Shown here in pieces: positions 1-64,000 of a DNA stretch of 64,000 nucleotides. The position numbers were made by a program, and so were the translations under genes. How positions within the stretch are numbered: the first letter of the stretch is position 1; every line of letters begins with the position of its first letter. Source of the stretch: Asterias rubens (Eukaryota); NCBI RefSeq assembly GCF_902459465.1, contig NC_047064.1:2294001-2358000 (forward strand). Direction: 5' to 3'. A model generated the notes under the pieces. The model saw only the letters and a list, made by a program, of their open reading frames with translations, had not been told where the DNA came from and ran no database searches.

Positions 1-3000
1 ATCAGTCATAATGTGCCACTTTGAATAGATTTTGCGGGGAAGCTTTCACTAAATCTTTGCTTTGCCCAAAAAGTGACTATGTACATTTCAGGGCATTTGT
101 ACTACTAGACCGAATCTTCTGTGCGGATGTTTATAATAATTATAGCCATTAATTTATGCGCTAATTCGCTTTTCTTCTCCTTCTTAATTTCTCATCAAGT
201 TAGCAGACCCCATGCAAAGCTGGGACATAATTGGGGGTGGGAAATTCAACATAAGTTCAAAAGTTATAAAAGTGACAGCTGACCATTTTGAGATGTGCCA
301 CCTTTTTCATATAAAAATTTATAACACATCTTCAGTGCGATCTCCATAAAAATGTAACATTTAATTAGATGTATGTACACAGAGTCTGACACAGACCATG
401 TGGCTCTTTTCGCCAATCATGTGATGTCACAGGTAACGGAGTCTCTAGACAGCGGTAATTATTTATCCTGAGGAAGAACCCGACGTGACGTATTAGAACC
501 GGAAGTAAGGGGCCTAAAGGTTTACATTGCACTTCCGGCTCAAAAACGTCACTATAATTACCAATATCAAATTAGGGCAAAAAAACACGATGAAATTTTG
601 AAATTGAAAACTAGTAGGCTTACATTTAAAACTTCGTTGTAGAGAACTGCGAATTTTTATGACATAAAGTTTATCAACGGACTGCTCATGTTTAGTTAAT
701 TCCTAAGTTCAATGGATCGAATATTCTGTACTCTGTGAATAACATACTAAAACCAGTTTTTAAAAAAAGTTTCTAAATTCCATTTCATATTAACTACAGA
801 GCTGAAAATTCCAGTGTTAGTGAACATTTCCTAAGTAACCATTTACATCAGGGGGGAGGGGGGGCGGGGGGCGCTGGGGCTACCTGTGAAGGGGACAGGT
901 TTGCTAGTTCGTACGCAATCAATCTTATTTGTTTTAGTATGCTCCTTCCGCCAAGCGACGTTTACCTTCCAAAAATACCCCGCACCAGATGGTAACAATT
1001 TCCTTGCTTTTAAAAATATTAGTTTTGTCTAATCTTTCCCGAAATGTTGTGCTTTTTACAAGTTTAATCGATTGCTTCTCGCGCGCTTCTCTGGTTTTTT
1101 TCTTCTTCAAATAACTATTTTTTCGTCAACCCAAAAAATAATGACAAACTACACAACTCTATGAAAAACGTTAAGAGAACATTAGACTGCCATGCAAATA
1201 TAAACCTATAGTTTACAGGCCCAATTTTATATATTAAACAACAAATATTGCCTTACATTTTCTGCTTAGCAAAAATATAAAGCAAAGTACCAGTCACAGC
1301 TTGTTCTTGTGACATTTTTGACAGGTCCTTTATTCGCCGGTCAGCATAAGTTAGCTTGTTGTGCTGCAGCAGCTTAATAAAATTAGGCCCAGGGCAGAAT
1401 ATGGGTTCGAATCCTGGCCTGGCTTACACTCTTCCTCTGTGGGGTGATATACTTCCTCTGTGGGGTCTCACCAGTGCTACTCAAGTGATGACTTCGATCT
1501 TGCCACCCCAGCTCCCCTGATGATGTGCCCCTGGCCGTTCTCCTCCACTGTGCCTTGCCTTTTGAACGCACTAACAGGTCAGATTTTGGGCACCTTCAAT
1601 CCAAGCAATCGGACAATCAGAGGATCTGCAGAGTGGCCTTTCCTCAGACATAAGAATGGGGTTATCAATTCTCGGTTCAATAAACACTTCCGCTAAAAAT
1701 AATTAATAAGCGATTGGTAGCAATTGTACATTCAAATGAGCATTATTATTCGTTATGAAAATGACGATGCATAATGATTCACTGGGAATGACGCATGGAT
1801 ATTTCACAATATTTTTTGTTCAAGGTATACTTTAGGAGGGGTATATAGGGAAATGGGGCTTGTCCATGACTAACATCATGCCTCTTGGTCTATTGACACT
1901 ATATCGTCTTGAGACGTTCCCGTAATGTTTACTCAAACACCTTGATCATGCTGTATCCAGAGTCAAGGGTCTCAATAACTCCCCCTTATGGGTCAAGAGA
2001 GTGGGTCAGGATGTGTTTTGCTCACAGAATCACCCCCATCATCAGGCTGTCCGGGATGGATATTTTCGAGAAAAGAAAAGTTTATAAAATTATTTCCTTC
2101 CGATACCCTGGCACATAGTTCCATCAAGTTTACTTTTACCGGTGGAATGTTGTTTTTTCCTGCTGTTACATTTTTGTTTAAAAATAGTTCATTACCTGTC
2201 TCAAAATGGGAGTATGCACTCCATTCCTGACATTAGGGGGTGGTAATCACTTTAAAATACAATGTGTAGAAAACTTTTAGAAAACCGCACAGTGACTCAG
2301 AGTCACCCAGTTTCCTTCAGAATCTTACAGATTTGTCACCGTGTCCCAGGAGAAACTTCTAAAAGATAAACTGCACCCGCAGAATAAAACATCAAGACGC
2401 AACCTTCTTCTGTTCGGTTGGTATTAGTTCTAGTAGCCTTGGTGATACAGATGTGGATCTACGAATAAGCTGTTTCCCGTTGTTCTCTGTCTCTCCGGCA
2501 ATGCAGTTCAAGGAGAGTACCAAGTTAAAGCTAGCTAACGATTTACACACGAACTACTCTGTGAAACAGCTATAGGTGAGTTGTCTTTTACCCCTCCTCC
2601 TACTGCCACAATTCTCCAAAAGCTACCTGCTTTTGATTGGTTTGCTGTGTTATCTGAGACCAGCCACGCTCCCAGTTTCTTCCAAATTAATAGCCAACTA
2701 ATTTTGACGCATAAAATAAAAGTGTGTCTTCACAAAATAAATAGTTGTTTCACAAAAATGAGCCTAAAATTTTACCAATTTACAAAGTGATTTGTTTTGC
2801 GATGTTCAAAACAAACCTCAAAACTGTCTAGACGGTCTCGATAAAAAAACTTCCCTGACCAGAAATGAGGCCTATCGGAAATGTCAGCTTATGCTCAAAG
2901 TCCCCAATGTTTATTATAGTATTCGAAATAATTTCTAAGGCTGATTTGTACTGTTGAATATAGTGTAAAGTGTCAAAATTCTGTAAACGAATCATCCAAA

Positions 3001-3656
3001 CTTCAGCAGTTAAATAAAGGCAATTTTGAAGTTTAGTTTATGCAAACTAAGCTGAAATCTTTTCTGTGGGAATGCTAAATGTATGATGCCTACTAACTAC
3101 ATAATTTGTTCACCTCCAGACCAACCTAAGCCATAATAAATTGGTCCGGTCTATCGCTCCGGGACCTCGATCCAGCATCGGGGTAGACTTGTCCACAAGT
3201 CTATCATCGGAGAGGGGGGAAGCCATCGGACGAACCTTCAACTTGTACCCCTGTGCAGTGGATCCACACCATTGAAGTTTGTTTGAGGAAGGACTGAACA
3301 ATCTCAATATTTGTGAATTCATTCTTGTATAAGTTGTGGGTGAAGATGTCGCCCACATACTTACTACTTTGGATGACTGTGTTCTTAATCGAGGCTGGGG
3401 TGATTACGGCTTACTGGCCACCGATTATTAAAGAAGCACGACTTGACCAACCAGGTGACCATGCATGTCAACAAATAGTAAGGTGAGGAGCTTTAACGGT
3501 TTTCCCGGTCATTTTTCGGCAAGCATGCGGCAAATTCAAACGTCACGCATACTTCCATTTCTCGCGCAATTAAAAGTTTCTCAAAACAGTCTTGCAATTT
3601 CAAATCAGTCTGTTTTACATTATAACAACTCTGTTTTCTTTACCGGACTTTACTCA

Positions 3657-4037
3657 TTAAAGACAGTGAACACTATTTGTAATTGTCAAAGACCAGTCTT
3701 CTGACTCTTCTCACTTGGTGTATCTCAAAATACGCATAAAATAACAAATCTGTGAAAATTTCGCTCAATGTATTATTGGTCGTCGAAATTGCGAGAGAAT
3801 GATGGAAGAAAAAGCGCCCTAAGTTGTGTGCTTTCAGATGCTTGATTTCGAGTTCTCAAAATCAAATTCAAACATTTTAGTGCGAGATTACTTCTTTCTC
3901 AAAAAGTACTTTACTTCAGAGGGAGCTGTTGCTCATAATGTTTTATACTACCAGCAGCTCTCCATTACTCGTTGCCAAGTAAGTTTTTTTGCTTATAATT
4001 ATTTTTAGTAATTACCAATAGTGTCAAGTGCCTTTAA
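3657..4037 (+). mobile_element. Kolobok-like non-autonomous DNA transposon, family A
   Basis: TTAA flanks, AG...CT termini, imperfect TIR agacagtgaacactatttgtaatt / aattaccaatagtgtcaagtgcct; homologous to six other copies in the window. Confidence 0.8.
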
Positions 4038-5174
4038 ACAGTTGATTTATAACGATTTATTAGAGTGGTATCAAAATCAGCTCACCTTCCGGACTTCAAG
4101 TTTTACTGCGATTGCAAAATTGTAACACACAACAACGAACTGTTTCACTCTCAAAGGTGTTATGATTATTTACTAGGTGTTATGATTATTAACTTGTTCG
4201 GAATCTTTCTCACTGCAGTTAACATTTTTGTTTAAAAATAGTTCATTACCTGTCTCAAATGGGTAAGCACTCAATTCACCAGACAGTTCGGAATCTTTCT
4301 CACTGCCAATCAATATTAATCCTACTCTAAGCTCAAGGGAATAGGGCCTACTATAATACTCAGACGATATTTAACAAGAATTATTTAAACGTTACTACGT
4401 GAGAGTAGATGAAGCAAAAATGAGAAAAAAATCGGTTCCTTAGTAGATAATTCAGTGTGTATAATTCGACATGGTTTGCACGATGTTGACATTTAGACCG
4501 GAAAATACGATAGTCAGAAAGTTCGAAATTAATAACTTCCTTGACAAAAAGAATTTAGGTGGTCACTGACCGCTATTGTATAATGTCCTTGGTCCAGCTC
4601 ATCAGTTAGTACAAGTGTGTTATTCTGATAGATGATAAATGATGACGTAACCACTCACCAGGTGGCCGTTTAGACCCATTTGAAGAAAAGAACCAATACA
4701 CCACAGTTTTAGAGTTAAATAAATATCAATTATTTAGTTTCAAATAAACACAACCATTGGTGTAATCCACATAGAACCCTTGCCACCCGTTGTCCAACAC
4801 ATTAGATTGACATAAAATGTACACACTGAATGACACGACTCCGACAAAAGCCTTCCACAAAAATAAGAAACAAATAAATATATAATATATTTATTGACCA
4901 AACTATTTGATCTCATCTTTTCAAACTAATGTCTCAATCATGTCTCTATGAGAAATATAGAATAGCTGTTGCAAACTGTTTACCAACCAAAAGGATCTAA
5001 GTGTATTAGTTTTAAAAATGGTTAATGGAGTCTCCTTCGTTAAGACTGTGAAAAACTTAGCCTTTGATAAAGACTCTGTTATGGGGTCGAAACGTAACAA
5101 ATGTTTGCAATTATGTCAGAATCAGTAAGTAAATTCTTGATTTTCATTAACTTTGGAGGTTTATTTTAATTTAG

Positions 5175-5279
5175 ATTTAAAGAGATGGTCACAGTACCAG
5201 CAGTGACAGTTTCACATCATCGCGTGTTCTACGCACCGTGTGGGGATTTCGTCAAATTGTTCATGTGCACCGCCCGAAG
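5175..5279 (+). CDS. EMI gene exon (105 nt, phase 2 to 2; first half of EMI domain)
   Basis: atttag| and AG|GTGGGT; FY..C......C...R pattern aligns with the MEGF10 EMI domain. Confidence 0.75.
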
Positions 5280-8200
5280 GTGGGTATCTGTCAATAAAAC
5301 GTGACTTTCAACTTACACAAACCTTTAATTTGCTCGTTGTGACAATTTTCATATTCTTTTAAGAGAAGTTTTGAAGTATTTTGCTGCCTTTGTTCTGTTT
5401 CTTATAAAAAAAATGATAATGTATTTAAAGGCACTGTACACGTTTGGTAATTACTCAAAATATATTACCAGCATAAAACCTTGATTGGTAATGAGCAATG
5501 GTGAGCTCCCCATAGTATAATACATTGTGAGAAACGGCTCCCTCTGAAGTAGCGTAGTTTTTGAGGTAATTTCTCTCTCAAATATTAAAAGACTTCTGGC
5601 CAGATGTCTTGTATTCCTATCTAAAAGCATGGACACTATTTTTTACAACAAGGGTGTTTTTTCTTTCATCATTTTCTTGCAACTTCAATAACCAATTGAT
5701 TTAAAAGTTTCACAGGCTTGTTATTTTATGCATGTTGGGATGGACCAAGTGAGAGTACTGGTCTTTGACAATATTACCAAACGTGTTCAGTGCCTTTAAA
5801 GTTGTGTGTCAGCTTTTTCTTGAACACGATAAGCGTTTAGACAAATCATGACCCAATTTCATAAAGCTGCTCACGCCAAACAAAAACGCCGAACAATTTC
5901 CTGCTAAGCACACATCAGCAGGATACCTGAGTCACAGTTAATTGTATACGCGACATGGTAGTTTGCTGGTATACATTAGTCTGGTAAGAATAATGTATTG
6001 TAGCTACTTTTGTGCTTAAAGGGTCTAGGTACTTTTTGTAGGACAAAAACACAATGTCCACAGATTTACACTAAACTTAAATTTCCCTGTAAATCTCACT
6101 TTCTGAGGTGCTGTAGTTTTTGAGAAAATGAGTGAAACAATGTCATGAAAATAATTTTCGTCTAAATGATTATGAGACGAAAATTATTTTAGCCTGTAAA
6201 AACGTATTTTTACATCTGTGGACATTTTTTTGTGTTACAAAAAGTACCCAAATCCTTTAAAGACACTGGACACTATTGGTAATTGTCAAAGACAAGTCTT
6301 CTTATTTGGTGTATCTCAACATATGCATACAACAACAAACCTGTGAAAATTTGAGCTCAATATTGGTCATCGAAGTTGCGAGATAGCAATTTGAAAGAAA
6401 AAACTCCCTGGTCACACAAAGTTGTGTGCTTTCAGATGCTTGATTTCGAGACCTCAAGTTGTAAACTTACTTCAAGTTGTAAACTTGAGGTCTCGAAGTC
6501 AAATTCGTGGAAAATTACTTCTTTCTCGAAAACTACATCACTTCAGAGGGAGCCGTTTCTCACAATGTTTTATACTATCAACAGCTTCCCATTACTCATT
6601 GCCAAGTAAGGTTTTATGCTAATAATTATTTTAAGTAATTACCCATAGTGTTCACTGCCTTTCAGCAGCCCTATGAAAAAGGACCCTGGTCAAAAGCCAC
6701 TCGGGAAATCTGTTCATCGAAGCCTGGTCAGAAGACACGCGTGTAAAGGAAAAACTGACTTAGCATAGCTTGATCAATTTGACCCCAAAACACCTGTTAT
6801 TACTTAGTGAACTTTTCCGAGGTCAATGCTGTAACTTTGAATTATCAAGCAGCATCCTCAGTAGTCGACCCTGTTTTCTTGAACGACAACAGGTGATTTC
6901 CTAAAGTTGCGTAACTTAGTGTGAATAGGGGGGGGGGGGGCATAGTGGGCACGTCCGTCCCCTGTTTAGTTTCTTTCTTCATCTGACTCAAGTAAAATAC
7001 TAACTTTGTCAGATATTGACCTACAAAGTCCCCCCACCCCCCCCCCCCCCACCCGATACATTGCCGCCTTCCTCGTGAGTGAAAGGCATAGAATGGTAGG
7101 ACTAGAACCAAAATGGCTGTATTGGATATCTACAGGCTCTTGCCCGATATTTTCTGTTGCACAAAATGTTTGTCTTATATTAATAAAAATCAATATAACT
7201 ACTCGTAACAGCACTAGTTTCAAGATGATTTGTACTTCGTCACCTTTTGGAATTAAACATTGGAAGATAGAGTCAGATTGTATGTTTCTGTAACTGTCTT
7301 TGACCGATTCGCACTAGCCTTGTCCAAGGCTCTCAACGAGGTTACAAATTGTGTAACCTCGTTGATACCTCGAAAGCCATGTTTCGACCCCACGGTAAGT
7401 ACTGTTATGTACCGTGCGGTATAGTATCTATGCAGTTCGTGAACACAGAGCGGGCCGGTGTCAGATACAATTGTGTCCGCCGTGCAATACTGTCCGCTCC
7501 GGACACTTTTGCATATGCAATCGTGTCCGGGGCTATGCAAAAACCGTCCGTTGGACATGCACATGACTGTACAAGTATGTGCGCGCGTATGCGAGCGTGC
7601 ATGCACTGAACCTACGTATATGCAGCGTATTCACGTATATGATTGCGGCGAACACCCAACGGCCGAACATCCCATGTCATTCATGACATGCACTTAGCTT
7701 TTTTTTTAAATGGCGAGAGTGTTCCGTCGACCAATTAGTGCAAGGACGGTTTTGCACGGGGCGGACACAACTACATATGCAAATGTGTCCGGGCGGACAC
7801 AATTGCATTATGCAGCAGCGTCCGGGAGGACACGGTTGCATATATGCAAAACCGTCCGGCGGACATTATTGCGTATGCCATAATGTCCTCCGGATAGTAT
7901 TGCATATAGAGGACATAATTGCATGCGACACCGGTGCTTGCGTAAAGAGCCTTGGACAAGACTAGATTCGCACCTGCTTCAATTCTCTTTCAACACTGAC
8001 CATGATCTTTACATTGTCACGAAGTGTCACTTATCACTGATGATGAATGTGTCTTAATAATGATGTCATCGCCATTACTCTAGCCAGTCAGGCCTTTCCC
8101 AAGGACTTCAATGTTACCATAGGAAATACAAAGTTAACGGTTTAAGGCCGGTTTATAGTCGGTCGCGCGATGGTCGCGCGACGGAAATCTTGCGCGCAAT

Positions 8201-10647
8201 CCTAAGACTGAAGCCTAAAAACCGTGTCTTTTTATGATCGCGCGTCAATATTTCCGACGCCCAACCATCGCGCGACCGACTATAACTCGGCCTATAATGT
8301 AAAACATTTTTTTACTGGGTAAGGTTTGTGCGCACATGGAGTGTGAACATCAGTATAGGGTCACGTGTATGAGAACAAATAGTCGGTATTTATAGCGACA
8401 TTGGATGGGGTGTCGATAAGTTTTGTAAAGAACAAGTTTCAATCCCCAACCAACCATTTAAATGTATCCAGTCAGTTTCCCCCTGTGGCTTGAATTGACA
8501 AAGAAAAACACTTACAACCGTGAAATAAAATGTTGAATGATGGATCGGACACCATGTTCACGTTTTTGTCTTATTACCCAATCGGTGGCTGTAATCACTT
8601 TAAATTTGTCAAAGAATTTTTTTAATTTGTCCAATCAACGGGGGCAATCCAGACGAAATAAATTCACAGATTGCTCACTACCATAACAACCTTTACAACA
8701 ATAAGGCTAAGCTTTTGGATATAAATAATTACACCCATTTCTGGCTCATTACCGCACTATAAGACCCTACCTTTTAAGAGTACGCTCAATTTAAGTTTAG
8801 ATGTTCCTGGATTCTTTTTAGAGATGACATTGAACTGAAAATTGAACTGAAAATTTCACATAATTTCTGAAGTTTTATATTGTTACTTTGGTTTTCTAGA
8901 GCGGTATATCAAACTACTTATAAACGAGAAGTACGGACGGGGTACAAAATACAGCGAGTGTGTTGCCCTGGATACCGGACTAATGGAACAATGTGTAAAC
9001 GTAAGTATCATTATGTTCGAACAGTATCCAGGTTTCCTTTCAAATGAATTAATAATGCGATTTAAGCGCTATTATAGTATAGATGAGGGGAAATCTGTAT
9101 CTTAAAACTTTATAAAAAAGCTCTAACACATTTGGAAAGTGTATACACACTGAAAGATATATTTGTCTTGAAACAATTGAAAAGTGATAGTAAGTTTATG
9201 CATAATATCCGTAACGACTCTTTATACATTTACTATATCATCACTGGCTTTAACAAAACAAGCTCAGATTGTGAGGAGTATTATTCTGTCCGGAGTGTCA
9301 GATGTCTTGGGTTCAAGTCCAAATGCGGACCATGTTTATTTTTTATCTCATTCCATGTTTTGGTTGTTGGTGTAGGGACCATACCAATATTAGTGTGTAA
9401 CGGTTTTAGCAATTAAGCCATAAATAACTCAATGCAAAAAACTCCATCAGTTATACTATTCGTACTATTTCTTGCTTTTGTGCCGAATAACTTTATCAAT
9501 TTTTTTTACAGCTTGTCTACCAGGATCCTATGGCATCAACTGCGCCTTCCCTTGTTCATCGTTATGTTTGAAGTCCGAGTATGGTTCCTGCCGCCCTGCA
9601 GACGGTCGATGTACATGCCTATCGGGATACTTTGGAGTCATGTGCAAAGAGGGTAGGTACTAGACTTTAGTATTTGAATTATGAATACCAATATATTAAA
9701 AGGAAATAATGTGTTCGTACCTTACACTTGGTTTAAAGGTGGGTTGATTCACAAGAATGGGATCACCTCAAGTAAAAGGGTTTTTGTTCTCTCTTTTTTT
9801 TATCCAAAGATTTTTTTTTTATAGTAAAACTTTGCATAACAATAACAGTTTCTTAATTTTTTTCTGTGAGTAATTTTTTGTTTCTTCTTTTCTTCATCTG
9901 GTTATTACCAGAGTGTCCCTCTGACCGGTATGGTCCCGACTGCCAGCACCGATGTAGCTGTTCAGACACGGCGGCGTCGTGTGACAAGGAAACGGGGCTG
10001 TGTCGATGCGATCCCGGACAAAGGAACGAGCAGTGTCTAATGGCGATGAGTTCAAGATGTGAGTTGTGAGATGCAATATATTGCCCACTTTCCTCAAACA
10101 AATTTGTAAAGGAAATGCAATAAGTGTTAATTTATCAGCTTTGAAATTGTTGTTTAAAAACAGCATTGATTTTTAAAGTCACCCTTAAAAAAAAAAAAAA
10201 TTGTTTGCTCAGTGCGTGATCATCCGCGATGGCATAACTGAACATTCATATGCCCTGCTATGAAAAGCTTCAATCCACAGGCCTTCATTTTTTTAAGGAT
10301 ACAAAGAAGTACATTTTATATTTATGAAGAGTTACAAAGTTTTATCGTTTTCCAAACAAAGGATCACAATTTTTTTTTTTCATTATTAAATCTCACATTT
10401 AGTTTGGAAGGACCTAAGAAACGCCCTAAAATAATGAGTTTCCATTTTTGTTAGGGAAAGGGCCCGTGTTCAGCAATGTTCCGGTTCTAATAAAAATAAT
10501 TACAGAAGGTTGCTTTTCAGATGTGAGTATGTCAATTTTATGTATGTTTTTTTCTCCTTCTATTTTACAGCCGATGGCTACACAAGATCATCACATCCTT
10601 TGACATTGCTGTTGTTCTCGTTGTTCCACTTCTTTACGTACAGCTAA
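5175..10647 (+). CDS. EMI-domain + 2 EGF-like repeat protein with C-terminal GPI-signal-like tail (MEGF10/Draper/CED-1-like, short form), 5' incomplete
   Basis: Five exons join in frame: FKEMVTVPAVTVSHHRVFYAPCGDFVKLFMCTARR|AVYQTTYKREVRTGYKIQRVCCPGYRTNGTMCK|PCLPGSYGINCAFPC...CTCLSGYFGVMCKE|ECPSDRYGPDCQHRCSC...CRCDPGQRNEQCLMAMSSR|SDGYTRSSHPLTLLLFSLFHFFTYS*. Confidence 0.8.
5426..5799 (-). mobile_element. Kolobok-like MITE family A
   Basis: TTAA|aggcactgtacacgtttggtaat ... attaccaaacgtgttcagtgcct|TTAA. Confidence 0.85.
6016..6260. mobile_element. Kolobok-like MITE family C
   Basis: TTAA|agggtctaggtacttttt ... aaaagtacccaaatcct|TTAA. Confidence 0.75.
6257..6664 (+). mobile_element. Kolobok-like MITE family A (shares a TTAA with the family C copy)
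   Basis: TTAA|agacactggacactattggtaatt ... aattacccatagtgttcactgcct; internal homology to other A copies. Confidence 0.8.
7315..7964. mobile_element. Non-autonomous DNA transposon with 19-bp TIR, 9-bp TSD and internal ~30-bp repeats
   Basis: TIR tagccttgtccaaggctct / agagccttggacaagacta (1 mismatch); TSD gattcgcac at 7306-7314 and 7965-7973. Confidence 0.85.
8145..8293. mobile_element. PIF/Harbinger-like MITE
   Basis: ~30-bp TIR aggccggtttatagtcggtcgcgcgatggt / accatcgcgcgaccgactataactcggcct in a T(A/T)A-like context. Confidence 0.75.
8900..9000 (+). CDS. EMI gene exon (101 nt, phase 2 to 1; Y...Y.....CCPGY end of EMI domain)
   Basis: ttctag| and |GTAAGT; CCPGY motif. Confidence 0.85.
9512..9652 (+). 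CDS. EMI gene EGF-like exon 1 (141 nt, phase 1 to 1)
   Basis: tttacag| and |GTAGGT; C.PG.YG.NC...C...C...C...DG.C.C..GY.G..C. Confidence 0.9.
9912..10058 (+). CDS. EMI gene EGF-like exon 2 (147 nt, phase 1 to 1)
   Basis: taccag| and |GTGAGT; CP...YGPDC...C.C......CD..TG.C.C.PG. Confidence 0.88.
10571..10647 (+). CDS. EMI gene terminal exon encoding a hydrophobic GPI-signal-like tail
   Basis: tttacag| acceptor, in frame SDGYTRSSHPLTLLLFSLFHFFTYS then TAA at 10645-10647. Confidence 0.7.
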
Positions 10648-10848
10648 CGGTCAGCAGAACCTACTACCTTGAAGGGCGCCACCTCATGAACTATTTTGGA
10701 CACTTGGGAAGTTATCAAATTAGTGGATGCACTTGTTTATTCCCCCTTGAAACTTTGCAATTAAGAACATCGGATAAATGATTTCCTTGCAAGGTTTTGC
10801 TCATGATTGTATTCCTCAATGATTAGACAAGGCTCTTAAGCCAAAATC

Positions 10849-11436
10849 TTAAAGTCACCTGGAAGTGGTATTTTTTCAAAATAAAGCTTTTGCCACTAAT
10901 AATTATATGTGTTTTGATGAGTGGAATGTGAATACAGTTAACTAAGGTTTTAAAAAATCAGTTCTTATGTTATTTACAAATTTAAGAGTAGACCCCGACC
11001 CGAGAGGGCGCTGTTCGTGACGTCAATCGAGGCAGACTTTGCCTGTAATGCGTAGAGTAAACACAATTGCAAAGTACATGTACGGACCAAGTCGTGAGTT
11101 TGAACGTTTCAAAAAAATATTTTTTTGTTTTTTTCCGGCAATGCCGACCAGGTGTATTGCTGCTGAATGCAGAAAAACACTTTTTGAAACGTACCAACTC
11201 ACGACTTGGACGTACATGTACTTTGCATGTGTGTTTACTATACGCATTGCAGGCAAAGTCTGCCTCGATTGACGTCACAATAGGGGTAGGCGGAGTCAGC
11301 CCCCCAAACAACTTTATATATTTTTTAAACATATAAATCGTGACAAACAATTACTAAAAAAAATTGTTTTAGTGTTCGTAAGCATATACTCTTATGTTTG
11401 AAAAGGGAAAACAAATCTATTTCCAGGTGACTTTAA
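10849..11436. mobile_element. Kolobok-like MITE family D with a large internal palindrome
   Basis: TTAA|agtcacctggaa ... ttccaggtgact|TTAA; ~100-bp internal inverted arms within ~11018-11280. Confidence 0.8.
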
Positions 11437-12279
11437 GGATTAAAGATGAAATGTTTGAAGCCAATTTCATGATAGGGCTGTTTTAGCAGAGAATCTACTA
11501 TAAGTCATTACAATCGTAAAGAACTACAACAAGGTTTTTTTCGTTGAATATTAAACAAAGGAACACAATTTTACGGGTTTTATTATGAAATCTGACATGT
11601 TAGCTTGCAAGGGCGCAAGAAACTTGAGGGGCCATTAGCAGAGAATCCAGTCCGTTAGGCCCTCATGTACGTGAAATTGTATTAGTAATGTAATGTTTTT
11701 GTGGTGAGCATGATTTTGTTGTGCTTAGCTCTATGTATATATATGGGAAGGAAGGAGGTATTTTTCCTAATCTATTTACGTCTAAATACCCTTATATAAG
11801 CCTATGCGAGAATCTATATGAGTTTGCACTAATGCTACGTGGCCCATAGTTCAACATCATTTGCTTGTAATTTTTAATTTTCCGTTTGAACAAAGAAGAA
11901 ACTGAATTGAACTAGATCAGGATTTGAACCTGGAGGCCTTCTGGTTTATGTCGGCGATCTCAAACTCACCGCATTTTCACGCGGTATGCCTACGGCCAAC
12001 ACACCCAAAATAATTTAATTATCCAAATAGTTTCCTTTGTAATTGTGGATTATAATAATAATTATTTGTTATTGTTACTTGTTCAACTGCTGCTGCTTCT
12101 AAGGTTGTATCTGGGCTTAATAGCTGTGCTTTAAAATGGCAAGACGGAGATTGTTTTAGGAAAGAGGTTCTACAGTTGTGAAAAACTAAAAGGGATCACA
12201 TAACTATTTCCAAATCCATTTGTATACAAAATAATAAGATGTTTTCCCTCAGTCAACCAATAATACCAGCGCTTTCATG

Positions 12280-12549
12280 CTAAATAATGCCCTTGCGTCT
12301 CGTCTAGACACCCGACGGCTGTTTCCCTAGGTTAACCTTTGACCCAGACGTCCCTTGGCATCGATTGTGTGTTAACGATGTGCGGATGGACAAAAAGAAA
12401 TTTGTACACACTTTAGTGCATGCGCGTATTTTGGTTTGTGTTGTGTCTCAGCCACGATCGGGCATGCACAGAATCAACACCATTTTGGTCGCACGAAACC
12501 GCCCCTTTTCGCCCATTTTTAGCACGCTTTCGGGCGTTAAGCTGTGAAA
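12280..12549 (+). promoter_or_regulatory. Probable VPS13 promoter / 5' UTR
   Basis: Locally CpG- and GC-richer than its flanks, directly upstream of the ATG, with a GC-box-like ccgccc; the transcription start cannot be determined from sequence. Confidence 0.45.
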
Positions 12550-12649
12550 ATGGTGTTCGAATCGCTTGTTGTGGACTTGCTGAACCGTTTTCTTGGCCAA
12601 TATATTGAGAATCTTGATGCATCGCAGTTGAAACTTGGCATTTGGGGAG
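12550..12649 (+). CDS. VPS13A/C: VPS13 exon 1 (100 nt, [33 protein letters not shown])
   Basis: gaaaATGg start context; donor AG|GTGAGT; phase 1. Confidence 0.97.
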
Positions 12650-15600
12650 GTGAGTGTTTTTGTTGGTCCACAGTTAGATTTGACCTTGAAAGTTGATTTT
12701 GAATGAAGGACAACAATGATGTTCAATATCATTGACCACGTTGAACTTGAGGTTCTTGGATTTTATAGCAATAATGTTTATTCAGTTGTTTTTGTATTGT
12801 AACATGGTCAGTGGTTATGCTTATTTAATATAGACTAGACGACATGACTCGATCGATCATGCCATCACTCGTCACGTAATTTTTAATTTTTTTTTACAAT
12901 AAGGACCAAAAACGGAATCTCATCACAAAACACTTGAAAACAGAGCGTAATTTTACCCCCATCCTCCCCCAGCCAGTGTGCACCGGTTGGAGGGTGGAGG
13001 GTTATATTTTATGAATCACAGTGATCCTTTAAAAATAAAGATGACTGGAAAAAGAAGGTCATAATCACAAAATGTTTGTAGCCTGATTTTCATTTCATCA
13101 CCAATTGCTCCAAGGTTTTTCGGTTGCATGTGGCTCTATTTTATGTGGATGTGGAGTTAAATTTGTTGCTGGTGCCATGAAGTGACCTGGACCTGAGTGG
13201 ACCACAGCCCCAAATTTGTGTTCAATAGAGAAAATCGCAATTGAAGTTGCAGTGTTTGTCAAACTGCTGTTCAAAGTCTGGGTTTTTATTTTTTAAATTT
13301 ATTTTTAAGACGTAAATAATAAAGCAGTCTTCCCATTCATACACAAAAGTCAACAGGCCACTTCCTGGGACTGCACTGAAGGATTTCGGGAAAAGTTTCC
13401 GTATAAACCACCACTTTTTCATTCGATATGAAATAATATAGTATCTAATTTACCTCAATGAGATATCCCTTTTTGTAAAAATGAGTGATAAAAAGTGGTG
13501 GCGCCACAGTTATCCGGATTTCGTTAAAAGTGTGTAACACCATTTATGGGCAGTAACAGACCCCCCATCATGCCCATGGATTGGGTGTTCGAGTGTTAGG
13601 CTATAACAACAAATTTCCATTTTTACAAATTATCTCTGTAAGTGTTATTAATATTATTCTCTTATAAAATTTGTATTAGTATTTGATACTCTGAAAAATA
13701 AATTTGAATTGACATTGAATTTACAAAGTTTTGCTTTCTCAAAAAGGGCGTTTCTTTTACACTGTGAAGAAACTTTTTGTGGATCGAAACAGGTCCCATT
13801 TTGAACACGCTCAAATTCTTAATTCATATCTGACCTACATTTTATGTACCTCTGTACGACGGCATTACGCTTTTAAAATAACTCATAGTTGTACATGGAA
13901 GAATGCTTGTTAATGATTACCATAAACTCATGTGGTATTTCACTTAACTCAAAACAGACGTGAATTTCCGGGCCTCAAACATATTTTTGTTAAAGTATTA
14001 ATACGGTACAGAGACTTTCCTCTACACCAATGAAAACCTTCTTGTGGACAAAAGAATTTTGTAGGCCCTTGTTGTACGTCTATGAGTCAAGATTTTCCTT
14101 TGGATTTTAACAACAGGAAATGGCTTGTCAAACTGGAAACTAAATTGACTTTTCCTTAAATCCTAGACCAGATTACATTCGGAGATAATTTTACATAAGA
14201 AAAACAAAAGTATACATGTACATCTTGGTTATGGAGGAAGAAAATAATGACATTGACAACAAGGAAAACATTAGCCTTATTAAAAAACAAGTGTATTACT
14301 GCACTATATATTACGTTGTACAGTCCCATTGTACTAATTAACCGTGGCAAAATCAACAGTTGCCAATCTACCAAGTCAAGGCAGTTAAATTTCACAGCGA
14401 GTATTTAACCAGCGCACTCTGTACATGAAATAGAAACCGTTCATTACACATATTTTTTTATGATTGAATAAAGTCATTGTTTTTTTTCTGAATGGAAAAT
14501 AAAATTGAAAATTAAATACAGATTCAGTGTGGCGCCAGGAGTTAATTATTAAGTTAATACCACATACAATACTCACATGTTGCCTAGAGAAAGGGCTGGG
14601 GGCCACGAGATGACTGTCATCACATGAAATGAAGGCTGTTAAAGGCAGTGGACACTATTGGTAATTACTCAAAATAATTATTGTCATAAAACCTTACTTG
14701 GTAACGAGTAATGGAAAGAGGTTGATAGTATAAAACATTGTGAGAAACAGCTCCCTCTGAAGTGAAGTAGTTTTCGAGAAAGAAGTAATTTTCCACGAAT
14801 TTGATTTCGAGACCTCAGATTTAGAATTTGAGGTCTCAAAATCAAACATCTGAAAGCACACAACTTCGTGTGACCATGGTGCGACAGGGGTGTTTTTTCT
14901 TTCATTGATATCTCGCAAATTTGACGACCAATTGAGCTCAAATTTTCACAGATTTGTTATTTCATGCATATGTTAAGATACACCGAGTCAACAGACCGGT
15001 CTTTGACAAATTTACCAATAGTGTCCAGTGTCTTTAACCAGGAGAGGTAGAATCTAGGTTGCATGAATGGGGGGCTTGGAAATGTTATCTTTTATGTGTA
15101 AGGATATGAGTTTGAGTTTTTTAAAAGTTAACCGTTTGCATTTTATGGTAGCCGTCAACGTCAACCTGAGATTTACAGCAGTAAGTGGGTTTCTAGCTTG
15201 CTTATTTTTCACATGTTACTGGCCAAATGTCATGCCATATGCATAGCTTGTAACCGATATTTAGCTGTTGTTTACTTAGCATAAACATTGAGTGGAGTCT
15301 TTGCCGGTAATCTGGTTTTACGAAGCAAGGATTTTTTTGCTTTTTAAAGCAAACATTTTTGCTTTTAAAGCAGCTCTATGAAATTAGGCCCTGGTCTCTT
15401 GAAGCTTCCCATAGACTTAACAAAATGAACAATATCCTTGCACTCTCGATGATGAAATTCCAGCCAGGTGTTGTAAAATGACTGTTGACCACTTTATGAA
15501 TTTGAAACAAAATAGCGTTGGTTACTGGTTCATAGCTACTGACGTGTGCAGTACACACTGTAGACTGTACATAATTTATACTGTTAGAGCATGATTGGAG

Positions 15601-18600
15601 AGGTTACATGTCCAACCCTATTCTTAATTCAGTTTAGCCAAGGACCTGCATATTGATTGATTGATTAAATATTTCAATGTTGTGACCTGGCTCTTTGTGT
15701 AATGGTCCCAATGTTTGCAGACCACTTTACATCAATGCACAATGTAGAAATTCTTTGAGAAAGTATGGTAGTAATTTCCCCCTGTATGGTTGTTTCTGTT
15801 ATTTGAGTACCCCTCCCCCATCCTCTCTGGTCAGTTAAAGGGCCCCTTCCCTCTTTAGTTGACCCTTGTTGAATGGTATGTAAATATACAGCCCATAGCA
15901 AGGAACAGACCATGGATGCAGATCTCCTCCTCCTTTGTCAGGCCAACATACCACTAGTTAACGGTCTTACCACACATTGATCTGTTTGGGTGAAGAGACT
16001 AATAAACACCTTTTCATGGGCATTCAATAACGACAGTCATGATAGTGGTGCAGGACAGGCCTGGAATTTTGTCTTTAAGAAGAAGGCAAGGGTTGAAGTG
16101 ATGCAAAGGGCAACTTTTGAAGAGGCACAAAGACCAAGAACCAGGACAACAGAGACCGTGGGGGCATCGAGGCAATTTTCTTCGTTGCCTCTCAATAAGT
16201 TTCAGGCCTACGCACAAATAACGAGGGACATGATAATTTGGAAACAATCAGAATTATTTTGTGAACATAATTTTTTCCTTAGAAGTAAGTGTATTGGAAA
16301 TCCCAGGCCTGTTGTGACCTGCCTCACTTCTTCCAATTTGCTTTGATTCACTCCATTGATTCCCCTCTGAAAATTTTACCCCACAGAAAACAAACACATA
16401 ATGAGTATTACAAACATGCCTGTGTGTTTCGTGTTTACAAAAGCAAGGGCAGCAAGGCATTTTCTCCTTGGTAAGGGCATGCTCTGAGAAAATTGTCAAC
16501 TTCTACTGGATCATTTCAAGGGCACCAAGGCAATAATGACCAGGGGGGCATTGAGGCAATTGCCTTTGTTGCCTCCAATAAGTTTCAGGCCTACGTACAA
16601 ATAATGAGGGACATGATAGTTTGGAAATAATCAGAATTATTTTGTGAACATACTTTTTCCCCAAGTAAGTGTACCAAAAATGCAGAATTCAGCTTTGTAC
16701 AACCATCAGGATATACACTGTATTCACATGCCACATTTTTTAAATCAGTTTAATTTTTAATATTTTGTTCAGTACACACAGATGAAGTAGGCTACTGTTA
16801 ATAATTTGAGTTTGCACTTGTTGGCTTGTACACTTGTACAATGTACTCTCCATCTCTGGTCCACTAACACTACCAATCTTACAAAAGGGAGTTATTGGAT
16901 GTGATGTGACTGAAACAACGAGGGGTGACATATTGTTTCAGCAGCATACATGGAGTCTATAATGTTTCCCCCAAGCTGTTTCTTTCCAATTCTACCTCCA
17001 TGATGTAACATGTTTTTTGTTAGGCTTTGGGATTTATAGGCCTGACCTGGCTCTACAAGTACTACGTATGGTGTTCTACTCCTCATGTATTATGTTGACT
17101 CATAATATAATGCAAGCTAAAAAAATCCTTGGATTTCATTACCAAGCAGAGAAAATGAATGAGAGTGTAATTCAATTTTCATTAAGAAAAAAATCAATGC
17201 AATATAACGACGGCAAAGCTTTTGCAATGTAAGCATCTAGGTATAGTGTTAGGTCATAGAGCAAGGAATGGTTAGGTGTGCACTTGAAGCAAAGCGCTTG
17301 CATAGGTGTGCACTTGAAGCAAAGCGCTTGCATACATGTTCCCTGGATGGAATGTTTCTCTCATTCCACCGTGCTGTTTAACAGTAGGGACTCTACACTG
17401 ACCTAATGATGGACACTGAATATATTTTATACACAGGACTTGTATGGTACGCTCAGCCCTCTCAAAAAACTTTGTCTAAATTCAGACCTTTTTTTTTGTG
17501 TCTGCTCAATTAATGTTTTTTTCTTCTTCAAGATTATAAAAACATTATGCTCTACATGAACTTGCTGAGTAGACTGTTTCCAGAAGCTTTTTACAATACT
17601 TCCACGGGTTACCATACGGTGGATATGCCATCATTTCAACAAACCTACTAAAATTAGGATCTTCCAAATTAGGACTCAAACCCCTGATGGTTCACAAATT
17701 GTACGAAAAACAACCAAGTAAATATGCTTGTTTTTGTTTTAAAGCTTTGTTACAGTGTATTTTATGTATATCATCAACATTTTCTTTTGTGTGAACTCCT
17801 TGTTAGCAAAGATGGCAAGGGTTAAACAAAAAAGCAGCCCATCATACATGAATATGTGTTTTGGCCACTGTATTCATAAACACTCAATAGGGCCTATGCG
17901 AAAACAGACAAAAAACATCTAATAAACATTACATTAATCCTTTGTGTGTTTTTGTTAAATGTAGGAGATGCTGTTCTTCAAAATTTGGATGTGAAGGAAG
18001 GAGCTCTGGTAAGCACAACTTAAGGATTTTCATATTTTATTAATATATTTTTGTACTGGTTTTAAGGGCTCATACTTTACCATGGACCTCATGCCATAGG
18101 CCAGTGACTTTTGTACAGGTCAGTACGCTTTTCCCTTCAAACACTAACTGTCTGATCAATTTCTCTTTCTATGTCAAGTAGTGAAATAGTCTTGCCAATA
18201 ATATATGAGATCAGTCTTCTCTCCATGCTCCCTCAAATGAAACAAGTTCAAGTTTTAATTGTTTTTGTTTTCCATTTTCAATTTTGGTCTTGAATAAAAA
18301 ATATTCCCAATAGAAAACACAGATATCCCAGAAGAACCAATATCCCCCCCCCCCCTCCCGAACCAAAAGCAAATAAAATTGTTTACAAAAAATAATGAAA
18401 CAAAATTGTTAACATAAACTTGTTATCATTTATGAATGGTAGTTCAATGAAAATATGTTTGTTCTGGTACAGGAAATGGCCCTTTAAATTGCCACCTGTA
18501 AGAAACATTTGAATTAATAACTATTTCATATCTATAGCCTTGATCGTAATAACAAGGTCTTTGTCTGGAATATCCATCCAGCACACCCAGCGCATGATCT

Positions 18601-21600
18601 ATAAAAAAACATGCACCAATCATAGAGTGGCCATTTATTGTTGCTCATTCCAGATGCTTTGTTGTGTAGCACACAAGTGCATCACCCATGACCATACTGA
18701 TTAGACATGACCTTGGGGGACTAGCAGTGTGTGTTGGCTACTCCCACGAGGGAGCCCATTGGCATAGCGGTTAATAGACCCAGACCCAAGCCTCAGCCCA
18801 GCAGCTATCATTGTGGCTCATAATTTGCATGATACATGAGCGGGCGGGTGTGTAAATGAGATGCTGCCCAATTACATGCAGCTAGACTGCTGATCATGAG
18901 GATCGTACACAGTGTAATGGGGAAGGGATTATGGACCAAACGCTTATATTGTATCACTGGGTTGTCTCGGGGTGTTGTTTTACGAGGTTAATGAAAAACA
19001 AAACCATAAAATCATGTTCAAGGGTGAATGATTATTATGATAGCTGCCCTGATTCTTAACAATCTATTGCTTTAAAGCAGGCATAGGGTTTAGTGTGGAC
19101 CTTTGGAGGAAGAGAGGCTTAAATTTATTCCTATTTTCGAGTTTTCCATCAACTTAAACTACCAAACTGCTACCATTGCACAGGTTCAAGCCTGATACCT
19201 CACAGAGGCAATTTCCTCTATGCCCCTAAGCCCCGGGATGGTCATCGCCTTAGTGCCCTCCTGATACAAATTTACATTTGCCTCATATAGGTGGAAGTGT
19301 CGTGGCCGAGCGGTTAAGAGCACCGAGTTCAAACTCTGGTGTTTCTGATCAGCAGAGTGTGGGTTCGAATCCCCAGCCGTGACACTTGTGTCCTTTAGCA
19401 AGACACTTAACCATTGCTTCGTCCTTCGGATGGGACGTAAAGCCGTTGGTCCCATGTGTTGAGTAACGCATGTAAAAGAACCCAGTGTACTTTTCGAAAA
19501 GAGAAGGGGTTCGCCCCGGTGTTCCTGGCTGTGGCTGCTATATGCGCCGTAGCACCTTGTAAACCCTTATAAGGTGCTAAATAATTGGGTCTCAAAATTC
19601 ATCACTGCAATTACCTATCTTTCTGAAAGTTTGTATATATACTCAGCGCCTTGAGTACCTTGTTTGGTAGATACATGCGCTATATAAGACTTCGATATTA
19701 GGTGCCCTTAATGTAGGAGAACTGCCTGGCCCTTACAAGGTTGAGGCATATGAGGCCTGCAAGGTCCAATTTTATGGCTCTGCTTACCGCTGAATTATGC
19801 GCTTATGGTGCCTTGTGAAGCACATTATTTTATTCGCTGTAAGCGCAGAATTCAGTGGTAAGCAGATTGTGCCCAGGTCTGATTATGAGGTCAGAATACA
19901 GTTTTTTTTATTGGGACAAGTTTTGATAATTATAATAATGATGTTGTCTGAAGTGCTGGTAGGTAGCAATAAAAGTTCCATGACGCTTGCTCCAGTAATA
20001 AAATTCCTTTGTGGATGACTTTCAGTGGTGCAAAAAGGAAAGTTGAAAAGGGACGCTGCATAAAAACAGCAGCAGATTGATCAGCAATTCCAAATCTCTA
20101 TGGAATTCAGGCCTGATACTTCACGGAGGCAACGAAGGCGATTGCCTCCGTTGCCCCTGGTCATTGCCTTGGTGCCCTTGAAATGCTCCAGTAGAAATTA
20201 ACAATTTACTCATAGGGTGCTCTTTACTAAAGGAGAAAATGCCTTGGTCCCCTTGGCCTTTTAAAAACGAAGCATACAGGCCTGGGAAATTAGATAAAAT
20301 GTTCATTAAAAAGATGTCTCTTCAAGGCTGATGGCAACTAGAAAGGTTTTTCAAGCTTTGCTAGTCAACCATCAGAGACAAAGGCCACATGTGGAGTTGT
20401 GGACCATGGAGTGAGGACTGGGTTCTCATCACGTCTGCGTCTGTGACAGGCATCGGCCAGCCTCTCAAATAAGTACAAACTCAAAGTGCTACGTCAATCC
20501 ATTGCATGGAGTCAAGTTCATTTGAAAAGAAAACATTTTTGACAATAAATCAACAAAACAACATTCATACTGAAGCTTGGTGAATGGTGAACCTAAAAGT
20601 GACCTACTTTACTCAGCGAAGCAGCTTGCCAGCCATTAATTTGCATAACTTATGCAGACAATTTTATCACGGGATTTGTGTCGTTAAACTCAACGGTGTA
20701 TGATAGTACAATAGTGATTGATACCCACAGTTGATGTCGTTTAGATCTCACATACATGTAGTAAAGCTGCAAGCTCTGTATGTAAAAAAGAAAATAATTG
20801 TGCAAGTACAACTAGTACGCCCACATTCATACAACAACATGTCACATGTGTTTTTTATTTTGTACACAGTGTGTACACATGTTTTGTAACTTTAAGCGTA
20901 AGAACATAAGTCGTGGGAGGACCGTGATGAATTTTAGTTGGTGTCTAGGGACGTCAGATTGACCCCTTTTTATCCACTGCTGCCACAACCATGAGACTTG
21001 CATTACAGTGGACAATACTTGTGTTGAAAACATCAACTAGTGAAAGCCCTTTTTTGTGGTGGAGCGTTTCAGCTTGAATGAAGGTGTGAATAGATGAGAG
21101 TTGTTATTTTTTTTTAAGAGAGGGCTGCAACCTCTTTTCAATCTCGGTTTTCTGCATTCCAGAGAGAATTCAATTTCAAGTTCACAAAGCAAAACCAGCG
21201 ACCCATACATTTTTTTTTCTTTTCGGTTAGCTACCTTATTGTCATGCACTAGTAAACATGGTAGGCCTATACTACATCTCTATAATTATTTAATAATATA
21301 CTTCACACAACTCATCATCTCAAGCCTGTTTTAACGCAAATATTTCTTTGGAATGATTTTAACCACTACAGCACGGCTGACTTTTTTTTTATCATGCTAA
21401 ATGTGGACTTTTCAGTAATATTAAAAAGACAAAGATAAAAACAAGGTTTGCTCATTGCAAACTGTAGACTCCCCAAAATACAAGGTTTTCCAATGTGTTT
21501 AAAACTTCCCCAAAACAAGATAAAAAAACCAAAACAATTACCGTGGCCCTTATTTCATGCGCTGCAAAATTGAGAAACAGCAAATTAGTGAACACTCAAT

Positions 21601-24600
21601 TATGCAACAATAGCTATTATCATAAACAGAATGAGAAAAAAACCCACCTACAACCCCTGATCTTATCTTTGTTTTGGTTACATATACAGACAATTTTTGT
21701 TTAAATTACAACCACTAAAAAAACACGGCAAAAAAAATCGTTTACATTTGTAAGGGAGACATGTTAAAGTAAAATTCAAATTGGGAACCCCCCCTCGGGG
21801 AGAAATGCCGCACCCATTGTGCCCCTCCCCCTAAAATGTATGTTGTTCAGTAGCTAGCTGCTGTCTGGTCTGATCGTTCAATGTGATCAGGCCCCTAGCA
21901 AGCCTGACATGAAAACAGATCAATACATACAATTACAGTGTACCAAATTGTAGGCTACATGTATGCCGTTTTATGCACAGGTGTGCCACGACAATACACA
22001 AACACTGTTTGAATTGATGTCAATTGTTATGGCATCTTGTTGGAATGAGTAGGGCCTACACGTACATTTAGGAGGAGGGTTTTCAAGTTAGAATGCTTGA
22101 CTCCTTGTTGATCCCCACATATACACAGTGTAGTAATCATGAATAAATGGGTACAAAGAATGTTCACAAGTTATTTTATTTATGAGTAAAGAAAATACAA
22201 ATTTGGTACAGGAAAATTATTGCCTTTTCATAATTTTATGTGGATAGACGTGTCTACATAAAAATCATAAGGCCTAAACTGTACCAAGGGGCATAGGCCC
22301 TATATAAATTAAATAAACATAGGCCCTACCCCAACATGTACTAATCCCCTTTCACACTCGATAAATCTCCCAGGAATATGTGGTTGACCTTTACGTCTGA
22401 ATTGCTAACCCTCATTGCAATGACTCCTGAGAAATAAATGTATCCATTCCCCAGGTAATAGCTAACCCCTGCTTGGAAGTGGGGGTTAAGCCATATAACC
22501 CAGGGTTAGTATTATTACATGCCTCGAAATAACCCACAGGAGTGGCCAGGGTGCCCTTTGCAAAATTCAAATACAAATTTACGTTTGTGAGAGAACCTTT
22601 CCAGAGAGAAATTTCTGTGCCCCTTCAAGAGAAGTTCAAGGCCTGAACTGAGTGATCATTCTTCGCAGAAATTTTGCACCATAATGTAGTTTGAAAAGAA
22701 CATGTGCCCCTGGAATTTCCTGGGGTTTTATTTCCTGGGAATGGACCCTTCCCATGAAATATGCTAATTACATTCACGCATGCGTACAGACCCTGTTGGT
22801 TGGCAAACGCCATAGAGTTGTGCACTAAGCAGACGCGCAATCGCGTCTGCCTCACGCACCCATTAGCCGTGTACAAAACAGCGCGATGTTCCCACATTTT
22901 GCCAACCAAAACGTTAGTGCGCACGCGCTATGTGCAATTTACATATTTCATGGGAAGGGTCCATTGCCTCTGTAGTGTGAAAAGGAAGGTCTAAAAATGT
23001 TTTAACACTGTACGCATACAATGTGTAGGCCTACACATGTATAGTGTCTGCATATCACAATCAAAACACCATTGAACCATGAACAATTATCGAGTCAGCT
23101 TGGACGATATTCCACTTAACATTATTGGCTAATTAGGCATCCCATGTAAACTTAATACCAGGAGTAAAATATTTGCCGTCTAAATTAACCATATTGATAG
23201 GTAGTTAAATGAAACTTGAGTCGCTGTTAAATACACATAAGACACAGTGTGTTTATGAAGTGGTGGTTAATGTTCAGTTATGTGTACATAATTGACAGGT
23301 GTGAAAATTCGATGTGAGGGCAAGTAATTTTTTTTAATGAAGTAAAGGCCACTTTTATTGGGGAGCATTTAAAGGGGTGCCAAGGCTATTAAAGGAACAC
23401 GTTGCCTTGGATCGGTCGAGTTGGTCTTTGAAAAGCGTTCGTAACCGGTTGTTATAAAATGCATATGATTAGAAAGATATTTTAAAAGTAGAATATAATG
23501 ATCCACACAAGTATCACTCCAAATTGAGTGGTTTTCCTTTTACCTCGTCGACTAACACGGTTGACCATTTATGGGAGTCAAATTTTTGACTCCCATAAAT
23601 GGCCGACATTGTTAGTTCGCAAAGTAAAAGGAAAACCACGCAATTTTGAGGCAAATTTGTTTGGATTATTGTATCCTACTTTTAAATCATCTTTCTAACC
23701 ATATGAATTTTATGGCAAACGGTTACAAACGCTTTTCAAAGACCAACTCGACTGATCCAAGGCAACGTGTTCCTTTAATAGCCATGGGCATGGAGATGGA
23801 TGGGTTGGTTTCTACCATCCACCACTCTTTGGCTGTAAAAGTGTTTACAGCTGTCGAGTCTGAACCTTCTTTTGCAAGCTTCTGTAAGTGTCATCTTGTG
23901 CTCTGGGCCAGATTTAATCAAGCCTATATAAGCACAAAAACCTGCTAAGCACAGGAAAATCATGCTTAGCAAAAACAGGTTATCATCCATTATTCCATAA
24001 AGTTAACCACTGTAGCGACTGATGCCCCACTCATTTTGTGCTTAGCAGAGACATTTTTCAAGCAGTATTTTCTTCCAATTAGCTTTATGAAAATGGGCTC
24101 AGCTTTTTTTAAGTTTGTGTCAGTGTCTATCTTGTGGATTTGATTCGGTCATCATTCTGTATGTTTGGAGAATGATGCAATGTATTTTTATGTTGTAAGA
24201 ATGTATTTTGTGTGGAAGACTATGTACACAAAGTGCACCCTAGATGGCCCTTCATTCTGAAAAATTTCTGATCAATTCATCTTGACTCTAACTGACTAAC
24301 ACTTAATCACTTGTAAGCATGCTCCTGAATAATGCCTAAAAACACTCTTGGAATATTTTTCATGTACTCATGCTGAGAATTTTTCACTTGTGAATGTTTG
24401 GTGTACTGTTACTCGTGTTAGTACTTATGTTAACGGAGGTGTAATTGAAATTTCACTTCAGAAAAATGTACATTTTTGTGCACTTTGCACAATTTGATTG
24501 ACATTCAAGAAAAATGTATGCAAGAAGTACTTTTTATTAATTGTGAGAACTAAAACTTTTCAAGTTCATAGAAAATAAAGCATAAAGCGAACACAAATAA

Positions 24601-27600
24601 AAATTTGTGATGTGTGCAGTTTTGGTAATTGTGGCCCATACAGCACAGTAAAGATCATACGTGTGTCAGGAGCAGTCTTTACATCAGTCTTAACCAGTCT
24701 TAACCAGTCTTAACCAGTCCTTGTTCGAAGCCTAAAAAAAGCTTTATTGAGACTGTTTGTATCAATTTAAGCCATCTATTAAAGCCATTTCGACCCTACA
24801 TGCATAGCTGAATCTTTCTCAAAGGTATTTATAAACACAATGCGTGTAATAAACCAAAACATTGATGATACAGCATCATACGAGAGCAGTCTTAACATCA
24901 GTCCAGTCTTCACCAGTCTTAACCAGTTCTTGTTCGTTGACTCAAAAAGCAAATAAAGCTTTATTTGAGACGTGTATAAATGTAGCCATCTAAGCCATTT
25001 CGACCCTACATACATGTACATAGCTGAATCTTTCTCAAAGGTATAAACACATGTGTGTAATGTATGTGCCATAAACATTGATGATACAGCAACGCTCGTA
25101 CGGGAGCAGTCTTTACATCAGTCCATACCAGTCCTAACCAGTCTTACCAGTCTTTTTCATAGCCTTATTAAAAAAAGCTTTATTTGAGGCTGTGTGTATC
25201 AATTTAAAGCCATTTCAACCCCACATTATAGCTGAATCATTCTCAAAGGTAAACACAATGCGTATAATAAAAAACCAAACATTGATGATACAGCACCGAT
25301 CATACGAGAGCAGTCACATCAGTCTATTCCAGTTTTAACCAGTCTTAACCAGTCTCGTTCCTTGCCTTTAAAAACCAAACAAGCTATATTTGAGAGTGTA
25401 TAAATTTAAGCCATTTAAGCCAGTTTGACCCTACATAATGTATTAGGCTACTATTAGCGGTATCCTAAAACAATGCAAGTAATGTATATTATGTACCATA
25501 AAAAATGATGATGACATTGCACATAGCTTTATTCATGTAGTGAAAGACGCCACGTCAATGGCATTCTTGATAGTAATGTACATCAATACATTGTACATGG
25601 TCTATGTATGTACAATGTATGACCTTAGGCAGTACAATTCCTCAACGGTAATTTTGAATGGGGCCACTTTTCAACAGGAATTGTTCAGATCCACTTTATA
25701 AATGTTTTCCAATATTTCTCCAATCAGTAAAAAACATTCTGTATAGTTTTTTCAAAATTCCTTATTATATACTGTCAAATCAATCACACTTGAGTTGTGT
25801 GGTCCATGGACATCTACAATCTATTATGCAATTCTCTTCACAGTATGGGCATGGTTTCAGATGACTGGTGTCAGCCAAATGTCATTCACATTATAAACAG
25901 TCATCATATAAAGTATCCTTGTGCAACCCACTCCCATTAGTGGGTGGGGTGAATCCACAAGACTGTAGGGCTTATTGCTCAATTTTTTGCAGGACCAGAA
26001 ATTGTTTTCACGACCAGAATCAAGATGAGATAAAAAAAACTGATGTAAACTTTTTTTTATTTGGACAAACTAGTGAAGCTTTCTACATTATAATTGTCTT
26101 ATTGAAAGGCATTATCAGACTCTTGTCAATGTTCGAACATAATATTTTGTTTTCACTCAAGATACTATGCAGTAAGGCATTATTAATTATTCAATGGACC
26201 TTATGCATTGACGTCATCCAGCCGCCATCTTAGAGGAAAAACGGTGATGAAACAATCGAGACGCATGGATTTGTAGGCACGGCACACAGTATTGACCAAT
26301 GAACAACCTCCTTTTGACCTCTAGGTGAGGGCGCCCTACTGAAATGACGTCATGTGCATAAGGTCTATTGAAAAAACACACAAGACTACTGGACTTGTCT
26401 GCCAGTGAGTTTATTGGCCCGACACTAAAATCACTGGCCTCAGGTGTGGTGGTCCAGAGTAAATTTTGAATCCTGCTGTGCACCTTAGGTGTGCCTCTCC
26501 TCTCTCCTCCTATGTGTCCTATGAAGTACTGCTTACATGTACATGTACAGTGTAGGCTCCTAGATTGGGAATCCGACATACATGTAGCAAAAGCATGCTG
26601 CCCTTGACGCTCTGTAAGAAGGAATTACTGGCTAGATTAATTTGATTCATGGAATGGAGGACTGTCTAAATTAAATAATCCCACATGTAAATAACAATAA
26701 TATAGACGCATAATTATGTTTTGATATCAAATTTGTTTTGTTAAAAGGAGGGTTTGTTTTAAATGTTCTCTTTCCTTATTTTTTTTTATACAACTTGGAT
26801 AATTGGGGGGGGGGGGCATCAAAATCAATGTTAAGGCATGAACACTATGTTTTTATTATCCTAAAATGTATTTTTCTCAGTACCATATTCATGCAGAATT
26901 TCTTGACCAATATCGTTGCATCGGTGCAAAAAGCATTGAAAAAACATTGTGTATCTCGGCGCGCACTTAGTTTTGTTTGAACGACTTGGCAAATTTTTAG
27001 CAAGGTACAACCTTTTTAACAGTTTTAAACTTGTTGTTTTTTTGGAGAAACTTAACACTTTTGCACTGACAGGCCATTATGTCCAAATCAGATCATTTGT
27101 TCCAATATCACAAAAAGAAAATCTCCAAGTTCAAAAGTGGATTTTTTTTCCCCGCTACAGAATGATCTGGACTTACCGGTCAAAATCAAGTCTGGTCATC
27201 TGGGTAAACTGACCCTCAAGATCCCATGGAAGAACCTGTACTCAGCCCCAGTGGAAGCTACTATTGAGGGTCTCTATGTCTTGGTTGTTCCAAATGCAGG
27301 TAGGAAAACCTCAATGGACCCTTCCCATGAAATATGCTAATTACATTCATGCATGCGTACAAACCCTGTTGGTTGGTAAACACCATAGAGTTGTGCACTA
27401 AGTAGACGCGCAATCGCGTCTGCGTCACGCACCCATTAGCCGTGTACAAAACAGCACGATGTTCCCTCATTTTGCCAACCAAAACGTTAGTGCGCACGCG
27501 CTATGTGCAATTTACATATTTCATGGGAAGGGTCTAATAAATAATGAATAATGATGGGTTTTTACTTGTAAACAAGGTTATAAATAACTTTCAGCCACCC

Positions 27601-30600
27601 AGCTGACTGCTAACCTTGTATTTGTTTTTAATAAGAATCAAGAATAATTATATTATTACTAATAAAATTATATTTATTTTGGTTTTTACCCATAAACTGA
27701 TGTCTGTTAGCGCTATATACTCGGTACTTACCCAGGTTCTGTGAAAAAAAAATCACAGGCATTTTTACTCAGGTGGGATTCAAACCCACGACCTTTGCAA
27801 TTCCAGAGCAGTGTCTTACCAACTAGACCACCGAGATTGCCAGGTGGCTAGAGGCAGTTCGAAAACTATAAATAAAACCTATCATTTTCTAGGTGGAAAT
27901 TTTATCAACTGCCAGACTCGTATATTGTACATATGTTCTACCCACAAAATAATATGCTGAATCAAAACTTGCTATGTGACACACCATGCATAAATCAGAC
28001 ACTTCTTGGAAAAAGTGAAATGGCATTTAAATTTAAAATTGTTAGTGAAGTGCAACAATTGATACAATATTTGTTTTAGGCATGGTAGCTCTGTAACAGC
28101 TGGTGCATACACAATGATAATTCACACTAAAATAATTTTATCTAACGACCTACATCTTTAATCTTAAAAAAAACTTTCTTATCAGTTTTTAAAGGGACCC
28201 AAGTTCAAACAACAAATCAATTTTTGTCCTGACGCATTTGATAATTTTGTTTCTGGTTTTGATGATTGATTTTTACTGCAAATAAGAACTCAAATTTCAG
28301 TGATATTTGATTGTTTGCGTAGATATCAAGTACGATGCAGAGAAGGATTCCCAGCAGAAGTTTGAGGCCAAACAACGGACCCTGCAGATGGTGGAGGACA
28401 CTAAACAGAAAGAGAAGGAGAGAGAGGAAGGCGCAGGTTAGAGGTCATGACCCTTGACCCAATTTATTCCAGATTAGAAATCATTTAACTCATTCAATAA
28501 TGTCTACCTGAATTGAGCTATAAGACTTTTTAATGGATGTTAAATTTTGCATCGATGATGCAATATATTTTTTTTTCTTGTCAAAGTTAAATAGACTGAA
28601 CATGTTTGGTTGTTGTCAAAGACCAGTCTTCTCTCTTGGTGTATCCCAGTATCCCAACATATACATAAAATAGCAATGTGAAAATTTGGACTCATTTGGT
28701 CATTGAAGTTGCAAGAGAATAATGAAAGAAAAAAACACCCTTGTTGCACAATTTTGTTTGAGTGAGAAATGATCTCTTTCTCAAAAACTACGTTACTTCA
28801 GAGGGAGCTGTTTTCCACAATGTTTTATTCTATTAACAGCTCTCCATTGCTCGGTATCAAGTAAGTGTTTATGCTAACAATTATTTTAGTAATTACATGC
28901 ACCAATAGTGTTCAGGGTCTTTTACACCGATGAAAAAAATCCTCAAACTTCTTGAATAATTTTCCAGAGAAAGATGCCAAGGCTGACTCGTTTGTGGAGA
29001 AGATGGCCAGTCAGGTGATTAAGAACCTTCAAGTCAAGGTATCTGACATCCATATGCGCTATGAAGACAAGACAACTAATACGAATGCTCCATTCTCTAT
29101 TGGAACTACACTTCATAACGTCTCACTCAAGGTAAGAACGGGTTGCTGTAGATGGGGTGTATTTACTTATTTATTTATTTACACAAAACCTCCAAAAATG
29201 GAGAAGATGAAAATACATAAAACTTACATAAAAGGTACATATACACGCGTGCTTAAGGAAACAGGATCTAACCCAGTCACACTCATTGATGACCCCAGAC
29301 CATGAAGAAGTAAAAAACAAAAGGATGGGTATAATCCCTATAAGGGTTATGCCCCAACAAGTGATGTGCACAAGTGATATAAAACTCACAGGTCTTACTA
29401 TTAATCTCTCATGTGATATGAATCTAACAAGGGTCTATCTTGAGGACAACGAACCTCTTGAGGCGACACAAGTGGTACATATGAGCCTTACATGCAATAC
29501 TTATTACCATGTTTTCAAGTACCATACTTTCAAATGTCAACTTTGAAAAAAGATCTGAGTTGGTTTTTTATCTTTATGAAATAAAATTATAATAATAATA
29601 ATAATAATACATGTTATCTAAGCATTTATATAGCGTTCTTACACAAAACAATGTATCACAACGCTTTACAACAATACTAACAACCTGGAACCATACATGA
29701 TTTGGTACATATGAGCCTCACATGCAATACTTATTGCCATGTTTACAAGTACCATACTTTCAAATGTCAACTTTGAAAAAAAAGATATGAAAGATCCGAG
29801 TTGGTTTTTATCTTTATGGAATAAAACTTTTAAGTTTTGAAAACCACACAGTACATATTTTAATTGAGTTGGTTATGGGTTACAATGGCATCCCCAGTGG
29901 CCTAAATGTCCTTGCCCATGCTACAGAGAGCTCTGCCAACATGGCTAAAGATTTGAATTTCTTTGTTGATTTTGCAGACCACAGATACCAACTGGAAGGA
30001 GTGCTTGGCGGATGCAGCAACTAAACTCATTTACAAGGTACGTTTACAAGTTTAGTGTTAAAGACACTGGACACTTTCGCCAGTTGTCAAAGACCAGTCT
30101 TCTCACTTGTTGTATCTCAACATATGCATAAAATGACAAACCTGTGAAAATTTGAGCTCAATCGGCCGTCAAAGTTGCGAGATAACAATGAAAGAAAAAA
30201 CACCCTTGTCACACAAAGTTGTGTGCTTTGAGATGCTTGATTTCGAGACCTCAAAATCTAGATCTGAGGTATCGAAATCCAATTCGTGGAAAACTACTTC
30301 TTTCCCGAAAACTACTCCACTACAGAAGGAGCCGTTTTTCACAATGTTTTATACTACCAACCTCTTCCCATTACTCGTTGCCAAGTAAGGTTTTATGCTA
30401 ATAATTATTTTGAGTAATTACCAATAATGTCCACTGCTTTTAGACAGTGTTGAAGCTAGACCAATTTTAGTGGTGGGCTCTAAATCAAATTTAGTCCACC
30501 AAGGGTGAGCAGTTCAGCAAAATTCTTCAAGTTTAGATATGGGGCCACCATTGCTGAAGTGCAATCTAGGGGGATATCTTTGCTGGGCAGCACAGTGTAT

Positions 30601-33600
30601 TTTGCTCAGAATGCTGGAAAAAATTTGTTAGTTCTGGGCAGGCCCGCCCGGCACCGCCCACCATGGCTACAACTGACAACACTGAGTGTTAACATGGTTA
30701 ATAAGATAGCTTTTATGTATAAACACGGTCATAACCAAACACTCGACTAGAAGCTAACAGAATGTTTGAAAGAAATATTCTTCAGGATATTCAGTAACAC
30801 ACCCAGTAAAGTTTTAGATTCAGATTCTTTGTCTTTTTAATAGCTGTTAGTGTCTTTAATTTTGTGTTATGCAATCCATGTGGAGGTCTCAGGAGAGTAA
30901 AGCTTTAGATTGTAAGAGTCACGTATTAATATCAAACAATAATGACTTGATTTTCAGATGCTGCGTCTGGACTGTCTCTCTGTATACTGGAACAGCAACT
31001 CAGAGTTGTACTCAGACCTACCCAGGCCCCAGCAACAGGTAACTGACTATTACAATTGTGCATTTACATTTGTTTTGCTAAACGGTTAAACTTGTAACTT
31101 CCGCTTAACCGTTTCTACCACCAATTCCAATCAGAACTAAGAGCCCATCTGTAAAAGGAGATGTCAACACACTTTCAAGGATTAAAAATAGAACACTGTA
31201 ACCAAGTTTGACAGTCACAAAACCACAAACCTCTGTGGGGCAGGTGCAAAACAAAAATGTACATATAACAGTTTGAAGGGGATAACCAGTATTATAACAC
31301 CCCTTACAAGTATTCTGCCTGCTCATTGGCTTAGAGCGCGTCACATGACATGTCTTAGTTTTGCTAGACGACGGCCGTGTGATAGTGCGTCGGTTTGCCA
31401 TGCGCTAGTCCGAAGACTAGCACACGGCGTGCAGTACCCAGACGTCCGTTGTGTGTACGAGGATGATAAATTAATAGTATGTTACCAGTTCGGATTGCAC
31501 GACACTACATGCAGCACAGTAAAAGTTTTTGCAATCTATATTCGCGTCGTCCGTGGATTGTAGCATTCAGGTCTGTAACTTAGTAATAATAGTTCAGTAT
31601 TTAGAGAAATGTTTGGGGTGTTATAAAACAAATATTTACTGCTTTTTACTCGTACAATGGTTAAAAATATGACTCCCTCGGTGATCCCCGTAGCATTTCT
31701 ATTTTCCCTCGGCTTCGCCTACACTTGTAGGATATTAAGCTAAGAAACATTCCACAAACAAAAGGGATGTCAATTATTTTCATTTAAAAAAAAAGAGGTC
31801 TGTTTTAAATTATTTTTATTACTTCATTTCGCCTTACCATTAAGGAATTTGGGGAATTGATTTCATCTTATAAAATGGTTTGCAGTCAAATGGTTAACCG
31901 AGTAGGAGTCCCAACCCTGTACCTGTCCCTGATAAATAATAAAAGATTTGACACCCTACACAGTTTGAATACTCTTCAAATCTTGTGCATGGTAATCATT
32001 GTGAATACATCGAGTAAAAAAAAAACCTGTTATTGAGGAACGGAGTTGGGAAGTAGAAATTCAGCAATGATTTTTAAATTCACGACCAATGGGTGTCATA
32101 ACCCTAACACCCAGAAGAATACTGATCAAGATTTGGCCTTGGTCGCATCAGGTAAAGATAAAACAGGTGGTATGGAATCCCCAATACTAACAACGTAACC
32201 CAATTAACTAATGAGGTGTAATCTGTTTTTATTGATTATAAATGTGGGTCTGAAACCTGACAAAATTAGCACACTAGGTGTTTGCACCAACCAGTGTGCA
32301 GCTAGTTGTATGTAGGTGTGCAGGTTTTTTGTTTGTTTTTGGAATGTGCATTTGTTTTCAAGCAATGCCATAATACAGTAACTTGTTATGTATAACCAAT
32401 GTTTACACAAAATCTTCCGAGGTGAAAGGCAGGGAAAGAAACCAATGAGCCAACCTGGTCACCCGTTTGAACGATGTATTTAAACATTAGCATGCTCTAA
32501 TAACCACATTCATCTACTTGAAATGCTACTTATGAATTTCCCATGCAGGCAAAGATGCGAGAAACCATTACATCAGATCCTACGAAAACACCCAAGAACT
32601 ACCAGTTCTGTGAGTAGAATTTAAGTTCTGAAACGTTTCGAAATTCTGATGTATCTGGTAGTGGTCTAATCCTTCTAGTGTGGGATTGTTACGAAAAGGT
32701 AATCAAGTTGTGTAATTTACATGCAAACTTTACTGCTGGTTTCTGATAGGTCAATCCATAGCAATGTGAATATGATATTTATCTATACTGCATCAAACCC
32801 TGTTCTATAAATTTTGTTATCACACACCGTCTCGTTGAATAATATCATTATTGATGGTGTATTAAAATTAAACTTATATACATGTAGCCTATAGCCAATG
32901 AGTATAGAAAAATATAGTGCTTCTGCGTCCCATATGCATAATGGAAAATAAATGTTGTTCATCAAACATCCAACTCTGCCTTCTCGGTGTAGTGTAGTTG
33001 GAATACATAATCTGAGAGATTCATATTTTGGGGGATAAAAACATATATTTTTTCATAACCACATTGCTTAAAATTAAAATGTTTCTGAAAATGCTTTATA
33101 CTATCGGAAGCTGCTGTACTTCGAACCAAGAGTTGTTATTGCCATTAATTTCAAGAGTGATTACCAAATGCAAACCTTCCTTTTAAAAACGGTGTTCTCT
33201 CTTCTCTATTGCCAGTGGTTGAACCGATCTCTCTGAAGGCCCAGCTGAAACTGAACACCAAGCCTGAGAATGATATGACTAACCCTAAAGCCTGGCTCAA
33301 TTTAGTCATCGATAGTATTGGCCTGGCCGTTAGACAGAAACAGGTATGAACAAAATGATCTACAACAGCACTCTTAGAAACTTGTTGTAAATATTTTGGC
33401 GGGATAATGAATAATGTTTGGGTTTTACCCATACACTAATGTGTTTAAAGCACTGTATACTCAGAACTTTCCAGGGTCCTGTGAATAAAATCCACAGGCA
33501 TAGTACTTCGGCGGGATTCAAACCCACAACCTTTGCCATTCTAGAACAGATGTCTTACCACTAGACTAAGATTGCCTGGTAGCTAGAAGCAGTTTGATAC

Positions 33601-36600
33601 CATGTTTTGCAGTGTGTACTGCTATGATATGTCTGTCGATTTTTACACTGGACTCGGGAAAAGATTATAAAGTGCTTCATACACATCGACCTGCTAAGCT
33701 AGCATGTGTATTGGGAGAACACTGACTTCTCAGTTTAAGCTTTCCTCCTTCTTGAGTGTATATTTTTTCCCTCTTCTCAGTTCCGTGATGTGATGAAGAT
33801 GCTTGATTCTTTCGAGAGGATGTCACGTAACGAGCCATTCAGGAAGTATAGACCAACCTGCCCAGCTAAAGGCAACGCTAAGATCTGGTGAGTAGTCAAG
33901 TCACTTCAAACAATTGTCACATTTATTTATATTTATTGATTTAATCCAAGAAAACCATGGGGAGAGGACAAGGAAGGAAGTTTCAGTTTTAAATGCAGGA
34001 GGAAAACCGCAGAAAATTTTTCCAGGGAGAAACCCATGGAATCAGGTTTGGACAGAAAACCCATTCCCCATACCAACCGTTTCACAATTCTTTTGTGAGA
34101 AATTCCAGCTGTGTAGGCTGTGTGCACAGACAAAGGATATAACGAATCATTACCACAGAAAACTTAGCATGTCTGATTAGTTTTCTGCATTTCACAAGTC
34201 AGGAATTATCAGTAAAATTATACCATTCTCCCAAGTTATTTAACAATGATGATCCCAGCATAATAAATTAACTCTGCGTCTTCTTCCACTAAGGTGGCAC
34301 TACGCCCAGAAGTGCATCTTAGAGGAGACAGTGAGACGAAGACACAAGATGTGGTCTTGGACTCACATCAAAGAGCATCGGAGAATGTGCAAAGAGTATC
34401 AGAAGCAGTATGTGACAAAGCTTGACACCAGTAAACCTGGCAAAGACCTGACTGCTCAACTAGAGGTGAGTTAAGGCCCCGTCCCACTGCAGCGATAACG
34501 ATAACGACAACGATAACGACACAAAGAGAACACATTCCATTGGTTGAAGGAGCGTGTGCGTATCCTGCTTGGAGCAATTCAACCAATAGAATGCATTCTC
34601 TTTGCGCCGTGATCGTTATCGTTTTCGTTATTGCTACAGTGTGACTCGGACATAAGTAAGATTCTTCTTTATCACTGTGTACATGTGCATCAGTGACCAG
34701 GGTTGGATTTCACAAAGAGTTAAGACTAGTCTTATCTCAAGTTACTCATCCTAACTTAGGACTTGCCATACGCTTTTAATATCCTCTAGGACTAGTCCTA
34801 AGTTTGGACTAGTCCTAACTCTTAGTGAAATCGACCCCAGGGCTCAATTTCACAAAGTCTGTAAGCACAAAAATGTGCTAAGCACAAACAATTATTGCTT
34901 AGCAGAAGCTGGGTTGCAGCCAAAAAGATTCCATTAAGTTTACGTTGTTGCAACTGGTGCCCCACTCATTTTATGTTTTTAAGCAGTATTTTCTGTTTAT
35001 TTAAACAGCTTTATGAAATTTTGGCCTCTGCCTCGGGACACAAAGACAGAGCTGCTTAACCAAAAGTAGCTAAAAACAGCAACATTTTACTTACTTTATT
35101 AAGGTTACAGGTCGAAATACAATGTCCGATGTACCATTTTTTATTGGTATCCTGATCATTCTTGCTGAGCAGAAAACTGTTCAGCACCATTTTTTGTTTA
35201 AGCAGCTCCATGAAATTGATGCAAAAGCAATTTTATAGCAAAAGCTATTTGTGCAAGAATGTAATTTACATTATTTTCTGAAATTTGCCTACAAGTCTTT
35301 CGAGAAGGAGCTTAGTGTGATGAACATCACCATGTGCCGACAGCGTGCCGAGGTAGAATTCCATCGCCTCGGCAAGAAACGAGCCAAGGAGAAGGCTGAG
35401 AAGGGATGGTTCGGAGGATGGTTTGGTGGAGGCAAGAAACCAGATGAGAAAAAGGAAGCAGGAGACCTCAGCGACATAGCAGGTGAGAAATATTCGTTTT
35501 GGGAGGAATGCTTGGATTAGTAGATATGAAATGTTCAATGTCATGGCTGAGTGGATCAGAGCACCAGACTCAAGCTCTGGTGTTTCTGTTCAGCAGATTG
35601 TGGGTTTGAATCCCGGTCGTGACACTTGTGTACTTAAGCAAGACACTTGACCATTATTACATGCACTTTATCATTTGGATGGGATGAAAAAGTTGTTGGT
35701 CCCGTGTATTGTGTAATACACTTCAAAGAACTCAGTGCACTTATCAAAAAGAGAAGGGGGTTCGCCCCAGTGTTCCTGGTTTGATTGGCAGCACATTGCA
35801 CCACAACACCTTGTAAACCACCCTTCATGGTGCTATGTAAAATAAAAGGTCTCATACTTCAAAAATGTAGCTCCATAATACCTTGGAGGAAAATACTGAA
35901 TATTCAAGATCCTTGAGCGTCACTGAGTGACGGATATGAGCGCTATTTAAGAAGACATAATTATTATTATAAATATTATTTTTTGATTGTAGTCAACAAC
36001 TTGAGACTAAATTTGTGGTTGGGCTGCTAGGATTAAGCCGCCCATGCTGACAAGTTTCCTCAGACTTGTGATACACATGAATGAAATTCACATCGGTATT
36101 TCTTGAAATTGACTTGGCAGCATCTTATTTCTCTCCAGGTCGTTTCCAAGAAGCAATGTCGGAGGAAGAGAAAGCTAAGATGTACAGTGCCATCGGCTAC
36201 AGCGACAAGAGCGTGGACCCAACATTCCCTAAAGATGTAAGATAAAAATGATGTAAACTTCAGCTGAGGTAGTTTTATTCCAGATGCTAGCACTCTGGAG
36301 ATAAATGTAGTTTGTTTTATATGTGCAGCTATCCTTATGGTGGCAGCTTGTGTACAATTTAAAGTTTTAGTGTTGGAGCTTCGTAAATCGGTTCTTTCCT
36401 ACATTTACCTTGGATCCACTCAACAAACTGAAGAACAAGAATTCGAAAATTGTTTTGAGGAACAGGTTAGCGTGGAATATTTGCTTGTGCGTAGTCCACG
36501 ATACTAGGCATTCTTCACTTACACAGCCAGTATAAAAGTTGTGCAATTGCCCTGTAAGAGAAGAATGGCGATCCAAGCACAGAACTCGGCGGTATATAGG

Positions 36601-39600
36601 GCCTTGGTAAATGGCAACACAAGCCAGACATGCCATGAAAATTATTTAAGTGATAAAAAAGACCACTTTTAAGAATTGTTTATCTTCTTGGGAGATGAAA
36701 TATCAGCTTAACTATTTTGAATCTTTCTTTCCAGTATGTGGGGATCAAGGCCCACATGAATCTGAAGAGCACGACCGTCAAACTTCTTGATGAAGAGCGC
36801 CCTCTCCCTCAGCTTCTTAATCTATCCGTTACTGATCTGACTGCTGATTTCAATCAGAGACCATCTGCAGAGGCCATCAAGTAAGATAGTACTGGGTTTA
36901 CACTTCTCTGAATTAGTCTTGTTTCAAGTCTGTTTTGTTACCGTTGCTTGTTGTGGCCGAGCGGTCTAGTTCACCGGATCTAAGCTCTGGTGTTGTCAGC
37001 AGTAGAGTGTGGGTTTGAATCCTGGTCATGAAACTTGTGCCCTTGAGCAAGGCACTTTTGCTTTGTAAAAGGTTGGGATGGTAGTTCATTCTGCTCTACC
37101 AGCCAGGCTCCTAGTGGATGATACCCATGCCTACATTTTTATAGGCTTTAAAGGGGGTAACCCTGTTTTAGCCCTAGGTATAGGTGGTAAAGTGCCCCTG
37201 CTCGCATCTATTTTAGTCAACAGTCTTAATCGGTTATGTGTAGCCCTCATCTTGGTGTGGCCATTCAGCTGTGTGATGTTGAGCGATTTCTCAGAATAAT
37301 TTATTTTTCATCACTTTGGTTGAAACACTTTTTTTTTAAATAAACTAAAACTCACTTTAAAGTTGTCGTGATTCTCCAAAAAAATGTTCTTGTGTTCTCA
37401 AGCTGTTTAAGGAAATGTATTTGCTCACCAAAAGTTCCCAGCAGGACACCAGTCCCAATAGTTTCTACTACACAGCGTTTTGGCTGGTGACCTTTTCCTG
37501 CTAAGCAAGATGTACGTTGTGCTTACCTACTGTTTTACATTTTAATAGTGAGTTGACTTAGTAGCTTAGGACAAGTTGTCCCTTGGCCTCCTTGGATAAA
37601 CCGTCCCCATTCAAGTTTGTTTGTAGCTAGTTGCTCTGCCTCACAAAGTGGAATTCAGACATCGTCATGGACTTCATCCTCGTTGGCGTGGTGTGAAGAA
37701 ACTTGTGAAGTAGGCCTGGTTGGGTAGCCTAACAGTGAATAAATGAGATTTTGAATAAGTTTGTACAAAAAGTGTTTTTTACTTATACATTTATTCAGGT
37801 TGGATTTGAAATTGGATGACTTCAGTGTATTTGGCACCCCCTTGGAACAAGGCAAGATCCCTCAATTGGTGGAGTCACAGAACCTTGAAGCAGACAAGCA
37901 ATATGCGTTAGTCAGCCTGTTGGTGGAGGTTAACCCATCGGATGGCAAGGCTGATCAGAGGATTAGATTGAATACTAGACCCATCAAGATTGCTTATGAT
38001 GCTGTGAGTATACATATTTAATGCAGAACACAATTTGTCTACTCTTGCAACTTAATTTTTTTTGGCTAATGCCAATAGGATACTTTGCAGCGCTAGGTGG
38101 CAGCAGACTTACCAGGTAAATGTCCATTGTTTACATAGTTCTGAGCATGCGTACATTACCGAGAACAATGAATTTTACCTGGTGAGTCTGCTGCCACCAA
38201 GTGTCACGAAAGTCCCCTATTGTCTTAACATCATCGTATTTGTACTCGGGTCAAAGACAATCAGCAGGTGATATGTTCCCAACTGTCTTAGCTCAGAAGC
38301 AGCATCGTCTTGAAAAGGCAATCGCCGCCTTTTTTGTGTCATCGTAATGTCGATCTGAGAGAGGCTTTAACTTTTCCAATACAAGAAATTCAAACAATTC
38401 ATTTTCAATATTGTCTTTGAATCGAATCAAGCTTTGACAGTATTTCTTTGTCTGTTCCACATAGAATACCATCAACCAGATTGCCAAGTTCTTTGAGCCG
38501 CCCAAGGATATTCATCTAGATGAGTAAGTGTCTATTAAGGAAGAAGCGCTAATTCAAAATAAGTTGTTATTGTTATTGATATTATAACTCAGTAGAGATC
38601 TGTGATTGTACAAACGTACCAAATTAAAAGAGATTGATAGTTGCACCTGACTTTGTATCATCCTTCAGATGGGATGTAAAGTCCTTGGTCCCAAATTGTG
38701 TAATTTGTTTTTATGATTTGGGGTTTAACAGAGACAAATTGACTAGAGTGGGATTTGAACCAACGACCTCGGGATTAACATGCCACAGTCTTATGTACCA
38801 ACTGAGATACCTATTCCTATGCAGGTAGTCTCCTATCTTTGTTTCTATTATTGCACAAACATGCATGTCTGGAATTTCATCATAGAAAGGGCAAGGCCAT
38901 TTTCATTAAGCGAAGGGCGAAGGGCAATGCCATTTTCATTAAGCGAAGGGCGAAGGGCAATGCCATTTTCATTAAGCGAAGGGCGAAGGGCAATGCCATA
39001 TTCATTTTTTAAAGGGCACTTCATTTGGATAGCCCTGAAGTCAATGGGAAACTTTTGAAGGGGCACAAAGGCCGAGACCAGGGGCATCGAAGGTCATGAC
39101 CTCCGTGGCCTGCATGTAATTTAAGGCCTGAACGTATGTTAACATTGATGTACCCAAATTCACCCCTACTTTTCACTCTGTTGTTGGCTTTTTTTCTCTG
39201 TACCAGTTTATCCTCAGCAGCGGTATCGTCCCTTGGTGAGTTCACAGTGCAGTCTTCCACCGGCATGCAGTATCTGGTTGATAATAAGAGCATCTTAGAT
39301 GTCTGTATCGATCTCAAGCCATCTTATATCATCATACCAGAGAATGGAGTCAATGATGGGTGAGCAAGAATCTTAAATATAAAATAAAAAAAGTTATGAT
39401 AAGAAAAAAGAATTGCTGTTTCAAACTACTTACCTAGCAGAATTGAAAGACCTTCGAGAAAGACTCTGCTAGGGTTGAAACGAAGAGAAAAAAAAACTGT
39501 TTGGTGACACCACTGTTTCCTACTTTGTGTCCATCTAGGACTGGTAGTGCCTTGATAGTTGATCTTGGTAATCTAAAGTTGAACACGGTGAACGAGGAAA

Positions 39601-42600
39601 GACATGAAGAACCACGACGAGAGGTAAGAAGCATCAACAAGATTTCTTATATTCAGGCTTTAGTCTTACTACTTTAGTCTGATTTCTGATTTTCTGATAT
39701 TTTCAGGGCCCTTCCTGTTATACAGTGTTTTTTTTACCAAATAAGTAAGATTTGAAACTTTGCATGTTGTGAGTATAATAATAACAATAATAATAGTGGT
39801 TTCTTATATAGCACTCAGGTCCGTCATGCAGTGACGCTCATGATGCTTCAACATTATTACCCCTGGTCACTGGGCCTTAAAACATTCCTTAAACCATCTT
39901 AGCTCCGTGTGGATTATACAGCCTTTGCCGCCAAATATGTAGCGCACTAAGCTAATCAGTCACAAGAACCAACTTTGCCCTCACATGTACCCATTTACAC
40001 CTGGGTGGAGAGGAGCTTATGGTTAAGTGTCTTGCTCAAGGACACAAGTTTCATGACAGGGATTCGAACCCAGAACAGAAACATCAGAGCTTGATTTCGG
40101 TCCTCTTATCCGCTCGGCCATGACACTCCAACGGGGTATTATCAGTTGCGGAGTTGCGGGGTATAATCAGTCTTTTGAGTAGGGTTGTAATGTTAGCTGA
40201 AGGTTCTTTTTATAACCAACACTACTCAAAGGAGATTTACACACTGCTACCACAAACCTCACCTAATTATAAACCAAATAATACAAATAATAATACAATA
40301 ACATATTTCTGTGCAGAATGAATCTTTGGATGATTTAATGAAGAAGGCTTATGATGTGTTCAACATTGAGCTTCAATCAGTACAGGTTATCCTGGCTGCT
40401 GCAGGTGAGTAACCAACCCCTGCTTCCATCTGTCCATGTGTCGACTTATGTGATTGGTCAATTAGCATCCGATTATCTGTACTTCTCTGTGTCAATCCCT
40501 CCTATTGGTCATTTAACATATATACATCATCACTTCCCTCAATACATTAAAATCAAGTTTTAAAAAATGGGAAAATTCCAACTTTAAATAAATAAAACAA
40601 AATTCCATAAAATCTAAATTTACTGTTGGAGGTTGTTATGTGACCGCAACACCATGTGTATATCTACTTGCTGGGTAAATTATTTTCATTTTAAAACTTG
40701 TCTTGCTATTAATAAATTAATTCTACTACCGCAGAGTAGATTTTTTCGGAAATCAGGAGACTTCTCTAATCCCTTAGAGTAGATTTTTGGAATTCAGGAG
40801 CCCTCTCAGTTCTAAAAAGAACTGTCCTGCTTCATAACTACTACTTGGGTGGAAGGGAGGAAGTCGACCGGGACGACTACTTTCACTCCTTGAATCGAGG
40901 GGATTTCTTGTTATTAACTTCACGTTAGGTAGCGGAAGGTACATATATGACATCGGCCAGGACTACTGCTTTCGCTCAGTGGATCGAGGAGACTTCTCGT
41001 TATTAACTTGACTGTATGTTCTTTGTATCAGGTGATGACTGGGGTGAAGCCAGGAAGCTTGGAGGGTCACCTCTTCATCTGTTGCAGCCACTGGATCTCA
41101 AGGTTGGACTTCATAAATGCTTTGTGGAAGATTCTAGACTCGCCCAGTAAGTTTAAGTCTTATAAGTTTGTTTTTTTTACTCTCACACCGATGTGTAATA
41201 AGCAGTGTATACTTGGTACTTTCCTGAGTTCTTTTGAAAACAAATCCACATCGGTGAAAGGGGAAAAATCGCATTGTGATCTTTATCCCTTGATGCAAAA
41301 ATTAACATCTATTCATAAATACCTAAGACAGTTTATCCATTCTGATTGGTCTAAAGGGCATCACGAGGTTTTGTTTGAACAGATGATATAACACCAGTAA
41401 AAAGTGTTATAACATGGGCGTGACACGCGCGCTTGCACCTGTGCGTATAAGACAGTTTCTTCATTCCTATTGGTCGAGAGCAACGGCCCGGACAGTTGTG
41501 CCACGTCATGCGATACGCGGTATGCCCACATCATTCCCTTATAAGGAGTTGTTTACCCGATCGGGCCGAGGGCCTAACCATTTCATAGCTGGAGGGGTGT
41601 TGTGTTGAAAGAAATCATTGAATAATTATAATTTTTGCATTTATTTTACCTTTTGACCAAAAAGTGTTGATGTTTTTTGACCGAAAAGGTATTTATGAAT
41701 GGGAATCAAAGTGTGTTGAATCGGTTTACAACTAGTGGTTTAAACTCGCGAGGCCTGGTTCGTGATAATTCACCTTGACTTCGTCTCGGTAAAATTATCA
41801 AGTCCAGGCCTCGGCGCGGGTTTAAACCACTAGTTGAAAACCTCTTCACCACACATTGATTCCCTTATTACATTTAGCCTTCTCAGAAGCAATATCATAG
41901 TGTCAACAGAGTATCTAGCAAGGGCGTATTAGCCAATGGGAGACTTTTCTGATCATTGGGTGGCAGCAGAGTAAACCCATTGTTCTCGTAGATGTGCGCA
42001 TCCTCAGAACTACGTAAACAATGGTAATTTACCTGGTGAATCTACTACTATCTAGCACTCTAAAACCGTTTACACGACAGTTACTGGTTGAATGGCATCT
42101 GACCCGGCACCATCAAACCAAGAGATATTGACAGAATAGAGATATTGCCAACATAGGGCTAGATAGCTCAGTTGGAAGATCGACTCCAACTTTATTTGGA
42201 TGTCATTGACGCAAGTCCGCTCTAGTCAATTTGTCTTTGTTCGACTGCAAATAAATATTTGTTGATGAAATGAAAAAATTTTTTTCCCAAACATTCAACT
42301 CTAGACAGAAACGTAGTATTGTATATGACAAAAATGTCAATAAAGGGTTTTTAAGTGTTAAAATTTAACGGTTAAGTTGTCAATTTCAATTAATTTATTG
42401 TCCATCTAAAAGATAAAATTTGCAAATTTACATATCTAAACATTAATGAAAGCTCCAAACCAGAACACTAAAAAATACAGTTATAATGATAAAACTAGAT
42501 TTACACATACAATTTTACAGCGAAAAAAATAATTTATTAAATTTTTAATGCAACAATAAAACCCAACGTTGATTACACCCAACTCAGGATTAAGATAACA

Positions 42601-45427
42601 GGAGAGCTGCCCGATGTGACTGTGGACGTGTCCGACTACAAACTTCAAGAGCTTCTGAAACTGGCTCTGAGTATCCCGGTCCCCGAGTTAAGCAAAGAAC
42701 CTGAGGAGAAGTTCTCAAGGGTAAGTCACATCTTCCATCTTGAGAGATTGCATTCATTGGGGTGTACATGTTGGTTGAGTTACTGGTAAGAAGCTAGATG
42801 GAAGAGGTTTTGGTGTTTGACAGGGAAAAGACCGTGCAAGTCTCGCGTATATTGGAATTTTTGTGTGATTATTTTGGTCCCTTTGGTAACTTGTGAAGGA
42901 AACAATACGCGCAAGACTTGCACAGTCTCTTGTGCCTTTGATGGTAAAAGCATGGAATGGAATTAAGCATGCTGTTACAATACATCATGAGAAGGATGTT
43001 TGGACAATCTGCCGTGGCCCTACAGACAAATCGTTTTCTTGTGACATATTCTGACTGGGTGCCAAGTTCCATTTCATGTTTGTATTATCTTAGGCAAAAT
43101 CCCATCACCTGCCTGCAGACCTAATCCCTGGTAACTTCAACATAAGCCTGTGTTTTCACATTGTGGTATCATTGGTACTCTGTAGATAGGAGATTTGTTT
43201 TAGACTTGTCGCTCTAGAACGGTAATACATGTAGGTTGGGTTGTAGCATGGAGCTTCCGAGTAACTGTTTTTGTTGATCATTAAACCCAAAGTTGAATAT
43301 ATGTAGCATTTGCATAGATTTATTATATCGCCCTCACTGAGGTAAAAACACACCAACCTATTATTGACTGAGAATTATGCGCAGACTATGGTGGACTTTT
43401 GAGATGCAGGGAATTTATCCATTATATCTGCCGCTGTATCTTGTATCTAAAGTCCGATATCAGGCAGCTATTGGATTTCATATTCACACTGAAATCCAGC
43501 GTCTTGTTCAGCCTATGTACATGACGCTGGACTATTTATTGTTTGAAAAGAAAAGGGTGTGATAAAAATTGACCCTAAATTGCAAAAATGCTAGATTGAA
43601 ATTTGCCACATTTCCAGATATCTTTTGGATTTCTTATTCAGACCGCAATCTTAAAGTCCAGCGTCTTGTTCAGCCTATGTACATGATGCTGGACACTTTT
43701 TTTTTAAAAGAAGAGGATTTGAAAGAAATTAACCTAAAATTGCAAAACTGGTAATTTAGAATTTGCCACATTCCCAGAGATCTGCCATTGCAATATGTGT
43801 ACTGTCTGTAACCTCCCCATTGTTATACAGGACAAGCTGTTTGTATCCTCCGATCAGTCCCTGGGTGTAGCCATCGATGGCTCTCTATCTGTAGTAAGTT
43901 TTGAACGACCAAATGATAGCTCCGACTCGGATGAGTATTTTACAGCCAGCGAGATCTTTTTTGACCAGGCAAGAGTCAATACTAGCTCAACGAATGGATA
44001 TCCATTTGTGGTTTTTGTTTCTAATCGTTTCTTTTCTGTTCCACTTGATTGCATTTTGGCCTGACACCATAACGCTCACTTGTTTTTTTAACCATCCAAC
44101 GTTTGTGACCTGACTTCCCTTATAACAGATTTATGAAGGAAATCATTCAGAGATAATTGGGGGTTTGAAATAATACATGTATGACATACAGAGCCATCCA
44201 TGTTTGCTAGATCTTAAGAGGATGTCAGGCAATTTACAGGCAACCAGCTCCAGGCAGTTTTCTCATTATTTTCTTGGGGACAGTGTTTTATAAGCTTCTG
44301 GGGTCGATTTCACAAAGAGTTAGGACTCGTCTTATCTCAAGTTAGGACGAGTAACTCGTCCTAACTTAGGATTAATCTTAAGGTCTGCATGCTACAGTGC
44401 AGGTTTGGGACTCGTCCCAAAGTCCTAAGATTAGTCTTAAGTTAGGAAGAGTTTTGTGAAATCGACGGCTGTGCTGCCCAAGTTGTTTCTTTTGCATACA
44501 GTTTAACTGGTTGCCTCTATGTTGCTTACAAAAACTTGCCCGGTGTAACATGGCCGTAAGGAAAAGTGTGACACCATCACCATGAGGTGTTGTCAGTCTA
44601 AAAAAAAGACTTAGGCCACTTTCATTTTGCGAAGGGCACTTTCACTGCAAAATCATGAATCCTGTGGGAAACTTTTGAAGGGGCACCAAGGCCAAGACCA
44701 GGGGCAACAGAGGCCATACTGTAGTAATCTGTTTGGTTTTGCTGCAAATCTTTTGATTCTGTGAAACTATGGAATCTTTTTAAAAAAATATTTAAAATAA
44801 TAATTTACGAGTGGTGTTTGTTCCTTCAACATCATGAAGTGTTCTATGTGTTGATGGAACGTCGACTGTTGCTACTTTCAGACTGGTGTGGGAGGTCAGG
44901 TCACACTTGCAGATAAGTTTCTTGCTGATCATGCGGTGCTGGTTTTATTTCTAACATGCTGAGACATAACCCTACTAAATAATTAAGTTTATCTAACTAC
45001 ATGTAGCATTAACAGTGCTGGCTCGGCAGTGGTTCGTCATGCTTTTTCTTGTTCAAAAGTATGAGTGAATCAAATTCACTGGAATTCATTCGTCCTCAGC
45101 CAAATTTAGTGTTTGTAATTTCAAATGTCTCGATAGTTCAAACTTAAGTTGGCAACAAACGTTACTAGAGATCCCCTCTTTGCCTTTATTATTCATTTTT
45201 TCCATGAACTAAAATAACTAATGATGACAATAATAACTAACTCAATTCAAGAATACAATTATTTCAATACTCTCATAAAAGAATAACAACAGTTACATTT
45301 ATTACGGAGTAAAGCAAAACATTTTTTTATGTAAGAGTAAACATGAATAAATAAGTAGAGTACGGGGCCGTTTTGGTAAGCATAAGCTTGTAAAAAACAG
45401 CCAGACAGACAAGAAAACGAGACAACC

Positions 45428-45464
<37 letters not shown>

Positions 45465-48400
45465 TAAGACAGACAAACAGACAAAAAGGACAGATGAACA
45501 TAATACATGACACAACGAATTTGTAATAGAAGCGACAAGATGGCAGAACAGTTTAAGCTGAAAATAAATAAGACAAGTATTGAAGAGATGGATGTGGTTC
45601 AATTACATTGGATGGGAAGCTAGGATACATAATGGGAGATAATGTCACGTTTGAAAGCAGACTTAAAAAGACTCACGGACCGCTTAGATCTAATGCGTTC
45701 ATCTATGGCATTCCACACACACAATACCTAGTTCTTATATAGCCCTCTTTACACTAAAATACCAATGCAATTTACATCAGTGCCCTGTAACTTTCCTGAT
45801 ATCTTTTTCAGCTCCCTAGGGAGTATAGCAGCCCGGGCTGTTGTGATACTCCAAGACTTTTTCAAACACAACATCAACCTCTACCCTCGCAGACACCCAT
45901 TTATACCCCTGTTTGAAGAGAAGCATTGATGTTAAGGATGTTGCTCAAGACTGCATCATGTCCGAGATTCGAACCCACGATGACTTGACCAAAAGAGCTT
46001 GAAAACGGTGCCATTTTTGGCAGTCATTGATTCCAATCATTCCTATGACAAGAGCGTAAACCAGTGATATCCATTCAATCCTTACTCTTTGGCTTGTACT
46101 TTGCTGCTTATCTCTCTTGCAAATTAACCCTTGTAAAATATAACACCAATATCTCTTCAGTAGTATTTATTCTTGTCATGAACAGAGGAGTTTTAAATGC
46201 ATTTATCAAAAGAACTAACGTCAGCGATTCATTTTAGATATAAAAATTTCACAACGACTGCTGAAGCTATGAATGAAAAACAATTTCAGGCACAAATAAT
46301 ACAAAAATAGTTCACCCACTTGCTTCTTCACGTGTAGCCTAAATGATAACATATTCACACACAAAAAAAGTGAGGGGTGCCTATTTTAATCCACTTTGAT
46401 TAAAAACATTTCCCGAAAGATCTTAAAAGAAGCAAAGCTTTAAAAACAAAACATTGCTTAAAGTTTTCTTTTCTTTTAGTTACATTATTAATCTATGGCG
46501 ACTTTTTATTTTTCCCTTTTTGTTTTTTCCTCAGTCTCCATAAAATGGTGAATGTTAGAAAAACAGACTACAGTGTAATAACTTCCCATAATAAGCTCAA
46601 ACCAGAGTGTATAATTCATATAACTGGCACAGTAACCATAAAAGGCATAACCAAAAGAAATTCAGTTTCGGAAAGAAATAAAGCAATAACATTTAACATC
46701 TTTGTATCATGACACAATTAGTCAAACCTACAGCATTTGAGATTTATGTTGACTCTTGCCTGGATTGTCCTGAGCCTTTTTATCACTATAAGTGGCAGCA
46801 GACATACTGCATTTTTCTATTATTTAGAGAAAAATTATTTTACCTGGCAAGTCTGCTTATACCTTGGGCTGACAAAAGTCTCAAATTTTACAAAGCTCTT
46901 AAGGTCGTGAGGCTACTGGGTACGACAAATTATTGCTAAGCAGATTCGGGTTGAAAGCCAGAATCCTATTGGATAACTCATGTGTTTGGCTGGTTCAATG
47001 CTGATTGCTGCTTAGCGTTTAATTTTGGTTAGCCGCTGAGTGACTTTATAAAATTGGGCTCAGGATTTTTAAAGAAAATAAAGCATGTGTGATATCAAAA
47101 GTTATTTTCAAACAAACTTGGAACAGCTTAAATTCCTCAGACAATAAGACATGTCGCATGATTCAGGCCAAGCTGTTCAGTGCATAGTTACTTAAGAGGT
47201 GGCGAACACCCAAACTTAATTCTGAATGAATGTGTATGGCACAAATGTATCACAGTTTCAGTAAAGATGTTCATTGTACCAATTCCTATAATGTATATGG
47301 ATGAAAAATAATTCTAATTATTAACGGAGAAAACCAGCTGTAATGACATGCCATGAAGCCACTAGTGTAGTGGTGAAACGTCACTGACAAATTTGTGAGT
47401 TTGTTCTCCATTTTTCATCTTTGTTATCGGAATTGGTATAAGGACATTCCGAATGAGTATTCAAGATGGTACATGAGTTTGCTCTGTGCCATAGCAACTG
47501 TCTCTATTGACCCCTTGCACGCGCGTCACACACGGCGACTGATGCCACGCTCACCATGTTGGTGGGCAGTTAGGTTTACGTGTATTAACGCCGCATCGCC
47601 TAAAATGTGTTATATACGAAAACGCACAGTGAAGTTGCCCACCAGTATGGGGCACTCAAGATTTTTCTGATGATGACGTCAGGTGAAATGGGTCAATAGT
47701 CTGAGGACTTTAAATTTAAGTGGTAACTTTAGACAAAGCAAGTCATTGTACAAGACGTTATTTAAATCTAACTCGCAAATGGTGTATTGCTTTGGCCAAG
47801 GCATTATCAGGGGCCAATTTCATAGCGCTGCTAAGCACACAAATTTGCTTGGCATGAAATTTTGGCCTCGATAAAAACAGAATTACCAACCAAATTTCCA
47901 CGTGGTTTTGAGGATAAACAAACAACAGTTGAATACAAGTAACAATCAGTATGCAAAAAATGGAAATATGGTTGGTAATCCTGTTTTTATCAAGGAAGAA
48001 GTTTCATGCTAAGCAAATTTGTGTGCTTAGCAGCGCTATGAAATTGGGCCCAGATCTATTGAATTTATTGAAGAGAAATGAAACCAACTGATATTTTAAT
48101 AAATGTTTTGTTGATATTTCACGTTTAACAGTGTTTCCTTATTTACAAACCATAAAAATTACATTTTCTTTCTTTGTTAAAATATGGAAATATTTCCATG
48201 TACATCTTATTGAAGTTTAACATTGTTTGATGGTTGTGTTTGTTTCCTAATCCCACTGAACTTAAGTTCAAACTGTTCATTTTATAGCTGCCACTGACGC
48301 TGTTCTGCAGAAAGTTCCATAAAAATATACTAATCTTCCCATGTTATTTGGAAATCTTCCTGGCTATGGAAACTTTGACCCTATTTTGTTGAATGTACAT

Positions 48401-51400
48401 GTAATTCTAAACATCTTCCTGACTGTTGTAAAAAAAACTCTCTGATTGCAAGATGCAAATGTTGGGAGCTCTTTTGTTAGCTCTTTGTGAAACTGGGATA
48501 TTTACTTTTTGATAGCTTTTTTAATGTTTTGTACACTGCTTTTGAAATGTAATAATGGTTTGTGTTCATCTTTACAATCCAGCCATCATTTTAATTTATT
48601 CATGGTGAGGGTATTACAGCCGTTTGTTTGTCAAGCTACATCCATGTTTAAATTAATTTGGGCGCTTGAAATTACACTTCAAGGGTATCAAACACAGTGG
48701 CCCATTACACAGTTTTAATGTTAGGAGTAAGAGACTTGTAATTTGATTTCATTTTTATAAGATGTCTATCTCTTGGAAAAATGAATTGTGTTTAGAGAGA
48801 CATTACTGAACTGAGCTGACACGAGATTAACCTTAACCAATTAACTCACTCTAACCTATTGAACACACTTTTGAGCTTGTTTAAGTTATTGTTCAACAGG
48901 AAGTTATGGCATGGTTTAAAAAATGAGGGACTTCAAAGTTTCTGCCAACATTTGCCATGAGGGGGTTTTTACATCATGTTTTTTTTATGTTATTGTTGCT
49001 CATATAGAGAGATCCACTCTTGCCGGCAGACAAGCCCATCACAGCTCCCGTCGGGAAGGAGGTTGTCAAGGCTGGGGAGGAGAGTCTTGCAGACACACAA
49101 CGAACCAGCCTGGAGCTCCAGTTTGAACTCAAGAAGGTATGTCAGCTCAAATCTAAACGAATATAAAAACATTTTCATTATTTTAGTTTTCCTAATCATA
49201 ATTAAACAAATAACAACCTGATTGTTTGAAAGAATTAATATAAATAAGTAAAAGAGTCATATCCCTATTTAAAAGAATGGTACGCTTCGCTTTACTGCTA
49301 TTGTCATTGGGGAGACCTGAGTGCTAAAAAAATGTCTACGGCCCGCACCAGGACTTCTCGCATGTTCATGTAAGTCCATTCTTACACAATGTCGAACCAA
49401 CTCTTTCATACATGTGAGCCTTTTTGAGATATGGCCGACACAATGCTACAACACTATAAGGTTTGGGTAAATTTGTGTATGTATACACCGAAACCAAGCA
49501 GGACACCCCTATCACGCCCGCCATACCTCAAAAAGGCTTATTGGTGTCCTCCCTCGACAGTCTCCTGCATCATGATCTTGCATAGGTTGTTGTATCGCAT
49601 AAACTGTTACACTGTGTTTTTGTTTCTCTTTGAATATCAGGTGGGTCTAAACTTGTCCCAGCGATGTTCTGGTGAAGAGAAACCACTTATATCTGTTGCT
49701 ATCCACGCTCTGGGTACTCAAGTACGTATGAGACCATGGGATATGAGTGCTACTGTATCCCTGGGTAGCGTGTCTGTTCAACATAGGCAGTTCAAAGGTA
49801 AGGACTGAAAGGTCAAAGGTAAATACTGATAACCAAATTTAGTAAGTAAGGCTTGCAGTGACACCATGTACAGCCCGGTTCATACTTCCTGCGAATGTGA
49901 ATGCTACACGATTTGTTACGTCACAGCTCCATTTTCGCTGCGAATATTTCGCAGGAGTTGAGCATTATTCAACTGGTTTTCTTTTTTTAACAGGTTTACA
50001 GTTTTCTCTTCATTTCATAGGGAATTACTCAACAGAAAAACTATTTCTAGTATGAACTTCATAACCTATGGGGTTTGAGGCATTACATAGTGAGGTATCA
50101 AGATATATGTGGTGTGTGGTAACACCATGTGTGTATCTACTTGCCAGGTAGAGTTTGTTCTTAGAGAACTGTCATTCTTTATTCTACTAACGCGGAGTAG
50201 ATTTATCGGATGTTCGGGAGACTTCTCAGTTCTGGAAAGAAACAATCCAAGAACTGACTCCGCGATAGTGCAGTTAATTACGCTCCTAAGTTAGTAGTCC
50301 CAACCAATTTTCTATACTTTCCGCCCGGGGAGTAGTTAAAAAGCAGGACAGTTCTTTTCATAACTGAGAAGTCTCCCGAACATCCGATAAATCTACTCCA
50401 CGGTAGTAGAATAAAGAAAGACAGTTCTCTAAGAAAAAAACTCTACACACGCGGTGTTACCACAAACCAAATGTATATTTTCAGACTACATTTGTTTATC
50501 TTTACCAATATTGTAAGCAGGCATCAATTTGTATTTTTTACTAGTTTGTTGACGAATAATACAAATGATAAATTTTTGATTTAGTGTTGAGATGATTTAT
50601 ATAAGCTGTTAATTTTATTACTTGATGGATATGTTTACAGCTTTGGATGGTGGTGACCTGTTCTTGGTTCAGACACCAGCTTATGAAAAAGGGACAGACA
50701 GACTTTTGTCAATCAACTACCAAAAGGTAAGGCTCTATCAAGCCTGGGATCCTGATTGGTCGTTTTGAACATTTCCCTATATTATTTTTATGAAGTCATT
50801 GCTTAAAAAAATATGTTTTTGTATTATAAGAATTATTAGAAAAAAAGGTAAAATAATTTTTTTTACTTCAAATTTTGCCGATTTGACCCCAATTTTAATC
50901 CTAGATACAAACCTTAAATGAAAACTTGGTTCAATATACGTAACTGGAATTGAGGTCCACATTGAAGGGCAGAACAAGATGCCATAAGCCACCTGATCTC
51001 CAAATAACCATGTATTCTGGAATAACATACTTCATGTGTAAATAACTACACATGAATGTGTGACATTTCAGTCAGTTGCAAAAAAAAGGAGCACTGTGCC
51101 TTGGATCGGTCGAGTTGGTCTTTGAAAAACGTATTAACCGTTTTTAATAAAATGCATATGGGTAGAAAGATGTAAAAGTAGAATACAATGATCCACACAA
51201 ACATGCCTCGAAACTGCACGGTTTTTCTTTTACCTCGTTGACTACCATGGTCAGCCATTTACGGGAGTCAACTTGTGTGGATCATTGTATTCTACTTTTA
51301 AAACATCTTTCCAACCATATGCATTATATCACAAACGGTTATAAACGCTTTTTATAAACCAATTCGTCTGACCCAAGGCAACCTTAGCAGAATGACAACA

Positions 51401-54400
51401 CAGGTACACAAGTGTAATAGAAGCAGTGAAGTGGAACTAAAAATGTCAGTCAGTTTGTGGAGTGCAGGCACGTAAATCCGGAGGGCGCAGCTTCTAGGCC
51501 ATCTCCAGTCAAATTTTCTTTGCTCAACCCAAAATTATTTCCATAAAAAAAATTCCAACTTCACTTAAATCTTATGAATCTATTCCTCCCCCCATCACTG
51601 ACCCCTTCTAGGCAGAGAAGAAGAGCCCAGAGTTTGCCACCACCTACCAGTCAACAGAGCAAGACATCACCGTCAAGTTCACCACCCTAGAGATTGTAGC
51701 CCACTCCGATGCCATTCTCAATTTAACAGACTTTGCAGACACCCTTGTAGCTAGTCTAGACACCGGGAAGGGGGCAGCCAGTGGGGCGGAGCCTGAAGAT
51801 GAGGGGTACCTCAGTGAAGACGAGAAGAAACCAAAAGGTGAAAGGTCAAGGGATTTAATAGATGGGTGCTAAAAGAAATTCATGGTCATCTTTAATAATA
51901 GAGGTTAAATTTGCACCGGGGATAAAGACAATTATTTGTTTTTACTCTTACATCGATGTGTGTAAAGTACTGTTATATTCCGAGTCATGTGAACAAAATC
52001 CACAGAAATTCAATGTTGTCATGTTTTGTAATGTTAATGTTTGGAAAAGAACTCCCCAATACAAACATTTAGTTTTGGTTATATTCAATCTTACAATCTT
52101 GCACCATATCTTGAAGGATGCTGGCTCCACTAAATCTCAACCTTTTTTTACAGGGATTGAAAATATTTATGATTTTGATGATGCCATAAGCTTGAAATGA
52201 GGCATGAGATTCTTCCTCTTAATACTAGTCTGATTTTCAATATTTTGGCCCTCTGTAAAATTGTTATTACATAGCCTGAAAAATCTATAATGACTTAAAG
52301 GGAAGGTACACGTTTGGTAATTACTCAAAACAAGTATTAACTTAAAAACTGACTTGGTAACGAGCATTGGAGAGCTGTTGATAGTGTTAAACATTGTGAG
52401 AAACGACTCCCTCTGAAGTAACGTAGTTTTTGAGAAAGGTAATTTCTCACTTAAAGAAGTATTTTATTCCTATCTGAAAGCACACAAATTCGTCCAAAAA
52501 GGTTTATTTTTTCTCTCATCATTTTCTCGCGATGACCAATTTAGCTCAAGTTTTCACAGGCTTGTTATTTTATGCTTATGTTGGGATACACCAAGTGAGA
52601 AGACTGGTCTTTGACAATTACCAAACGTGTACCTTCCCTTTAAACCATGTAAATGTGGGCAGACCTTGTACAATTTTCCCATGGGTCAAATAGAAGTCAC
52701 TCAGGACTTTGATGTTGTGTCCTTTTTGTCATTTGTGTCCTCATAGGCAAGAGAGTAAAGAGATTGAAGCCAAGTGACACCATTGACGTAAAATTGACAG
52801 CCGATCTAGACGTCATCTCCCTGGTCGTGTGTACTAAAGACACCAGCCTGACTGAAGTTAACATCAAAGGTAAAAATGCTGCCTCAGTGCTGAAAGGTTT
52901 GCATGTACAATATCATTTTGTAAAAATCAGAAGTGCCTGATGTTGAATGGCAGTAAATCAGGACAAAATAATCATAAGATTAAAATATCAAGTAACAAAC
53001 CACAAAAGAAACTACTTTTTGGGTAAATTTTGGGTTGAATAAGGAGAAATTGACTATAGCTGAAATTGAACCTGTGACAACTAGATTCAAGTTCCGGATT
53101 TCTACCAAATGAGCAATCTATCTAACCCTTTCTTCATCCCCAAATTTTGACATTTTCGTTTTTAAATGAACACGTTGCCTTAGATCGGTCGAGTTGGTTC
53201 ATAAAAAACGTTTGTAACACCGTTTGTTATAAAATGCATATGGTTGGAAAGATGTTTTAAAAGTAGAATACAATGATCCACACAAATTTGCCTCGAAATT
53301 GTGAGGTTTTCCTTTTACTTTGCGAACTAACACGGTCGGCCATTTATGGGAGTCAAAAATTTGGCCGACCGTGTTAGTCGACGAGGTGAAACCGTGTTAG
53401 TCGACGAGGTAAAAGAAAAACCGGGCAATTTCGAGGCATGTTTGTGTGGATCATTGTATTCTACTTTTACACCATCTTTCTACCCATATACATTTTATAA
53501 CAAACGGTTACAAACGCTTTTCAAAGACCAACTCAACCGATCCAAGGCAACGTGTTCCTTTAAGTTTTGGCATAAATTGGGTTTACAACTTTAAACAGTT
53601 TTAACAGTATTCTCATTCTGCTGTGATTGTTATGAGTTCCGTGATTTGATTTGATTGACACGCAGGGCTGAAAGCTGGAGTTTTACTTCAGAAGCATGTT
53701 ACAACAGTATCAGCCCTCCTTCAGGATATCACGGTGACAGACCCAACACCAGGGGCTTTATACCCCAAGGTAAGACTCTACAAGTCACAAGAGAGATCAA
53801 ACAACTAAGCATATCCATGATGTGTAATCAGGGCCCAGTTTCATGGCTCCGCTTACCACCCAATTTTGCGCTTATCATCACCATTCTCTGCTTACTGGTC
53901 AAGCGCCAATTTTCTCGGAAAGTCTAGTTAACCTATCGTAATAAAGGACCAAGCCAAATGCACTATAGTCAGCCAGTCTTTTATTTTGTTATCAGCCGTT
54001 TAACGGAAGGGCACAGTTTCAAAAAGTAAAAAATTAGTTAAGCATAACAAAATTACGCTAACCAAATAAGGTTATTAGCCAAACTGCCGTGTCACAACTA
54101 CAATTTGTGACTGGTATCCTGCTCATTTCTGCTTAGCAGACAATTGTTAAGCAATATTTTCTGCTTAAGCAGCTTTATGAAATTGGGCCCTGGTAAAAAT
54201 TATCACGTGACCACCGTTCAGCCAATAGGACTCCCTAAACTTTGATATTTATGAATAACGCATAACATCTCTGACTGATTTCAGATTGTCTCCTTCGTCG
54301 ACGATGAGGTGTTTAAGGTTAAAGCTGAGTTGTTCAACGGCTCCACTGCAGCGGATGGATACTCTGATATGAGTGCTGTAGACATTCGAGTTGGTCTGAG

Positions 54401-57400
54401 CATGGGACGTATGAGGGCCATCTTCCTGAACAAGTTCGTTATGAGACTCCTGGTAAGTTATAAGAAGCAGCTTTCTCAAGAGTATACTGATCGAAACATC
54501 AAGTTGAAATCAATGGTTCTTTTCAGAACCACCCAAACTCATTTAGAGATTATCATTACATGGTGTTACTGCAGATCTCACTATATCAGATTTCCACCAT
54601 ACAAAGTTTCAAATCCTACTTATAAGAAGGGTGTTTTCTACGGATCTGTGTGGTTTTTAGAGTTTACATAATCATTCTCATTTCTGTAAACAAACGAGGG
54701 TTGTGCACCTATATTTATTTACCTAAACGATTAAACCAAACTTGTGACATGTAACTGTTTTTAACAATTCCAATCCGATTTGTGAGCCGATCTGTAAAAG
54801 AAGCAAATGTTCAATACACTTTCCAGGATCGACCTGGATTTAAAATATAACACAAAACAGAAAAAATGTACTTCAATAAAAGAAAATGTTTGTCTCTCCC
54901 TAGAGTGACACAAGAAAAGGTTGCATAAAATGTTAGCATTTTTAGCAGTGTGTGGAGTTTTGTTTTTCTTCATGGTACTCAGTGCTTCATACACTCTGTT
55001 GTATGGGTAAAACCAAATAATATTCTTTATCTCCAATGTAAATTTGCCATCTATTATTATTTTGGTTTCTCCAGTCCTTTGTGGACCAGTTCTCACGAGC
55101 CAAAGCAGCAGCAGCCGAAGCCAGCGCAAACGCCGCCTTAGCCGCTAAGAAGACTGCAGAGAACATGCAGGAACGCTGCATCCGCATCGCTCTCGATGTC
55201 GTCATCAAGGCCCCACTGATCATCATCCCTAAGAGTTCAACCTCAGACATGGCTCTGGTGGCTGATCTTGGTCAGCTACTGGTGCAGAATTCCTTCAGTA
55301 TGGCAGCTGGAACTGAGAGTATGGAGTTACCGGCTGTATTGGAGGCAATGCAGGTAGCTCTACAATCTATCCAGCTATCAAGGTATGCACAGTGTCTGAC
55401 ACCCAACCTCTCTCAAACTGTAATAGCTTAGAGGCAGTCCAAATCCTATATTTTAGCAGCCGGTACTGCAATGATTTATTAGATGTTTACTTTAGATTAG
55501 GGATAAAGAGTATAGCTATCATGAGGCTAGAGGCTACTAGGCAATCATGGTGTCTTAGTTGGTAAGACACTGCTCTAGAATTGAAAAGGTCGTGGGTTCG
55601 AATCCCACTCGAGTAATATGCCTGTGATTTGTTTTCACAGAACTCGGGTAAAGGGCAACTCTGAAATTAATATTTTTTAACCTTGATACAAGTTTAACAT
55701 CTTATTCTGGTAAGCAAATTTGGTTGTGCTTAGCAGCACTATGAAATTCTTGATTGTAACTGGATTCTGGATGATTGTTTTTCAGAGCCGTCTTGCAAGG
55801 TGGTCGTATCAAGTCTGAAGTGTTGATGTTAGAACCAATGGGCTTGAATATTGACCTAGTCCGTAATCTAGCTGCCAGCTGGTACCACAAGACACCTGCT
55901 ATTGCACTGTCGGGCAAACTGCAACCCATCAGGGTAAGTGGACAGTTTCTACAATTGAAATAATAATAATATTGACTGTTACAAAGTGTATTTTCGAAGA
56001 ATGATCATCGCACTTCGAACAGTATGAAGGCCCGGTCACACTGGGACGATAACAATATTTTATAACAATACGATCAACATTGCTGAAAATCAATTGTGGG
56101 GTCCATTGTTCCATTGTGTCAGAGACCCCTGTAGGGCACTCCTGTAAGCTCACACTCCAGAGTTGTGTACCATTACTACAGAAAAATTGAACTCAGCGGG
56201 ACTTGAACCAACATCCTCCGGACTAGCGACAGGCGCTCTACCAACTGAGCTATGTATCCAGCCCTAAGTCAATATCTTGTTTAGTCAATATCTTTATTCG
56301 GGGTGCCAGCACTAATCCATGTCACTCTTAACCTCTTCCCCAGTTTTCTATTGGTCCAGATGACTTTGCCCTGGTTATGGGTATTCTCAATAAGAACTTA
56401 GCAGAGGGTCAACTGGAAGTGGTTGAGGCAGAAAGTCCTTCTGCATCGGGTGGAGAGGTGCCACCTGCTGAGGGAGGGGCAGCTGCTGCATCTGATGTCA
56501 AGTCTGGTGAGGGGCTAAGTGTAATATCCATCTACATATAGACTTAAGCCCGGTCATACTTCCTGCGAATGCGGCGCAAATTTTTGACCTCGCAAAATCG
56601 CAATGAAGAATTTTGAAGAGTTGCTGTAATTTTTACGTCACAAAACTGCAATGAAGAAGAGTTGAGATATGCGGAACTCCTGGGAAACATTTGCAGCCAA
56701 AAACAGAAATGTGGCGTCAAATTCGTTCACAAGAAGCAGTCACAGGAAGTATGAATCTGGCTTAATCATGCTCTGACCGAGCAGCTAAAAGCAAAGAGCT
56801 CGAGCTCTGCTGGTTTTTCTTCTATCACCGGAGTGTGGGTTTTGAGTTTCGCTCGTGGCACTTGTGTCCTTGTGCAAGATATTTTACCATAATTGCTCTG
56901 TCCCTCGGATCCATTAAGCTGTAGGTCCCATGGGTTGTTAAAAGAACCCATGACACTTATTTTGCAAGAGTAGGGGTTAACCCTGGTGCTACTGGTTCAC
57001 CAAGCACCCAGGTTTACAGGTTTCCTCAGGCTTGTGAGTAAGTTCACTTGTGAGCCATCTTTGGTTTCACTACCAGAAGTATATAATAATAATAATCCAA
57101 TTAATGACCAATACTTGTGCAACTTCTGCAGTAGTACCATTCCATTTACTGCATCAAATACTTTGTTTAAAATGCAAGCCCACTAAACGGGGACCCTTGT
57201 TCACACATCGGAATAATACTAAAAAGCAAACACAACATCAAAAAAAGCAAGACCAACTGTAGAAAACTTGAAAAAAAATGTTCAGTTAAAAATGCAAATG
57301 TGCAGTATAAATAATTAGGTACAACTCCAAATTGCAATCCCTTTATCCAATCAGACATGAAAATGTTACTTGCTGTATTTTTGACTGCATCGTTATTCAT

Positions 57401-60400
57401 TTTCTTCTGTAGCAGCCAAGGAGGAGATAAAAGCCGATGTCCCAGCGCCAGAGACAACTGAAGATCCATGGGAGCAAATCTGTGTAGACTTTGAGTTGGA
57501 GGGAATCTACACTTCCTTGTACACTGGCAAGCTAGACCTGGTATGTTCAATACAAACTGATATTTATTTCCATACTTCATGAAAACAGAGTACAAACAAT
57601 ACTTTTAAGGAATAACCAATAAACAAAGCTACTTAATGAGGGGGAGACAAAAGAATAAATAATTGGTACTGTTTATCTTGAAAGATAGAAGGGAAGTTTT
57701 AAAGGTTGGGCCATAGAGATTGTTTTTTTTTCAAAGTCATGCTGATTTATAGGCACAATTTCCGAGAAAGATACAATAAAAATCATCTGAATGTTGAAGC
57801 TAACACGATAAGTTCAGAAACTGCCAAAAACCGATGCGGTATTTTCATCAAGAACTTTGACCCCATCCACGTTTTACCGATTGTTTCAATTTGTTGAACA
57901 GTATGTTTTGCTAATAAACTTGTTTGTCATCCAAATGGGTTGTTGCCTTGATATTAGTTTTTATCTTGAAGAGGTTTAGAAAAATACAGCAATGTTGTAG
58001 TTGTGCAAAGGGGTAGGTGTTGCTAGGTTTCCAGGGGTTTCCGTGGGTTGGGTAAAGACTTAATAGACACTTCCATGTGTCCAGAATACCAGTTTCTCAA
58101 AACCTTTAACCGTTGAATATCGTGTGGTCCAGTTAGTTGATTGAAGTATCAAATGCCTCAAAAGTAATTTTTAGGGTAGGGTGCATTTGGGTGACATAAC
58201 AATTCCCACACTGAGTTATGGAAAGGTTTGCGGTAACACCATGTAATAACTATTTCTAAATAAGTTGGGGTGGTTTTGAAAAGAACCGTTGGTTTCAACT
58301 CGTTATCTCGATCATAATGCTCGGATCGTCTTCTGGAAAAAGCTGAGTTTTTGTTTTTGTTTCTCGCATCATTCACAGCGTCCTTTGGAGGGTCGTCAGG
58401 AGAGGATACCCCATGAAGCCCTAGGCTGCTTTGCAGTCTGTCAGCTTGGAGTTAAAGCAAGCATACAATCCAACATGGCTATAACGGCTAATGCAAAACT
58501 AGCCAAGATTCTCCTTGATGACATACGTCCAGGGAGAGGCGATGCCATTACAAGGTGGGTCAATCAAACTTTTCTTTCAACAGAAAGGCTTTTATTTTGT
58601 TGTGTATTGTTTTTGTTTGAGGCCTTCTTCATTTTCCCCTCTGTTGGAAATTTCCGTTATTTTCTCCTGACTCCGACACAAAGTGTGGGCCTTGGACAAT
58701 ACTGTTTACCGAAAGTGTACAATGGCTTTAAAGAGAAATTAATATATTTGAAAAGAAATTTTAAACCTAGAAGAATAAATGAATGCCAACCCTAGAATGA
58801 TTTATGTGTTCCTCTTTGATTTTAGGATGCTTGGTTCCCATGGTGATGATCAGGATCTTGAAACAATCACCGTGAAGTTTGAGCAGATGGCCAACCAGGA
58901 CAAGAATAGTAAGTTTAATGCGAATCCACAACTCCTAAATAAACATTGGGAGTCTAACATAGCACATGTATCTACCCAAAAGGGCCCAATTTCATATAGC
59001 TGCTAAGCAATCAAATTTGCTTAGCATGAAATTTCTTCCTTGATAAAAACAGGATTACCAACTATATTTCCATTTGATGGATATTGCTTGTTACTGGTAA
59101 TTCAGCTGTTGTTGGCTTATCCTAAAACCACATGGAAATTTGTTTGGGAAAACCTGTTTTTATAAAGGCAAAATTTCATGCTTAGCAAATTTTTGTGCTT
59201 AGTAGCTGTATGAAATTAGGCCAAGGTGCTAAAGGAGCTGTCCAGCAGAGCAAAGAGAAATACTGTTTAAAGATGGTTTTTAAACCTAACATTTATTAAA
59301 TAACCCCAAGCTTTCACATGCCAATAGAACATGTTTTAATGTGTGTAATAGCATGCATGGGTATATTTTTATTGTGTAGTTGCTTATATTTTTATTGATA
59401 TTTTATTGTTAAGCGCAGTTGAACAAAATTATAATGGAATTTGCGCTATATAAAATAATAAATTTTTGTTGTTATTAAAAAAAATGTTGTCATTCTGGTA
59501 AATAGTTGAGGCGTCAGTCAGAAACTTCCACGCTTGTGTTTGCGCCGAGTTCCTGATGACTGTAGCCGAAATCTTCACCAAGGGACTCGAAGAGAGTGCT
59601 GTGCCCAAACCAGAGGATAAAGACAAGAAGCCTGTCAAGAAAGCAATGCAGACGCCTAATAACACACCTGCGGGTACCCCTGACGCCCAGGAAAGTACCC
59701 AACAAGGTGTCATTACGGTGAAAGCAATCCTGGACAGCCCGGAGATCGTCCTGGTCTCGGATTCTTCTAAGAAGGATACCAACGCCTTGGTCCTCAAAGT
59801 ATGTATTGTTTTTGTTTTTCATTTGTGATTTCTCAGCATTTTTTTCTGATTTCAGCCTTCAACCTTCCTGAAACAGGCATGATAATAAGCAACAATGATT
59901 CGAGACGTCTTCAAATGCTCTTTCTTTGACTTTGACAATAAATGAGACGGAAATATTGCCTTGGAGGATTTGTACTAGTTCTAGCTTGAATTTTATTAAC
60001 AGTGAGGTTTCAAGATAAACATAATGACCTATCCTGTACTTTTTCTTTTACTCTTAAAAAGGTTATAAAGCACGGACAAATTAAATGCTCTTCATGAGTT
60101 TTGACAGAAATATTGCCAAATTTGACCGTAGGCTTTTATAAAGGCTCAGCTAGTGTTGAAACGTGAACACTTTTTGCATTGAAACCACAGGCTAGTTCAG
60201 GAAGTAAACAGCTCGCTACTTAACAGGAAAGTTTGAATGACTATTGAATTTCAGACTATGGGAGAGGTGAACCTTACCATGTCCGGCAATGCAATGTACA
60301 TCAAAGGTGGTTTGCAGCAACTCCGTATCAATGCATGCCCTTATCTAGAACAGCATCGTATCGGCAAGATGACCAAGGTAAGCTTACTAAACTGTCTACC

Positions 60401-64000: not shown

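What the first reader, a model, noticed from the sequence alone, without database searches (positions are those of the whole stretch)
43831..43968. VPS13 phospho-FFAT motif sits between competing GT and GC splice donors: a possible two-layer ER-tethering switch
Seen in sequence: exon 22 reads ...GSLSV|[25 protein letters not shown]|. A full GTAAGT donor follows 43893 and a CAG|GCAAGA donor follows 43968. They are 75 nt apart, both phase 0, and both join in frame to exon 23. After the motif there is no good GT donor before the frame stops at 44064. Established knowledge: VPS13A/C bind the ER protein VAP through an FFAT motif (acidic tract + EFFDAxE) at about this position (~aa 848 here), and FFATs with Ser/Thr at position 4 are phospho-FFATs that need phosphorylation to bind VAP. 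Inference: the proximal GT donor would delete exactly the acidic tract and EYFTASE (43933-43953). The weaker non-canonical GC donor would keep a phosphorylation-dependent FFAT. ER anchoring of this lipid bridge could therefore be controlled by both splicing and a kinase.
Basis: partly seen in the sequence, partly recalled or inferred. Interest (0 to 1): 0.78.

Follow-up and report, generated by a model that had tools for sequence, protein, structure and literature searches.

The report
Splice-switched ER-anchor motif in sea-star VPS13
In a sea-star lipid-transfer gene (VPS13A/C-like), two competing splice sites conserved across sea stars decide whether the protein carries its only good ER-docking (FFAT) motif, and that motif has a phosphorylatable Thr/Ser where vertebrates have Asp.

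Summary
The window is the Asterias rubens VPS13A/C-like gene: RefSeq XP_033624316.1 threads exactly through 40 exons. Exon 22 starts at 43831. An in-frame GTAAGT donor follows 43893 and a CAG|GCAAGA donor follows 43968. The 75 nt between them encode a Ser/Asp tract plus EYFTASE.

The splicing layer is supported by comparison, not by reads.
- Both donors, their 75-nt spacing and the reading frame are conserved in A. amurensis, Patiria miniata and Acanthaster planci.
- A. amurensis and Patiria have all three forms. A. rubens has only short and skip.
- Synonymous sites in the extension are over-conserved (13 of 15 codons against 51% gene-wide).
- The segment lies in a predicted disordered loop and holds the only strong FFAT-like motif in the protein.

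Ser/Thr at motif position 4 is general in echinoderm and hemichordate orthologues, while vertebrate VPS13A has Asp. Phosphorylation dependence and VAP binding are inferred, not tested.

I obtained no junction reads, because the single read-laying run was lost to a filter. The isoforms are in public annotation but I found no paper describing them. This is a new variant of known kinds: phospho-FFAT as in VPS13D, and splice-tuned FFATs as in protrudin.

The parts
42588..42720 (+). Exon 21 (133 nt, ends ...EEKFSR, donor AGG|gtaagt). It joins directly to exon 23 in the exon-skip isoforms.
   Evidence: Exact threading of P0286. Skip isoforms are A. rubens X5, A. amurensis X7 and Patiria X7.
43831..43893 (+). 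Exon 22 core (63 nt, 21 aa). It is common to the short and long forms and poorly conserved in sequence.
   Evidence: This is the short form in A. rubens X1-4 and X6.
43894..43899 (+). Internal proximal donor GTAAGT. It encodes Val-Ser when read through.
   Evidence: Invariant in four sea stars although the flanking codons vary. My PWM gives 7.6 bits, the 36th percentile of 154 donors.
43894..43968 (+). Alternative 75-nt 3' extension of exon 22 (25 aa), carrying the Ser/Asp tract and the FFAT-like core.
   Evidence: Present in the long RefSeq isoforms of A. amurensis and Patiria. It is in frame and 75 nt long in all four species. Synonymous conservation is in excess.
43915..43932 (+). Acidic and phosphorylatable flank DSSDSD (aa 842-847).
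   Evidence: The stretch GATAGCTCCGACTC is invariant in four species.
43933..43953 (+). FFAT-like core EYFTASE (aa 848-854). Tyr is at position 2, Thr at 4, Ala at 5 and Glu at 7.
   Evidence: Position 4 is T, S, T and S in the four sea stars.
43969..43976 (+). Distal GC donor, CAG|GCAAGAGT.
   Evidence: Invariant in four species. It is the only GC-AG intron among the first 45 introns in A. amurensis and Patiria. It is used by the long RefSeq isoforms.
43961..43979 (+). Possible small hairpin UUGAC/GUCAA with the GC donor in its 9-nt loop.
   Evidence: RNAalifold consensus. The sequence is invariant, so there is no covariation. This is weak and unproven.
49008..49136 (+). Exon 23 (129 nt), the common acceptor for all three forms. 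It has no FFAT-like motif in sea stars.

Best explanation
Exon 22 of the Asterias rubens VPS13A/C-like gene is a conserved three-way alternative splicing unit.
- The distal GC donor after 43968 gives a long form. Its 25 extra residues lie in a disordered loop of the lipid-transfer rod and carry the protein's only strong FFAT-like motif ([13 protein letters not shown]).
- The internal GTAAGT donor after 43893 removes exactly that segment.
- Skipping the whole exon removes it too.

All three products stay in frame.

By inference, only the long form can dock on the ER receptor VAP. Position 4 of the motif is Thr/Ser, never Asp/Glu. Docking therefore most likely also needs phosphorylation, probably by an acidophilic kinase, since T-A-S-E fits the CK2 S/T-x-x-D/E pattern.

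Shown here: the sequence anatomy, conservation of both donors, the frame and the motif, isoforms in the public annotation of related sea stars, and the disordered context. Inferred: use of the GC donor in A. rubens itself, VAP binding and phospho-dependence.
For: Sequence anatomy and gene identity:
- Sequence and frames were read directly.
- The window equals the A. rubens gene, with exact threading of P0286 through 40 exons.
- Pfam finds VPS13_N, VPS13_M, VPS13_VAB and VPS13_C.

Isoforms in RefSeq:
- A. amurensis: long X1-5 and X9, short X6 and X8, skip X7.
- A. rubens: short X1-4 and X6, skip X5.
- Patiria: long X1-5 and X8, short X6, skip X7.
- Acanthaster: short only.

Conservation of the splice sites:
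- The genomic loci show xxx|GTAAGT and GACCAG|GCAAGAGTCA exactly 75 nt apart in all four species.
- This is the only GC-AG intron among the first 45 introns.
- The GC donor has a near-optimal context apart from +2 (93rd percentile without +1/+2). The GT donor is mid-strength at the 36th percentile.

Constraint on the extension:
- Asterias-Patiria 4-fold site identity is 0.42 gene-wide.
- In the extension, 13 of 15 same-residue codons are identical, against 0.506 gene-wide (P=0.004).

The motif:
- It is the only strong FFAT-like hit in the long forms and is absent from the short forms (my own crude scheme).
- The loop at aa 805-891 has pLDDT below 50 and no secondary structure.
- S/T at position 4 occurs across echinoderms and hemichordates, against D in vertebrate VPS13A.

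Literature:
- The VPS13A FFAT is at aa 842-848 and D845A weakens VAP binding (PMC6389287).
- ORP1 D478S binds VAP only when phosphorylated, which defines the phospho-FFAT (PMC7705450).
- VPS13D binds VAP through a phospho-FFAT that needs T770 (PMC8077184).
- GC donors are enriched at alternatively spliced sites (PMC2490688).
Against: - I have no read-level junction evidence.
- A. rubens RefSeq lists no long isoform, so use of the GC donor in this species rests on identity of the site with A. amurensis.
- RefSeq isoforms are models. I could not inspect their RNA support or their relative abundance.
- The k-mer shares of the runs are ambiguous. The 0.27 share in the organism-A RNA runs is equally explained by species divergence in the extension.
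- The published FFAT scoring matrix was not available, so the motif was judged by position and by my own crude score.
- Phosphorylation, the kinase and VAP binding are untested.
Confidence: 0.7

Rival explanations
1. The GC donor is effectively constitutive. The internal GTAAGT is a low-level cryptic site, and the short isoforms in the annotation are splicing noise with no function.
For: - Long forms are the majority of the models, and include X1, in A. amurensis and Patiria.
- The GT donor has a poor exon side (GTA|, CGT|, GTT|).
- The relative abundance of the forms is unknown.
Against: - GTAAGT is invariant in four species, at synonymous positions too, while neighbouring codons diverge.
- The short form is the only exon-22-containing form annotated in A. 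rubens and Acanthaster.
- A perfect +1 to +6 donor upstream of a GC donor would be expected to compete strongly.
Confidence: 0.12
2. In A. rubens the GT donor is the real exon end, and the 75 nt are intronic in this species. The motif would be a relic that is no longer expressed.
For: A. rubens RefSeq has only short and skip forms.
Against: - The 75 nt keep an open frame, the motif and the GC donor. The donor context is identical to A. amurensis, where the long form is annotated.
- Four runs of unknown type from organism B (inferred from the run shares to be the window's own species) hold 64-100% of the long-exon words. They are not holders of the 5.9-kb stretch, which fits spliced RNA that carries the extension. 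This is weak evidence.
Confidence: 0.06
3. Splicing is the only switch. The motif binds VAP, or another MSP-domain protein, without phosphorylation because the acidic flank compensates. Alternatively it is not a VAP ligand at all but another acidic short linear motif.
For: - The flank is very acidic (D842, D845, D847, E848, E854).
- Position 5 is Ala, as in conventional FFATs, rather than the Pro seen in STARD3 and VPS13D.
- No binding data exist.
Against: - ORP1 D478S, a conventional motif with Ala at position 5 and only position 4 changed to Ser, lost binding unless phosphorylated (PMC7705450).
- D845A weakens the VPS13A motif (PMC6389287).
- Position 4 is kept as S or T in all ambulacrarian orthologues seen.
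- By eye, the sequence does not fit an LIR core ([WFY]xx[LIV]).
Confidence: 0.2

Closest known systems
Human VPS13A FFAT motif (aa 842-848, EFFDAPC) and the VPS13C FFAT
   Same: - Same protein family and the same loop of the N-terminal rod, at nearly the same residue number (848-854 here).
- An acidic flank, an aromatic residue at position 2 and Ala at position 5.
- The sea-star motif aligns with the vertebrate motif in MAFFT, though alignment of disordered regions is only approximate.
   Different: - Position 4 is Thr/Ser, not Asp.
- The motif lies in an alternatively included exon extension. I found no report of splice removal of the FFAT in vertebrate VPS13A or VPS13C.
VPS13D phospho-FFAT (aa 767-773, Y768 and T770; Guillen-Samander 2021, PMC8077184)
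   Same: A VPS13 paralogue that docks on VAP through a motif with Thr at position 4, and that needs a phosphorylatable residue.
   Different: - It is a different paralogue, since the window's N-terminus is of the A/C type.
- VPS13D has Pro at position 5, whereas here it is Ala.
- No splice control is described for VPS13D.
Phospho-FFAT class (Di Mattia 2020, PMC7705450), including the engineered ORP1 D478S
   Same: S/T at position 4 in an otherwise FFAT-like core. ORP1 D478S shows that an Ala-5 motif becomes phosphorylation-dependent.
   Different: That class is defined experimentally in human proteins. Here it is only a sequence match.
Protrudin exon L, an SRRM4-dependent microexon next to its FFAT (PMC5247714)
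   Same: Alternative splicing modulates a VAP-binding motif.
   Different: In protrudin the microexon adds 7 residues beside the motif and tunes binding. Here the whole motif and its flank are included or removed by donor choice or exon skipping.
GC-AG introns at alternatively spliced donors (PMC2490688)
   Same: A GC donor with an otherwise strong consensus, paired with a competing GT donor.
   Different: This is a general class. The specific case is not described.

Membership tests
VPS13A/C-type bridge-like lipid transfer protein | VPS13 N-terminal (chorein), middle, VAB and C-terminal regions in order | tested here: met
   P0286 threads exactly through window exons 1-40. Pfam finds VPS13_N (1.5e-241), VPS13_M, VPS13_VAB and VPS13_C.
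VPS13A/C-type bridge-like lipid transfer protein | A/C-type rather than D-type or B-type paralogue | tested here: met
   - The N-terminus [16 protein letters not shown] matches the VPS13A/C hits, whereas D-type hits start MLEGL.
- The best named relatives are VPS13A-like or VPS13C-like.
Conventional FFAT motif (EFFDAxE in an acidic tract) | Aromatic residue at position 2 | tested here: met
   Y849, which is Y in all four sea stars.
Conventional FFAT motif (EFFDAxE in an acidic tract) | Acidic residue (D/E) at position 4 | tested here: not met
   T851. The four sea stars have T, S, T and S.
Conventional FFAT motif (EFFDAxE in an acidic tract) | Small residue (Ala) at position 5 and an acidic upstream flank | tested here: met
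   A852, with the flank DSSDSD-E.
Phospho-FFAT (Di Mattia 2020) | Ser/Thr at position 4 of an otherwise FFAT-like core, in an unstructured cytosolic region | tested here: met
   - T851.
- The loop at aa 805-891 has pLDDT below 50 with no secondary structure.
- The definition is taken from PMC7705450.
Phospho-FFAT (Di Mattia 2020) | Score below 3 with the published position weight matrix | not testable with these tools
   Table EV4 is not held, and Slee & Levine 2019 is not held. Only my own crude score was used.
Phospho-FFAT (Di Mattia 2020) | Binding to the VAP/MOSPD2 MSP domain only when position 4 is phosphorylated | not testable with these tools
   This needs a peptide pull-down or ITC.
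Alternative 5' splice-site event | Two donors in the same phase that join the same acceptor in frame | tested here: met
Alternative 5' splice-site event | Both junctions present in transcripts | tested here: inconclusive
   - Both are in the RefSeq isoform sets of A. amurensis and Patiria.
- In A. rubens only the short and skip forms are annotated.
- No transcript fragments turned up in the protein collections.
Alternative 5' splice-site event | Conservation of both donors in relatives | tested here: met
   Four sea-star genomes.

The most novel reading that the evidence does not exclude
ER anchoring of the VPS13A/C bulk lipid bridge in sea stars may be gated entirely at the RNA level.
- An anciently conserved GT/GC donor competition, plus exon skipping, would do the gating.
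- Sea stars lost the second, constitutive S/T-type motif (EF[LMH]SA[DE]E) that urchins, brittle stars and crinoids keep in the next exon.
- The Ser/Thr-4, phosphorylation-dependent FFAT would be the ancestral ambulacrarian, perhaps deuterostome, state. Vertebrate VPS13A would then have fixed it 'on' by a change to Asp.
- Motif-less isoforms would work at contacts that do not involve the ER, or act as untethered competitors.
Probability: 0.35. Interest if true: 0.65.

Novelty: new variant of a known kind. Interest (0 to 1): 0.5.

Why it matters
How cells regulate where and when VPS13-type lipid bridges engage the ER is an open question. In mammals the VPS13A and VPS13C FFATs are treated as constitutive, and only VPS13D is known to use a phospho-FFAT.

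This locus points to a natural system in which the same anchor is controlled twice, by splice choice and probably by a kinase. The splice architecture is conserved across sea-star orders. It gives a directly testable pair of isoforms, with and without 25 residues, for asking what an ER-untethered VPS13 does.

It also shows that Ser/Thr at FFAT position 4 is the rule in echinoderm and hemichordate VPS13A/C orthologues.

The impact is moderate. Both principles have precedents, the organism is not a model for cell biology, and the isoforms already sit undescribed in public annotation.

Tried and rejected
A second try beside those places was blocked by the cap. No letters of 44770-44808 were sent as a query to any search tool afterwards.
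- I considered using the run k-mer shares as isoform evidence and rejected it.
  - The 0.27 share in the organism-A RNA runs matches both 'short form only' and plain divergence. A. amurensis has 6 substitutions in the extension and none in the first 63 nt.
  - Runs X12-X15 fit spliced long-form RNA, but their type is unknown.
- Searches for transcript-derived protein fragments gave nothing useful.
  - The 161-aa query found only a genomic ORF (P0310) from marine metagenome scaffolds.
  - The 421-aa query found nothing.
- A metagenome scan for the start of exon 23 found nothing.
- The published FFAT matrices were not retrievable.
- The loci of Lytechinus and Diadema could not be fetched because the genes exceed 100 kb. 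The echinoid counterpart of the donor pair is therefore untested.
- A conserved RNA structure was considered. Only a small invariant hairpin around the GC donor appears, with no covariation, so it is not claimed.
- By eye, the motif does not fit an LIR (LC3-interacting) core.

Full report
**Observation.** Reading the window confirms every detail of the finding.
- Exon 22 starts at 43831 behind ...tatacag.
- It reads [21 protein letters not shown], then [25 protein letters not shown].
- GTA|GTAAGT follows 43893 and CAG|GCAAGA follows 43968. They are 75 nt apart and both are phase 0.
- Exon 23 starts at 49008 ([10 protein letters not shown]...).
- The frame closes at 44062-44064.
- With a donor PWM I built from 154 GT donors of this gene and two orthologues, no other candidate between 43831 and the stop exceeds 1.5 bits.

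**What gene and whose.** The gene starts at 12550 ([16 protein letters not shown]..., A/C type) and runs on the + strand to the end of the window.
- An exhaustive profile search and a word search gave echinoderm VPS13A/C-like proteins.
- The Asterias rubens RefSeq protein XP_033624316.1 (P0286) threads exactly, residue for residue, through 40 exons of the window. The window is therefore A. rubens, and the exon in question is coding exon 22.
- Pfam finds VPS13_N, VPS13_M, VPS13_VAB and VPS13_C in that protein.

**Isoforms in public annotation.** The 90%-identity clusters hold many RefSeq isoforms. At exon 22 they fall into three classes.

| Species | Long (GC donor, with motif) | Short (GT donor) | Skip (exon 21 joined to exon 23) |
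|---|---|---|---|
| A. amurensis | X1-5, X9 | X6, X8 | X7 |
| Patiria miniata | X1-5, X8 | X6 | X7 |
| A. rubens | none | X1-4, X6 | X5 |
| Acanthaster planci (one model) | none | the single model | none |

A third form, whole-exon skipping, was missed. All three forms are in frame.

**Conservation of the splice architecture.** I fetched the orthologous loci of A. amurensis (L001), Patiria (L002) and Acanthaster (L003).
- All have xxx|GTAAGT and GACCAG|GCAAGAGTCA exactly 75 nt apart, in frame.
- The four extension peptides are:
  - [25 protein letters not shown] (A. rubens)
  - [25 protein letters not shown] (A. amurensis)
  - VSVDAHTDSSDSEEYYTASDRFLDQ (Patiria)
  - VSPDDQSDSSDSEEYYSASERFLDQ (Acanthaster)
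- The codons around GTAAGT vary freely, but the hexamer does not.
- In A. amurensis and Patiria this is the only GC-AG intron among the first 45 introns.
- The GC donor is otherwise near-optimal (93rd percentile when +1/+2 are ignored). The GT donor is perfect at +1 to +6 but poor on the exon side (36th percentile). That is a plausible balance for competition.
- Asterias and Patiria are close to saturation at 4-fold sites (0.42 identical). Yet 13 of 15 same-residue codons in the extension are identical, against 0.506 gene-wide (P=0.004). Patiria against Acanthaster gives 18 of 19, against 0.665 (P=0.005).
- Such excess synonymous constraint is what overlapping splicing signals produce.
- A small invariant hairpin would place the GC donor in its loop. 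Without covariation I do not claim it.

**The motif.**
- The core is E848-Y-F-T851-A-S-E854, behind DSSDSD.
- Measured against the conventional FFAT (EFFDAxE), positions 2, 5 and 7 and the acidic flank are met and position 4 is not.
- That is exactly the published definition of a phospho-FFAT (PMC7705450).
- In the same paper, changing only Asp-4 to Ser in ORP1, which also has Ala at position 5, abolished VAP binding unless the Ser was phosphorylated.
- In VPS13A, D845A at position 4 weakens binding, and the motif sits at aa 842-848 (PMC6389287). This is almost the same residue number as here.
- Position 4 is T, S, T and S in the four sea stars, through independent single-base changes (ACA, TCA, ACA, TCG). 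It is never another residue.
- T-A-S-E also fits the CK2 pattern S/T-x-x-D/E. This rests on my own knowledge and is an inference only.
- A crude scan of my own, which is not the published matrix, finds this as the only strong FFAT-like site in the long proteins. No comparable site exists in the short ones.
- An AlphaFold2 model of aa 560-1010 of the A. amurensis long form puts aa 805-891 in an unstructured loop (pLDDT about 30) between well-predicted strands. A short linear motif needs such a setting.

**Wider comparison.** S/T at position 4 is general in ambulacrarian VPS13A/C-like proteins.

| Group | Motif |
|---|---|
| Urchins | EF[LM]SADE |
| Brittle star | EFHSADE |
| Crinoids | GYFTPCE plus EFLSAEE |
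| Hemichordates | EFYTPSQ |
| Vertebrate VPS13A | EF[FY]DA |

- In the crinoid Antedon, the positional homologue of sea-star exon 22 is also 138 nt and phase 0. It ends just after GYFTPCGGD and is a cassette exon, skipped in isoforms X3 and X4.
- Crinoids, urchins and the brittle star carry a second S/T-type motif in the next exon. Sea-star exon 23 has none. In sea stars the alternatively spliced motif is therefore the only one.
- Hemichordate isoforms all keep their motif.
- Lytechinus variegatus has an optional 24-aa segment that begins Val-Ser and contains GYETASE, and the listed L. pictus isoforms lack it. This may be the echinoid counterpart, but the loci were too long to fetch.

**What I could not do.**
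There are therefore no junction counts.
- The run k-mer shares do not settle the matter. RNA runs of organism A hold 0.27 of the exon words. Organism A looks like a diverged congener: its genome-sized run holds only 0.32 of the stretch. A. amurensis differs from the window at six positions of the extension and at none of the first 63 nt, which alone gives about that share.
- Four runs of unknown type from organism B hold 64-100% of the long-exon words without being holders of the 5.9-kb stretch. I infer organism B to be the window's own species, because its runs X6 and X7 hold about 0.6 of the stretch. The pattern fits spliced RNA carrying the extension but proves nothing.
- Protein-fragment and metagenome searches for spliced junctions were empty.

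**Mechanism and odds.** I put about 0.7 on the full reading.
- The reading is a conserved three-way splice unit that includes or removes the sole FFAT-type ER anchor of this lipid bridge, with the included motif needing phosphorylation at T851.
- The splicing part alone I hold at about 0.8, and phospho-dependent VAP binding at about 0.6.
- The rivals are:
  - the short form is noise (0.12);
  - the extension is not expressed in A. rubens (0.06);
  - the motif binds without phosphorylation or is not a VAP ligand (0.2).

**Novelty.**
- Phospho-FFATs are known, including one in VPS13D (PMC8077184).
- Splice-tuned FFAT binding is known for protrudin (PMC5247714).
- GC donors are known to be enriched at alternative sites (PMC2490688).
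- The isoforms themselves are already in RefSeq.
- My literature searches found no description of splice removal of a VPS13 FFAT, nor of the S/T-type FFAT in VPS13A/C orthologues.
- I therefore rate this a new variant of a known kind, of moderate interest.

Noticed in passing
window 42720^49008 (exon 21 joined to exon 23): Whole-exon-22 skipping isoforms exist in RefSeq for A. rubens (X5), A. amurensis (X7) and Patiria (X7).
   Followed up: yes
Lytechinus variegatus XP_041460359.1 (P0274), about aa 830-855: An optional 24-aa segment begins Val-Ser and contains GYETASE. It is absent from the 15 listed L. pictus isoforms. It may be the echinoid counterpart of the sea-star donor pair. The DNA was not fetchable because the gene exceeds 100 kb.
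   Followed up: partly
L006 16296-16433 (Antedon mediterranea exon 21): The crinoid positional homologue of exon 22 is also 138 nt and ends just after GYFTPCGGD. It is a cassette exon, skipped in isoforms X3 and X4. A 30-nt microexon follows it (18005-18034) and is also dropped in X4.
   Followed up: partly
window 51612-51837 (exon 26): A second acidic Tyr motif, [12 protein letters not shown], is conserved in Patiria and partly in crinoids. It has Glu at position 5, so it is a poor FFAT. Its function is unknown.
   Followed up: no
L001, L002 and L003, near protein residues 2100-2133 (outside the window): Exact protein-to-genome threading stops at the same place in all three sea-star loci, even with GT/GC-AG and AT-AC introns allowed. 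The cause is probably a very short exon or an unusual intron.
   Followed up: no
window 9424-10066, + strand: Cysteine-rich, EGF-like open frames (for example ...CLPGSYGINCAFPCSS..., ...CPSDRYGPDCQHRCSCS...) lie upstream of the VPS13 start. They probably belong to a neighbouring MEGF-like gene.
   Followed up: no
window 3823-4005, 6489-6635 and 30268-30414: Three copies of an interspersed repeat give near-identical translated frames (...[31 protein letters not shown]...).
   Followed up: no
L004 and L005 (ENA marine metagenome scaffolds, sample series SOLA22): Genomic copies of exon 22 and its flanks, identical to the window in the called ORF P0310, occur in environmental metagenome assemblies. 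This is sea-star DNA in seawater samples.
   Followed up: partly
hits (teleost VPS13C: P0267, P0198, P0180; budgerigar VPS13A isoforms P0238, P0259): Teleost VPS13C models show no recognisable FFAT in the homologous loop. Some Ensembl budgerigar VPS13A isoforms replace the FFAT region with other sequence. This could be a real difference or a model artefact.
   Followed up: no
This cost the only read-laying run, so later work should lay beside them.
   Followed up: no
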